Below are positions 1 to 64,000 of a stretch of DNA of 64,000 nucleotides, one piece after another. How positions within the stretch are numbered: position 1 is the stretch's first letter; each line of letters begins with the position of its first letter. Below the pieces are notes generated by a model. The model was given only the letters and a program-made list of their open reading frames with translations, ran no database searches and was not told where the DNA came from. Source of the DNA: Lachnospiraceae bacterium UBA7182 (GTDB lineage Bacteria; Bacillota; Clostridia; Lachnospirales; Lachnospiraceae). The position numbers were made by a program, and so were the translations under genes. The DNA lies in contig DKVI01000071.1 of assembly GCA_002491115.1 (NCBI GenBank), forward strand, positions 4,618-68,617. Reading direction: 5' to 3'.

Positions 1-7174: not shown

Positions 7175-8542
7175 ATGGAAGACAGACAGAAAATACAGTT
7201 ATTTGAGGAGGCGCCTGTACCGAAAGCCGTTATGACCATGTCGGTGCCGATGATTATCAGTTCACTGGTCATGGTTGTCTATAATCTGGCGGATACCTAT
7301 TTTGTGGGTATGGTTAACGACCCGATACAAAATGCGGCCGTAGCCCTTGCCGCGCCGGTTCTTCTGGCGTTTAACGCGGTGAACAACCTGTTCGGTGTAG
7401 GAAGCTCCAGTATGATGAGCCGCGCCCTGGGAAGCAGGGAGTATGATACCGTATACAGAAGCTCCGCATTCGGTTTTTACTGCGCCCTTTTAAGCGGCGC
7501 CTTGTTTTCTCTTTTGTATACGGTGTTTCGGCAGCCGCTTCTTGTGCTTCTTGGCTCGGATGCCTCTACGGCGGCGGCCACCGGCGAATATTTAAAATGG
7601 ACCGTTACCTGCGGCGCGGTGCCTGCCATATTAAATGTGGTGTTTGCCTATCTGGTGCGGGCGGAAGGATCGTCTCTGCACGCCAGCATCGGGACCATGA
7701 GCGGCTGTCTTTTAAACATCGTTCTTGACCCTGTCTTTATCCTGCCCTGGGGACTGAATATGGGGGCAGCAGGGGCAGGGCTTGCAACGTTTCTTTCCAA
7801 CTGTGCAGCGTGCCTGTACTTTTTCATCCTCCTGTATGTTAAACGGGGAAAGACTTTTGTATGCATCAGGCCGTCCATGTTCAGCCTGAATAGAAAGATC
7901 GTCGGCAGTATCTGCGGTGTCGGCATTCCCGCGTCCATCCAGAATCTTCTGAATGTCACGGGAATGACCGTCCTTAATAATTTTACATCCGTTTACGGAG
8001 CCGACGCGGTGGCGGCTATGGGGATTTCCCAGAAGATCAATATGGTCCCCATGTATATTGCACTGGGGCTTTCCCAGGGCATCATGCCGTTAGTCAGCTA
8101 CAACTATGCCAGCGGCAATACAAAGCGCATGAAACAGACGGTAGGATTTTCTGCCAAAATATCCATTACATTCCTGACGCTTATAACGATTGGTTATTAT
8201 TTCGGAGCTTCCTTTCTCATCGGTTTATTTATGAAAAATGAAACGATCATTGCTTATGGAAGCCGTTTTTTGCGGGGCTTATGTCTGGCGCTGCCGTTTT
8301 TATGTATGGATTTTCTGGCAGTGGGCGTATTTCAGGCCTGCGGCATGGGAAGCAAATCACTGGTCTTTGCAATCCTTCGTAAGATTGTGCTGGAAATTCC
8401 GGCGCTGTATATTCTGAACCGCCTGTTTCCGCTGTACGGCCTTGCGTTTTCGCAGTTTACGGCAGAGGTTGTTCTCGCCGTCGCGGCTGTCGTTGTCCTG
8501 TTCCGGCTCTTCCGCCAGTTGGAACATCGTCCGGCAAATTAG
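7175..8542 (+). CDS. MATE family efflux transporter
   Basis: 455 aa, about 12 TM helices. N-terminal PMIISSLVMVVYNLADTYFVG motif typical of MATE/NorM proteins. Confidence 0.8.
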   Translation: MEDRQKIQLFEEAPVPKAVMTMSVPMIISSLVMVVYNLADTYFVGMVNDPIQNAAVALAAPVLLAFNAVNNLFGVGSSSMMSRALGSREYDTVYRSSAFGFYCALLSGALFSLLYTVFRQPLLVLLGSDASTAAATGEYLKWTVTCGAVPAILNVVFAYLVRAEGSSLHASIGTMSGCLLNIVLDPVFILPWGLNMGAAGAGLATFLSNCAACLYFFILLYVKRGKTFVCIRPSMFSLNRKIVGSICGVGIPASIQNLLNVTGMTVLNNFTSVYGADAVAAMGISQKINMVPMYIALGLSQGIMPLVSYNYASGNTKRMKQTVGFSAKISITFLTLITIGYYFGASFLIGLFMKNETIIAYGSRFLRGLCLALPFLCMDFLAVGVFQACGMGSKSLVFAILRKIVLEIPALYILNRLFPLYGLAFSQFTAEVVLAVAAVVVLFRLFRQLEHRPAN

Positions 8543-8880
8543 AAAGAAAGGGGTTGCCGCGGCGAAACGGCAGCCCCTGTAGGATGGAAGCGGAAGAATG
8601 GAAAATCATGCATTCTGCTCAATTTTTAAAGATTTTATAAGAAATTTTCGTCAGAAAGAACATTTGACTTTCCCGAAAAGAATATGATAAACTCATAGAG
8701 TAAAGGAAAAGAAAGCATACATGATGACACAGGTAGTGCAGAGCACATAAATCTGATTACGGAACATGGCTTACGTTTTGGAGAAGAATGTGCAGAAGTT
8801 TGCCTGTGTTTTTTGTGTGCCGGAAATCCGAAAAAACGCATCAAAAGAGAAGATGCAGAATTTTAAACAGGAGGAAAAAT

Positions 8881-9450
8881 ATGCCAGGTAATCAGTTTGA
8901 AAGGATGGTATTTGCCTTTTTGACCGTACTGGTGACGGTTCATGCTTATGTATTTTACAGTCTGTATGTAGTGAATGGTTCTCTGCTGATGCAGTTGACC
9001 GGCGCAGATTCGGTGCTTCACGCGTTAGATGCCCAGGGAGGGGTCTACATGCTCGGAAGGATGGTGCCCATACGGGCGGTGATCCTGGTGGAGTTTGTGC
9101 TGGCCTATGGGCTGGAATGTCTCATGGGAAGTCCCTTTTCTTTTCGTTTTGCCTGTAAAAATTTCGAGCCGGGGAAGACACATCCGGTTATTTTTGAGAG
9201 TGCCGTGATCTGCGCTACCGTGGGGTTGATGTGCCCGGTTATGAGTTTTCTGGCCGCATGGCTGTACTATCCGTATTATTCGGGTTTCTGTCTGCTGACC
9301 CTGCTGGCGAATTGGCTGAAGCTGGTGTGCCTGAATTTCCCTTTCGCATTTTTCAGCCAGCTGTTCTTTATCCAGCCGCTGATCAGAACCGTCTTTAAGG
9401 TGCTGTTCCGCAAAGAGCGCATGGATGCTGCAGAAGGTTTGTCTGCATAA
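8881..9450 (+). CDS. membrane protein, DUF2798-like
   Basis: AGGAGG RBS before the ATG at 8881. N-terminus MPGNQFERMVFAFLTVLVTVHAYVFYSLYVVNG resembles DUF2798 repeats as recalled. The upstream part of the listed ORF (8788-8880) has no RBS. Confidence 0.4.
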   Translation: MPGNQFERMVFAFLTVLVTVHAYVFYSLYVVNGSLLMQLTGADSVLHALDAQGGVYMLGRMVPIRAVILVEFVLAYGLECLMGSPFSFRFACKNFEPGKTHPVIFESAVICATVGLMCPVMSFLAAWLYYPYYSGFCLLTLLANWLKLVCLNFPFAFFSQLFFIQPLIRTVFKVLFRKERMDAAEGLSA

Positions 9451-9465
9451 GCAGTAGATGAATAG

Positions 9466-9487
9466 AGGGATGGCATCTGCCATCCCT
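9466..9487. terminator. bidirectional hairpin terminator between convergent genes
   Basis: AGGGATGGC / GCCATCCCT stem flanked by A/T runs. Confidence 0.6.
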
Positions 9488-9513
9488 TTATAAAAAAACG
9501 AAACATAATTTTT

Positions 9514-10584
9514 TTACAGCCTGCGGCGGTACTTTTCAATCAACGCCTGAAAAGACGGCTCCTGACGAAGAAATTCGTACTCCGGCGACTGCTCTAAAGC
9601 GGCGATCATAGGCGGAAGGATCGACGCAGAAGGATCTTTTGCAAAGGCTTCGGGGATCTGGTCATACAGAGGGCAGTCGCTTAATTCCCACAGGTGAGAG
9701 ATGGAAGAAAGCAGCGCTTCCACCAGCCGTATGCTTTCTTCTTTTTCTTCTTTGGCGAGCGCAATGTCCAGGGGGAGGATGAATCTGAAATAATCGCCGT
9801 AGCCCAGAATCGTGACCGCCTGTCCGGTGATTTCGGCAATTCGGGAAGCTTTTTCCAGGTTGCCGCCGGCGAGCTGTACTTTTACCAGACGTGTCAGGGT
9901 GCCGTTTAAATCCATGACCGTCGTAAACAGTTTTCTTTGAAGCAGCTTTTCCGCTTCTGGAAGCTGTTCTTTTTTACTCAGATACAAGTCTGCCTGAGTG
10001 ACTTTTTTATCCAGCACATTGTATTCAGGCAGAAGATCAATCATTTCCTGCGCTTTGTCGTACTCCTTTTGTGTCATATACCGCGAGGCGAGCATAAAGG
10101 CTGACGAAATTTTCAGTTTTTCATCTGTTCCTTCCACGACCCGTCGGTGCCAGGAGAGGATCTTATCCTCATAAGGGAATCTTTCTTCGGCGGATAAGGT
10201 GGACATAATTAGTGTACCCTCCAGAACCAGAGCAAAAGTATGAAGCATGGACACACAGTAAGGATATTCCCGGACCTTCTGTTCCATAAAAGCAACGGCT
10301 TTGGAGAGCCCTTTTTCTTTTCCTTCTTCTTTCAGAATTTCAGAGATTGTGCTGCAAAATTTCTGAATTTCCTGCTCGGACGGCTCTTCGCGGAAACACA
10401 AAAGCACGTTTGGCTCTGTCTTTAAGACCCTGGCCAGGGCGGGCAGAAGCGTAATGTCCGGATAGCTGACGCCGGATTCCCACTTGCTGACGGCGGGCGT
10501 GGATACGCCCAAGTATTCGGCGATCTGTTCCTGGGTAAGTCCCAGCTCTTTTCTTTTTTCACGTATTTTCTGATTCATCGGCAT
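9514..10584 (-). CDS. XRE-family HTH regulator with a helical-repeat (TPR-like) C-terminal domain
   Basis: N-terminal IREKRKELGLTQEQIAEYLGVSTPAVSKWESG HTH, followed by about 280 aa of helical repeat region. This is the RNPP/Rgg-like architecture common in Firmicutes. Confidence 0.7.
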   Translation of the reverse strand: MPMNQKIREKRKELGLTQEQIAEYLGVSTPAVSKWESGVSYPDITLLPALARVLKTEPNVLLCFREEPSEQEIQKFCSTISEILKEEGKEKGLSKAVAFMEQKVREYPYCVSMLHTFALVLEGTLIMSTLSAEERFPYEDKILSWHRRVVEGTDEKLKISSAFMLASRYMTQKEYDKAQEMIDLLPEYNVLDKKVTQADLYLSKKEQLPEAEKLLQRKLFTTVMDLNGTLTRLVKVQLAGGNLEKASRIAEITGQAVTILGYGDYFRFILPLDIALAKEEKEESIRLVEALLSSISHLWELSDCPLYDQIPEAFAKDPSASILPPMIAALEQSPEYEFLRQEPSFQALIEKYRRRL

Positions 10585-10695
10585 ATCGGGTTATTTCCTT
10601 TCTGTTTTGTGCTTTTATCATATCATCCGGAATGATGAGGTACAATTGAAGAAATTTTAATAAAACAGGAAAGAAAATTAACTTCCGGTTAATTT

Positions 10696-11145
10696 TTATA
10701 AAACATGCCTTTTATAACATCTTTGTTCATAAATTTCTTTCAAATTATCAATGGCCATTTCAACGTCAAGGGTATGGAAACCAAGCCAGCATTCACTCAT
10801 TGTTTTAGCATCGGCAATTTTATATATTTCACGGCTATATTTACCCGTGTAGTAATGCCAATAGCGATAGGTATATCCTGTCCAATACATTATTTCCTGG
10901 GAATAAATCATGCCAGCCTTTTTGAGCCCGTTCATTTCATCATTTAGTTCCTCGAGAATATATTCCTCGCCCGCCCATTGCAATCGATCATAGACATCAT
11001 CAAGGGCAGCCGCGGTTTTACTGTTCATAAAAGATTCTATAAATAATGGACAATCCAATCTGGCTTTTAGAGCAAGTTCAAACAATCGTCCTTGTATATC
11101 GCAAAGCTGACGTTTTTCAAGAGTGAGTTTTTTCATTTTATTCAC
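10696..11145 (-). CDS. DUF3791-like partner protein (second gene of module 2)
   Basis: Paralog of the N-terminal 150 aa of 2018..2662. Overlaps the DUF3990 gene by 8 nt. A small hairpin TTAAC-TTCCG-GTTAA lies downstream. Confidence 0.55.
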   Translation of the reverse strand: MNKMKKLTLEKRQLCDIQGRLFELALKARLDCPLFIESFMNSKTAAALDDVYDRLQWAGEEYILEELNDEMNGLKKAGMIYSQEIMYWTGYTYRYWHYYTGKYSREIYKIADAKTMSECWLGFHTLDVEMAIDNLKEIYEQRCYKRHVL

Positions 11146-11833
11146 CTGCCTCTAATATTTCATCAAAGAACCGACCTTCACGACGATATTTCCGGCAAAT
11201 TTCATCTGCCATTGCAATGCCTTTAGAACGGTTGGATTCACTTTCTCGTTTTAGTTTATCCCGATCATTCACGGTGAGCTTTTGTTCCTCAAGTATTTTT
11301 ATTTTTTTGCAGGCTTTTTCTGTTAAAGCTACATATTGCTTACCAAGTTTTAATGCTGAAAGACTGTTAATAAGTGCCATATCAGTAATTTCTCCATTGA
11401 AAAAGCGATCCAGAACGACGAACATTCTATCGTTAGCAATATAGCCAACAATCATGTCACAGCCGCTGCTTAAATTTGCAAAATAATCATAGATAGCCGA
11501 ATGTTTCACGGATTCCATTTTGCCACGATTATATGCAATTAACAATGCCCAATCTAATCCAACTTCTATATCAAGGATTTTGAGATCTGACAAGTTAACA
11601 CTTAACGTATATATTCTGGCATCAGGATAATTGCAAATTAAAGTAAGCGGTTGCGTTCGATCAGTTCCCATATAAAACCCTTTTCCAAAATCGCAATGTT
11701 CCCGGCTTGCAGGGGCAATAATCCCACGAATCCCCGATTTTGAACCATGATAAAGCGTAACAATTTCGTTCGTTTCAATAATCTGGTTTCCTTCAAATTG
11801 GGAAAAATTAATTATATTTTCGGAATTTTTCAT
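11138..11833 (-). CDS. DUF3990-like protein (module 2)
   Basis: TLYHGSKSG ... CDFGKGFYMGTD ... GYIANDRMF blocks shared with 1360..2034. Confidence 0.65.
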   Translation of the reverse strand: MKNSENIINFSQFEGNQIIETNEIVTLYHGSKSGIRGIIAPASREHCDFGKGFYMGTDRTQPLTLICNYPDARIYTLSVNLSDLKILDIEVGLDWALLIAYNRGKMESVKHSAIYDYFANLSSGCDMIVGYIANDRMFVVLDRFFNGEITDMALINSLSALKLGKQYVALTEKACKKIKILEEQKLTVNDRDKLKRESESNRSKGIAMADEICRKYRREGRFFDEILEAGE

Positions 11834-12055
11834 AGTGTCATCCTCGAATTACAGTATAACATTTGGGCAGTCTGATTATAACATATGAAATAACAGGATA
11901 CAATACAGAGTCCCTGTTAAAACAAAGAAAGCTACTATATGTATGTCCTGCTTCTTACAATTTCGTAAGGTACATGCGCTTTTCTTGTGTTTTGTCCTGG
12001 TTCAGTATATACTAAAACACAAAACAGGTAAAATCAATGGCAGGAGGTTGGGTCC

Positions 12056-12763
12056 ATGGAAAAGCTGCTTTTACTGGAAGATGACATCGGTCTGGTGGAC
12101 GGACTTATGTATACGCTTGAAAAAGAAGGATATCTGCTCCGGGTAGCCCGGACGGTAAAAGAAGCAAGGGAACAGCTTAAGAACGGCGAGCCGTATGCGC
12201 TTCTTATTCTGGACGTGTCTTTGCCGGACGGGTCCGGTTTTGACGTCTGCAAAGAAGTCCGCGCGTCAGGGAACCAGACGCCGATCCTTTTCCTTACGGC
12301 GGCAGATGAAGAAACTCATGTGATTCGCGGACTGGATCTGGGAGGTGACGATTATTTATCCAAACCTTTCCGGCTAGGAGAACTGTGTTCCAGAATCCGG
12401 GCGCTGATCAGGAGGAGCCATATCAGGAACCTGTCGGAAGAAACGGATGTTTTAAGTTCCGGACCTTTGAAAATCTGCCTGACAGAAAGCAAAGTCTTAA
12501 AAGACGGCGTATCTTTGGCACTGACAGCCATGGAATACCGCCTGCTGTGTCTGCTGATCAGACATCAGGGACAGATTCTTACAAGAGAACAAATTTTAGA
12601 TGCTTTGTGGGACGGAAGCGGGAACTATGTGGACGATAATACGCTGTCTGTCCATATCCGAAGGCTCAGAGAAAAGATTGAAGAAAATCCTTCTCATCCT
12701 GTCCGGCTTTTGACGGTCAGGGGATTTGGCTACCAGTGGAAAGGAGAGGGGCGTACACCATGA
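12056..12763 (+). CDS. OmpR-family response regulator
   Basis: Receiver domain (LLLEDD, LLILDVSLPDGSG, KPF) plus a winged-helix C-terminus (LTAMEYRLLCLL...VRGFGYQW). Confidence 0.9.
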   Translation: MEKLLLLEDDIGLVDGLMYTLEKEGYLLRVARTVKEAREQLKNGEPYALLILDVSLPDGSGFDVCKEVRASGNQTPILFLTAADEETHVIRGLDLGGDDYLSKPFRLGELCSRIRALIRRSHIRNLSEETDVLSSGPLKICLTESKVLKDGVSLALTAMEYRLLCLLIRHQGQILTREQILDALWDGSGNYVDDNTLSVHIRRLREKIEENPSHPVRLLTVRGFGYQWKGEGRTP

Positions 12764-13989
12764 GTTTTTTACAGGAAAAACAGAACCGGCAGTATCTGAC
12801 ATTTCTTGCATGTCTTGCCACAGGCATGCTTATTTTTACGCTGTTTTCCGGATATGCAAAGCTGACATGCCTGAACCGGATTCTCTTTCGCAGGGAGCAG
12901 CAATTAGCCAGCGCCCTTTTGGAAGAGGGAATTTCGGAAAAAACACTGGCGTCTGCCTATGCCAGAGAAACGATAACGAAAGACGGTGTTCTGTTCCTGG
13001 AAAAGATCGGGCACAGTCAGGAAAGCCCTGTCCGGTATTTTTCTTATATCCGAAATCATGCGTCTGCAATCCTGCTGCCGGATTTTGCCGGCGTGCTTCT
13101 TTGGTCCGTCCTGCTTTTGGCAGGCGCTTTTTTATCCATGCGGCGGCGGGAGGCTCTGTATCTGAAAGCCGCCTGTATGGTGGAACGGTACGCGGAAGGG
13201 GATTTTTCTGTCCACCTTCCCTGGAACCAGTCGGGAACGCTTTATCGCCTGTTTTCCTCTATTGATCAGCTTGCCAAAGCATTGCAGGCCAAGTGCGAGA
13301 CAGAGCATGCGTCCGCGGAATTTTTAAAGAATACCCTGTCCGATATTTCCCATCAGTTAAAAACACCGCTGGCCGCGCTGCATATGTACGCGGAGATCAT
13401 TGCTGCCGAACCGGACAATCGGGATGTTGTCATAAGATTTTCAGAAAAATCCATGCAGTCTTTGATCCGCATGGAAGAACTGGTACAGAATCTTCTGAAA
13501 ATCACGCGCCTGGACGCCGGGAGCATCTGTTTTGAAAAAAGGGAACTGCCTGTGGAGGAAGTGGTACAAAGGGCAGTGGAGGATCTGCGGCTAAGAGCGG
13601 TCCGGGAGAAAAAGCAGATCGTGTTTAAGGGGGACGTAAAAGACAAAATTTTCTGCGATCCTGCCTGGACAGGCGAAGCCATCGGAAACCTTGTAAAAAA
13701 CGCCCTGGACCATACGTCGGAAGGCGGAAAGATCTGTATCTGCTGGAAACATTCTTCTGTGGCGCTGAAACTGTCTGTTTCGGACGACGGGTGCGGGATC
13801 GCGCCGGAAGATATCCATCATGTGTTTAAGCGGTTTTACAGAAGCCGCCGTTCCAGTGACCGACAGGGCGCAGGGCTTGGACTTTCTCTGGCTAAAAGCA
13901 TTGTAGAAGGACAGGGCGGCAGGATCTGTGTTTTCAGCGAGCCGGGGCAGGGAACGGTGTTTACGCTTTTCTTTCTTACGGAATCGTAA
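12760..13989 (+). CDS. sensor histidine kinase
   Basis: ATGA overlap with the response-regulator stop. Two TM segments. H-box SDISHQLKTPL, N-box NLVKNALDHT, G-boxes DDGCGI and GAGLGLSL. Confidence 0.9.
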   Translation: MSFLQEKQNRQYLTFLACLATGMLIFTLFSGYAKLTCLNRILFRREQQLASALLEEGISEKTLASAYARETITKDGVLFLEKIGHSQESPVRYFSYIRNHASAILLPDFAGVLLWSVLLLAGAFLSMRRREALYLKAACMVERYAEGDFSVHLPWNQSGTLYRLFSSIDQLAKALQAKCETEHASAEFLKNTLSDISHQLKTPLAALHMYAEIIAAEPDNRDVVIRFSEKSMQSLIRMEELVQNLLKITRLDAGSICFEKRELPVEEVVQRAVEDLRLRAVREKKQIVFKGDVKDKIFCDPAWTGEAIGNLVKNALDHTSEGGKICICWKHSSVALKLSVSDDGCGIAPEDIHHVFKRFYRSRRSSDRQGAGLGLSLAKSIVEGQGGRICVFSEPGQGTVFTLFFLTES

Positions 13990-14036
13990 GCCGGATTTCA
14001 CCGAAATGTAAGGTCTGTCTGGTAGGATAAAGATGT

Positions 14037-14052
14037 TCTTGAAAATACAAGA
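14037..14052 (+). promoter_or_regulatory. inverted repeat TCTTG-N6-CAAGA upstream of the ABC genes (candidate response-regulator operator)
   Basis: TCTTGAAAATACAAGA is a perfect 5-bp inverted repeat with a 6-nt spacer, about 25 nt upstream of the RBS of 14076. Confidence 0.3.
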
Positions 14053-14075
14053 CTACAAGGAAAGAGGTAGGAATC

Positions 14076-14759
14076 ATGCAGATTTTACAGGTAGAAAAAC
14101 TTTGCAAAGTCTACGGAACCGGCGATACGGCGGTAAAGGCTTTGCAGGATGTGACATTCTCCATGGAAAAGGGAGAGTTTGCGGCGGTGGTCGGGGAGTC
14201 AGGTTCAGGGAAAAGTACGCTTCTGAACTGTATCGGGGCTTTGGATACGCCCACATCCGGCAGGATTTGTCTGGACGGAACGGATCTGTTCGGAATGAAG
14301 GAGAATCAGAGAACTTTGTTTCGGCGCAGAAATGTGGGATTTATTTTTCAGTCCTTCCATCTGATTCAGGAACTCGACGTGGAACAGAATATGATTTTTC
14401 CGCTTTTACTGGACTACCAGAAGCCAAGGCGGGAGAAAGTGGAAGAATTACTGGAACTTTTAGGCCTGCAGGACAGGCGGCATCATCTCCCCTGTCAGTT
14501 GTCAGGCGGGCAGCAGCAAAGAGCGGCCATCGGGCGGGCGCTGATGACCCGTCCCATGCTGGTGCTGGCAGACGAACCCACAGGCAATTTAGATTCTAAA
14601 AGCAGCGAGGATGTGATGGAACTTTTAACAAAAGCATCCCGCCGTTACCAGCAGACAGTCCTGATGATCACCCACAATATGCAGTTGACTGCTTTTGCGG
14701 ACCGGGTGTTTCAGGTAAAGGACGGAAGACTTACAGATATGGGAGGGATGAAGGCGTGA
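14076..14759 (+). CDS. ABC transporter ATP-binding protein (MacB/BceA-like)
   Basis: Walker A GESGSGKST, Q-loop, signature LSGGQQQR, Walker B LVLADEPTGNLD. Confidence 0.9.
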   Translation: MQILQVEKLCKVYGTGDTAVKALQDVTFSMEKGEFAAVVGESGSGKSTLLNCIGALDTPTSGRICLDGTDLFGMKENQRTLFRRRNVGFIFQSFHLIQELDVEQNMIFPLLLDYQKPRREKVEELLELLGLQDRRHHLPCQLSGGQQQRAAIGRALMTRPMLVLADEPTGNLDSKSSEDVMELLTKASRRYQQTVLMITHNMQLTAFADRVFQVKDGRLTDMGGMKA

Positions 14760-17083
14760 GAAATTATCTGGATCTGATTCCGATTCAGTCGTCCATTCAC
14801 AGAAAACAAAGCCGCATGACCCGGATTTGCATCTTCTTGTCGGTATTTCTTGTGATGACGATCTTTGGGATGGCGGATATGGAGATGGTAAGCCAGAAAG
14901 TACAGGCTGTAAGAAGCGACGGAAACTGGCATGTTGTCTTTAAAAATATAAACGGCCAGCAGGCGGCTCTGATTGACGCCAGGCCGGAAGTAAAAATAAC
15001 CGGATGGTATGACGTGATCAATTACGGGCTGGACAGCCACTGGCAGGTCGAAGGACAGGAGACGGTCGTCTGCGGGATGAATCAGTCTTTAATGCAGGTG
15101 CTTCCGGTGGCGCTTAAAGAAGGGAATTTTCCCGCATCCGGTGAGGATGAGGTGGTGTGTACCACAAGCGTCCAGGACCGTCTGGGGATTCAACCGGGAG
15201 ATACCGTCCGGATCGAAGCGCCGGATGGACGTCTGCTTTCATTTTCGGTCAGTGGATTTGCAGAGACGACTTCCATGCTGACGGAGAAAGACGCTTTTGG
15301 TATTTTCACGGACCTGGATACGTTTCATGCATATTTTACAGACGGAATACCCACGGAAAAAGATAATGTCCTTTATGTGCAGTTTGCTCCTTTTTGCAAT
15401 ATCCAAAGGGCGCTTTCTACTATAAAAAGGCAGTTCGGACTTTCAGATGAACAGGTGGCAGAGAACGCCAAACTGTTAGGCCTGATGTTTCAAAGCAGTG
15501 ATCCGTATCTGCTTCAGATCTATCTGGTGGCGCTGGTTCTTGCCGTACTGGTGGCTGTAGCCGGAATCCTGATGATCACGGGCAGTCTAAACAGCAGTGT
15601 AGCCCAGAGGACCGAATTTTTCGGACTGATGCGCTGTCTGGGCGCCACTCCCAGGCAGGTGATGCGTTTTGTGAGAAAAGAAGCGCTGGGGTGGTGTAAG
15701 ACCGCCATACCAGCGGCGCTTCTTGCAGGAACGGCGGTTATATGGGGACTTTGTCAGCTTCTTCGCTGTTTAAGCCCGAACCTGTTTGAGGGAATGCCTC
15801 TTTTTGGAATCAGTTGGATCGGGATCGCGGCAGGGGTGGTCTTAGGGCTTGTGACTGTTCTTACGGCGGCCCACGCGCCTGCCAAAAGAGCCTCCAAAGT
15901 GACGCCTTTAAGCGCTGTTTCAGGCAATGCCGGAACTACTTATGGCGTAAAATCTTCCGCAAATACCAGATGGTTTCCCATAGAGCTGTCCCTTGGATGC
16001 CATCATGCCACAGGAAGCCTTAAGAATCTTTTTTTAATGTCCGGTTCTTTTGCTTTTGGGATTCTCCTTTTTATGTCTTTTTCGACGCTTCATGATTTTA
16101 TGAACCATGCGTTTACGCCGCTTCGGCCCTGGTCGCCGGATCTGTCTGTCATAAGTCCTGACAATTCCTGCTCTGTCCCGGAAGACCTGGCGGAGCGTAT
16201 CGCCGGACAATCGTCGGTCAGGCGCGTCTATGGAAGGAGATTTGCCTACGACATGGACGCCGGCGTGGGGGAACGGACGATCAAGATTCAGTTAATTTCG
16301 TATGAAAGTCATCAGCTTGTGTGGGCAGAGGATGATCTGTATTCCGGCACAGTGGACGAGATACCCAGGGGGGAGTCCGTGCTTACCGTGTTAAAAGAAG
16401 AAGATAAGATACAAACAGGAGAGCAGATTCGTATCAGGACAGAAACAGGATGGGAATCCTTGCCTGTATCCGGTGTGCTTACCACCTGTCCTTTTGACCA
16501 GGACCCGGATGTCTTTACGGTGATCTGTTCGGAAGATTTGTTTAAAAGGCTGACAGGAGAAACCGATTATACAATCCTGGATATTCAGGTAAAACGGGGA
16601 ACGTCGGATCAGGAAGTAGAAAATATCCGCCGGATGGCGGGAGAAAATATCCTGTTTTCTGACAAACGTCAGGGAAATGAGGAAGTGATGGGCGCATATT
16701 ATGCGTTTCTTTTATTCCTGTATGGGTTTCTTGTGGTAATCCTGATGATCTGTGCTTTTCATATTATAAACAGTATGTCCATGAGCGCATCCGCCCGGAT
16801 GGGGCAGTATCAGAATATGTATGCCGTCGGCATGGATCAAAGACAGTTGATCCGGATGGTGGCGGCGGAGGCATTCTTTTATACGTTTCTGGGGATTCTT
16901 GTGGGCGGAGCTGCCGGATGCTGGTTTCACAGGCTTTTATACCAGTATCTTGTGACTTCCCGCTGGGGAGACGCCTGGCAGGTGCCGGCAGGGCCGTTTC
17001 TTGCAGCAGCTGCGACGGTGCTTCTGGCTTCTGCGCTGTCGATCCTGGGGCCCGGAAAAAGGATGGCTAAGATTGTCAGATAA
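14756..17083 (+). CDS. FtsX-family ABC permease (BceB-like, two FtsX domains)
   Basis: 775 aa. GTGA overlap with the ATPase gene. Multiple TM helices with large extracytoplasmic loops. The gene order RR-HK-ATPase-permease is typical of peptide-antibiotic sensing/detoxification modules. Confidence 0.8.
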   Translation: MRNYLDLIPIQSSIHRKQSRMTRICIFLSVFLVMTIFGMADMEMVSQKVQAVRSDGNWHVVFKNINGQQAALIDARPEVKITGWYDVINYGLDSHWQVEGQETVVCGMNQSLMQVLPVALKEGNFPASGEDEVVCTTSVQDRLGIQPGDTVRIEAPDGRLLSFSVSGFAETTSMLTEKDAFGIFTDLDTFHAYFTDGIPTEKDNVLYVQFAPFCNIQRALSTIKRQFGLSDEQVAENAKLLGLMFQSSDPYLLQIYLVALVLAVLVAVAGILMITGSLNSSVAQRTEFFGLMRCLGATPRQVMRFVRKEALGWCKTAIPAALLAGTAVIWGLCQLLRCLSPNLFEGMPLFGISWIGIAAGVVLGLVTVLTAAHAPAKRASKVTPLSAVSGNAGTTYGVKSSANTRWFPIELSLGCHHATGSLKNLFLMSGSFAFGILLFMSFSTLHDFMNHAFTPLRPWSPDLSVISPDNSCSVPEDLAERIAGQSSVRRVYGRRFAYDMDAGVGERTIKIQLISYESHQLVWAEDDLYSGTVDEIPRGESVLTVLKEEDKIQTGEQIRIRTETGWESLPVSGVLTTCPFDQDPDVFTVICSEDLFKRLTGETDYTILDIQVKRGTSDQEVENIRRMAGENILFSDKRQGNEEVMGAYYAFLLFLYGFLVVILMICAFHIINSMSMSASARMGQYQNMYAVGMDQRQLIRMVAAEAFFYTFLGILVGGAAGCWFHRLLYQYLVTSRWGDAWQVPAGPFLAAAATVLLASALSILGPGKRMAKIVR

Positions 17084-17085
17084 GG

Positions 17086-17114
17086 TTGCATTTATGACAG
17101 TTTCACAATATAAT
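17086..17114 (+). promoter_or_regulatory. sigma-A-type promoter TTGCAT-17-TATAAT
   Basis: TTGCAT 17086-17091, 17-nt spacer, TATAAT 17109-17114, upstream of the transporter gene. Confidence 0.55.
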
Positions 17115-17167
17115 AGTCTTTAGCTTCGGGCGTATTTATTATTTATATTGAAGGGAGAAATTATGTT

Positions 17168-18628
17168 GTGAAACGAGAAAAATTTGGTTCCCGTCTCGGG
17201 TTTATACTGGTATCCGCCGGATGTGCCATCGGGATCGGAAATGTCTGGAAGTTCCCCTACATATGCGGGGAATACGGCGGAGCCGCTTTTATATTGATCT
17301 ATCTGGCTTTTCTTTTGATTCTCGGCATACCTGTGCTGGTATGCGAGTTTGCCATCGGCAGAGGCAGTAAAAAGAGTGTGGCTTTAAGCTTTGAAGAACT
17401 TTCGCCCCCGGGTACATCCTGGCCGAAACTCAAATATATCGGAATATTCGGCTGTTACCTTTTGATGATGTTCTATACCATGGTCGGCGGATGGATGATG
17501 TATTATTGCTACAGAAGCCTGACAGGAGCGTTTCGCGGGGCTTCTCCCGAGCGCATTGCGGATGCCTTTACAGGGATGCTTTCAGACCTGCCCACGATGG
17601 CGTTCTGGACGGTCCTGATCTGCATCCTGGGCTTTGCAGTCTGTATGCTGGGATTAAAATCCGGCGTGGAGCGAATCACGAAAGTCATGATGGCGGCGCT
17701 TCTTCTGATCATGGTGGTGCTGGCGCTGCACTCGGTATTTTTAGACGGCGCAGGCGCGGGCATCCGCTTTTACCTGATCCCGGATTTTCAGAAAATGGTG
17801 GAGAGCGGCATCGGAAATGTGGTGTTTGCCGCGTTAAGCCAGGCATTTTTTACGCTGTCTCTGGGTGTCGGAGCCATGCTGATCTTCGGAAGTTATCTGG
17901 ACAGAGCCCACAGTCTGACAGGAGAGGCCGTCAGTATTACAGCGCTGGATACCTTCGTGGCATTGACGGCAGGATTTATCATCATCCCTGCCTGTTTTGC
18001 CTACGGGATCGAACCCGGAGCAGGGCCCAGCCTTGTATTTATTACCCTGCCGAATATCTTCTCACAGATGCCGGGGGGCTCTTTATGGAGCGCGCTTTTC
18101 TTCCTGTTTCTGACCTTTGCGGCGCTTTCCACGATCATTGCGGTATTTGAAAATATACTTGCGTTTGATATGGACCTGTTCGGATGGTCGAGAAAGAAAA
18201 GCGTACTGGTCAGCGCGGTGCTGATCATCGTACTTAGTATGCCGGCTGTGTTAGGATATAATGTATGGTCTGCGATTCAGCCGTTAGGAGAGGGCAGTAC
18301 CATCATGGACTTGGAAGATTTTATTGTCTCCAACAATCTGCTTCCTCTGGGAAGCCTGGGGTATGTATTGTTTTGCACCAGTAAAAACGGATGGGGCTGG
18401 ACAAACTTTATAGCAGAAGCCAACGCCGGAACGGGCCGGTCTTTCCCCACAGGTTTAAAAAATTATATGCTGTACGGGATTCCGCTTATCATTATCGTGA
18501 TCTATCTGAAAGGATACTATGATAAGTTCCAGGGGGAAAGCCTGCTGGTACTCGGATGCTGGATGGCGGTGGCCGTAGTGCTTCTGGGATTTGTATTTTA
18601 CTGCGCGACGGCGAAAAAAAGAGTATAA
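17168..18628 (+). CDS. sodium-dependent neurotransmitter:sodium symporter (NSS/SNF) family transporter
   Basis: GFILVSAGCAIGIGNVWKFPY N-terminal signature. About 11-12 TM helices. GTG start preceded by GGGAG. Confidence 0.85.
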   Translation: MKREKFGSRLGFILVSAGCAIGIGNVWKFPYICGEYGGAAFILIYLAFLLILGIPVLVCEFAIGRGSKKSVALSFEELSPPGTSWPKLKYIGIFGCYLLMMFYTMVGGWMMYYCYRSLTGAFRGASPERIADAFTGMLSDLPTMAFWTVLICILGFAVCMLGLKSGVERITKVMMAALLLIMVVLALHSVFLDGAGAGIRFYLIPDFQKMVESGIGNVVFAALSQAFFTLSLGVGAMLIFGSYLDRAHSLTGEAVSITALDTFVALTAGFIIIPACFAYGIEPGAGPSLVFITLPNIFSQMPGGSLWSALFFLFLTFAALSTIIAVFENILAFDMDLFGWSRKKSVLVSAVLIIVLSMPAVLGYNVWSAIQPLGEGSTIMDLEDFIVSNNLLPLGSLGYVLFCTSKNGWGWTNFIAEANAGTGRSFPTGLKNYMLYGIPLIIIVIYLKGYYDKFQGESLLVLGCWMAVAVVLLGFVFYCATAKKRV

Positions 18629-18631
18629 AAA

Positions 18632-18680
18632 ACAGGGTGCCTGTTCCTGATACGGACCGGCATCCTGTTTTTATTTTTCA
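18632..18680 (+). terminator. rho-independent terminator
   Basis: ACAGGGTGCC pairs with GGCATCCTGT (one G-U pair), followed by TTTTTATTTTT. Confidence 0.7.
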
Positions 18681-18814
18681 GATAAATACAAACTCAAAAT
18701 TCCAATTTTCATAATGACTTCCTTCCTCGTGATATCTCTGTACCACTTTATCACCATACAGTAAAATTATATAGGAAAACCGTTCGGATGGCAAGAAATT
18801 TATTGTCGAATCAT

Positions 18815-18893
18815 CGAACGAATTTTCGCTTTTTGTATTGACAAACGAATGTTCGATTGATATAATCAGATTATGTGAAAGAACGGATGTTCG
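18815..18893 (+). promoter_or_regulatory. SOS-regulated promoter: TTGACA-17-TATAAT with three LexA (Cheo-type) boxes
   Basis: Three boxes: CGAACGAATTTTCG 18815-18828, CAAACGAATGTTCG 18842-18855 and AGAACGGATGTTCG 18880-18893. Each has one mismatch to CGAAC-N4-GTTCG. TTGACA lies at 18838-18843 and TATAAT at 18861-18866, so box 2 sits inside the spacer. Confidence 0.75.
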
Positions 18894-18916
18894 CCATTAT
18901 AAAGGAGTGAGTGGAT

Positions 18917-19303
18917 ATGTATGCAGAAGGAACCATGAGCAGGGAAGAGTTCAGGAAGGCAAGGCGGGAGCAGGTGATGTCGGAGCAAAGAGCCAGAAGA
19001 CGTCGGATACTCTTATTTTGTGTGACGATACTGCTGGTATTCGGAGTCGGCGTATGCTTCGGAACGCTCCTTGCCAGAGCGGATGAGACGGCAGAAGATT
19101 CGGCGTATAAGTATTACACAAAGATAGAAGTGCAGAAGGGAGATACCCTGTGGGAGATCGCGGACCGTTATATGGACCGTGAACATTATGAAGGCCGAAG
19201 GGAATATATCATAGAAGTCATGAATATTAATCATATGACAACCGACCGCCTGACGGTAGGGAAAAAGCTTATTGTTCCTTATTATTCGGCAGAAGTAAAA
19301 TAA
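18917..19303 (+). CDS. YneA-like SOS cell-division inhibitor candidate (single TM + LysM domain)
   Basis: Basic N-terminus, TM helix ILLFCVTILLVFGVGVCFGTLLA, and a C-terminal LysM domain (YTKIEVQKGDTLWEIADRY...LTVGKKLIVPY). GGAG lies 9 nt upstream of the ATG at 18917 (in-frame GTG at 18911). LexA boxes lie upstream. Confidence 0.7.
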   Translation: MYAEGTMSREEFRKARREQVMSEQRARRRRILLFCVTILLVFGVGVCFGTLLARADETAEDSAYKYYTKIEVQKGDTLWEIADRYMDREHYEGRREYIIEVMNINHMTTDRLTVGKKLIVPYYSAEVK

Positions 19304-19502
19304 TCGTGAAAAAACAGGCCTCTTTTTTAAGATTTTATAAAGAATGCTTTAAGATTATTTGTCGTTTATTGTAGAACAGGGCGAAATATGTTAAAGTGAG
19401 AACAACCGAACGCTTGAACAGCGCACATATGTAAGTGCAGATGCAGATACATCTCCCCGTGTGCCGGGAAAGCTGCAGCAGAACTTAAATTAGGAGGTCA
19501 CT

Positions 19503-20627
19503 ATGAAGAATAAACTATATTACATACTTGTGGTCCTGTACTTCCTGATGTTTGGTTTTATCCTGTACATCAATGGGGTATTCACAGGGAAGATAGGGTC
19601 ACTGGATAATTTGCTGATTAATGTGGGATTTTTGGTGATTATAGGTATTTTATTTCTTATATCGTTTACCGGTTTTGCCAGATTAAACCGGATGACAGGC
19701 GCGCTTATGATCGCGGAGGAAGCCATGAGGGATCAGTACCAGGAAACGCGTCAGAACCTGTGGCAGGAATACAGGAAGAAAAAAGACCTGTTTCCTGACG
19801 CCCTGCTAAATGAGCAGTTTGCGAAATATCAGAAGCGCATACAGGCGCATACCAACACAAAGGGCCAGGTGACGGAAGCCTGCCCCATAGAAGAATATAT
19901 CAATGAAGATCTGTTGGACCGGGCAGGGAAGACATACTTTAACTCCGCTGTATCCGGCACGCTGACCGGACTTGGAATCTTAGGTACATTCCTCGGGTTG
20001 ACCATGGGAATGAGTTCCTTTTCTGGAAATGATATATTTACCATATCGGATAATATCGCTCCGCTTCTGGAGGGCATGAAGGTGGCGTTTCATACATCGG
20101 TTTACGGAATCTTCTTTTCTTTGGTATTTACCTTTGTATACCGCAGCCTTATGTCGGATGCTTATGAAAAGCTTCAGAGCTTCCTCTCTTCGTTTCATGA
20201 GTATGCGGCTCCGACAGTCAGCAATATGGATGAGAATACAGGCGCGATGCTGATCTACCAGGCCAACATGGCTAATTCTTTGAAAAATATCATGGAACTT
20301 ATGCGCGGGAATGCCATGGAGCAGACAAAATCCATGGACCGGATCGTGCAGCGTTTTATGGACCGGATGTCCGATTCCATGAGCGCCGATTTTGATAAGA
20401 TCGGCAAATCTTTAAAGGAGGCGTGTGAGATACAGGTGGCCTATGCCAGGAATTTCCAGCGCCTGGAGGAAAGTACCAGGCTGCTGCTGGAATCCAGCCG
20501 TATGATGAACGATACTATGAATCTGGCGTTAGAAAGACAGCGGGAAGCAGAAGAGAAGATGTCCAAAACCTGTGACGATTTAAGCAATGAGCTGTATACG
20601 TTTCAGAAGATGAGGGATTTGCTATGA
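19503..20627 (+). CDS. MotA/ExbB/TolQ-family proton-channel protein with a long helical C-terminal tail
   Basis: Helix arrangement of 2+2 TM. Channel blocks TGLGILGTFLGLTMG and LLEGMKVAFHTSVYGIFFSLVF. Residues ~225-374 are charged and helical. AGGAGG RBS. Confidence 0.75.
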   Translation: MKNKLYYILVVLYFLMFGFILYINGVFTGKIGSLDNLLINVGFLVIIGILFLISFTGFARLNRMTGALMIAEEAMRDQYQETRQNLWQEYRKKKDLFPDALLNEQFAKYQKRIQAHTNTKGQVTEACPIEEYINEDLLDRAGKTYFNSAVSGTLTGLGILGTFLGLTMGMSSFSGNDIFTISDNIAPLLEGMKVAFHTSVYGIFFSLVFTFVYRSLMSDAYEKLQSFLSSFHEYAAPTVSNMDENTGAMLIYQANMANSLKNIMELMRGNAMEQTKSMDRIVQRFMDRMSDSMSADFDKIGKSLKEACEIQVAYARNFQRLEESTRLLLESSRMMNDTMNLALERQREAEEKMSKTCDDLSNELYTFQKMRDLL

Positions 20628-21508
20628 AAAGTCAGAGAAGAGAAAGAGCCGCATTTGCGGAACCGGGCTACTGGCAGTCCTATTCGGATATGATGGCGGC
20701 ACTGCTTTTAATCTTTATCCTGATCATCGCCGTCACCCTTGCCATCTACAAACAAAAGAGAACGGATCTGGAAAAGGCGCAGCTTCAGCTTAATTCCACC
20801 CGGACAGAGCTGGAAGCGTCCAGAGCGGATCTGGAAACTTCCGAGGAGGAGCTTAGAAATTCTCTGAAAGAACTGGAAGAAGCTTACGCCCAGGCAACCA
20901 TGACGCAGGAAGAACTGGATGCCGCTTATCTGGAGATTGACGAAGCAAGGGCTGAGCTGAATGCTACAAAAAGCGAGCTTAAAGATATTGTCGGCATACG
21001 GACAGATATCATCGGGGAACTACAGACCCGTTTTAGTAATTCGTCTATGAAAGTAGATCCCCAGACCGGCTCCATTACTTTTTCTTCGGATGTGCTGTTC
21101 CGATACAACAGCGCAACACTTACTTCGGAGAGTCAGGATACTTTAAAAGAAATTATCCCCATGTATTTAGGCGTGCTTCTCCAGGATAATTTCCGCCCAT
21201 ATATTGCCGAGATCATCATCGAAGGCCATACAGATACGGACGGCGGATATCAAAGTAATATGACTTTATCCTACAACCGGGCCAATTCTGTGGCGAAATT
21301 CTGTGTGGACAGTAAAAACGGGCTGTCTCAGGCGCAGATCGAATTGCTGCAAAGCCTGATGACGGTAAACGGGCGTTCTTTCAGTAACCCGATCTATAAA
21401 GCCGGCTCCGAAGAAGTGGATATGGCCGCTTCCAGGCGTGTGGAGATCAAATTCCGCCTGAAAGAGGACGAGATGATCAAAAAGATCACGGAGGTGCTGG
21501 AGCATTAA
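20624..21508 (+). CDS. MotB/OmpA-family protein (plug-TM with conserved Asp, coiled coil, peptidoglycan-binding domain)
   Basis: ATGA overlap with the upstream gene. YWQSYSDMMAALLLIFILII segment, an ~80-aa heptad-rich stretch, and an OmpA-like C-terminus IIEGHTDTDG ... LSYNRANSV ... SRRVEIKF. Confidence 0.75.
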   Translation: MKSQRRERAAFAEPGYWQSYSDMMAALLLIFILIIAVTLAIYKQKRTDLEKAQLQLNSTRTELEASRADLETSEEELRNSLKELEEAYAQATMTQEELDAAYLEIDEARAELNATKSELKDIVGIRTDIIGELQTRFSNSSMKVDPQTGSITFSSDVLFRYNSATLTSESQDTLKEIIPMYLGVLLQDNFRPYIAEIIIEGHTDTDGGYQSNMTLSYNRANSVAKFCVDSKNGLSQAQIELLQSLMTVNGRSFSNPIYKAGSEEVDMAASRRVEIKFRLKEDEMIKKITEVLEH

Positions 21509-23313
21509 GAGAGATATCCGCGGAACCGATTCAGGCAGGCAAACAGTTCCTGTATCCGGGGTTTGGCCAGACCGCAGGGAATGTAAGAACTGCAGAACGG
21601 TTCCCATCCTTTTTTCTCCATCATATCGGATAATGTCTGAACAATCTGACGGACTGTGCGTTTTCCGTCCATAAGCTGTTCCAGCGCATACCGCAGAAGG
21701 TATGCCAGGGCAGTGGTCTGTTCGGAATCGGCAAGCTGTTCCACATACCTTAAATCTACGGTTTCTTTATCTACGGAGAAGGAATCGCGTCCCATGGTTT
21801 TTATCTTCATATGTTCATGGCGGTTGTCACTTTCGATCCGCCTTCCTGTGCGGTAATCCCGTCTGCCGCGTTCGCTGCGGTGCCAGGGAGGCAGTGTACG
21901 CTCATAAGAAGGCACGGCAAATCCGGGCGCCTGGATTCGGGGGGCAGTATGCTCTTTGCACAGTTCTTTTACATGTTCTGTAATATCGACCGGACGATAA
22001 CAGTCCATCTGGAGGATCTTATCCGCAATATAGAAGAAAGCGCCGGAACTTCCTGCCACAAGGATCGTCGAGATCCCTGCCTGTTCATACAGATCTCTGG
22101 CGCGTTCCAGAAACGGTGTGATGGGTTCCTTTTCCCGGCTGATCACCTGCTGCATAAAATCGTCCCGCAGCATAAAGTTGGTAGCGGAAGTATCCTCATC
22201 GATCAGGAACAGACGGGAACCAGACTCCATATTTTCGATCACGCCGGCTGCCTGGGAAGTACTTCCGCTGGCATCCGGGGTTGAAAAAGATGCCGTATCT
22301 TTTTTATTGGGCAGATCGTTGATGAACAGGGATATATCCACATTTCGAATAGAGCGCCCGTCTTCGGCCCGCAGTTTGACCGCCGTATCGTCGGTGATGA
22401 CAAATTCCCGCCCGTCCCCGGCAATATGGTTATAAACGCCGTTTTGCAGAGCTTCTAAAAGGGTGGATTTTCCATGATAGCCGCCGCCCACAATCAGGGT
22501 AATGCCCTGGGGGATTGCCATTCCGGTGATTTTTCCTTTATGGGGCAGCGTAAAAGTACGCTCCATTGAGGCAGGTGAAGTAAAAAGGACACTGTCTTTT
22601 AAAGGAAGATCCGATACGCCGCTTTTTCTGGGAAGAATCGAGCCGTTAGCCACAAAGGCGGACAGTTTTTCTTCTGTCAGAATGTTTCTGAGTGCCTCCT
22701 GATCTTCTGCCAGGAATATGGCAGCTTCCACTTTTTTTGCATCCAGCTTTCGGTAATAAAAGCTGTTTTCCACGCAGCGGGGAAGGAAATCAAAGAGAAT
22801 TTTCTCCAATTCTCCCGCATTGATGGTCCGTCCAAGGGCAGGAAAACCCACATGGAAACGGGCGACGATTTTATTTTCCGAAATCTGGCAGGCGCTTCGG
22901 TCCAGCACTTCCTGACGGCATCGGGTGATGGATAAAAGGCCGCTTTTCCCTGAGCCTTTTGCTTTAAAATTGTAATCTTCAAACTGGGAGGCGAACTGTC
23001 TGGTCAGAAAGTCCTGCAAAGCAATGCGGGAGCAGTCTTTTTCATAGTACGCTGTCGGAAACCCGGCCGCTTTGTGGGGGATTTCCACATGAAGACTGGA
23101 GGGAGAGGCAAAAGGATCACCCTGGACATGATCGATGGACAGGGTAAAATTCTGATATTGATAGACTCCTGCCAGAGATTTATAAGCAGGATAGCTTTTA
23201 TGATCAATGGAACGCAGCATGGTGCGCAGGTCATTGGATGATTTCATAACTGGAATAATTCTCCTTTCGGGTGTGTATTGGTACGGGTATAGTATAACAA
23301 CATTTTTTTCCAT
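21505..23313 (-). CDS. ABC-class ATPase family protein (PF09818-like, function unknown)
   Basis: LIVGGGYHGKSTLLEALQ Walker A and LFLIDEDTSATNFM Walker B. The N-terminal SIDHVQGDPFASPS block is typical of the 'predicted ATPase of the ABC class' family. Confidence 0.7.
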   Translation of the reverse strand: MEKNVVILYPYQYTPERRIIPVMKSSNDLRTMLRSIDHKSYPAYKSLAGVYQYQNFTLSIDHVQGDPFASPSSLHVEIPHKAAGFPTAYYEKDCSRIALQDFLTRQFASQFEDYNFKAKGSGKSGLLSITRCRQEVLDRSACQISENKIVARFHVGFPALGRTINAGELEKILFDFLPRCVENSFYYRKLDAKKVEAAIFLAEDQEALRNILTEEKLSAFVANGSILPRKSGVSDLPLKDSVLFTSPASMERTFTLPHKGKITGMAIPQGITLIVGGGYHGKSTLLEALQNGVYNHIAGDGREFVITDDTAVKLRAEDGRSIRNVDISLFINDLPNKKDTASFSTPDASGSTSQAAGVIENMESGSRLFLIDEDTSATNFMLRDDFMQQVISREKEPITPFLERARDLYEQAGISTILVAGSSGAFFYIADKILQMDCYRPVDITEHVKELCKEHTAPRIQAPGFAVPSYERTLPPWHRSERGRRDYRTGRRIESDNRHEHMKIKTMGRDSFSVDKETVDLRYVEQLADSEQTTALAYLLRYALEQLMDGKRTVRQIVQTLSDMMEKKGWEPFCSSYIPCGLAKPRIQELFACLNRFRGYLS

Positions 23314-23451
23314 TCGTCAATGGGCAGTGTTGGTCATAAAAGCAAAAAGCAATATAGATTCTCCATACAGGTTATGTTAAAATGGAGCCAGAACGCATTT
23401 GGCGGAATTTGAAAACGACAGATGCAAAATTCACACAGGAGGTACATAAAA

Positions 23452-24252
23452 ATGGCATTGATGCATGTGGACTTTTTTTCGGATGTGCTGGGAATGTGCA
23501 TGGATATGGATGTAATCCTGCCACAGCAGACAAACGGACAGATCGGTATGGAGGGGAAGGCATCTACCGGATCTTATAAGACTATGTATCTGCTTCATGG
23601 AATGAGTGATGATCAGACAGTCTGGCAGAGAAGGACTTCCATTGAGCGGTATGTGAGTAAGCTGGGAATCGCAGTGGTGATACCGACGACCCACCTTGGT
23701 TTTTATACAGACACTACCTATGGAATGCAGTACTGGACCTTTATCTCGGAGGAACTGCCCCGTATCTGCCGGGAATTTTTTCCGCGTATGTCAGACAAAA
23801 GAGAGGACACGCTGGCGGCCGGACTGTCCATGGGCGGATACGGTGCATGGAAATTAGGGCTTAGGGCCGGGGATACATTCGGTGCGGCAGCTTCTTTGTC
23901 AGGCGCCCTGGATATTGAAGAAGATGTCCGCAACCAGGCGGACGAGAAAAAGAAACATCTGTTCCGGGGTATTTTTGGCAGCATGGAAGAACTGGTCGGT
24001 TCCAATAATGACCTTTTTGCACTGGCTAAAAAGCAGGTCGCCGGAAAAAAGGAACTGCCGCGGCTCTATGCATGGTGCGGAACAGAAGATTTCCTGTATC
24101 AGGGCAACTTAAAAGCCTGGAAGCACATGAAAAAACTGGGTTATAATCTGACTTGTGAAGAATCCGCCGGAGATCATCAATGGAAGTACTGGGACGAGAA
24201 GATCCAGGACGTCCTGCGCTGGTGGCTGGGGATCGATATGGATATTACCTGA
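23452..24252 (+). CDS. esterase-D / tributyrin-esterase-like alpha/beta hydrolase
   Basis: YLLHGMSDDQTVW and nucleophile elbow GLSMGGYGA. AGGAGG RBS before the ATG at 23452. Confidence 0.7.
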   Translation: MALMHVDFFSDVLGMCMDMDVILPQQTNGQIGMEGKASTGSYKTMYLLHGMSDDQTVWQRRTSIERYVSKLGIAVVIPTTHLGFYTDTTYGMQYWTFISEELPRICREFFPRMSDKREDTLAAGLSMGGYGAWKLGLRAGDTFGAAASLSGALDIEEDVRNQADEKKKHLFRGIFGSMEELVGSNNDLFALAKKQVAGKKELPRLYAWCGTEDFLYQGNLKAWKHMKKLGYNLTCEESAGDHQWKYWDEKIQDVLRWWLGIDMDIT

Positions 24253-24259
24253 GCCGGGG

Positions 24260-24346
24260 TTACTCTTTCTTAGCAAAGCTGCGGCGATATTGTAGAGGAG
24301 TCATACCGGACACTCTTTTAAATATGGTAATAAAATAGTTATAGTC
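24260..24346 (-). pseudogene. relic of the 3' end of an AraC-family regulator gene
   Basis: The minus-strand frame reads DYNYFITIFKRVSGMTPLQYRRSFAKKE*. This matches the second HTH and C-terminus of AraC/XylS proteins (sYF.r.FKk..G.tP..YR). The frame closes within the aldolase start region, so only about 30 codons survive. Confidence 0.6.
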
Positions 24347-24364
24347 AAATTTCAGGAGAAGGTT

Positions 24365-25231
24365 ATGTTAGTTACATTAAAAGAAATCTTACATATGGCG
24401 GAAGAACGAAAAATGGCAGTCGGTTCTTTTAATACACCCAGTCTGGAGAGCCTTATGGCTGTGATTCATGCCGCGGAAGAACTCAATGTACCGGTGATCG
24501 TGCAGTTTGCCCAATGTCATGAACCGTGGATTCCGCTGGCAGTGATCGGAAAAATGATGGTAGAACAGGCAAAAGCGGCGAAAGTCCCGGTGTGCGTGCA
24601 TCTGGACCATGGCGAAACGCTGGAATATCTCAAAGAAGCGCTGGATCTGGGATTTACAGGCATCATGTATGATGGTTCGGTGCTGCCGTATGAAGAAAAT
24701 CTGCAAAACACAAAAAAAGCAGTGGAAATGGCGGCAAAGACCGGCGCAGGCGTCGAGGCTGAACTCGGCTCTATGGGGAGAAGAGAATCAGGAGCCGGTG
24801 ACAGGACCGGTGCCAAAGACGATACAAAGATCTATACAGACCCGACTCTGGCAGGGCAGTTTGTCAGAGATACTCAGGTGGACGCACTGGCCTGTTCTTT
24901 TGGGACAACACATGGCATTTATTTAGAAAAACCACAGTTGGATTTTGACGTGGTTAAAAAAGTGCGGGAACAGACGGACAAAATCCCTGTCGTTATGCAC
25001 GGCGGTTCCGGTGTCAGCAGAGAGGATTTTCATGCAGCGGTCAAATCGGGGGTCAGAAAAGTAAATTATTTTACCTATATGGATAAAAGCGGCGGCCAGG
25101 CGGCGGCAGAGTACCTGCATACGCTGAAAACAGGCGAACCGATTTTCTTTTCATCGCTGATTCAGGAAGCTGAAAAAGCCATGAAAGAAAATGTAAAAGA
25201 AGCTATGAAGATATTTGCCATGATGGATTGA
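24365..25231 (+). CDS. class II ketose-bisphosphate aldolase family protein
   Basis: AVGSFNTPSLESLMAVIHAAEELNVPVIVQ, HLDHG and VMHGGSG motifs of the FbaA/GatY/KbaY family. Confidence 0.85.
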   Translation: MLVTLKEILHMAEERKMAVGSFNTPSLESLMAVIHAAEELNVPVIVQFAQCHEPWIPLAVIGKMMVEQAKAAKVPVCVHLDHGETLEYLKEALDLGFTGIMYDGSVLPYEENLQNTKKAVEMAAKTGAGVEAELGSMGRRESGAGDRTGAKDDTKIYTDPTLAGQFVRDTQVDALACSFGTTHGIYLEKPQLDFDVVKKVREQTDKIPVVMHGGSGVSREDFHAAVKSGVRKVNYFTYMDKSGGQAAAEYLHTLKTGEPIFFSSLIQEAEKAMKENVKEAMKIFAMMD

Positions 25232-25254
25232 CCTAAGAAGGAGAGTGGTTGCAT

Positions 25255-26661
25255 ATGAGGAAAAAAATGACATTCGCGCTGGCATTCTGCAACAGAGGAT
25301 TTATGCCGGGAGAACTGATTTACGGAGCAAGAGAGGATATGATCAAAGCGGTGACAGACGCAGGATACGACTATATTGCCATGAACGCAGAACTGACCCG
25401 TTTTGGCGGCATTGAAACCAGGGATGAGGGACTGCTTTATGCAAAATGGTTAAGAGAACATGAAGGGCAGTATGACGGAGTGATCTTTTCCATGCCGATC
25501 TTTGCTGACGAAAACGGAGCAATCACAGCACTTCAGGATGCAGGAGTTCCCATTCTGATGCAGGCATATCCGGACGAGATTGGTAAAATGGATTTTGCGC
25601 ACAGAAGAGACGCATTCTGCGGGAAATTTTCGGTCACGGATGTATTTACCCAGTATCAGGTGCCCTTTACCGTATTGAAGCCTCATGTGGTTCACCCATT
25701 GTCTGAAAAATTTCAGGAAAATCTGAGAGATTTTGCCGCCATATGCCGTGTTGTAAATGGAATGAAGCGCTGTAATATCGGCTGTATCGGCGCCAGAACC
25801 ACAGCTTTTAAGACGGTTCGTTTTGATGAGATCGCCATGCAAAAATACGGGATCAATGTGGAATCTTTCGACCTGTCCGAACTTATCTTTAAAGTAGGAA
25901 AACTGTCAGATAACGACGAAAAAGTACTGGCGAAAAAAACAGCGTTAGAAGCGTATTCTGATTTTACGGCTGTGCCGAAAGAAAAGAAAAATATACTGTC
26001 AAAAATATCGGTAGTAATCGATGAATATATCTGCACTTACCATCTGGACGCGCTTGCGCTTCGGTGCTGGAATGAGATGGAAGAGATCCTGCGTGTCTGT
26101 CCCTGTGTGCTTCTGTCTGAATTAAACGACCGGGGCATTACCGCTTCCTGTGAGATTGACCTGTGTTCTGCCATCACCATGCGGGCCATGGCGCTGGCCA
26201 GCGAGACGCCCACCACAGTGCTTGACTGGAACAACAATTATGGCGATCAGGAAAATAAGGTGATTCTGTTCCATTGCGGACCGGTGCCGACTTCCCTTAT
26301 GACCGACAAAGGGAAAGTGACCAGCCATAAAATGTTTGATAAGACCGACGCAGGGAGCGGATGCGGAACCTGTGAAGGGCGCATGAAAGCGGGGGATATC
26401 ACAATCTCCAACTGCCAGACCAAAGACGGTAAGATGATCGTATACGCCTCAGAAGCAAAGTTTACGGATGACCCCATTGAAGAAAGTTATTTTGGATGTG
26501 CGGCGGTCTGTGAATTACCGGATATGGAAGATAAAATGATCCGCCTGGCAAGAGGCGGGTTTAAACATCATACTTCAGTAGGCGTCGGACATATGAAGGA
26601 AATATTAAAAGAAGCATTTACCACTTATCTGGGGTATGAATGGGTGGATATCGATGGATAA
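25255..26661 (+). CDS. L-fucose/L-arabinose isomerase family protein
   Basis: About 468 aa. N-terminal FCNRGFMPGEL block and overall similarity to fucose-isomerase-like proteins, judged by eye. ATG at 25255 lies 11 nt after GGAG; the listed start at 25249 is TTG. Confidence 0.6.
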   Translation: MRKKMTFALAFCNRGFMPGELIYGAREDMIKAVTDAGYDYIAMNAELTRFGGIETRDEGLLYAKWLREHEGQYDGVIFSMPIFADENGAITALQDAGVPILMQAYPDEIGKMDFAHRRDAFCGKFSVTDVFTQYQVPFTVLKPHVVHPLSEKFQENLRDFAAICRVVNGMKRCNIGCIGARTTAFKTVRFDEIAMQKYGINVESFDLSELIFKVGKLSDNDEKVLAKKTALEAYSDFTAVPKEKKNILSKISVVIDEYICTYHLDALALRCWNEMEEILRVCPCVLLSELNDRGITASCEIDLCSAITMRAMALASETPTTVLDWNNNYGDQENKVILFHCGPVPTSLMTDKGKVTSHKMFDKTDAGSGCGTCEGRMKAGDITISNCQTKDGKMIVYASEAKFTDDPIEESYFGCAAVCELPDMEDKMIRLARGGFKHHTSVGVGHMKEILKEAFTTYLGYEWVDIDG

Positions 26662-28144
26662 GAGGAAAATAGCAGGGCTTGATATTGGAACTACCGGATG
26701 TAAATGTACCGTATTTGATGAAACAGGTACTGATCTGGGCAATGCATATGCGGAGTATCCGGTTAAAAGAACCATAAGCGGTCATGAAGTGGATGTATCT
26801 TCCATTATGGACGGCGTATATAAAGTTCTTTCTGATATGGCGGAGCGGTATCCGGATATCGGCGGCATCGGAGTTACCAGTTTTGGAGAAACCTTTGTTT
26901 TGACAGACCAGGCAGGGCGGCCGTTGCATACGTCTATGCTGTATACGGACCCCCGGGGGAAAGAAGAGTGTGAAACACTTGTGCGTAAGCTGGGAGCTAA
27001 AAAGATCGCCCATATCACCGGGCTTCGGCCGCATGAGATGTACAGTATTTCCAAACTGATGTGGATGAAAGAACATCAACCGGCTATTTATAAGGAAGCC
27101 GCCTGTATTTTTCTGATCGAGGATTATGTGGTCTATCACCTGACGGGAAAAAGACAGATCGATTATTCTCTTGCCACCAGAACCATGGCGTTTGACATTG
27201 TAACACTTAGTTGGAGCCGGGAGATTTTTGAAGCTGCCGGAATCGATATGGATAAGATGTCCCGGCCGGTGCCAACCGGGACAGATGCAGGACTGATCCT
27301 TAAAAAAGCCGTTCTTCGTACCGGGCTGTCACCGGATACACATATTATATCTGTCAGCCATGACCAGGTAGCGGCAGCGGTGGGCGCAGGCGCCTTTGAT
27401 TCGTCTGTAGCAGTGGACGGGGCAGGAACTGTAGAATGTGTGACACCTGTCTATGACCGGCTTCCGGATGTAGATGTGATGTATCGCGGGTATTTTTCCA
27501 TCGTTCCTTATGTAATTCCGGGGAAATATGTTGCATATGCTTTTTCTTATACAGGCGGCGCGCTGATTCAGTGGTGTACGAAGACGCTGGCAAAAAAGGA
27601 AATGGAGCTGGCCAAAGCCAGGGGGATCTCTGTGAATGAATATCTGGAAAAGTATCCTGGCCCTACGGGACTTCTGGTGCTTCCGCATTTTGCGGGAGCG
27701 GCGACTCCTTATATGGATACCGGTTCCAAAGGCGCAATTCTGGGACTTACGGCGGACACTTCGGTGGAAGAAATATATCGTGCCTGTATGGAAGGCGTTG
27801 TATATGAAATGTATCTGAATATAAAAGCGCTGGAAGGTTCCGGAAGTTGTTTTACCCGGATGCACGCCACCGGCGGCGGCGCGCGTTCCGGAGAATGGAT
27901 GCAGATGAAAGCAGATATTCTGAATCTCCCGGTTACTGCGCTGGCAACTGCGGATGCGGGTACTGTCGGCTGTGCCATGCTGACCGGCATTGCCATCGGG
28001 ATGTTCAAAGATCTGAAAGACGCGGCGAACCACATGGTGACAGAGACAAAGACATATAGGCCAAGACCGCAAATGCACGAAAAATATATGGAAATTTACC
28101 TGCGGTATGAAAAGCTGTATCAGGCAGTCAGACCGCTTGTATAG
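26654..28144 (+). CDS. FGGY-family carbohydrate kinase
   Basis: GLDIGTTGCKCTVFD phosphate-1 motif and the later TGGGARS motif. Start overlaps the upstream stop by 8 nt. Confidence 0.85.
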   Translation: MDKRKIAGLDIGTTGCKCTVFDETGTDLGNAYAEYPVKRTISGHEVDVSSIMDGVYKVLSDMAERYPDIGGIGVTSFGETFVLTDQAGRPLHTSMLYTDPRGKEECETLVRKLGAKKIAHITGLRPHEMYSISKLMWMKEHQPAIYKEAACIFLIEDYVVYHLTGKRQIDYSLATRTMAFDIVTLSWSREIFEAAGIDMDKMSRPVPTGTDAGLILKKAVLRTGLSPDTHIISVSHDQVAAAVGAGAFDSSVAVDGAGTVECVTPVYDRLPDVDVMYRGYFSIVPYVIPGKYVAYAFSYTGGALIQWCTKTLAKKEMELAKARGISVNEYLEKYPGPTGLLVLPHFAGAATPYMDTGSKGAILGLTADTSVEEIYRACMEGVVYEMYLNIKALEGSGSCFTRMHATGGGARSGEWMQMKADILNLPVTALATADAGTVGCAMLTGIAIGMFKDLKDAANHMVTETKTYRPRPQMHEKYMEIYLRYEKLYQAVRPLV

Positions 28145-28168
28145 ACTGCGTACAACAGGAGGACAATT

Positions 28169-29140
28169 ATGAATCCTTATATAGGGCATAGCTCACAGTT
28201 AAGCGGTGTAGAAGAACACCGTCTGGTGGGCGGAAAAGGCGACGGAATGCGCCTGTATGAAATAACAAACGGAAAAGGCCTGGAATTGACGGTCACACCG
28301 GACCGTAATGGGGATATCAGCCGGCTGCGCTGCGGTGGTATAAATCTGAGTTATCTGTCTCCCTGCGGCTATGTGGCTCCGGCATATTATGATAAAACCG
28401 GATCTAACTGGTTAAATTCCTTTACGGCAGGTTTCCTGACCACCTGCGGACTGCAGGCAGTAGGAAGCCCCTGTATCGATGAGGGAGAAGAACTTCCTCT
28501 TCATGGATCTGTCGCTAATCTTCCCTGTGAATACAGTTATTGGGAGGAAACAGAAGATGCGGTCTGTCTTTATACGCAGACCAAAGACGAAGTAATATTT
28601 GGCCGTAAGCTGACTTTAAAACGCACCATAATTATCTCAAAAAAAGAAAACAGTTTTGCGATTACAGATGAGATCCAGAATACAGGAGATCAGACGGAAC
28701 CTGTGGAGATCCTTTACCATATGAATATGGGATATCCTCTGCTGGATGAAGACAGTATACTTGTGATCCCGTCAAAAGAGGTGCTGCCCAGAGATGAGCA
28801 TGCGGCAAAAGATATCGAAAACTGGATGCATATGGAGAAGCCTCAGGCAGGGTACCGGGAGAGATGTTATTATCACCGGTTTGCGGATGATAAAGGAACG
28901 GCGAAGATCTTTCAGCCCAAACTAAATACAGGGGTGGAAATCACATTTGACGCGGCGAAGCTGGACGGTTTTGTGGAATGGAAGATGATGGGCGTCCGGG
29001 ACTATGTGCTGGGCCTGGAATGCGGCAACTGTTATCCGGATGGCAGAGATGTTATGAGAAGGACAGGAATGCTGAAATTTCTGAAACCGGGAGAAAAGAA
29101 AGTATACACAGTACATGTTTCAATTATAAAACATTTATAA
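28169..29140 (+). CDS. aldose-1-epimerase-like (DUF4432) protein
   Basis: Beta-sandwich mutarotase-like blocks (LPLHGSVANLP, YHMNMGYPLL). Last gene of the sugar operon. Confidence 0.6.
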   Translation: MNPYIGHSSQLSGVEEHRLVGGKGDGMRLYEITNGKGLELTVTPDRNGDISRLRCGGINLSYLSPCGYVAPAYYDKTGSNWLNSFTAGFLTTCGLQAVGSPCIDEGEELPLHGSVANLPCEYSYWEETEDAVCLYTQTKDEVIFGRKLTLKRTIIISKKENSFAITDEIQNTGDQTEPVEILYHMNMGYPLLDEDSILVIPSKEVLPRDEHAAKDIENWMHMEKPQAGYRERCYYHRFADDKGTAKIFQPKLNTGVEITFDAAKLDGFVEWKMMGVRDYVLGLECGNCYPDGRDVMRRTGMLKFLKPGEKKVYTVHVSIIKHL

Positions 29141-29152
29141 CAGTGGTGGGAT

Positions 29153-29250
29153 ACATAATATTTTTATGTAAATTAACAAAGCTCTGATGTGTATTGCATC
29201 GGAGTTTTTTGATATGGGTCGGAAGATACATTTACATAATATTTTTATGT
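29153..29250. repeat. two identical 18-bp palindromic motifs flanking the operon terminator
   Basis: TACATAATATTTTTATGT occurs at 29152-29169 and 29233-29250. Each contains the inverted repeat ACATAA-N5-TTATGT. A hairpin CTCTGATG...CATCGGAG + T6 (29182-29210) lies between them. Confidence 0.8.
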
Positions 29251-29370
29251 TAATATGTAATAGCTTTAATAAATAGAAACCGCGGTTACGATCGGGGAAG
29301 GAACTTATCTTGACGCAGCAAGCGAAAAGACGTATGCTATCAGGGAAGAAATAAAAGCAGAGGTACAGAC

Positions 29371-30312
29371 ATGTTGGATAATTTTATCATTGCAGTAGAA
29401 GCAGTACTTCCGGTATTTCTACTGATTCTGCTGGGAATGGGCGCAAAGAGGCTTGCGCCGCTTACGGACACAGAATTAAAACATGTGAATAACGCCATTT
29501 TTCAGGTTATGTTCCCTTTTATGATGTTCCATAATATTTATTCGGCTGATTTTTCCGGCGTTTTGATTCCGTTTTACTTTATTTTTTGTCTGTCGATGCT
29601 TCTTTTGGTGTATTTTCTTGGCGTAGTGTTCGCGCTTATGACGGAAAAAGAGAATAAAAGCCGGGGCGCTTTCATCCAGGCAGTCTATCGGGGAAATTTT
29701 GTATTGATGGGACTTCCGGTTATGCAGAACCTGATGGGAGAGGAGGCCATGGGACTTACAACAATTATGCTGGCGGTTATCGTTCCTGTTTATAATGTAC
29801 TGGCAGTCATTACGCTGGAAGTATTTCGCGGAGGGAAAGCCAGCCCGTCTCACATTCTGAGAAAAATTATAAAAAATCCCCTGATTCTTGGGGCGGCAGC
29901 CGGGATTCTGGCAGTCATCCTGAAAGCGGAAATCCCGGCTGTAGTTGTAAAACCTGTAAGTCAGGTGGCGTCAGCAGCGACTCCGTCGGCACTTCTGGTT
30001 CTGGGCGCTTCATTTCGTTTTGGCAGTGTCCGGGATCATCTAAGAAGCATTGTCTGCGGCGTTGTCGGCAAACTGATTGTAAGTCCTGCGATTGCAGTGT
30101 TGACAGGATACGCCCTTGGATTGCGGGGCATACCATTGGCTCTTTTGATTGTAATGTTTGGGGCGCCCTGCGCAGTATCCAGCTACACGATGGCGCAGCA
30201 GATGGACAGCAATGCGGAACTGGCGGCGGGATGCCTGATTTTTTCTTCTTTATTTTCCTGTGTAACGATCTGCGGGTGGATCTTTTTGATGAAACAGATG
30301 GGGGCTGTCTGA
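29371..30312 (+). CDS. AEC (auxin efflux carrier) family transporter
   Basis: 313 aa, about 10 TM helices. N-terminal AVLPVFLLILLGMGAKR motif typical of the AEC/malate-permease family. Confidence 0.7.
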   Translation: MLDNFIIAVEAVLPVFLLILLGMGAKRLAPLTDTELKHVNNAIFQVMFPFMMFHNIYSADFSGVLIPFYFIFCLSMLLLVYFLGVVFALMTEKENKSRGAFIQAVYRGNFVLMGLPVMQNLMGEEAMGLTTIMLAVIVPVYNVLAVITLEVFRGGKASPSHILRKIIKNPLILGAAAGILAVILKAEIPAVVVKPVSQVASAATPSALLVLGASFRFGSVRDHLRSIVCGVVGKLIVSPAIAVLTGYALGLRGIPLALLIVMFGAPCAVSSYTMAQQMDSNAELAAGCLIFSSLFSCVTICGWIFLMKQMGAV

Positions 30313-30421
30313 CCATATATTTATTTTAAAAAGTATAGTATCGGCGTTTTGTCTCATAGACAAATAAGAAAAAATGGATTACAATAAATATTGATATCAT
30401 AATAAATATAAGGAGGATGTT

Positions 30422-31099
30422 ATGAAATACGAAATAAAAGGCGGCGTTTTTCCGGTGGTGGTATGCGAACTGGAAAGCGGAGAGAAAATGATCACCGAAA
30501 AAGGCTCCATGGTATGGATGACTCCGAACATGGAGATGCAGACAGTGGGCGGCGGAGCAGGGAAAATGTTTTCCAAAGTCCTTTCCGGCGAAAGTATGTT
30601 CCAGAATATTTATACGGCAAAAGGCGCGGGAATGATCGCATTCGGTTCCAGTTTTCCGGGGAAGATCCTGCCGCTTACTGTAGCGCCCGGACAGGAATAC
30701 ATCATGCAGAAAAGTGCGTTTCTGGCTTCTGAAGAAGGAGTCAAATTATCGGTTCATTTTAATAAAAAAGCCGGCGCAGGTTTCTTCGGTGGAGAAGGTT
30801 TCATCATGCAGAAATTATCCGGCTCCGGAACAGTCTTTGCCGAAGTGGACGGCGATCTGGTAGAATATGAACTGGGATCAGGACAACAGATGATCGTGGA
30901 CACCGGAAATGTAATGGGATTTGAATCCAGCGTGTCCATCGACATCCAGCAGGTCAAAGGTCTGAAGAACAAACTGCTGGGCGGAGAAGGATTTTTCAAT
31001 ACTGTTCTCACAGGCCCGGGGAAGATATGGCTCCAGACAATGCCGATTTCCAGCGTAGCCATGTCCATCCGCCCGTATATTCCGTCGGGAAATGCGTAA
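30422..31099 (+). CDS. TIGR00266/AIM24 family protein
   Basis: MKYEIKGGVFPVVVCELESGEKMITEKGSMVWM and the GEGFIMQKLSGSG / GGEGFF blocks are characteristic of the family. Confidence 0.75.
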   Translation: MKYEIKGGVFPVVVCELESGEKMITEKGSMVWMTPNMEMQTVGGGAGKMFSKVLSGESMFQNIYTAKGAGMIAFGSSFPGKILPLTVAPGQEYIMQKSAFLASEEGVKLSVHFNKKAGAGFFGGEGFIMQKLSGSGTVFAEVDGDLVEYELGSGQQMIVDTGNVMGFESSVSIDIQQVKGLKNKLLGGEGFFNTVLTGPGKIWLQTMPISSVAMSIRPYIPSGNA

Positions 31100-31160
31100 A
31101 AAAACGGATTGCAATATATGGATAAAATGAAAGGCGGCGCATCAGCAGGGAGGAGCCACT

Positions 31161-32470
31161 ATGGGAATGTTTTTAAACAGTATTGTTCCTTCGGAAAATT
31201 ATAAAGAGATAGCCAGAACCAGGTTTTTTGTTGATAAAACATCACTGATTGATGAAATCATTTATTCAATGGAAAATGATGGTCGTAAATTTCTCTGTAT
31301 TACCAGGCCGCGCCGTTTTGGCAAAAGTATTATGGCCAATATGCTGAGCGCCTTCTTTGGAAAAAACGGCGATGGGAGAGAGGTTTTTGGTAAACTTAAG
31401 ATTTCAAAATCAGAAAATTTTGAAAAATATTTAAATAATTTTGATGTTATTTACATTGACGGCAGCGCGGTTCCCAGAGACTGCAAAAATTATAAAGAGT
31501 ACATTCATTTTATTCAAAACGGAATGAATCAGGATCTGGCAGATGCCTATCCGGAATATGGCATTATTCCCGACAGCGCTGTCTGGGAATCTATGACTAA
31601 AATATTTCAGCAGACAAGGCAAAAATTTCTTTTTATCATAGACGAGTGGGATGCTGTCTTTCATATGCCGTTTATTTCAGATAAAGAAAAACAGGAATAT
31701 CTCCTTTTTTTGAAAACACTGCTAAAAGACAAGGCATATATAAAACTTGTCTATATGACAGGCGTTCTTCCCATCGCCAAATATTCCAGCGGCTCAGAAC
31801 TTAATATGTTCCAGGAATATGATATGGTGACAAGAGTAAAATACGGAGAATATTTTGGATTCCTGGAATCAGAAGTAGATACTCTTTTTGATATTTATCA
31901 GAGAACTACGGATAACCCGGAGATCGAAAGAGCAGATCTGGATACCTGGTATAATGGGTATTATACAAAAAAGGGTACGAGATTGTATAATCCGTGTTCT
32001 GTTGTATATGCACTGGAAGATAATGAACTGGCAAACTATTGGAACAGTTCCGGACCTTATGATGAAATTTTTTACTATATACGCAATAATATTGATGCTG
32101 TACGCGATGACCTGGCTTTAATGATTTCGGGTGAACGGATTGCGAAATAGAATTATCGGCTGTAGTTAATCTGGTGTATTTGTCCGCAAGGGATCACTAC
32201 CGCGTAGAACGTGAGGATAAAGCAGGAGAAGGATATGTGGATTTTATATTTTATCCGGAGCAGACAGATGCAACCGCTTTAATCCTGGAATTAAAAGTAG
32301 ACGGAACACCAGAAGAGGCGATTCAGCAGATCGTAAATAAAAAGTATGCGTTACGTTTCAAAGGCAAATTGGGCGAAAAACCCCGGTTCACAGGAAAAAT
32401 ACTGGCCGCAGGAATCAGTTACAGCAAAAAAACAAAAGAACATCATTGCAAAGTGATAACGCTTTCATAA
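31161..32470 (+). pseudogene. disrupted AAA-ATPase_like / PD-(D/E)xK (PDDEXK_9) fusion gene
   Basis: 31161..32150 encodes the ATPase part ([26 protein letters not shown]). 32174..32470 is in another frame, has no RBS and starts with GTG; it encodes the nuclease end (GEGYVDFIFYPE...LILELKV). About 100 aa are missing relative to the intact paralog 35506..37185. Confidence 0.7.
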
Positions 32471-32547
32471 AAAATTTTGGCAACAACAAATCAGATGCAA
32501 GAACCCCGGACAGTATTCCGAGGTTCTTGTCAAGTGTGTAAATGCAT

Positions 32548-32585
32548 ACAACGCGTCGTAAAACTGCCATTTTGCGACGCGTTGT
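32548..32585 (+). other. long perfect hairpin / inverted repeat immediately upstream of the recombinase gene
   Basis: ACAACGCGTCG (32548-32558) and CGACGCGTTGT (32575-32585) are perfect 11-bp arms. AAAA/TTTT pairs extend the stem inward. A second hairpin CAAGAACC...GGTTCTTG lies at 32498-32529. Confidence 0.8.
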
Positions 32586-32622
32586 AGAGCGCTCTTATTG
32601 CACAGAATAAGGAGGTTTTCCT

Positions 32623-33666
32623 ATGTCTTTATCCTATCACGAACAGATGGATTTGAAGAATATACAGAAAATACGCGAACTTTTGAAAGAACTTCCGGAG
32701 TTTGCGTCTTATTTTTTCCGCGCCATGGAGATAAAAAAGGCTACCAATACACGAAGAAATTATGCATATGATCTGAGTACTTTTTTTTATTTTCTTAAAT
32801 CCGAAAATCCTTATTTCAGAGATAAAGAAATCCGCACACTTCCGGTCTCGATTCTGGATGATATCCGGCCTGTGGATATTGAGGAATACCTCTCTTTCCT
32901 TACCTATTATGTAAAAGACGGACAGGTCTATATCAATCATGAAGAAGGCAAGGCAAGAAAGCTTGCCACTTTAAATACCTTTTTTGCTTATTATCAGAAA
33001 AAAGAGATGATCGAGAGAAATGCTCCCTCTTTTGTGGATGTGCCAAAGATAAAAGAAAAAAACATTATCCGCATGGATGCCAATGAGGTGGCGCAGTTAA
33101 TCGACAATATAGAATCCGGAGAAAAATTATCCAAAAAGCAAAAATCCTGGCATGCCAAAAACAAGCTTCGGGATCTGGCAATCGTAGTCACTCTCTTAGG
33201 AACAGGCCTGCGGGTCACAGAGCTGGTGGGGCTGGATATACAAGATGTGGATTTCGATAACGGATCTCTGCGCGTGATACGAAAAGGCGGCAATGAGGAT
33301 ATCGTCTATTTTGGTGAAGAAGCTGAAGAAATGCTGATAAATTATATGGATGAGCGCAAAAAAATAAAGCCCGAACCCGGACATGAAAACGCCCTTTTTA
33401 TCTCTCAGAATAATACCCGGATATCGGTCCGCTCCGTGGAACGGCTGGTTAAAAAATATGCCTCTACGACTACCGCCAAAAAGATCACGCCCCATAAGCT
33501 TCGCAGTACCTACGGCACTGCCCTCTATCAGGAAACCGGGGATATCTATCTGGTGGCAGACGTGCTTGGGCATAAAAATGTCAATACGACACGGAAGCAT
33601 TATGCTGCCATGAAGGAGGACAACAAACGAAAAGCAGCTCATATTGTGCATCTACGGGAAGAATGA
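32623..33666 (+). CDS. tyrosine site-specific recombinase (XerC/XerD-like, phage integrase family)
   Basis: All catalytic boxes are present: GTGLRVTELVGL (Arg I), HKLRSTYGT (HxxR), LGHKNVNTTRKHY (His/Tyr). AAGGAGG RBS. Confidence 0.85.
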   Translation: MSLSYHEQMDLKNIQKIRELLKELPEFASYFFRAMEIKKATNTRRNYAYDLSTFFYFLKSENPYFRDKEIRTLPVSILDDIRPVDIEEYLSFLTYYVKDGQVYINHEEGKARKLATLNTFFAYYQKKEMIERNAPSFVDVPKIKEKNIIRMDANEVAQLIDNIESGEKLSKKQKSWHAKNKLRDLAIVVTLLGTGLRVTELVGLDIQDVDFDNGSLRVIRKGGNEDIVYFGEEAEEMLINYMDERKKIKPEPGHENALFISQNNTRISVRSVERLVKKYASTTTAKKITPHKLRSTYGTALYQETGDIYLVADVLGHKNVNTTRKHYAAMKEDNKRKAAHIVHLREE

Positions 33667-34431
33667 TTCCTTCATTTTATCATAATTTTTGTCTTTTCCC
33701 CGGGGAACGGCAAATATAACCTGTTCAAAGCAGCGGTGTGTGGTGGTCAGATACTCCTTAAAGATCTCTGCCACTTCTGCTGCATCCTGCCCGAAGACGC
33801 CGCACCCGAAAGCGCCCAGAATCAGGATATCGACTTCCTGTTCTTTCGCAATATCCAGCACAAACCGGATACGGGAGCGGAGCACTTCTGTATTTTCTTC
33901 TTTGGTAACCTTCTGGTAACGCCTCGCTGCCGACTTATTCGGCGCGGCGCAGGTGATGACATCGCAGGGCAAAGCAAGGCCGTCTTTAAAAAACAGCACA
34001 TCCGGCGAATACAGTCCGCGGTTTTTGTATAAAGCCCGGTTTTTATTTTGTTTGTTCCATTCATAATAGGCGGTCATTTCCACCAATACATTATAAAGAA
34101 AGGATTCAAAGCACAGACTCTCTTCCTGCGCCTTGCTTCCATTTATAAACATACCGCCCGGATTCTTAAAAGAGGCAAAATTCAGGACAGCCGTTCTCTT
34201 ATCCGCTCTTTTGTATTCCTTGATGGCAGATACACTGTCCAGATCAGATATCAGAATTTCTGTTGTTCTCACAAAATCTTTCTTGCTTGTAAAATTTACA
34301 TCATAAAGCGTTGTGTGCTTGACGGAATCCCTGATCTGGTCTTTGTACTGCTCTTCCATCCTCTGGGTATGCGCTCTCGCCTGTTCGGCCCGCTTTTCTT
34401 TTTCTTCCCAGTTTCCTTTTTTTAATGCCAT
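33652..34431 (-). CDS. TIGR02452-family macrodomain protein (bacterial-type poly(ADP-ribose) glycohydrolase-like)
   Basis: AVLNFASFKNPGGMFINGSKAQEESLC carries the PARG signature GG-X8-QEE. The 3' end overlaps the convergent recombinase gene by 15 nt. Confidence 0.7.
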   Translation of the reverse strand: MALKKGNWEEKEKRAEQARAHTQRMEEQYKDQIRDSVKHTTLYDVNFTSKKDFVRTTEILISDLDSVSAIKEYKRADKRTAVLNFASFKNPGGMFINGSKAQEESLCFESFLYNVLVEMTAYYEWNKQNKNRALYKNRGLYSPDVLFFKDGLALPCDVITCAAPNKSAARRYQKVTKEENTEVLRSRIRFVLDIAKEQEVDILILGAFGCGVFGQDAAEVAEIFKEYLTTTHRCFEQVIFAVPRGKDKNYDKMKESFFP

Positions 34432-34447
34432 TGTTTATTCCCCTTTC

Positions 34448-35497
34448 TTATCTCTCCTGCTCCTGCACCAGCCGCTCCAGTTCCGAAGCGCTGTGCCTGT
34501 GTCCGTGTTTTTCGCCGCTTATATAATGATGATGCATATGACTGTGTACGACGATATGTACATGGGTCGAATGGTCGTGGGTATGAGTGAGCCTGTGGGT
34601 GTGGGTGTGGGTGTGCATATGGTCATTGATCAGGGTGTCCGCTATGACAAATGCCGTCCCGATTACCATAATAAGAAGCGCTACTGCATAACCTGCGGTC
34701 AGGGATTCTTTCAGGAGGACAAAGGATAAAAAAGCTCCGATAAACGGCGCCACTGCATAAAAAGCGCTCGTCTTGGCCGCACCCAGCGTCTTCTGCGCCC
34801 GGATATAGGTAAAGATACTAAGTCCATAGGCCACAAATCCAAGCAGCAGGGCGGGTAAAATATATTGAAATTCCGGCAGCTTTTCACCTGTCACCAGGGC
34901 GGTCAGAAAAGAGCCCGCACCTGAAAAGAATCCTTTGATTGTGACAATCTGGTGGGTACTCTTTTGGGAAATATTGCGTGTGCAGTTGTTTTCAAATCCC
35001 CAGCAGACAGCCGCGCCCAGGACAAACAAAGATCCAATGGAAAACTGAAAGCTTCCGCTTCCTTCAAAAGACAAAAGAGCGCTGGACAGTGTAATAAATC
35101 CGATGGCTGCCCACAATCGTCCGCTTATCTTCTCCTTAAAAATAACCAGCGCAATGACAGAGGTTGCCACGATCTCAAAATTGCCCAGCAGCGACGCGTT
35201 GGAAGAAGTTCCCATATGAATCCCAAGCATCAAAAGTATCGGCGCGATAATATCCAGCACTACCATACCCACCGTAAAAGGCAGATCCTTGCGGGTCAGC
35301 CTTTCTTCCGGAAGTTCTTTGCTTCTGCGGAACCAGTACATGATCCCCACGCCGATGCCCGCGCCAAGATAGAGAAATGCCGCCATAAATGTAGGTCCCA
35401 CATATTCCAGAAGCAATTTGGAACAAGGGACATTAATTGCGTAAAACAACGCCGCCGCGATGGCATATGCCATTGCGGCCAGTTTTTTATCTTTCAT
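34448..35497 (-). CDS. EamA/DMT-family transporter with a histidine-rich C-terminal tail
   Basis: About 10 TM helices in two EamA halves. The C-terminal 45 residues are DHMHTHTHTHRLTHTHDHSTHVHIVVHSHMHHHYISGEKHGHRHS. Confidence 0.75.
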   Translation of the reverse strand: MKDKKLAAMAYAIAAALFYAINVPCSKLLLEYVGPTFMAAFLYLGAGIGVGIMYWFRRSKELPEERLTRKDLPFTVGMVVLDIIAPILLMLGIHMGTSSNASLLGNFEIVATSVIALVIFKEKISGRLWAAIGFITLSSALLSFEGSGSFQFSIGSLFVLGAAVCWGFENNCTRNISQKSTHQIVTIKGFFSGAGSFLTALVTGEKLPEFQYILPALLLGFVAYGLSIFTYIRAQKTLGAAKTSAFYAVAPFIGAFLSFVLLKESLTAGYAVALLIMVIGTAFVIADTLINDHMHTHTHTHRLTHTHDHSTHVHIVVHSHMHHHYISGEKHGHRHSASELERLVQEQER

Positions 35498-35505
35498 ATT
35501 CCCCC

Positions 35506-37185
35506 CTACCCGATCAATACCTCTTTTCCTTCAAAGGCAAATCCATATCGCCGGATTTTTTCAGAAGCAATGCCTTTTGCTTCCAGGGAAGCCGCATATT
35601 TTTTCTCTTCAATCTGCTTAAGCGCATTTTGTACGGTTTCTGTAAGGCTTGCTTCTTTGTTTGGATTTCTTACTTTAAATTCTAGGATAAACGCGGGACG
35701 ACTATAGTCTTTTGGCTCCAGCATCACATCATATCTGCCAAATCCGCTCTCCCGATTAGACAGGACTATATAATGGTCAGATAAATCCACCAAAAGTCCC
35801 AGGACAAATCCATGGTAAAACCGCTCCGGCTCTGCCTCCGACGGCTGTGTACCTGTATCAAAAAAACTGAAAGTGGCAAGGGATATCCGGTTCATATACA
35901 GATTCATAGCATCCAGATCCCCTTGTAACATCGCTTTTAAAAAATCATTGTATGCGGGAGTGGATTCAGAGAACCACGCTTCGATCATACGCTCAAACAT
36001 CAGGTGAACTTCCCGATTCGTCAGAACAAGCGTATACAGCTCGCGCCCCCGCTCATCCTGTGTAATTGTTTCTGCCCGCAGATAACCGCTCGCCAGCAAA
36101 AGACTCCAGACGGCACTTTCCATGCTGTCCAGTTGATCGAATATAATCTGCTCGTCAATTCGTGTACGGACAGGCTTATCCATCAGCAGGTCTTCCAGGA
36201 TTTGCTTACTTTCTTTGTCGCTTTCCCGCAGCAGTTTTCCTGCCAGACTATTGCTGCTTGTATTGGCCCAGTAAGCAGCGAACTTTCCGGTACACAGATA
36301 ATTCAGGATGGACCACGGATTATAAATATCCGTTTTATTTCCGAAAGTAAATCCATCATACCATGTTTTCACTTCGTTTTCTGTCTCTGACAGGCCATAC
36401 TCCTGCAAAGCCTGAGAAACTTCCTGCTGTGTAAACCCAAAACAGTCTTCATATTTCACGGAAGTTGTGGTTACTACTTCCAGATTATTCAAATCTGAAA
36501 ATATGGATTCTTTGCCGACTCTTGTGATACCTGTCATGACTGCCCGCTCCAGGCAGGGATTTGTCTTAAAGGTTGCGTTAAACAAATCCCGGATAAATCC
36601 CGCCATTTTTTCCCAGTAGCCATTTACATACGCTTCCTGCAAAGGTGTGTCGTATTCATCCAGCAGAATCACCACTTTTTTCCCATAATAGCGATGCAAA
36701 TACTCGGACAGCTTGTGAATTGTCATTCCTGCTACTACTTCCGGCATATCCATAGATACCTGAAGATATTCTTCTTTCTCTTTTTCTGTCAGCAGATCGC
36801 CCTGAAGCAAAAAGGAATATTTTCTGTACAAATCTGTGATCAACTGACAAATACGCAGGACGGAAGTGTGATAATCTGTCCTTTTTACATTGGCAAAAGA
36901 AAGGCTGATGACTGGAACCGTACCCTGGAGCCGGCGATACGATTCTTCCTCCCATATGGACAAACCTTCAAAGAGATCGCTTCGGCCCTTATAATCCACA
37001 GACAGAAACTGTTCCAGCATACTCATATTCAGTGTCTTTCCAAAACGCCTGGGACGGGTAATCAGGGTCACTGCGTCATTATTTTCCCACCATTCTTTTA
37101 TAAACGATGTTTTATCCACATAGAAAATATTTTTTGTGATCACCTGACTGAAGTCCTGATGTCCGATGCCAACGGTTCTCGCCAC
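35506..37185 (-). CDS. AAA-ATPase_like + PD-(D/E)xK nuclease (PDDEXK_9) fusion protein, intact copy
   Basis: [23 protein letters not shown] (P-loop-like) and ILLDEYD (Walker B). C-terminal nuclease core ESGFGRYDVMLEP...FILEFKV. 559 aa. Confidence 0.75.
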   Translation of the reverse strand: MARTVGIGHQDFSQVITKNIFYVDKTSFIKEWWENNDAVTLITRPRRFGKTLNMSMLEQFLSVDYKGRSDLFEGLSIWEEESYRRLQGTVPVISLSFANVKRTDYHTSVLRICQLITDLYRKYSFLLQGDLLTEKEKEEYLQVSMDMPEVVAGMTIHKLSEYLHRYYGKKVVILLDEYDTPLQEAYVNGYWEKMAGFIRDLFNATFKTNPCLERAVMTGITRVGKESIFSDLNNLEVVTTTSVKYEDCFGFTQQEVSQALQEYGLSETENEVKTWYDGFTFGNKTDIYNPWSILNYLCTGKFAAYWANTSSNSLAGKLLRESDKESKQILEDLLMDKPVRTRIDEQIIFDQLDSMESAVWSLLLASGYLRAETITQDERGRELYTLVLTNREVHLMFERMIEAWFSESTPAYNDFLKAMLQGDLDAMNLYMNRISLATFSFFDTGTQPSEAEPERFYHGFVLGLLVDLSDHYIVLSNRESGFGRYDVMLEPKDYSRPAFILEFKVRNPNKEASLTETVQNALKQIEEKKYAASLEAKGIASEKIRRYGFAFEGKEVLIG

Positions 37186-37249
37186 TTGTCCTTCCGCCTT
37201 TCCTGCTTTTTCAGTTTTGTTTCACACTGCTTTGCCTTTTACTATTATA

Positions 37250-38782
37250 CTACAACACGCTTTCAGATGGAACATAAATTTCCTGATAAATAAATGTATA
37301 TCCGTGATCGGCAGATGTAAACAATGCCATTCCTGCACTGTCCCCGCCTGCGTAGTCTCCGTCCGCACCTTGTCCGCACAGCACATACAGACAGCCATCT
37401 TCTTCGTAGGGCATCTGCGGATAATCATAGGGATTATAGAAATATCCGTCTTCCAGTGTAACACCGACTCCCTGGAAGACGGACGGATGGTAACTCATCC
37501 CGCCGTCTTCCGTCACATACAATACTGCTTCGTCTCCGCCGTTATGCATTAAAGACGCGAAACCGAAATCTTCCGTAAGAAACGTAAAGTCGATTCCCAT
37601 CCCCATTTGTCCGGCAAAGGGATCTTTCTGCTGTACTTCCCAGGAAGCGCCGCTGTCAGAACTTTTTAAAAGCGCATAGGCGCGGCTGCCAAGGGCCGCG
37701 TCCACGCACACCATCCGGTAGCGTATGTCACCGTTTTCCAGAGCACATTCTTTTTCATAACTGCCGTCGTAAGACTCCATAAACAAGGTTTCCCATGCTG
37801 TGTCCTCTTCCTGTGAAGCTGTATCTGTATCTTCCTGTCGTTGATACGCTTCCTGGAGTTTTTCCTGTACGGAATCTTTGATCCTGGTCCAGGATGCGCC
37901 TTCTATCAGTTGGGATACGTCGCTGAAATTTACAGATTGTGTGTCTGCGCCGTAGAAATGTACAATGCACAGAGGGGTAAAGAGCAATTCCCGGTCTTTA
38001 AAATATCGTCTGTCTTCCCCGACAAAAAGGTACCAGTCTGCCAGATCCGCGGCGCAGGAAAGGATATCATCTCCGCCTCCGCAGTAAAGTTCCAAAAAGG
38101 CATAGTCTATTGGGGCAGATGCGTCTGTTTCCTGAATAAATGACATAGCCCGGTTCTTTGATTTCCAGAAGACATCCGCATCACTCTTCATAAGCTGCGT
38201 AAGAAAATCATTATCCAGCCAGTAGTTATTTTTCGCGGTAAAATAAAAAGGCGGCGTGCCGGGACGAATGGATTCTGCTGTATATAAAAAAGTGTCATTA
38301 CCCTGATCTTCCACAAAACGGACACCGTCTCCATACTGCTTTTGCAATTTAAACAGCATGGCATCCCGGGTCCATCCGTCAAACGGTGTACGAAAGATAC
38401 CGGCCACCTGCTTATATGCCGCCTGATTGGAACCGTTATAATCTGTACAGATCAAAAAACCGTCCTCAGACCATACTTCTGTCTTCCGTTCCCCTGTGTA
38501 AAGATAAATTCCCATCCGTATATAAGAAATACACAAAATCATTAAGACCGGAATCACAACCAGCAGGCGATAGACCCGGCTGCTGTCTCTTAATTTTGGC
38601 AAAAGCAGATAATACAGACCGCAGACCATCAGAAAAGGAGCGATTACCCAGATATAGAATCCCTTGACGATCTGCGCCGTGTCCCGCAACTCTAACTGAT
38701 ACCGGTGAAGCAGGTGTTCTCCCGTCTGCAAAAGCAGGACGGATAAGAATACGGTCAATACCGGTATCCACCTTTTTTTCAT
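37250..38782 (-). CDS. membrane protein with C-terminal BNR/Asp-box repeats
   Basis: Three N-terminal TM helices. Asp-box-like motifs SSDSGASW, TEDGGMSY and SADHGYTF lie in the last ~150 aa. Confidence 0.5.
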   Translation of the reverse strand: MKKRWIPVLTVFLSVLLLQTGEHLLHRYQLELRDTAQIVKGFYIWVIAPFLMVCGLYYLLLPKLRDSSRVYRLLVVIPVLMILCISYIRMGIYLYTGERKTEVWSEDGFLICTDYNGSNQAAYKQVAGIFRTPFDGWTRDAMLFKLQKQYGDGVRFVEDQGNDTFLYTAESIRPGTPPFYFTAKNNYWLDNDFLTQLMKSDADVFWKSKNRAMSFIQETDASAPIDYAFLELYCGGGDDILSCAADLADWYLFVGEDRRYFKDRELLFTPLCIVHFYGADTQSVNFSDVSQLIEGASWTRIKDSVQEKLQEAYQRQEDTDTASQEEDTAWETLFMESYDGSYEKECALENGDIRYRMVCVDAALGSRAYALLKSSDSGASWEVQQKDPFAGQMGMGIDFTFLTEDFGFASLMHNGGDEAVLYVTEDGGMSYHPSVFQGVGVTLEDGYFYNPYDYPQMPYEEDGCLYVLCGQGADGDYAGGDSAGMALFTSADHGYTFIYQEIYVPSESVL

Positions 38783-38785
38783 CGG

Positions 38786-39703
38786 TTATTCTTCTCCCTT
38801 CTGAAAGGACCACAAGCTCTTGATCTGCCCTTTCAGATCATTATAGGTCCATTTTCTTTCGCTTCGTTCTTTGCAGTTGGGATCATTGACCGAAAATCCT
38901 TTTCTGTCATAATCATAGATCATGATAAAATGTCCTCCTGCCGTAAAATCTCCTTCCCGCATAGTACAGATAATCGGATGCCCGGCTTTCAGTTCTTTTT
39001 TCATCGTGTCTTCATCCAGGGAAAGTTCGGTTCCCACAATACCATAGGAGGCCGCGCCTTCTGTCATCAGCGCCCAGGCGGTGCCGGTTCCTTCCACATA
39101 GTATCCTTGTGTCTCTGAAAAACGGGCAATCTTATCCGGTGTAGCGCCTTCGTTCTTTGTCAGGGCAAAGATCGCCATGGATAAGCAGGTCGGTCCGCAG
39201 CCGGAGATGCCGATACTGCTTTCGCCGTAAGAAGCGTATCCCCAACGCGTATCCCATTGGAGGAAAAGGGGGTATTTCTGAGATTTTTCTTTTTTAGTAA
39301 GTTCGCCGTCTGCTGTTTTGCTGCTGTCAGGATAGCCCAGGACATACTCCAACATCTCCGGGTTGTTGGCGAGCGCCGCCAGATAGACCTGGGGATAGTC
39401 CTCATAATGATCCAGGATTTCCTGGAACTCTTCATGCTCTTTTGCCATGTCTTCTAATTTTTCCCGGACTTCTTCTTCCGTGCGCTGTTTGGGAGCTTCT
39501 ATCTCATAAGATTTTGTGCGTGAGAAAATTCCGGTCTGTTTCAGCGCAAACAGCAAGAGGGCAAACACCGCCACAAGAACCGCCAGGATAAGTCCCAGAA
39601 CACAAAATCTTTTGATCTTCCGGTAAAGCCTGCGCTTTTTCTTCCTCCGCGCCTGTTCCCGCCTGCGCATCCGCTCCATCTCTGTCATCCTCTTCTGTCC
39701 CAT
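38786..39703 (-). CDS. membrane-anchored C39-like cysteine peptidase domain protein
   Basis: Highly basic N-terminus plus a TM helix. Catalytic-type Cys in GISGCGPTCLSMAI and His in GGHFIMIYDYD (peptidase_C39_2 / YvpB-like pattern). Confidence 0.6.
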   Translation of the reverse strand: MGQKRMTEMERMRRREQARRKKKRRLYRKIKRFCVLGLILAVLVAVFALLLFALKQTGIFSRTKSYEIEAPKQRTEEEVREKLEDMAKEHEEFQEILDHYEDYPQVYLAALANNPEMLEYVLGYPDSSKTADGELTKKEKSQKYPLFLQWDTRWGYASYGESSIGISGCGPTCLSMAIFALTKNEGATPDKIARFSETQGYYVEGTGTAWALMTEGAASYGIVGTELSLDEDTMKKELKAGHPIICTMREGDFTAGGHFIMIYDYDRKGFSVNDPNCKERSERKWTYNDLKGQIKSLWSFQKGEE

Positions 39704-39724
39704 CTCATTTTCATCCCTTCTTAT

Positions 39725-39900
39725 TTATAGTTCCGCATCTTTTCCTCCCAGTATCCGTCGCCCAGACCCGTCGTCGTCTGCCTGGCGGCATCCGCCCACG
39801 AGTCTGCATACTGCTCGAAAAAGATGCTGTTATAGTTCCGCATCTTTTCCTCCCGGTATCCGTCACCCAGACCCGTCGCCGTCTGCCTGGCGGCATCCGC
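39725..39900. repeat. two 71-bp direct repeats (68/71 identical, 105-bp period) just upstream of the C39-like gene
   Basis: Copy 1 at 39725-39795, copy 2 at 39830-39900. Three substitutions. Each copy carries GGGAGGAAAAGATG on the minus strand. Confidence 0.9.
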
Positions 39901-40111
39901 TGCTTAGAAGAGAGGCTGTTTTATGTATATTCCTCGTAACTCCATTTTATAGAATAACATATTTTCAATTTATATATCTGAAGTAAATCATAAAAATTCT
40001 TAAGAAAAGCTGAAAACATCCTTCAGTTTACAAAAATGTTGCAAAATAGTGGAAACATAAGTATACTACTCGTAAGTAACCTGTTATTTTGTAAAGAAAG
40101 GACACAAAAAA

Positions 40112-41503
40112 ATGATCGGTAGGGAAAGGGAAAGAGAGCAGATCGAAAGACTATATCAAAGTGAAAAATTTGAATTTCTGGTTCTGTATGGACGCAGGAG
40201 AGTTGGAAAAACTACGCTTCTTCAGGATTTTGCCAGCAGGCATCAGGTGATTTTTTATGCAGCACAGGAAAAAAATGACAGCCTGAATCTTCAGGATTTC
40301 TCCAGGGCAGTCCAGTATTACTTTGACGGACAGTTTATTGCTCCCTTCGGTTCCTGGGAAGATGCATTTGCCTATATAACCAGTAAATCAGCAAACACAA
40401 AAACAGTCCTGGTCATTGATGAATTTCCGTTTATGGCTGGACCAAATCCTTCGATCAAAAGTATGCTGCAGCATGAAATCGACCATCAATGGAAAGACAG
40501 GAACATTTTTCTGATTTTATGCGGTTCCAGCGTAAGCTTTATGCTAAACGATATTATGGGGTATAAAAGCCCTTTATATGGGCGGGCGACAGCTTCCATG
40601 GAGCTGCTCCCCTTCGATTATCTGGACAGCGCGAAATTTTTTCCCGACTACACAGCGGAGGAAAAACTGACCGCGTATGGTATACTGGGCGGCGTACCCA
40701 GATATCTGTGTGCGTTTTCTTCCAAATATACAATCGAAGAGAACATAGAGCAGGAGATTCTGTCAAACGGCGCATTTTTAAACGATGAGCCGATGATGCT
40801 TTTAAAGTCAGAACTAAGAGAGCCGAATGTCTACAACAGTATTCTGGAAGCCATTGCAAAGGGGTGTAATAAGGTAGCTGAAATCGCGGACTGTATTCAT
40901 GAAGATAAAAGCAAATGCAGCAAATATTTGCTGACATTGATCACAATCCGCCTGGTGGAAAAAAAGACGCCATGCGGAGAGCCGGCAGGAAGTAAAAAGA
41001 CCCTGTATACATTGACGGATCATTTTTACCGTTTCTGGTATCACTATATATTTACCAATAAAAGTTATTATGAACTGCTGGGAGAAAAAGAGGCGGCCAG
41101 AGAGATCATGGAGGAAATTCCCGGGTTTATGGGAATTGCTTTTGAAGATATATGCAGACAATATCTGATCCGTCAGGCAAAGCGAAAGCGCCTTCCTTTT
41201 GTTCCCTGCGAGATTGGGCGCTGGTGGGGAAACAATCCGGCGATCAAAGCACAGGATGATGTAGATATTCTTGCGCTGAACAAAAAAAAGACCGAAGCAA
41301 TCTTCTGCGAATGTAAATTTACCAACAGGCCCATGCCCATGACAGAATATGATGATCTCCTTACAGCCACAAAGGCTTTTCCGGATGAAATGAAAAAATA
41401 TTTGATGTTTATCAGTAAAGGCGGTTATACGGTACCGGTGCAAAATCGTGCTAAGGAAGAGGGTGCCGTACTGCTTACAGTGGAGGATTTGTTCAGGTCA
41501 TAA
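40112..41503 (+). CDS. ATPase (Arch_ATPase/ATPase_2-like P-loop) + DUF234 PD-(D/E)xK-like domain protein
   Basis: Walker A YGRRRVGKTT and Walker B VLVIDEFPF. C-terminal DDVDILAL...AIFCECKF (D..ExK nuclease-like motif). Promoter TTGCAA-17-TATACT about 60 nt upstream. Confidence 0.7.
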   Translation: MIGREREREQIERLYQSEKFEFLVLYGRRRVGKTTLLQDFASRHQVIFYAAQEKNDSLNLQDFSRAVQYYFDGQFIAPFGSWEDAFAYITSKSANTKTVLVIDEFPFMAGPNPSIKSMLQHEIDHQWKDRNIFLILCGSSVSFMLNDIMGYKSPLYGRATASMELLPFDYLDSAKFFPDYTAEEKLTAYGILGGVPRYLCAFSSKYTIEENIEQEILSNGAFLNDEPMMLLKSELREPNVYNSILEAIAKGCNKVAEIADCIHEDKSKCSKYLLTLITIRLVEKKTPCGEPAGSKKTLYTLTDHFYRFWYHYIFTNKSYYELLGEKEAAREIMEEIPGFMGIAFEDICRQYLIRQAKRKRLPFVPCEIGRWWGNNPAIKAQDDVDILALNKKKTEAIFCECKFTNRPMPMTEYDDLLTATKAFPDEMKKYLMFISKGGYTVPVQNRAKEEGAVLLTVEDLFRS

Positions 41504-42073
41504 TCCGTCAGTCCCTTCATTCAGCTGCTGTCTGCACTGCCGCCATTTTGGATAGTACTGGTCAAGAATCCCGTAAAACCTCTGATTATGCCCCCGTTCC
41601 AGCATATGCGCCAGTTCGTGGACGACTACATATTCAATGCAGTCGTCCGGAAAAGCGCCCAGCCAGACGCTGATGGAGATATTGCCGGTTCTGGGATTGC
41701 AGCTGCCCCACTGGCTTCTGGTATCCCGGATCGTTATTTTATTGCTCCTTACGCCCAGAGCGGCTTCCCATTTGCTGAACATGGGAGGAAGGACTTCTTT
41801 TAGCCGTTCCTGGTAAGCAGGAATATTCTTTATCCGCTCATTTTCCTGGACAGCCGGTTTTTCGGGAAGGTGTTCCAGTTTTTTCCGGTAATTTTCCACC
41901 CATTTCAGCATCTTTGGCTGCTCCAGTATGGCAAGAGCCGCCTGATAACTCATCTGGTAAGGAATTGAGATATGGATTATGTCCGGTTCTGCCGGTTTAA
42001 TCCGCAGGTTTGTATTTTTTACTTTTTTTCTGGTAACCTGCACGGTATAACCGTGCCATATGAACGTTTTCAT
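41498..42073 (-). CDS. M48-family / DUF45 (YgjP-like) zinc metallopeptidase
   Basis: HELAHMLERGHNQRF (HExxH) near the C-terminus. GGAGG lies 7 nt upstream of the ATG at 42073. The 3' end overlaps the convergent ATPase gene by 6 nt. Confidence 0.75.
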   Translation of the reverse strand: MKTFIWHGYTVQVTRKKVKNTNLRIKPAEPDIIHISIPYQMSYQAALAILEQPKMLKWVENYRKKLEHLPEKPAVQENERIKNIPAYQERLKEVLPPMFSKWEAALGVRSNKITIRDTRSQWGSCNPRTGNISISVWLGAFPDDCIEYVVVHELAHMLERGHNQRFYGILDQYYPKWRQCRQQLNEGTDGL

Positions 42074-42109
42074 AAAACGGCCTCCTGCCTTTCGATTCAC
42101 CGAATTTTT

Positions 42110-42952
42110 TTATTCAAGAAGGGAAACGATCCACCGGTCGACCGATGGAAGGCTGTGGGACTGGATCTTAAAGTTCAAAATTTTTGTTCCGCCGTACTCT
42201 CCTGTGCCTTGTACCACCACTGCCGCCATGCCTTTTCCCGCATTGTTTATATAACCAATGATCTCAAACTCGTCGGAAGAAAGCGTATATTTCCCGGCTT
42301 TGACCGTCAGCCATTTCTTATCCAGGCTGATGCCGTTTTCTGTATACTCAAATTTTTTCGGAAGACCATCCGCTTTCTTATTCAACGCAACCGAAGTGAT
42401 CACTTTGTCCGCACTCAGTTCCTGATATTCACAGACAATCGGTGGATTGGCTATGTACAGGCCGTTTTGGCCGTCAGAGATCGCAGCCGTCGCCGTACCT
42501 TTTGCGTCGGTATTGGAAAAACGTACTTTGTAATCCGTATCATAGATCAATTTCTCACCGCCCACAGACAGGCTGATATCCGGATATTTACCCCGGTAAT
42601 CCATACTGCCTACAAACGCTTTTCCTTTGGAAATGTCGGATGCGCCTTCTTCCGATACGATAAACGGAAAATCAAACGTACCCTTGCAGCTTCCCTTTCC
42701 GACGACGCGCATGAGATAGCTGCCGGGCGTTGTCGGGCGTTTTTTCACCAGAGAATCATCTTCCGCTTTATGATAGGTCAAAGTATAATCCGTCTTTACT
42801 TTCAGCAGGTAATCATCCAGCATGACCGCAGGCGTATACGCCGTGCCTTTGCGGTAGCTGGCGGAAGCGATCAGGCAGGACGTGTCCAGTTCAGCTTTTT
42901 CTATCTCAAATGTCTCTTTCAGCGTGCCGGGTGTTTTTCCCTCGCTAAAATT
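42110..42952 (-). pseudogene. 5'-truncated remnant of a repeat-containing cell-surface protein gene
   Basis: The frame is open from the stop at 42953-42955 with no RBS or signal peptide. The sequence has Ig-like repeat units (GTAYTPAV...DYTLTY, YKVRFSNTDAKGTATAAI, LSSDEFEIIGYINNAGKG). The first Met is internal, at 42823. Confidence 0.5.
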
Positions 42953-42990
42953 CTATATTTTACTAATGGTATCACAAAATTCCCGGCTTT

Positions 42991-44214
42991 TTACCCGATC
43001 AACACCGTCTTCCCCTCAAACGCGAACCCATATTTCCGGATTTTTTCTGCAGGGATTCCTTTTGCTTCCAGCGCCGCCGCATACTTTTTCTCTTCGATCT
43101 GGCGCAGCGCGTTTTGTACGGTTTCTTTCAGGTCTTTTTCTTTTCCCGGATGAAACACTTTAAATTCCAGTATATACTCATCAATCCTGGTACAGAGCGT
43201 TTTGCCTTTAAGCAAATCCTCTACTACGATCTTGGCTTCTTTGCTTCCTTCCTGGATCAGCTTTCCAACCAGGCTGTTGCTGCTGGTGTTCACCCAGTAA
43301 GCTGAAAACCTTCCGGTCTTTAAATAATTCAGGATAGACCATGGATTATAAATCTCCTTTTGATGCCCGAACACAAAGCCGTCATACCACCATTTGACTT
43401 TCGGCATCTGGTCTTCCATGGCACGCTCTTTCAGTGCCGCATGTACTTCCGCTTCTGTAAAGCCAAAGCTGTCCGCATACAGGTCAGAGGTGGAAGTGAC
43501 GACTGTCAGATTGTTCAGATCTGAGAAGATGGATTCTTTACTGATCCGGGTAATCCCTGTCATGACCGCCCGCTCCAGATATGGGTTCGTCTTAAAAGTA
43601 GAATTAAAAAATCCGCGGATAAATTCCGTCAGTTCCTCCCAGTATCCATATACATAGGCTTCCTGCATGGGCGTGTCATATTCGTCCAGCAAAATAATAA
43701 CCTTTTTTCCGTAATATTGATATAAATAGTTTGACATCCGCCGGACTGCTATGGACATATCCGCCCAGTCCATAACAAAAGATACATTGGCCCAGTACGC
43801 ACGGTCTTCCTCGGTGAGTATATTTTCATTTTTCAGAAAATCATATTTTGAATACAAATCTGTAAGCAGCAGACCGATTTTCTTTTTTGCCTGTTCAAAA
43901 GAGACGCTTTTCACATCCGCAAAGCTTAAAGCAATTACCGGAAATGTTCCCTGTAGTTTCCGGTATTTTTCTTCCGTCCATATAGAAAGTTTTCCGAAGA
44001 GTTCTTCTCCCCGACCCGCATAGTCCACAGAAAAAAACTGCTCTGTCATGCTCATATTCAATGTTTTGCCAAAACGCCGGGGTCTGGTGATCAATGTCAC
44101 GTCGTCTTCATTTTCCCACCATTCTTTGATAAAGGCTGTTTTATCAACATAAAATATGCCTTTTGTAATCACCTGTTCGAAATTCTGATGCCCGATTCCT
44201 ACTACTCTTGCCAT
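42991..44214 (-). CDS. AAA-ATPase_like protein, paralog with an in-frame ~150-aa deletion of the nuclease core
   Basis: Collinear with 35506..37185 (same start [10 protein letters not shown], same end [12 protein letters not shown]). It jumps from ...TRIDE directly to YILEFKV (junction near 43173-43177), which removes the GRYD nuclease block. Confidence 0.7.
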
Positions 44215-44280
44215 AGATATACCCTCGCTGACTTTCTATGTGTGTAGATACTATATCATATTCGCAAAGCTTCTGTAAAC

Positions 44281-44310
44281 AAAAAACAGGGTGCGTTTCA
44301 CCGCACCCTG
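44281..44310 (-). terminator. rho-independent terminator of the esterase gene
   Basis: CAGGGTGCG / CGCACCCTG stem followed by a T6 run on the minus strand. Confidence 0.7.
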
Positions 44311-44315
44311 CGAAC

Positions 44316-45095
44316 TTACACCTGTTTCCATAAGAACTCCATAAATCCCGGCACCTGTTTTTCCCAGTCTGCCTCACAGTGGGCGCCGCCCACCTGGCAG
44401 TAGAGATCTACCGTTACCTGTTTCTGTATCAGCTTATTGGCGATCGTCCGGTTCTGCCGGAACGTAAGGCTGCTTGTATCCGTTCTGGTCACATCCGCCA
44501 GCCCCTTTGCCTCTTTTGTACCCCAGGAAAGGTAGATCCGGGTATCAGGATTTAAGGGACATTCTTCCAGATCTTTTAAGATCTGCGGCATACACGGATA
44601 GACAGAACTGGACAGGCACGCCGCCTTGGAAAAGTAATGATTGTAGCGCACCGCGCCGTACAGGGACATAAGCCCGCCCATACTGGAACCGCCGATGGCG
44701 GTACACTCCCTGAAAGGATACGTCCGGTACTCCCGGTCGATCAGCGGCTTTAATTCTTCCGTCATCCAACGGATGGTCTGATCTCCGATCCCCTCAAAAC
44801 GGCTGAAGAATCCCTTTTCCACATGATAGGGCATATATTCATTCAGCCGTTCGTCACCTTCATGGCCGCATTCGATGCCCACCAGGATCAACGGCTTATT
44901 CCAATTGTCCATAAATTCTTTCAGCCCCCAGCATTTCCCATAGGTGGCGTAGGAATCATAGAACAGGTTATGCCCGTCGAAAAAATACATGACAGGATAA
45001 GAGTCCTGTCCCTCATCATAGCAATCCGGCAGATAGATATGTATCTTACGCTCTTTTTGAACCGGTGAAAATAATAGGCTGCGTTCAATGATCAT
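44316..45095 (-). CDS. putative esterase (esterase-D/enterochelin-esterase-like alpha/beta hydrolase)
   Basis: YPVMYFFDGHNLF and nucleophile elbow GGSSMGG. Confidence 0.65.
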   Translation of the reverse strand: MIIERSLLFSPVQKERKIHIYLPDCYDEGQDSYPVMYFFDGHNLFYDSYATYGKCWGLKEFMDNWNKPLILVGIECGHEGDERLNEYMPYHVEKGFFSRFEGIGDQTIRWMTEELKPLIDREYRTYPFRECTAIGGSSMGGLMSLYGAVRYNHYFSKAACLSSSVYPCMPQILKDLEECPLNPDTRIYLSWGTKEAKGLADVTRTDTSSLTFRQNRTIANKLIQKQVTVDLYCQVGGAHCEADWEKQVPGFMEFLWKQV

Positions 45096-45116
45096 ACGTC
45101 TGCTCCATCCTGTCTT

Positions 45117-45530
45117 TTAATGAATAAACCGTTCGGTCTCTTTTAACCGTACCAGCGCCCTTGCCATGGCGGCCTGGGTCATATGGTATTCCTGAATGCT
45201 CTGTTTCTGGCGCATCCGTTCCTGAGCACGTTCCAGTGCCTCTCTGGCCCGATTGGCATCCACTTCCTCCGGCCTCTCGATCTGATCCGCCAGAAGGGTC
45301 GCCCGGTTGTTGGCAATCAGACAGAAGCCCTGACCCACGATTGCACGGTACTGCTCTCCGTTTTCTTCTATGCGAAACCGCATTTCGCCCGGACAGGTGG
45401 CCACGATCATCTCCGCATGATTCGCCATGATCTCCATCTCGCCGTCCAGCGCCGGTATGACCACCGAATAGCAGGGACCTTCATAGAATACTTTCGTACT
45501 GGTTATAATTTTTATATGAAATGTACTCAT
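45117..45530 (-). CDS. atpC: F-type ATP synthase subunit epsilon
   Basis: 137 aa. Beta-sandwich N-terminus (ITSTKVFYEG...IPALDGEMEIMANHAEM) plus a helical hairpin. Last gene of the atp operon. Confidence 0.85.
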   Translation of the reverse strand: MSTFHIKIITSTKVFYEGPCYSVVIPALDGEMEIMANHAEMIVATCPGEMRFRIEENGEQYRAIVGQGFCLIANNRATLLADQIERPEEVDANRAREALERAQERMRQKQSIQEYHMTQAAMARALVRLKETERFIH

Positions 45531-45542
45531 CGGCCAGAACCT

Positions 45543-46964
<1,422 letters not shown>

Positions 46965-47900
46965 TTAGCCTGAACCAAGATGGAAAGAAGAAGAATTGAG
47001 ATAATGCACCTGGCTGTTGTTGCCTTTTTTCTTCTTCTGCGCCCTGGTACCGCTGCAGACTTCCGTAATCTCCTGTGTGATCGCCGCCTGTCTTGCCCGG
47101 TTATACTGGATTCTCAGATCCCGCAGCAGTTCTTCCGCGTTGTTGGTGGCCGATTCCATAGCCGTCATCCTGGCGTACTGTTCGCTGCAGAAGGATTCCA
47201 CTAAAGCGCCGTAAATAAAACCTGTGACATAGTTGGGAACGATCGTATCCAGCGCTTCTTCAGGAGACGGAGCCAGGGAGAAATATTCCTGGCGGACGTC
47301 CAACGGAATATCCACGTCTGCAAAGCGCACCAGCGGGAGAATCATCTTGTCCTCCAGCACGCTTACAATACTGGACTCCATGCGGGTGAAGATAACATGC
47401 AGTTCATCAAATTCCCCGCTTTTATATTTTTCCAGCAGTCTTCCCGCGATCCAGCGGGCGCGGTTAAAAGTAGGATTCTGGGCCGTATACAGGAAATTCT
47501 CTTCCAGCGGAATATTTTGTTTGATAAAATACTGCCGTCCCAGCTCCCCCACCACAAAAAGTTTCACGTCATGATCCGTATGATCAATAAACTGCCGGGC
47601 GGTTTTCAGGATATTGTGGTTAAAAGCACCTGCCAGTCCTTTGTCGCCGCTCATAACCAGAAGACCGATCTTTGTGCGTTTCACATCTGGTTTTTCTATA
47701 AAAATGTGTTCCATATCCGGCAGATGCCGAAGAATCTGACTGATCACATTCTGCAGCGTATAAAAATACGGCTCGGTATCTTCCAGTTTCTTCTTCGCCT
47801 GCTTCATCTTTGTGGATGAGATCAGGTACATGGCGTTGGTGATCTTCTGAGTGTCCTGGATACTTTTAATGTGGTTCAGGATTTCACGCGGGCTGGCCAT
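46965..47900 (-). CDS. atpG: F-type ATP synthase subunit gamma (with an unusual ~27-aa C-terminal extension)
   Basis: [15 protein letters not shown]-terminus and [17 protein letters not shown]-terminal helix, followed by [30 protein letters not shown]. Confidence 0.9.
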
Positions 47901-49668
47901 CTGGCTTCACCACCTGACTTTTATATTCTTGCACAGCTTCTGCAATCCTCTGGGCCAGGCTGTCGGAAAGCATATGCATCTGTTCAATCTCGTCTACGAT
48001 TCCGGGATAATGCTGCTCTACATAAACAAGCATGCCTTTTTGGAATTCCTTGATCTTCTCCACCGGGATGTCAAGCAGCAGCTTCTGATTGGCAGCGGAC
48101 AGCGTAATGACCTGTTCGTGGAGGGAAAGCGGCTTGCATAAGGGCTGCTTTAACAGTTCCATCAGTCCTCTTCCGTATAAAAGCTGTTGTTTGGTCGCCT
48201 CATCCAGATCCGAACTGAACTGGGTAAATACCTCGGTCTCCCGATACTGTGCCAGATCGATTCGGATGCTTCCCGCCGCTTTTTTCATGGCCTTTGTCTG
48301 GGCCGCTCCGCCGACACGGGACACGGAAAGACCCACGTTGACCGCGGGACGCATACCGGAAAAGAACAGATCGCTTTCCAGAAAGATCTGCCCGTCAGTG
48401 ATGGAGATGACATTGGTCGGGATATACGCCGACACATCTCCCGCCTGGGTTTCCACGATGGGAAGCGCCGTAATGGAGCCGCCTCCCAGCTCGTCTTTTA
48501 ATCGGCTGGAACGCTCCAGCAGGCGGGAATGCAGATAAAACACGTCTCCGGGGTAAGCTTCCCGTCCGGGCGAACGCTCCATCAGAAGGGAAAGCGCCCG
48601 GTATGCCACCGCGTGCTTGGACAGGTCGTCATAGACAATCAGTACGTCGTGTCCGCGGTACATAAAATATTCTGCCATGGCCGTGCCGGAGTAAGGCGCA
48701 ATATACTGAAGGGACGCCGGATCGCTGGCAGTCGCCGACATGACGATCGTATAACTCATGGCGCCGTGTTTTTCCAGTGTGTTTACCAGCTTGGATACAG
48801 TAGAAGCCTTCTGTCCGATCGCCACATAGATACAGATTACATTTTTATCTTTCTGGTTCAGAATCGTATCAATGGCAATGGATGTCTTACCGGTCTGCCG
48901 GTCGCCGATGATCAGCTCCCTTTGTCCCCGTCCGATGGGAAACATGGAGTCAATGGATAAAATACCTGTTTCCAGGGGCGTACTGACGGATTTTCTGTCA
49001 AGTATGCCTGGAGCGGGCTGTTCGATGGGACGATAATCCGAAGCGGCAATGCCCTCTTTTCCGTCGATGGGCGCACCCAGGGCGTTTACTACCCGCCCGA
49101 TATAGGCGTTTCCTACCGGAATACCCGCCATACGCTCTGTACGGACTGCCTTCATGCCCTCTTCGATTCCGTTGTCACTGCCAAGAAGGATACATCCGAT
49201 TTCATCAATTCTTATATCCTGCACCATACCCTGAAGCCCGTTCTCGAACAGGATGACCTCGCCGTACATGGCATGTTCAATACCATAGATATAGACGATG
49301 CCGTCTCCCACCTGGCTGACGTGACCGACTTCTTTGCTTTTGATCTCCACGTCATCCAGACGTCCGTGCAAAATACTGATAATTCCTTTTTGGGACGAAA
49401 TTGTATTCCTGCCGCTTACGTCCATGGAATTTAATGTATCTTCCAGTAATTTCTGTCTGCCTGCCTGGCTCCAGTCATATTCTTCATTTCCCGCCCGCAG
49501 GATAAAACCGCTTACGATTTTCGGGTTGTTTACAAGGGTGATATAGATCTCACAGTCCGGATACTGCTTTTCCAGAAAATGCTGGATACCGTCCAGTTGT
49601 TGTTTATCCGGTGCGGTTACGCATTCCAATACACAGTCCAGCACCTGATGGCTTTTATAGTCCTGCAT
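47884..49668 (-). CDS. atpA: F-type ATP synthase subunit alpha with an N-terminal fusion to the C-terminal domain of subunit delta (OSCP)
   Basis: Residues ~95-594 are canonical alpha ([16 protein letters not shown]-loop). Residues 1-80 ([63 protein letters not shown]) match the delta C-terminal domain pattern. No separate atpH lies between atpF and atpA. Confidence 0.85.
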
Positions 49669-50143
49669 TGTTCATCTCCCCCGCCTTTTCCAAAAACTGG
49701 TCATAAAGAGCAGAATCGTTATCTGTAGATGCCAGAGATTTTGACGCGATATCCATAATCAGAGCGCGTATCTCTTCTTCTGCCGGACCTACGATATTTT
49801 CTTTTTGAAATTCCGCTTCTCTTTTTGAATCATCTACAATTTGTTTTGCCCTTTTGCGGGCATCCTCTACGATATTGTCATAATCTATGCGGGCCTTTTC
49901 ATTGGCCTGTGCCACAATTTTGGCTTTTTCTTCTTCCAGATTCGCCTGAAACGCCCTGCACTTTTCCTTTTCTGCCTGGGCTTCTTCTTTGATCGCCTGG
50001 GCTTCGTCATAGCGGGATTTGATGGACGCTTCCCGTTTACTGATGATATTGTTGATCGGCTTAAAGAGGAAAATGCGGATCAGAATATACCATATCACCA
50101 GATTGATCACGGTAAAAAGCAGGTTTATGTCTAATCGTAACAT
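49655..50143 (-). CDS. atpF: F-type ATP synthase subunit b
   Basis: ATG at 50143 ([21 protein letters not shown]: TM helix followed by a long charged helix). The listed TTG start at 50227 would overlap atpE and is rejected. Confidence 0.85.
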
Positions 50144-50162
50144 TTTTAAACTCCGCCTTTCT

Positions 50163-50387
50163 CTATGCCAGAAGAATGATGATGAACAGCGCGATGACGA
50201 AACCGTAGATAGCGGTTGCCTCCGCAAGGGCAGAACCCAGAAGCAGGATTTTCATGATCTTTCCTTCTGCTTCCGGCTGTCTTGCCACAGCTTCCGTTGC
50301 TTTGGATGTTGCGATACCAATACCGATTCCCGCGCCGATACCTGCCAGAACCGCGATACCTGCACCTATAGCGATTAAAGTTGACAT
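50163..50387 (-). CDS. atpE: F-type ATP synthase subunit c
   Basis: 74-aa hairpin with a GxGxGxG helix ([18 protein letters not shown]), loop ARQPE and ion-binding Glu in LAEATAIYG. Confidence 0.95.
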
Positions 50388-50469
50388 ATGATTGATTCTC
50401 CTTATTTTTACTTGATTTTTTTGATTGTTTCGCGTCGGCCTTCCCGTTCCTTCGGATGAAGACCTGGAT

Positions 50470-51147
50470 TTATTCGATCGCTTCTTTAATAAACAGCCCT
50501 GTCAGAAACACGAAGACATAAGCCTGGATCAGACCGTCGAATATGTCAAAATACATACTGAACGGAACCGGCAGAACCCAGGGCAGGATATGTTCGATCA
50601 GTTTCATGATGACAAACGCGCCGATCACGTTGCCGAAAAGCCGCATACACAGCGACAGAGGCTTGATAAATACTTCCAGGATGTTGATCGGCGTTACGAT
50701 CGCGATCGGTTCCGCAAAGCTTTTCAGCCATCCGCGGACGCCTTTTTTATGTATGCCCGCAAATTCAATCAGTATGATGCTCATAAGCGCCAGGGCGGCC
50801 GTCACATTCATGTCCTTCGTGGGCGGTTTAAAACCCAGGATACCGATCGTATTGGCAATGCCGATATAGATCAGTATTGCGGACAGATACGCTCCGTACT
50901 GTCTGCCTTCTTCGCCGATGATCCCGGTACCGATATTCTGGATACTCACGACCGCGTGTTCCAGCAAAAGCTGTCCGCGTCCCGGATTCTCGACTTTCAG
51001 GCGGCTTGTCAGTAAGATGGATGCAAGAAGGACGGCGGCCATGATGACCCATGTGACCACGACAGACTCGGATATGCCGATGCCGTGGACTGTAAAGACG
51101 GTCTCACAGGTCAGCTCTTCGATCAGCGATTCACCCAAATTACCCAT
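50470..51147 (-). CDS. atpB: F-type ATP synthase subunit a
   Basis: Conserved Arg helix [17 protein letters not shown] at 51147 is preceded by AAGGAAG; the listed start at 51168 is TTG. Confidence 0.9.
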
Positions 51148-51335
51148 AACTGCACTTCCTTTCTTCAAAAAATACGGGCTTTTTGTCGAAAAAATATAAC
51201 GCCCAAAAACCCGACATTATTATACTACATAATGAAAAAAATGCAATGCGGGTTTTTAAAAATAAGGCGTTAAAATATTGCTAAATCGGACGCGAATATT
51301 TGTTTGCTTTTTTTTGGCATACATGATATAATAAA

Positions 51336-51349
51336 GAAACGAATGTTCG
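51336..51349 (+). promoter_or_regulatory. LexA box at the lexA promoter (autoregulation)
   Basis: GAAACGAATGTTCG has the same AAACGAATGTTCG core as box 2 at 18842. It lies just downstream of TATAAT (51327-51332). A weaker CGAATATTTGTTTG lies at 51293-51306. Confidence 0.65.
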
Positions 51350-51387
51350 AGAAACTTACATCAGCACTTGATTAGGAGGATTATTTC

Positions 51388-52005
51388 ATGGCATATGGAA
51401 AAATATCAGCGAAGCAGCAGGAAATTCTGGATTTTATCAAGTCGGAAATCTTAAGTAAAGGATATCCGCCCGCTGTGCGCGACATCTGTGAGGCGGTTCA
51501 TTTAAAATCCACTTCTTCCGTCCACTCTCATCTTGAAACGCTGGAGCGAAACGGCTACATCCGCAGAGATCCGACCAAGCCCCGGGCGATCGAGATTATG
51601 GATGAGAATTTCTACATGCTGCGCAGAGAGATAAGCAACGTTCCCCTGATAGGCACGGTAGCTGCCGGGCAGCCGATCCTTGCCGCGGAAAATGTCGAGT
51701 CCTACTTTCCCATTCCGACCGAATATCTGCCCAACGCAGAGACTTTTATGCTGAAAGTACAGGGAGAAAGCATGGTGAATGCCGGGATTTACAACGGCGA
51801 CCGTATTCTGGTACAGCAGCAGAATACCGCTGACAACGGGGACATCGTTGTGGCCCTTTTAGATGATTCGGCGACCGTTAAGACTTTTTATAAAGAAGAC
51901 GGCCACTACCGTCTGCAGCCGGAAAATGATTCCATGAATCCGATTTATGCAGACGAAGTGACCATTCTTGGCAAAGTATTCGGGGTCTTCCGCTTATTCC
52001 AGTGA
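51388..52005 (+). CDS. lexA: LexA repressor
   Basis: N-terminal wHTH (LSKGYPPAVRDICEAVHLKSTSSVHSHLETLERNGYI), AG cleavage site (VAAGQP), and the Ser (GESM) and Lys (TVKTF) of the S24 peptidase. Confidence 0.95.
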   Translation: MAYGKISAKQQEILDFIKSEILSKGYPPAVRDICEAVHLKSTSSVHSHLETLERNGYIRRDPTKPRAIEIMDENFYMLRREISNVPLIGTVAAGQPILAAENVESYFPIPTEYLPNAETFMLKVQGESMVNAGIYNGDRILVQQQNTADNGDIVVALLDDSATVKTFYKEDGHYRLQPENDSMNPIYADEVTILGKVFGVFRLFQ

Positions 52006-52815
52006 TTCCAGATACTCTTCCAGCGTGATTCCCTGTTCTGTGATCTGTTTTGCGGCGTCTACGCCTACATATCTGAAATGCCAGGACTCATAGGAAATTT
52101 TGGTAATATCTTCTTTTCCTTCCGGATAGCGCAGGATAAATCCATACTGGCTGCAGTTCTCCTGCAGCCAACGGATCTCCTTTGTGGAGCCCTGTTTTTC
52201 GTCCAAAAACTGATAGTTCTTTGCCACGATATCCACGCACAACCCGGTGGCATGTTCGCTGCATCCTACCGGCATGGTCTCACGCACTACTTCTTCGTAG
52301 GCTTCCGAGTATGTATAACCCTGACGCACCAGGTCTGCGATATCTTCATCCAGAAGTTCCCTCTGTCTTTGCGGGCTTCGGTAGCCGGAGGCAATCCAAA
52401 AAGATAAGCCCTGCTTCTCTCCCTCCGCCAGCATATCTTTCAGAGCATCAAAAATGGAAGCGTCCACATCTACTCCATAATCCCGGTTTCTTTTCAGGTT
52501 CGGCTGATAGCTTTCGTCTAACGGATGATCTTTATTGACCAGCAGAAGGTTCTCGGCTCCGTAAGGTACACCTTCAGCTTCGGATATCTTCCGGATGGGT
52601 TCTTCCTCACTGAAAACATCTTCCGGCTCCTGTAAGTCTTCTTTTTGCTCCTTTGCGGGGGACAGGCTTTTTACAGCGAAAGAAGTAAGTTTCCAGCCCG
52701 TTACAAGAATCAGTACCACAGCCAGGCAGACGGCATATCTTTTGAGCATCTTTCTGAAAAATTTTTTCAGCGCTTTCTTTTTTGTCCGATGTCTTTTTCT
52801 TCTTATACAGTTCAT
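51994..52815 (-). CDS. VanY-like D-alanyl-D-alanine carboxypeptidase (peptidase M15B)
   Basis: N-terminal TM helix. SGYRSPQRQ, SEHATGLCVDI and ESWHFRY zinc-site motifs. Confidence 0.8.
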   Translation of the reverse strand: MNCIRRKRHRTKKKALKKFFRKMLKRYAVCLAVVLILVTGWKLTSFAVKSLSPAKEQKEDLQEPEDVFSEEEPIRKISEAEGVPYGAENLLLVNKDHPLDESYQPNLKRNRDYGVDVDASIFDALKDMLAEGEKQGLSFWIASGYRSPQRQRELLDEDIADLVRQGYTYSEAYEEVVRETMPVGCSEHATGLCVDIVAKNYQFLDEKQGSTKEIRWLQENCSQYGFILRYPEGKEDITKISYESWHFRYVGVDAAKQITEQGITLEEYLESLE

Positions 52816-52857
52816 CTGCGTACTCCTTTTCTTATGCTGCTTTATTTACGGTTCTTT

Positions 52858-53805
52858 TTATTCATTCAACAGATCGATCTTATTCACCACTTCCTGGAAT
52901 CCTGTGACAAGGCCTCTGTATTTGACGGTATCCAGGCTCTCCGCTTCAAGCTGTTCCATATATAAAGGTTCCATATCAAAATACAGGATCAGCAGGCCCA
53001 GTTTTTCATACAGAGTTTCCGGCCCGATAAACTCGCAGGAATCCGCCCCGTAGTACGCCATACAGCCGGCAGAGAACCAGTCTCTTAAATAGGAAAGTGT
53101 GCTATAGTAGCCTTTAGCTGTTTTCTCATACATTTCTGCCTCTTCTTCCATTTTCCATGCTTCTGTCATGACAGCAATCCGCCCTTCTGTATGCTCGTTG
53201 TAGATTTTCGCATAGTAAATCTGGCAGGAAATCGCATCCACCAGAAATTGATAGTCAAACATATCATCATCCGAGAAACACAGATACCAGAAGTTCAGAA
53301 GCTCTTTTTTATTTGGATTTTCATCCGATTCATAAGTCAGGCTGTAATATCGGGCGGATTTTATACAATTAATCCAGGCTTTTGCCGGAAGGGTACTCTG
53401 ATCCTGATAAGTGGTTCCTGTTTCCGTATCCGTATAGGAACTGTAATCCCAATCATAATAGATATTGTCAAGCTCCGGAAGAACTCCCTGTTCAGACGCC
53501 ATTAATGCCTGGTCGTACAGGTTGTTAAGCAGTTCTCTGCTTACCTGTATGGGATTCTCTATGGACGATATCTTTACCAGATTCCCTCCGTCTGCTTCCA
53601 GTTTGCCAAATGCATGTACGTTATCCTGCACGCTTCCGGAACCGGGCTCTAAAAAAGAAAATCCGTCCCTTTCGGATATCTCCGCATGATTTAAAGTCCG
53701 AAGATCCAGGCTCCGGCTGACATATCTGGGCAAAAAGATCACGCCTGCCGCCAAAAGAACGGTGCCTGTGAGACAGATCCAGAAAAAATGATTTTTATCG
53801 TTCAC
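52858..53805 (-). CDS. membrane-anchored protein of unknown function, translationally coupled to the kinase gene
   Basis: GTG at 53805 is preceded by GGGAGGA and overlaps the kinase stop (GTGA). Single TM helix FFWICLTGTVLLAAGVIFL. No recognisable domain. Confidence 0.5.
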   Translation of the reverse strand: MNDKNHFFWICLTGTVLLAAGVIFLPRYVSRSLDLRTLNHAEISERDGFSFLEPGSGSVQDNVHAFGKLEADGGNLVKISSIENPIQVSRELLNNLYDQALMASEQGVLPELDNIYYDWDYSSYTDTETGTTYQDQSTLPAKAWINCIKSARYYSLTYESDENPNKKELLNFWYLCFSDDDMFDYQFLVDAISCQIYYAKIYNEHTEGRIAVMTEAWKMEEEAEMYEKTAKGYYSTLSYLRDWFSAGCMAYYGADSCEFIGPETLYEKLGLLILYFDMEPLYMEQLEAESLDTVKYRGLVTGFQEVVNKIDLLNE

Positions 53806-55229
53806 GCTTTGTCCTCCCTGTCTTCTTTTTTGCCAAACCGCAGGGCAACAGCAGTCCCTCTTCCGGGAGCGCTGAATATTTTCCATCGGATTTTATGGAC
53901 AGCCAGAATCCTGCTTATAAGCGTCATGCCAAGGCCTGCGCCGCCTTCTTTTCTGGCACGGGATTTGTCAACCATATAAAATGCTTCAGTGATGCGGGAT
54001 ACATCCTGCTGTTCCATACCGCATCCGTTGTCGATCACGCAGAAAAGGTACTGCTCCCCATACTGCTTTCCCCTGATCTGAATTACGTCCCCTGGTTCTA
54101 CGGCTTTTGCCGCGTTATCCAGAAGGTTGGTAAATACGGAGATTAAAAGATCCTTCTCCCCCTGCACCAGCGTTTCTTCATAGTCCTTATTTAAAAGGAT
54201 CAGTTTTTCCCGCCTTTTGATTTCCGTAATCTGTACCGCTTCCTCCACCAGCTTCGTCAGCGAAAGGGGACGAAAGGCGTAATCCTGCCTGTCTGTCACA
54301 ATCAGTTCCAGAAGTTTAAAGGACAGGCTTTCCAGCCGCTTCCCCTGATGAAAAATATAATTGACGGCTTCTAACATCTCCTCTTTGGTACATTCCACCG
54401 TACGGAGCATATCCGCATATCCGATGATGGAAGTCAGGGGCGTTTTCAGCTCGTGGGCAAACGAGGCGGTAAAATCCTCCTGGCGTCTGGCCTGCATGGC
54501 CAGCTCGTCGATCTTCTCCGAGATCGTATCCGCCATATCGTTAAAATCGTAGGCAAGCTGCGCAATCTCATCACCGCCTTTCTCTGCGGCGCGTACCTCA
54601 TAATCTCCTTTTGCAAAACGCCGGGTGGTCTGGGAAAGCGATGCGATGGAGCGGGTCAGCATATGGGTAACAACAAATACAACGACTGTAACCACAACTG
54701 CCAGGATCAGCATGATCATCGTATACCAGTCATAATAATTTTCACGTTCTGTATAGACATCGGAAATATTTTTGATATTTTCCAGAAAATATTCCTGCCT
54801 GTCCACAACGGAACGGCAGGCAAATACCAGATATGTCATATCGTCTTCCCGGACCAGTTGGTATCCGCAGGGCGTATCCTGATTCAGTTGATCCAAAAGG
54901 GTATTCTGAAAAACAACCTGGCTGTAATTCTCATATAAAAGCTCACGGGAGCTGTTGTAAATTCTGTAAACAGTGCCGTTATTGGACAGATTTTCTATCA
55001 CGGAGGAAGCCGTAACGGGTATGATCTCTTCGTTTCGGTAGAGCTTATCCAAAGCGTTCATATTCATTTCAAAAGAAAGCTGAAACATCCGGTTCTCCCG
55101 TTCGTTTTCCTCCAGTGCTCTTTGACAGGATTTTTCAAAAGAAAGCTGAATCATCCAGGTACCGAAAAGGCCAAACGATAAAAGCAGAAGGATCGTGAAA
55201 GAAAAATAGATCTTCCAGAAAAATTTCAT
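53802..55229 (-). CDS. sensor histidine kinase (HAMP + HisKA + HATPase)
   Basis: Two TM segments flank an extracytoplasmic domain of ~140 aa. H-box FAHELKTPLTSI, N-box NLLDNAAKA, G-boxes DNGCGM and GAGLGM. Confidence 0.9.
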   Translation of the reverse strand: MKFFWKIYFSFTILLLLSFGLFGTWMIQLSFEKSCQRALEENERENRMFQLSFEMNMNALDKLYRNEEIIPVTASSVIENLSNNGTVYRIYNSSRELLYENYSQVVFQNTLLDQLNQDTPCGYQLVREDDMTYLVFACRSVVDRQEYFLENIKNISDVYTERENYYDWYTMIMLILAVVVTVVVFVVTHMLTRSIASLSQTTRRFAKGDYEVRAAEKGGDEIAQLAYDFNDMADTISEKIDELAMQARRQEDFTASFAHELKTPLTSIIGYADMLRTVECTKEEMLEAVNYIFHQGKRLESLSFKLLELIVTDRQDYAFRPLSLTKLVEEAVQITEIKRREKLILLNKDYEETLVQGEKDLLISVFTNLLDNAAKAVEPGDVIQIRGKQYGEQYLFCVIDNGCGMEQQDVSRITEAFYMVDKSRARKEGGAGLGMTLISRILAVHKIRWKIFSAPGRGTAVALRFGKKEDREDKA

Positions 55230-55239
55230 GCGTATCCTC

Positions 55240-55893
55240 CTATATCTCCAGCCGGTAACCGATCTTATAAACGGCGCAGATACGTTTGTCCCACTTAAGT
55301 TTTTTCTTTAACCGCTGCACATGCAGGTCCACGGTGCGGCTGTCTCCTGTATACTCTTTCTCCCACACCTGTTCATAGATAACCTCCCGGTATAAAGCGA
55401 TGTTGGGATTTCTGGCAAAAAAAAGCAAAAGCTCATATTCCTTCAGGGTCAGAAGGATCTGCTTTCCTTCCTGCAATACAGTCCGGGAGGTCAGGTCAAT
55501 TTCTACGTCCAGAATCCGGATGATTTTTCCGATCTTATTGTAGCGGCGAAGAACCGTCTCCACCCGGGCCAGCAGTTCCACGATTTCAAAGGGTTTGCAT
55601 ATATAATCTTCGGCGCCCATGCGAAGTCCGGTTACTTTATTGTCCGTGGTTCCCATGGCGGTGATAAAGATCACGGGAAGTCCCAGCGTTTTGGCATATT
55701 CCATCAGTTCATAACCGCTGATCTTAGGAAGCATAATGTCCAGAAGCAGCAGGTCATAATGCTCCTCTTCCATTAAGTTTGCCGCCTCTTCTCCGTCATA
55801 CGCGCAGGTACATCCGTATCCTGCTTTCTTCAGATTCATGGAGATCAGTTTCGCGATCGGTTCCTCATCTTCTGCAATCAGTATTTTTAACAT
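55240..55893 (-). CDS. OmpR-family response regulator
   Basis: ILIAEDE, LLLLDIMLPKISG and KPF, plus a winged-helix LTLKEYELLLFF...KIGYRL. Confidence 0.9.
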   Translation of the reverse strand: MLKILIAEDEEPIAKLISMNLKKAGYGCTCAYDGEEAANLMEEEHYDLLLLDIMLPKISGYELMEYAKTLGLPVIFITAMGTTDNKVTGLRMGAEDYICKPFEIVELLARVETVLRRYNKIGKIIRILDVEIDLTSRTVLQEGKQILLTLKEYELLLFFARNPNIALYREVIYEQVWEKEYTGDSRTVDLHVQRLKKKLKWDKRICAVYKIGYRLEI

Positions 55894-56028
55894 AGTACCC
55901 TGTATCCCCCTCTTTTGTTAATTTAAGGATATAATCGGTTTGCATCAAAATTGTATCTGTCTATTAGATTTTCTTTCATTAAAAAAAGTTGCATTTTTAT
56001 GCGTATTATGGATTGCGGGTTTAAGCAA

Positions 56029-56058
56029 ACAGACAGACCGCGGAAGCGGTCTGTCTGT
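56029..56058 (-). terminator. hairpin terminator downstream of the anti-sigma gene
   Basis: ACAGACAGACCGC-GGAA-GCGGTCTGTCTGT is a perfect 13-bp stem. Confidence 0.65.
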
Positions 56059-56067
56059 ATCTTCTTC

Positions 56068-57093
56068 TTAAAAATCGATTCTGTCTTCTCCCATTAAAAG
56101 CGCCGTTACGCGGGATGCGTCCACTACTTTATCAAAAGATAAGGTCATATGATACTCTGACCCGTCTTCGGAGAATCCTTCTGTCAGGGGGATCATAAGT
56201 CCTTCATCCGCCACCGTCCCGTCTTCATAGCATACATCTGTGGGATACAGCTCGGTCAACTCATCCATTTGATCCAGATGGACTCCTTTGCCTGCCTCCA
56301 TGGTGCGGACATCTTCGCCATTGTAGACGATTGTCATAGAAAGAGGCGTCAGCTCCACCGACTGCACATTCACGGTATAACCGCCAAGCTGGTATGCTTT
56401 TCCAAGGCTGTGGGCGACGGCGTCGGACGCGTGGACATCCAGGGCAAAATCCCAGTTGCCGGACACCAGCACCTCTCCTTCGCCTGCTTTCTGGGCCGGT
56501 TCCCCTCTAAGAGCCGTGAAATGCAGTTCCATTTTCAGGTTATCCTCAGACTGCTCGTTTTTGATTCCATAGATTTCAAAGTACCGGCGGTTGGATACCT
56601 CCTGATCTTTCTCGGATATGAAATGCCATCCCATGCCGCTGAAGATATCTTCTTTCCCTCCCAGGTCCATGGTGTAATCCATACTGTAATCTGCAGTAAT
56701 CTCCATGGAAGGATCTTCCGCCTCCACCTCAAACAGGGCGTAGAACCGGTTCTTGTCCTGGACGGTCTGGATCGCCGTGATCGTAATACCCTGATCGGAT
56801 ACGCTCTGGGATACCTCCTGCGCCATCCGGTTCTGTGTCAGTTCCTTCTGCGTCTCTTCGTCGGACTGAAAGACTTCTTCCGCCCGCTCATTCCATTGAA
56901 AGAGTCCTGCCGCTGCCGCGGTCGTCCCAACCAGCGCAACCAGTGCAGCTGCCAGTACAATCCATCTTTTTCTCGGTGCTTTTTTCATCTTCTTTACCTC
57001 CTGCCCATCCAGTACAGACAGGGTATCAAGTACAGACCGGTGCACCCGGTCAGGCACTTCGGGAAATTCCTGGTCCCAGTTGATATGTTTCAT
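56068..57093 (-). CDS. anti-sigma factor (DUF4179-like) with an extracytoplasmic domain
   Basis: ATGA overlap with the sigma gene. Short cytoplasmic N-terminus, TM helix WIVLAAALVALVGTTAAAAGLF, and a large extracellular domain. Confidence 0.6.
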   Translation of the reverse strand: MKHINWDQEFPEVPDRVHRSVLDTLSVLDGQEVKKMKKAPRKRWIVLAAALVALVGTTAAAAGLFQWNERAEEVFQSDEETQKELTQNRMAQEVSQSVSDQGITITAIQTVQDKNRFYALFEVEAEDPSMEITADYSMDYTMDLGGKEDIFSGMGWHFISEKDQEVSNRRYFEIYGIKNEQSEDNLKMELHFTALRGEPAQKAGEGEVLVSGNWDFALDVHASDAVAHSLGKAYQLGGYTVNVQSVELTPLSMTIVYNGEDVRTMEAGKGVHLDQMDELTELYPTDVCYEDGTVADEGLMIPLTEGFSEDGSEYHMTLSFDKVVDASRVTALLMGEDRIDF

Positions 57094-57566
57094 AAGCCAT
57101 ATTCCCCCTTTAATTTTTCTTTCATAAGGTTTCTTGCCCGGTGAAGCCTGACTTTTACCGCGCTGTCTGACAGCTTTAAGATCTGTCCTGTCTCTTTAAC
57201 AGAATATCCTTCCACATAATGCAGGACAAAAGGTATCCGATACAGTTCCGGCAGTTCATTCACCGCCAGATATACTTCAGAATATCCCTCAAAACTGCTG
57301 CAGGTCTGCTCTTCCATATAATCTTCGTAGGGAACCTGTATCTTCCGACTGCGGACAATCTGATAGCTTTCATTGATCAGAATCCTGGTCAGCCATGTCT
57401 TAAAAAACGCCTCGTTCTTTAAAGTATTTAATTTGCTGTACGCCTGAAGGATTGCGTTTTGCATGGCGTCTGCGCAGTCTTCGTCATCCCTTAAGATGGA
57501 CTTTGCGATATGGTACAGGCTTTTCTCCGCCTTTAATACCTCTGCTGTAAATTCTTTCCTGGTCAT
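57090..57566 (-). CDS. ECF-type RNA polymerase sigma-70 factor
   Basis: Region 2 (DAMQNAILQAYSKLNTLKNEAFFKTWLTRILINE) and region 4 (YRIPFVLHYVEGYSVKETGQILKLSDSAVKVRLHRAR). Confidence 0.85.
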   Translation of the reverse strand: MTRKEFTAEVLKAEKSLYHIAKSILRDDEDCADAMQNAILQAYSKLNTLKNEAFFKTWLTRILINESYQIVRSRKIQVPYEDYMEEQTCSSFEGYSEVYLAVNELPELYRIPFVLHYVEGYSVKETGQILKLSDSAVKVRLHRARNLMKEKLKGEYGL

Positions 57567-57615
57567 TGTTTTGTTCTCCTGTCGGTTCCGGAACCTTCAT
57601 GGGTTTTACAATAGT

Positions 57616-57644
57616 TAGACGCAGCAGGAGGGGGAAAGGTTACA
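57616..57644 (-). promoter_or_regulatory. candidate ECF autoregulatory promoter (TGTAAC-17-CGTCTA)
   Basis: On the minus strand: TGTAAC (57644-57639), a 17-nt spacer, and CGTCTA (57621-57616), about 50 nt upstream of the sigma gene start. Confidence 0.4.
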
Positions 57645-57678
57645 GGCTTTTTAGAAATTATAAAATCTTATACAGGTT

Positions 57679-59736
57679 CTACAGGCTTAAGCTTTCTTCA
57701 CTTTGCGCCATGTAGGTTTCCAGGCGCTTTGCCAGAGGCTGATGTCCGGGAAGCATAAGGGCCGGGTCGCTGTCCAAAAGACCGGCCGCCGCCTCGCTGG
57801 CCTGTTGTAAGACGGCCGCGTCCTGGAAGATATCTCCTAGTTTAAACTCCAGGATTCCGCTCTGGCGGATGCCGAACAGATCTCCGGGGCCGCGAAGTTT
57901 CAGATCTTCGCTGGCGATATGAAAGCCGTCGTTGGAAGTATTCAGCACTTCCAGGCGCTTTTTCGTCTCTTTTCCCTTGCTTCCGCTCATAAAGATACAA
58001 TAGGACTGGTCCTTTCCGCGCCCCACGCGTCCCCGAAGCTGGTGAAGCTGGGCCAGACCGAACCGCTCCGCGTTTTCCACCATCATGACTGTGGCATTCG
58101 GCACATTGATTCCCACCTCGATGACTGTGGTGGACACCAGGATCTGAATCTGCCCCCGGGCGAACTGCTCCATAATTTCATTCTTTTCTTTTGGTTTCAT
58201 CTTGCCGTGGAGGCAGGCGACCTTAAACCGGGGCAGTATTTTTTGCAGCTTCCCGGCATAATCCGTGACATTTTCCAGCTCCAGCATATCGTTTTCTTCC
58301 ACCATGGGACAGATGATATAAATCTGATGCCCCGCGTCTGCTTCTTTTTCCATAAAACGGTAGGCGCTCGGACGATAGGATTCGTCCACCACACAGTTTT
58401 TAATCGGCAGGCGGTTCGCCGGAAGCTCATCCACCACAGAAATATCCAGATCCCCATAGACAATGATCGCCAGCGTGCGGGGAATCGGCGTGGCGCTCAT
58501 AACCAGCACATGGGGATGACGTCCTTTACCGGAAAGTGATTCCCTCTGGCGGACGCCAAAGCGGTGCTGTTCGTCGGTCACTACCAGACCCAGGTTCTGA
58601 TAGTGTACTTTTTCCTGGATCAGCGCATGGGTTCCTATGACGATCTGCGCTTCCCCGCTCTCAATCCTGGCATATGCCTCTCTTTTTTCCTTTGCCGTCA
58701 TGGAACCGGTCAGAAGAACCGGCCGAAGCAGGATATGATGTGTTTCCAGCAGTTCTTTTATGGATTCAAAATGCTGTTTCGCCAGCACTTCTGTCGGCAC
58801 CATCAGCGCACCCTGGTATCCGCTGCATCCTGCCATAACCAGGGCAAGGACCGCCAGGATGGTCTTGCCGGAACCCACGTCTCCCTGCACCAGCCGGCTC
58901 ATGATATGCGTGCCTGAAAGATCTGACCGTATTTGTTCCCAGACTTTTTTCTGGGCGCCGGTCAGTTCGTAGGGCAGGGACGCCATCAGGCGCATGGCTT
59001 CTGCATCGTCTTTCATGGGCGCTTCGTTTTTTAAAGTAACCTGGCTTTCTTTCAGCTTACGGATTCCCAGGATAAACAGTAAAAATTCATCAAATACCAG
59101 CCGGCTCCGGGCTTTCCGCATCTTTTCTTCACAGTCGGGAAAATGTACCTGGCAGATCGCCTCCCATTCACCTTCCAGACCGTAACGCTGAAGGATATCC
59201 TCAGGAAGGTATTCCGGAATCAGCATTGTATTTCCCTCTAATACCTGTCTGACAGCTTTCGCAACCATATTTCCTGTCAGGCCTGCGGTCAGCGCGTATT
59301 TAGGCTGCATTACATGAAGCAGCTCCTCATAAGCCGCCAGCGTATAATGTTCCGGCTGGTCCATCCGGTACTGGCCGCCCCGGATATTTATGATTCCCCG
59401 GAAAATATACCGGGCCCCTCTGGGAAAATATCTCCGCAGAAAAGGCATATTAAACCAGACCGCATGGATCGTATCCTCCCCCGCCTGAAGCCGCGCGCTG
59501 AATACCTGGTATTTCTGATACCTTCGGATTTCCGATACGGACAATACATATGCCAGAACCGCGTATTTATTACCGCTTTCGATCTGCGAACACGCTGCCG
59601 GCGGATCAAAGGTGTCATACGCTCTGGGATAATATTCCAACAGATCTTTCACTGTATATATCCCTGCTTTGGCAAAGGGTTTCGCCTTCTTTTCCCCGAT
59701 ACCTTTCAGTTTTGTAATTGAATCCTGAAGCTGCAC
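57679..59736 (-). CDS. recG: ATP-dependent DNA helicase RecG
   Basis: Wedge/OB N-terminus. Helicase motifs GDVGSGKT, DEQHRFG and SATPIPRT. The QLRGRVGRG and TRG motifs are present. Confidence 0.95.
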   Translation of the reverse strand: MQLQDSITKLKGIGEKKAKPFAKAGIYTVKDLLEYYPRAYDTFDPPAACSQIESGNKYAVLAYVLSVSEIRRYQKYQVFSARLQAGEDTIHAVWFNMPFLRRYFPRGARYIFRGIINIRGGQYRMDQPEHYTLAAYEELLHVMQPKYALTAGLTGNMVAKAVRQVLEGNTMLIPEYLPEDILQRYGLEGEWEAICQVHFPDCEEKMRKARSRLVFDEFLLFILGIRKLKESQVTLKNEAPMKDDAEAMRLMASLPYELTGAQKKVWEQIRSDLSGTHIMSRLVQGDVGSGKTILAVLALVMAGCSGYQGALMVPTEVLAKQHFESIKELLETHHILLRPVLLTGSMTAKEKREAYARIESGEAQIVIGTHALIQEKVHYQNLGLVVTDEQHRFGVRQRESLSGKGRHPHVLVMSATPIPRTLAIIVYGDLDISVVDELPANRLPIKNCVVDESYRPSAYRFMEKEADAGHQIYIICPMVEENDMLELENVTDYAGKLQKILPRFKVACLHGKMKPKEKNEIMEQFARGQIQILVSTTVIEVGINVPNATVMMVENAERFGLAQLHQLRGRVGRGKDQSYCIFMSGSKGKETKKRLEVLNTSNDGFHIASEDLKLRGPGDLFGIRQSGILEFKLGDIFQDAAVLQQASEAAAGLLDSDPALMLPGHQPLAKRLETYMAQSEESLSL

Positions 59737-59824
59737 GGCTTACATTCCTCCCTGATCTGTATACTTTTTGTGAAAAAGCACCCATTGTACAGAAAAACGT
59801 CTCTGTACAACAAGTGCTTTTTAT

Positions 59825-61489
59825 TTATTCCACCGAGATTACATAATAATAGATCGGCTGTCCTCCGTTGTGTACTTCTACTTCTGTATCCGGATATTTT
59901 TCCGCGATTTTGTCCCCAAAGGCCCGGGCGTCTTCCTCGGTCACTTCCTCGCCGTAATAGACGCCTATGATCTCCGAGTCTCCATCGACCATCTCAGAGA
60001 GCATTTCCACAGCCGTGGACTGGATCGAGTTGCCTACGGCCAGGATGCCTTCGTCCCCGATCCCCATAATATCGCCCAGATGGATTTCTTTGTCGTCAAT
60101 CCTCGTATCCCGCACCGCATAAGTCACCTGGCCGGTCTTTACATTCAGGATTTCGGCATTCATACGCTGCTCATTCTCCTGCGGCGACTCTTCCGGGATA
60201 TAGTTGATCATGGCCGTGATCCCCTGGGGCACTGTCTTTGTGGGAATCACGATGATCTGTTTGTCTGTGGTCAACGAAGCCGCCTGGTTGGCCGCAAGGA
60301 TAATATTTTTATTATTAGGAAGGATGAATATATGGTCCGCATGCACTTTGTCAATGGCTTCCAGCATATCCTCCGTGCTGGGATTCATGGTCTGTCCGCC
60401 CTCAATAAGGTAATCGACGCCCAGCCCTTTGAATATCTCTCCTATACCCTCTCCGATGGATACGGAGATAAATCCCATCGCTTTTCTTTCTTCCGCCTTC
60501 GAGGCTTCTTTTTCTTTCTGCTCCTTCGCGATGCGGGAAGCGTCTTTAATCAGTTTTTCCTCATGTTCCAGGCGCATATTGTCGATCTTCATGCGGGATA
60601 AGGATCCATAAGTCAGCGCCCTTTGGATCGCCAGGCCGGGATCGTTGGTATGCACATGTACTTTGACGATATCGTCGTCTGATACCACCACGATGGAATC
60701 TCCGATGGATTCCAGGAACGCTTTAAAATCCCGCTCGGATACTTCGTCATAGGCTTTTTCCAGCATAATGATAAATTCCGTGCAGTAACCGAACTTTATA
60801 TCTGCCTCTGTCTGGGCGCTGATCCTGACAGGCGCTTCATTGCGGGCTGCCTGGAAAGAGGAATAATCGGTCTCTTTGCCGGTCAGAGCGTCATAGGCGC
60901 CTGTTAAAACTTCCACAAGTCCCTGCCCGCCGGAATCCACTACGCCGGCTTCTTTTAAGACAGGCAGCATATCCGGCGTCTTCGCCAGTACAGCCTTTGC
61001 TTCTTCCAGCACCAGCCGGCAGAACTCTTCTATATCTTCCACCGTTTCCGCCAGCTCCGCGGCCTTTAAAGCCGCTCCTTTGGCCACTGTCAGGATCGTT
61101 CCTTCTTTGGGCTTCATAACGGCCTTGTAAGCCGTCTCCACCGCCTTTTGCATGGCGTTGGCCAGGTCTATGACGTCTAACTCTTTATAATCTTTGATTC
61201 CTTTTGTAAAGCCCCGAAGAAGCTGGGAAAGGATCACGCCTGAATTGCCCCGCGCACCCCGGAGTGAACCGGAAGAGATGCTCTTTGCCAGCGTTTCCAT
61301 GGTCAGCTCTTCTATATTGCTCACCTCTGCGGCAGCGGCCGTTATGGTCAATGTCATATTGGTTCCGGTATCTCCGTCAGGTACAGGAAACACGTTCAGT
61401 TCATTAATCCATTCTTGTTTGGATTCAAGATTTTTGGTGCCGCCCAGAAACATCTTCGCAACCATCCGGGCATCAATTGTCTTAATCAC
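59825..61489 (-). CDS. DAK2-domain fusion protein (YloV family)
   Basis: N-terminal DhaL/DAK2 block VFPVPDGDTGTNM...GARGNSGVILSQ plus a DegV-like C-terminal half. Sits between asp23 and recG, as in Bacillus yloU-yloV-recG. Confidence 0.85.
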   Translation of the reverse strand: MIKTIDARMVAKMFLGGTKNLESKQEWINELNVFPVPDGDTGTNMTLTITAAAAEVSNIEELTMETLAKSISSGSLRGARGNSGVILSQLLRGFTKGIKDYKELDVIDLANAMQKAVETAYKAVMKPKEGTILTVAKGAALKAAELAETVEDIEEFCRLVLEEAKAVLAKTPDMLPVLKEAGVVDSGGQGLVEVLTGAYDALTGKETDYSSFQAARNEAPVRISAQTEADIKFGYCTEFIIMLEKAYDEVSERDFKAFLESIGDSIVVVSDDDIVKVHVHTNDPGLAIQRALTYGSLSRMKIDNMRLEHEEKLIKDASRIAKEQKEKEASKAEERKAMGFISVSIGEGIGEIFKGLGVDYLIEGGQTMNPSTEDMLEAIDKVHADHIFILPNNKNIILAANQAASLTTDKQIIVIPTKTVPQGITAMINYIPEESPQENEQRMNAEILNVKTGQVTYAVRDTRIDDKEIHLGDIMGIGDEGILAVGNSIQSTAVEMLSEMVDGDSEIIGVYYGEEVTEEDARAFGDKIAEKYPDTEVEVHNGGQPIYYYVISVE

Positions 61490-61507
61490 AATGAAGATCC
61501 TCCCTCG

Positions 61508-61864
61508 TTAATCTATCACTCTCACGCCTTCTACAAAGATGTCGATCTTGCCGATTTTCATGCCTGTAAACTCTTCTACCTTGTATTTGACAGAATCGAT
61601 CAGGTTCTCGGAGACAACAGGAATATTGACTCCATAGGACACGATGACATGAAACGCCAGATAGATCTCGTTGTTTTCGATGGCAACTTCGATGCCCCGC
61701 TTGATGCTGTCCTTCTTCAGAAGCTTCATCAGGCCGTCCCGCATGTCCAGTGTCGCCATGCCGACGATCCCGCTGCACTCAAGAGCGACGCTCCCTGCAT
61801 ATACCGCAATTACATCCGCATCGATGGAAATCTGTCCAAGATCTGTATGAATTTGTCCCTGCAT
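61508..61864 (-). CDS. Asp23/Gls24-family envelope stress protein
   Basis: 118 aa. ISIDADVIAVYAGSVALECSGIVGM and VSYGVNIPVVSENL blocks. Confidence 0.8.
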   Translation of the reverse strand: MQGQIHTDLGQISIDADVIAVYAGSVALECSGIVGMATLDMRDGLMKLLKKDSIKRGIEVAIENNEIYLAFHVIVSYGVNIPVVSENLIDSVKYKVEEFTGMKIGKIDIFVEGVRVID

Positions 61865-62021
61865 ATGAATACCTCCCGGTTATGATACATAATTATTAAC
61901 TATTATACCCGATATCCGGCAAAAATGAAATAAATTTTTGCTTTTTTATGCCGCCTCATGTCCGAGCCGCTGTCTGCATACAATACTATATAAGTAATTT
62001 CAGGCATTGGGACGGTCGTTT

Positions 62022-62168
62022 ATGAAAAAGATTCTCGGTTTTATTATGTTCTGGATCGGTGTGGGAATCTTTATCACACTGTTTTTTCCAAAAGACAGCC
62101 TGTTTTTCAGGATCTTTTTTTCTTCTGTTTTTATTCTGTGCGGATATCTCTGCTTCTCCGGCTGTTAA
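62022..62168 (+). CDS. possible small membrane protein (48 aa), unannotated in the ORF track
   Basis: MKKILGFIMFWIGVGIFITLFFPKDSLFFRIFFSSVFILCGYLCFSGC gives two hydrophobic helices. Weak RBS, no homology recognised. Confidence 0.25.
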   Translation: MKKILGFIMFWIGVGIFITLFFPKDSLFFRIFFSSVFILCGYLCFSGC

Positions 62169-62265
62169 ATTTCTGCTGCAAAACCAGTCCTGCACTTTCC
62201 GGTCACAAAGAAAAGGGCTGCCGACTCGACAACCCTTCCATGCATCCAAATTGTACGACTGCCGA

Positions 62266-62454
62266 TTAAGCTCTCTCAACTTTACCGGACTTCAGGCAAG
62301 AAGTACATACATACATTTTCTTTGCCCCGCCGTTTACCTTAACTTTTACGGATTTCACATTGGATCTCCACATTTTGCTGGATTTTCTATGGGAGTGGCT
62401 CACATTGTTGCCAAAGTGGACGCCCTTATCACAAACTGCACATTTAGCCATCAT
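62266..62454 (-). CDS. rpmB: 50S ribosomal protein L28
   Basis: MAKCAVCDKGVHFGNNVSHSHRKSSKMWRSNVKSVKV... is a canonical L28 sequence. Confidence 0.95.
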   Translation of the reverse strand: MMAKCAVCDKGVHFGNNVSHSHRKSSKMWRSNVKSVKVKVNGGAKKMYVCTSCLKSGKVERA

Positions 62455-62553
62455 TGCACCTCCTTATGCATATTTGAGCCTGTACAGACTCACAACTTTT
62501 GTCATTGTATCAGAAATTTCCATAGTTTGCAAGCGAAATTTTACTTTTTTCAC

Positions 62554-63852
62554 TCATTTTTTCACACTTCGTTTTGCGGTGTATTGTAACAATACCGCAA
62601 TCCCTCCGCACACTGCCTGGGAAAGACCTGTACTCCACCAGACGCCCGGCAATCCCGCAACCGGCGGCAGCACAAGCAAAAACACAAACAAAAGCGCCGG
62701 TTCCGCATAGACAAGAATATAGGACAACAGATTATTTTCAGACGCGTAAAACCCGGATGTGGTGATTCTCGTAAATGCGAGAAAAATGACGCCGATTAAA
62801 AACATGGGAATCACCTTTCCTGTTTCGGTCAACACAGCTTCTGAAGCCCCGAACAATGCACCGATCTGAAAACGGCACAGAAACAAAACGCCTATACTAA
62901 ATACCGCCAGAACTCCCGCCAGGCCATAGGCCATCCGCCGGACGCTGTAAAATTCCTGATCCTCTCCGGCTCCATAGTACCGGCTCATTAACGGCTGGCT
63001 GCCGTCGCCGACTCCCTGCAAAAACATATACACAATTGTCAGTGCATACGCAATACAGGCATAGCAGGCAACCGCCTGTTCGCCGCCGTATAAAATCAGA
63101 CGGCGGTTCATAAGAACCAGCGCTATGTTTGGCGTCATGGTCAGTCCAAACGGCGCTAATCCAATCTTTACAATACGGAAAAACAAACTGCCCGCATCCG
63201 GAATATGGATGCAGAACAGGGGGATTTTTCTTATATATAAATATATGATCCCCATGACCATAGTAATACTTTCCCCAATCACAGTAGCCGCCGCCGCGCC
63301 TGTGACACCCCACTGAAAAACCCATACAAACAGGTAATCCAGCAGAATATTGGTCAGAAATCCTGCAATCATAGATACCATCGCAAAGGCGGACCCGTTT
63401 AAGTTGCGGATCAGAGGAACAACGCCTGTGGAAAAGACCTGAAATACGGCTCCGAAAACAATGATACGCAAATAGTTCCTTCCCAGAGTCAGTATGTCTC
63501 CCTCTGCGCCCAGCAGCGCAAGAATGGCATCAAGAAAAACATATGACAATGCAGTTATGACAACGCTTGCAAGGAACAGGAAAGTACCTGTCGCTCCCGC
63601 GTACAAATCCGCTTTTTTCTGATCGCCTGAAGCGCCCGCGATCGAGTAAACCACCGCGCCTCCCATGCCGATTCCCGTACCGACTGCCTGCATAAGCGCA
63701 ACAACAGGGTACGCTACATTAATCGTGGAAAGCCCGGTATCCCCTATGCTGTTTCCGATGAAAAATCCGTCTATAATCGCGTATACCCCCGACAACGCGA
63801 AAGCAAGCACGGAAGGAATCACATACGAGAAAAAAGTTCTGGTTTTGCTCAT
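62554..63852 (-). CDS. MATE family efflux transporter
   Basis: 432 aa, 12 TM helices. N-terminal IPSVLAFALSGVYAIIDGFFIG motif. Confidence 0.75.
   Translation of the reverse strand: MSKTRTFFSYVIPSVLAFALSGVYAIIDGFFIGNSIGDTGLSTINVAYPVVALMQAVGTGIGMGGAVVYSIAGASGDQKKADLYAGATGTFLFLASVVITALSYVFLDAILALLGAEGDILTLGRNYLRIIVFGAVFQVFSTGVVPLIRNLNGSAFAMVSMIAGFLTNILLDYLFVWVFQWGVTGAAAATVIGESITMVMGIIYLYIRKIPLFCIHIPDAGSLFFRIVKIGLAPFGLTMTPNIALVLMNRRLILYGGEQAVACYACIAYALTIVYMFLQGVGDGSQPLMSRYYGAGEDQEFYSVRRMAYGLAGVLAVFSIGVLFLCRFQIGALFGASEAVLTETGKVIPMFLIGVIFLAFTRITTSGFYASENNLLSYILVYAEPALLFVFLLVLPPVAGLPGVWWSTGLSQAVCGGIAVLLQYTAKRSVKK

Positions 63853-64000: not shown

What the first reader, a model, noticed from the sequence alone, without database searches (positions are those of the whole stretch)
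19503..21508. Orphan MotA/MotB-type stator pair with coiled-coil extensions and no recognisable client machinery (Zorya-core-like?)
Seen:
- Two translationally coupled genes share an ATGA overlap at 20624-20627.
- Gene 1 (374 aa) has 2+2 TM helices. The second pair carries MotA/ExbB/TolQ channel blocks (TGLGILGTFLGLTMG; LLEGMKVAFHTSVYGIFFSLVF). A ~150-aa charged helical tail follows.
- Gene 2 (294 aa) opens with a MotB/ExbD-like plug-TM bearing the invariant Asp (YWQSYSDMMAALLLIFILII).
- It continues with ~80 residues of heptad-like coiled coil (LEKAQLQLNSTRTELEASRADLETSEEELRNSLKELEEAY...).
- It ends in an OmpA/MotB peptidoglycan-binding domain (IIEGHTDTDG...SYNRANSV...RRVEIKF).

Established: such 5:2 ion-driven motors power flagella, Ton/Tol, gliding and the Zorya anti-phage system, in which a long ZorA tail relays the signal.

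Inference: nothing in these 64 kb supplies a client. There are no fli/flg/che, tonB, tolA/pal or zorC/D/E-like genes. The pair is therefore either a minimal Zorya-like envelope sensor whose effector is unlinked or unknown, or an undescribed envelope motor of a Gram-positive. The long coiled-coil spacer in the B subunit is atypical.

Context: an SOS-controlled LysM gene lies directly upstream. A convergent PF09818-type ABC-class ATPase has a stop that overlaps gene 2 by 4 nt.
Basis: partly seen in the sequence, partly recalled or inferred. Interest (0 to 1): 0.78.

Follow-up and report, generated by a model that had tools for sequence, protein, structure and literature searches.

The report
Stand-alone short-tailed ZorAB-like membrane motor
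These two genes encode a relative of the ZorAB membrane motor from the Zorya anti-phage system, but with a short tail, a long cell-wall stalk and no effector genes; the pair is inherited like a core housekeeping gene across gut Lachnospiraceae, which suggests an undescribed non-flagellar and possibly non-defence role.

Summary
Two translationally coupled genes (19503-20627 and 20624-21508, ATGA overlap) encode a MotA/ExbB-type channel protein and a protein with a TM-Asp helix, a coiled coil and an OmpA-like domain.

Profile, sequence and fold searches all place them with ZorA and ZorB of Zorya, not with flagellar MotAB or ExbBD/TolQR.

The pair fails the other defining Zorya features:
- No zorC/D/E/F/G-like gene, or any other conserved third gene, occurs in 81 related loci.
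- The A tail is only about 130-150 aa and nearly fixed in length.
- In B, the peptidoglycan-binding domain sits on an unbroken leucine-zipper stalk. Its length across the family is 69-111 residues and always ≡ 6 mod 7 (70 of 70).

At least 555 species carry the pair, almost all Lachnospiraceae. It lies in housekeeping contexts and diverges in step with NusA and IF2. It is absent from the plasmid and phage collections and has its own conserved promoter.

Best reading: a proton-driven, wall-anchored 5:2 rotary transducer of the ZorAB type. It is kept as a core gene pair and acts on an unlinked partner. A minimal anti-phage system is the main rival; a flagellar stator is unlikely.

The parts
19329..19356 (+). 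Three phased AAGAWT direct repeats (19329, 19340, 19351; 11-bp spacing), a candidate regulator or UP-like site for the pair's own promoter
   Evidence: The repeat pair lies exactly 29 nt upstream of the -35-like TTG in 18 of 81 loci, including clades at 53-55% identity with different upstream genes.
19369..19397 (+). Sigma-A-type promoter of the pair: TTGTAG (-35-like, 19369-19374), 17-nt spacer, extended -10 TGtTAAAGT (19389-19397)
   Evidence: Conserved block in the alignment of upstream regions. The pattern TTGnnn-N12-16-TGnTAnAnT occurs upstream of A in 40 of 81 loci. Inferred, not mapped experimentally.
19492..19497 (+). Ribosome-binding site AGGAGG of gene 1
   Evidence: Sequence. A Shine-Dalgarno-like site lies within 20 nt of the start in 70 of 81 loci.
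19503..20627 (+). Gene 1: ZorA-like A subunit (374 aa; PF28082 ZorA-like_t1 + MotA_ExbB)
19944..20147 (+). Channel helices TM3/TM4 of A (residues 148-215) with invariant Thr162 and Ser199, equivalent to the EcZorA ion-filter residues Thr147 and Ser184
   Evidence: Alignment to 8qyy/8qyk, invariant columns in A1, and residue roles from PMC11946911. This is the most conserved segment (mean top-residue frequency 0.88).
20148..20624 (+). Cytoplasmic linker and short helical tail of A (residues 216-374), with conserved tip motif ELYTFxKMRDLL
   Evidence: AF2 helices 244-269, 278-292 and 294-373. Periodicity of 3.5 residues in 294-374, and only two main tail-length classes in the family.
20624..21508 (+). 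Gene 2: ZorB-like B subunit (294 aa)
   Evidence: PADLOC ZorB1 4.9e-67 over the full length. Best PDB sequence match is EcZorB 8qyd_F at 7.6e-19. Top Foldseek matches are ZorB chains.
20669..20749 (+). TM helix of B (residues 16-42) with the invariant ion-coupling Asp22
   Evidence: YWQSYSDMMAALLLIF aligns with EcZorB FWISYADLMTAMMVLF, where Asp26 is the coupling residue. Asp22 is invariant in A2.
20759..20986 (+). Leucine-zipper stalk of B (residues 46-121; 76 residues, about 11 nm)
   Evidence: One heptad position is hydrophobic in 11 of 11 heptads. Family-wide stalk lengths are 69, 76, 83, 90, 97, 104 or 111 residues in 70 of 70 loci. All indels are 7-residue blocks.
21056..21463 (+). OmpA-like peptidoglycan-binding domain of B (residues ~145-280) with Asn212, Leu215 and Arg219, equivalent to EcZorB Asn152, Leu155 and Arg159
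   Evidence: Pfam OmpA 3.4e-13, alignment to EcZorB, invariant columns, AF2 alpha/beta domain.

Best explanation
The two genes encode a ZorAB-type ion-driven motor. By homology it is an A5B2 complex.

**Proposed mechanism**
- Two B subunits sit in the centre of an A pentamer.
- Protons pass via B Asp22 and the A Thr162/Ser199 filter and drive A to rotate around B.
- B is anchored to the thick wall of this single-membrane bacterium. Its OmpA-like domain sits on a rigid dimeric leucine-zipper stalk of about 11 nm here and 10-16 nm across the family.
- The five A C-termini form a short cytoplasmic helical bundle (about 130-150 residues) with a conserved tip. This bundle passes rotation, or a wall-engagement signal, to a partner encoded elsewhere.

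**How it differs from Zorya.** The pair is not a mobile defence cassette. It is a vertically inherited, housekeeping-grade gene pair of Lachnospiraceae with its own regulated sigma-A promoter. It most likely works as an envelope or wall-state transducer.

**Shown here:** homology, conserved residues, architecture, distribution, and the lack of linked genes.

**Inferred:** 5:2 stoichiometry, proton coupling, rotation, the existence of an unlinked partner, and a non-defence role.
For: **ZorAB homology**
- PADLOC ZorB1 4.9e-67 and ZorA 2e-19.
- Precomputed PF28082 ZorA-like_t1.
- Foldseek: A matches ZorA chains at 3.5e-7 to 2e-4, against TolQ/ExbB at about 1e-2 and PomA at 4e-2. B matches ZorB chains best.
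- PDB sequence search: the A profile hits only ZorA chains. B is best matched by EcZorB at 7.6e-19.

**Functional residues.** The coupling, filter and PG-binding residues are all invariant.

**Architecture**
- Stalk length is heptad-quantised in 70 of 70 loci, and the zipper register is unbroken.
- Tail length is nearly fixed and the tip is conserved.

**No linked partner.** A occurs in 81 of 81 loci and B in 75 of 81. The next most frequent neighbour family occurs in 15 of 81.

**Core-like inheritance**
- At least 555 species representatives carry it.
- Neighbours are housekeeping genes: rimP-nusA-infB, argG, clpB, atp.
- A and B divergence tracks NusA and IF2 (Spearman 0.72-0.92). B is as conserved as they are, at 86% mean identity each.
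- No plasmid or phage copies were found.

**Own promoter.** A conserved promoter and upstream repeats precede the pair.
Against: - No function has been tested.
- The nearest relatives outside the family are long-tailed PF28082 proteins in defence-like contexts, so a defence origin or role cannot be excluded.
- Stoichiometry and tail bundling are inferred. The monomer AF2 models have low pLDDT in the tail and stalk.
- 'Core' status rests on synteny and rate comparison. No full presence/absence census of Lachnospiraceae genomes was possible.
- No partner has been identified.
Confidence: 0.55

Rival explanations
1. The pair is a minimal Zorya-type anti-phage system. ZorAB-like sensing of envelope damage during phage entry is coupled to an effector encoded elsewhere, or to no effector at all (for example, ion leak leading to abortive infection).
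For: - The closest characterised homologues are ZorA and ZorB.
- Long-tailed members of the same Pfam family in Lachnospiraceae sit beside defence-type genes: a ZorC-like EH-signature protein (2e-5), GajB/UvrD-like helicases, a caspase-like protein, R-M genes and Pkinase-VWA-PP2C triads.
Against: - No effector-like gene is linked in 81 loci.
- All tail truncations abolish defence in EcZorA (PMC11946911), and the tail here is only about 130-150 aa.
- The pair lies in housekeeping neighbourhoods, is as conserved as NusA and IF2, and diverges with them. It is absent from plasmids and phages.
- Zorya is reported as under-represented in single-membrane bacteria.
- No depolarisation was seen for Zorya (PMC11890865).
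Confidence: 0.25
2. The pair is a flagellar or chemotaxis-linked stator, that is, a divergent MotAB/MotPS.
For: - It belongs to the MotA_ExbB + OmpA/MotB superfamily.
- In one clade (55-57% identity; about 7 of 81 loci) the pair lies directly downstream of a cheR-cheB-cheY-cheA-cheW-MCP-hybrid kinase cluster or next to an MCP gene.
Against: - Fold and sequence are closest to ZorAB. No MotA or PomA chain reaches E<0.1 against the A profile.
- There is no MotA_N domain, and MotB_plug is below the cut-off.
- A genuine Lachnospiraceae motA/motB pair (264 and 253 aa) is a different family and sits beside a Zor-like pair in L148.
- A long rigid B stalk and an A tail are not stator features.
- The che adjacency is confined to one clade, so it is a single event.
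- A standardised protologue lists no flagellar genes for the carrier Hominiventricola aquisgranensis, while listing them for Lachnospira species (argument from silence).
Confidence: 0.07
3. The pair is a decaying remnant of a Zorya system that lost its effectors and part of its tail and no longer has a function.
For: The tail is short and effector genes are absent, compared with canonical Zorya.
Against: - Both reading frames are intact in 75 of 81 loci. The other loci lack B through contig ends or my ORF calling.
- All mechanistic residues are invariant.
- B is 62-86% identical across genera and as conserved as IF2 and NusA.
- Stalk indels are strictly heptad-quantised.
- The promoter is conserved.
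Confidence: 0.03

Closest known systems
ZorAB core of type I Zorya (E. coli NCTC9026 EcZorAB, PDB 8QYD; Shewanella ANA-3, PDB 8VVN)
   Same: - It is the best fold and sequence match for both subunits.
- The full-size A motor shares the TGxGIxGTF and AFxxS channel motifs, with Thr and Ser filter residues.
- B has the TM Asp and an OmpA-like PG-binding domain with the N-x2-L-x3-R motif.
- The genes are adjacent in the order A then B.
- A has a helical C-terminal tail.
   Different: - There is no zorC or zorD.
- The A tail is about 130-150 aa, against about 500 aa (about 70 nm) in EcZorA.
- A has a predicted extra N-terminal hydrophobic helix (2+2, against 3 TM in EcZorA).
- B carries a 69-111-residue leucine-zipper stalk, whereas the EcZorB PG-binding domain is fused to the TM helix without a linker.
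- The host is a single-membrane bacterium.
- Inheritance is core-like and vertical, rather than in defence islands.
- NCBIfam ZorA/ZorB scores are far below their cut-offs.
Long-tailed PF28082 'ZorA-like_t1'/OmpA pairs of Lachnospiraceae (e.g. Butyrivibrio sp. AE3004, L147; L148; L149)
   Same: - Same Pfam family and the same host family.
- About 30-35% identity over the motor, with shared motifs (CDIEDYIN, TGLGILGTF, GIKVAFHTS).
- Same A then B gene order.
   Different: - Tails are 250-650 aa and of variable length, and the tips differ.
- They are linked to Pkinase-VWA-PP2C, Sel1/TPR, ZorC-like, UvrD/GajB-like or caspase-like genes, often beside R-M genes.
- These pairs are themselves uncharacterised.
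Type II Zorya ZorAB (Sulfuricurvum kujiense, PDB 8VVI)
   Same: - The A protein is of similar overall length (378 aa).
- Its ZorB is the top Foldseek match for B (2e-10).
   Different: - The type II A has a reduced motor, with the tail starting at residue 100 (about 280 aa of tail).
- It is always linked to the zorE HNH nickase.
- Its B has no long stalk.
Flagellar stators MotAB/PomAB/MotPS
   Same: - Same superfamily, with the B Asp and an OmpA-like wall anchor.
- Translationally coupled A/B genes.
- Present in Gram-positives.
   Different: - A lacks the FliG-interacting cytoplasmic domain and MotA_N.
- B has no confident plug.
- It shares only 27% identity over 60 aa with a Lachnospiraceae MotA.
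- It has a tail and a stalk, which stators lack.

Membership tests
MotA/ExbB/TolQ-MotB/ExbD/TolR superfamily of 5:2 ion-driven motors | The A subunit carries the MotA_ExbB channel domain | tested here: met
   PF01618, E 1e-7, 32.2 bits, above the cut-off of 22.9.
MotA/ExbB/TolQ-MotB/ExbD/TolR superfamily of 5:2 ion-driven motors | The B subunit has a single TM helix with the universally conserved Asp | tested here: met
   Asp22 aligns with EcZorB Asp26 and is invariant in 30 sequences.
MotA/ExbB/TolQ-MotB/ExbD/TolR superfamily of 5:2 ion-driven motors | A5B2 stoichiometry and ion-driven rotation | not testable with these tools
   Only monomer AF2 models were possible.
Pfam PF28082 ZorA-like_t1 | Hit to the family model | tested here: met
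   A precomputed hit is recorded for the window protein itself and for all listed homologues. The model is not in the local Pfam copy, so the score was not seen.
Zorya anti-phage system (types I-III) | ZorA-type A subunit and ZorB-type B subunit | tested here: inconclusive
   Homology is clear: PADLOC ZorB1 223.8 bits and ZorA 67.8 bits, and the top Foldseek and PDB matches are ZorA/ZorB. All curated NCBIfam cut-offs are missed (ZorA_2 67 against 100; ZorA1 50 against 750; ZorB1 92 against 400).
Zorya anti-phage system (types I-III) | Operon-linked soluble effector genes (zorC+zorD, zorE, or zorF+zorG) | tested here: not met
   No such genes occur in the window. No conserved third gene occurs in 81 loci.
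Zorya anti-phage system (types I-III) | Long ZorA cytoplasmic tail, which is required for defence | tested here: not met
   The tail is about 130-150 aa with a nearly fixed length. The EcZorA tail spans residues 223-729, and every truncation is inactive.
Zorya anti-phage system (types I-III) | ZorB PG-binding domain fused directly to the TM helix | tested here: not met
   A coiled-coil stalk of 69-111 residues is inserted, whereas EcZorB is described as 'fused without a linker'.
Zorya anti-phage system (types I-III) | Defence-island or mobile, patchy genomic behaviour | tested here: not met
   The contexts are housekeeping. Divergence tracks NusA and IF2. No plasmid or phage copies were found. 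No full presence/absence census was done.
Zorya anti-phage system (types I-III) | Confers phage resistance | not testable with these tools
   This needs an experiment.
Flagellar stator MotAB/PomAB/MotPS | MotA-type cytoplasmic domain (MotA_N, FliG interface), with closest similarity to MotA/PomA | tested here: not met
   There is no MotA_N hit. PomA ranks 27th in Foldseek at E 4e-2. No MotA chain appears in the PDB profile search. Identity to a Lachnospiraceae MotA is 27% over 60 aa.
Flagellar stator MotAB/PomAB/MotPS | MotB plug helix | tested here: inconclusive
   PF13677 scores 19.3 bits, below the cut-off of 24.
Flagellar stator MotAB/PomAB/MotPS | Membership of a flagellar/chemotaxis regulon, as the only motAB in a flagellated genome | tested here: inconclusive
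   A che cluster is adjacent in one clade only and none occurs in the window. Whole genomes could not be scanned.
ExbBD-TonB / TolQR-TolA | Linked TonB or TolA transducer, and a B subunit without an OmpA domain | tested here: not met
   No tonB or tolA occurs in the window or the loci. B has an OmpA domain. TolQ and ExbB are weaker fold matches.

The most novel reading that the evidence does not exclude
A Zorya-type 5:2 rotary motor has been domesticated into a core, chromosomally fixed component of the cell envelope in Lachnospiraceae. It is anchored to the wall by a leucine-zipper 'ruler' whose length changes only in whole heptads. It continuously reports or exploits wall state through a short rotating cytoplasmic tail that acts on a housekeeping partner. 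If so, it would be the first non-flagellar, non-defence 5:2 motor function in single-membrane bacteria.
Probability: 0.4. Interest if true: 0.8.

Novelty: new variant of a known kind. Interest (0 to 1): 0.64.

Why it matters
Ion-driven 5:2 motors are known to power flagella, Ton/Tol, gliding/T9SS and Zorya defence. All the non-flagellar cases are in double-membrane bacteria, and Zorya is reported as under-represented in single-membrane ones.

This ZorAB-type pair is different in three ways:
- It is widespread, found in at least 555 species of a dominant gut family.
- It has no effector genes.
- It evolves like a core gene.

This suggests one of two things. ZorAB-like motors may have uses beyond immunity, or immunity modules can be domesticated.

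The strictly heptad-quantised stalk is a natural length series of 10-16 nm. It could be used to test how the distance between the membrane and the wall gates activation of this motor class, which is the central open point of the Zorya model.

The conserved tail tip and the promoter repeats give direct handles for finding the partner and the signal.

Tried and rejected
**Searches for a linked partner or regulator**
- Conserved third gene: neighbours in 81 loci were clustered. Nothing exceeded 15 of 81.
- SOS control of the pair: LexA boxes lie within 350 nt upstream of A in only 2 of 81 loci. The window's boxes belong to the LysM gene.
- Riboswitch or leader RNA: no Rfam hit at E≤1 in 18500-21700.
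- A second copy of the AAGAWT repeat in the window, to find co-regulated genes: only one weak hit at 63877, within chance expectation.
- Intrinsic terminator between the LysM gene and gene 1: none detected, so read-through cannot be excluded.
- PF09818 ATPase as partner: it is convergent, clade-restricted (15 of 81) and has no Zor-like PADLOC hit.

**Searches for mobility or flagellar links**
- Mobile copies: no tblastn hit in plasmids or phages.
- Same-locus canonical motAB in carriers: none in about 1.3 Mb of loci or in the window.
- Motility of named carriers from protologues: only an argument from silence.

**Context of distant relatives**
- The most divergent short-tailed members (P0246, P0248) sit on contigs too short to be informative. 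One has the order B then A.
- Canonical ZorC/ZorD next to long-tailed relatives: only a weak ZorC-like hit (2e-5) and UvrD-like rather than SNF2-type helicases.

**Literature.** No paper in the searchable library describes this clade.
Full report
**1. Observation**

- The ATGA start/stop overlap lies at 20624-20627, with a GAGGG ribosome-binding site 8 nt upstream.
- Gene 2's TAA stop shares TTAA (21505-21508) with the stop of a convergent 602-aa PF09818/ABC_N/MRB1590_C ATPase.
- Gene 1 passes the Pfam MotA_ExbB threshold (32.2 bits against 22.9).
- Gene 2 passes OmpA (E 3.4e-13). Its MotB_plug hit is below threshold (19.3 bits against 24).

The window corresponds to contig DKTY01000077.1 of the metagenome-assembled genome GCA_002490395.1, on which the same protein is encoded. 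Close homologues are named Lachnospiraceae or Clostridiales.

Precomputed Pfam calls across the window show housekeeping and mobile genes. These include the atp operon, recG, lexA, sugar catabolism, a Bce-like two-component/ABC module, and integrase and PDDEXK genes. There are no fli/flg/che, tonB, tolA/pal or zorC/D/E-type genes.

**2. What the proteins are**

Every comparison points to ZorAB rather than to flagellar MotAB or ExbBD/TolQR.
- **PADLOC.** ZorB1 hits over the full length of gene 2 (E 4.9e-67, 224 bits). Nineteen ZorA models hit the first ~230 residues of gene 1 (best 2e-19).
- **Newer Pfam.** A family not in the local copy, PF28082 'ZorA-like_t1', is recorded for the window protein.
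- **A fold.** The AF2 model of A (pLDDT 72.7) matches ZorA chains first: 8qyd, 8qyh, 8qyk, 8qyy and 8vvn at E 3.5e-7 to 2e-4. TolQ and ExbB follow at about 1e-2 and PomA at 4e-2.
- **A sequence.** A profile of the family hits only ZorA chains in the PDB (3e-15 to 2e-8).
- **B.** Its best PDB sequence match is EcZorB (7.6e-19), and its best fold matches are ZorB chains (2e-10 to 3e-9).
- **Curated cut-offs.** All NCBIfam Zor hits fall far below their cut-offs. This is homology, not equivalog membership.

The mechanistic residues described for EcZorAB (PMC11946911) are invariant in my alignments.

| EcZorAB residue | Role | Residue here |
|---|---|---|
| ZorB Asp26 | ion coupling | B Asp22 |
| ZorA Thr147, Ser184 | ion filter | A Thr162, Ser199 |
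| ZorB Asn152, Leu155, Arg159 | PG binding | B Asn212, Leu215, Arg219 |
| ZorB Tyr151 | PG binding | B Ser211 (changed) |

The simplest reading is a working, probably proton-coupled, 5:2 motor. Stoichiometry and rotation are inferred.

**3. How it departs from Zorya**

*(a) No effectors.* I fetched 80 loci from species-representative genomes, plus loci for individual homologues. I called ORFs and clustered the seven upstream and eight downstream neighbours.
- A is present in 81 of 81 loci and B in 75 of 81. The remaining loci lack B because of contig ends or my ORF calling.
- The next most frequent families occur in 15 of 81 loci (the PF09818 ATPase) and 12 of 81 (the LysM gene, an SNF transporter, CopA).

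*(b) Short, fixed tail.*
- From the channel motif to the tip motif, the family has essentially two lengths: 161 residues (29 loci) and 172-173 residues (42 loci). The difference is 7 + 4 = 11 residues.
- The distal helix has 3.5-residue periodicity, and the tip is conserved (ELYTFxQMRDLYEK).
- EcZorA's tail spans residues 223-729, and every truncation abolishes defence.
- The 378-aa type II ZorA is not comparable, because its tail starts at residue 100.

*(c) A stalk in B.*
- Here 76 residues separate the two. One heptad position reads L,L,L,L,L,L,A,L,I,L,L without interruption. The other core position holds A, S or T.
- Across the family the TM-to-domain distance is 69, 76, 83, 90, 97, 104 or 111 residues in 70 of 70 proteins, always ≡ 6 mod 7.
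- The alignment shows that the indels are whole SxADLEA-type heptads.
- Further members from metagenomes have stalks of 83 or 90 residues.
- This is a register-constrained dimeric coiled coil of about 10-16 nm. Its length evolves freely, but only in whole heptads.

**4. Distribution and evolutionary behaviour**

Almost all are Lachnospiraceae, including Acetatifactor, Roseburia, Kineothrix, Hominiventricola and Alitiscatomonas.
- An exhaustive HMMER search shows a compact group of full-length ~368-392-aa proteins down to 40% identity. Beyond it come 450-900-aa ZorA-like proteins at 25-35% identity.

Neighbourhoods differ between clades but are conserved within them, and they are housekeeping.
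- SNF-LysM-A-B, with the atp operon nearby, in the window's clade.
- polC or a che cluster, then A-B, then rimP-nusA-infB in another clade.
- argG, clpB or copA in the others.

Within groups of loci that share a housekeeping neighbour, pairwise identities of A and B track those of the neighbour.
- Spearman correlation is 0.78 (A) and 0.72 (B) with NusA, and 0.92 (A) and 0.83 (B) with IF2.
- B is exactly as conserved as NusA and IF2, at 86% mean identity each.

tblastn finds nothing in 72,556 plasmids or 50,697 phage genomes. This is the behaviour of a vertically inherited core gene, not of a defence cassette.

**5. Regulation**

The pair has its own promoter.
- The upstream regions share TTGTAG, a 17-nt spacer and TGnTAnAnT (window 19369-19397).
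- AAGAWT direct repeats in 11-bp phase precede it (window 19329, 19340, 19351).
- The repeats sit exactly 29 nt upstream of the -35-like TTG in 18 loci. These include clades at 53-55% identity with unrelated upstream genes.
- This looks like an activator site or an UP-like element. Its binding protein is unknown.

Other regulatory checks:
- No Rfam element lies in the leader.
- The three LexA-type boxes of the window (18815-18893) sit on the perfect promoter of the YneA-like LysM gene. Boxes near A occur in only 2 of 81 loci. SOS control is therefore a property of the neighbour, not of the pair.
- Read-through in this clade cannot be excluded, because no terminator was detected.

**6. The wider family**

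Long-tailed PF28082 pairs also occur in Lachnospiraceae, but in very different company.
- Pkinase-VWA-PP2C triads and Sel1/TPR proteins.
- A weak ZorC-like EH-signature protein (2e-5).
- GajB/UvrD-like helicases and a caspase-like protein.
- R-M genes.

They look like uncharacterised Zorya-like defence variants of single-membrane bacteria. One such locus (L148) carries a canonical motA/motB (264 and 253 aa; MotA_N, MotB_plug) immediately downstream. This shows what the real flagellar stator of this bacterial family looks like. It shares only 27% identity over 60 residues with gene 1.

**7. Interpretation**

*Best explanation (confidence about 0.55 for the whole statement; about 0.9 for 'ZorAB-type motor').* The pair forms a wall-anchored, proton-driven A5B2 rotary transducer. 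Its short tail acts on an unlinked partner. It is maintained as a housekeeping envelope component of Lachnospiraceae.

The stalk plausibly adapts the Zorya principle to a single-membrane envelope. That principle is that the motor is gated by whether the B domain reaches peptidoglycan. This step is inference.

*Rivals:*
- **A minimal anti-phage system with a distant effector or none (0.25).** Homology and the defence-like long-tailed cousins favour it. Core-gene behaviour and the short tail count against it.
- **A flagellar or che-linked stator (0.07).** Only the che adjacency in one clade favours it. All similarity data count against it.
- **A decaying remnant (0.03).** Strong purifying selection counts against it.

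**8. Novelty**

Pfam has recently recognised the superfamily (PF28082). I found no paper describing this short-tailed, stalked, effector-less clade.
- The Zorya structural papers state that long tails occur in all subtypes and that Zorya is under-represented in single-membrane bacteria.
- A recent MotAB survey excluded ZorAB from its phylogenetic analyses.
- A study of Ton/Tol force transducers mentions ZorAB only in its introduction.

I class the pair as a new variant of a known kind.

**9. Limits**
- The structure models are monomers, with low confidence in the tail and stalk.
- The protologue argument about motility is an argument from silence.
- The function remains untested.

Noticed in passing
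window 18815-19303: This is a YneA-like SOS gene: a 128-130-aa TM + LysM protein (18911-19303). Its perfect TTGACA-17-TATAAT promoter (18838-18866) is overlapped by the only three LexA-type boxes in the 64 kb (18815, 18842, 18880). lexA itself lies at 51388-52005.
   Followed up: partly
L147 6411-19022; L148 6216-12527; L149 10001-13530; L099/L100: Long-tailed PF28082 ZorA-like/OmpA pairs in other Lachnospiraceae are flanked by Pkinase-VWA-PP2C triads, Sel1/TPR proteins, a weak ZorC-like EH-signature protein, GajB/UvrD-like helicases and a caspase-like protein, next to R-M genes. They may be undescribed Zorya-like defence subtypes of single-membrane bacteria.
   Followed up: partly
L148 12813-14371: A canonical flagellar motA (264 aa, MotA_N + MotA_ExbB) and motB (253 aa, MotB_plug + OmpA) lie directly downstream of a long-tailed Zor-like pair. 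The two motor families therefore coexist in one Lachnospiraceae genome.
   Followed up: yes
window 19329-19356: Three AAGAWT hexamers sit in 11-bp phase, at a fixed 29 nt upstream of the -35-like element. They are conserved in 18 of 81 loci across clades. The binding factor is unknown, and the window has no convincing second copy.
   Followed up: partly
window 12056-17083: An OmpR-type response regulator, a histidine kinase, an ABC ATPase and a 775-aa FtsX/MacB_PCD permease form a BceRS/BceAB-like module of the kind that senses cell-wall antibiotics. It lies 2.4 kb upstream of the pair. Parts of it recur in about 9 of 81 loci of the same clade only.
   Followed up: no
window 31000-44300: This stretch is rich in insertions: a tyrosine integrase (32623-33666), a PARG-like protein, three AAA-ATPase_like/PDDEXK_9 genes, ATPase_2/DUF234 and Peptidase_C39_2. 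It lies between the pair and the atp operon. In the 66%-identity relative L005 the pair is only about 8 kb from atp.
   Followed up: no
L007/L008 289-9821 and L028, L030, L032, L035: In one clade (55% identity) a cheR-cheB-cheY-cheA-cheW-MCP cluster plus a hybrid histidine kinase lies on the same strand directly upstream of the pair, which is followed by rimP-nusA-infB. Whether this is functional or historical is unresolved.
   Followed up: partly
L151 318-2506: In a 40%-identity member of the short-tailed group the gene order is reversed: a 359-aa OmpA-domain B gene comes before the A gene.
   Followed up: no
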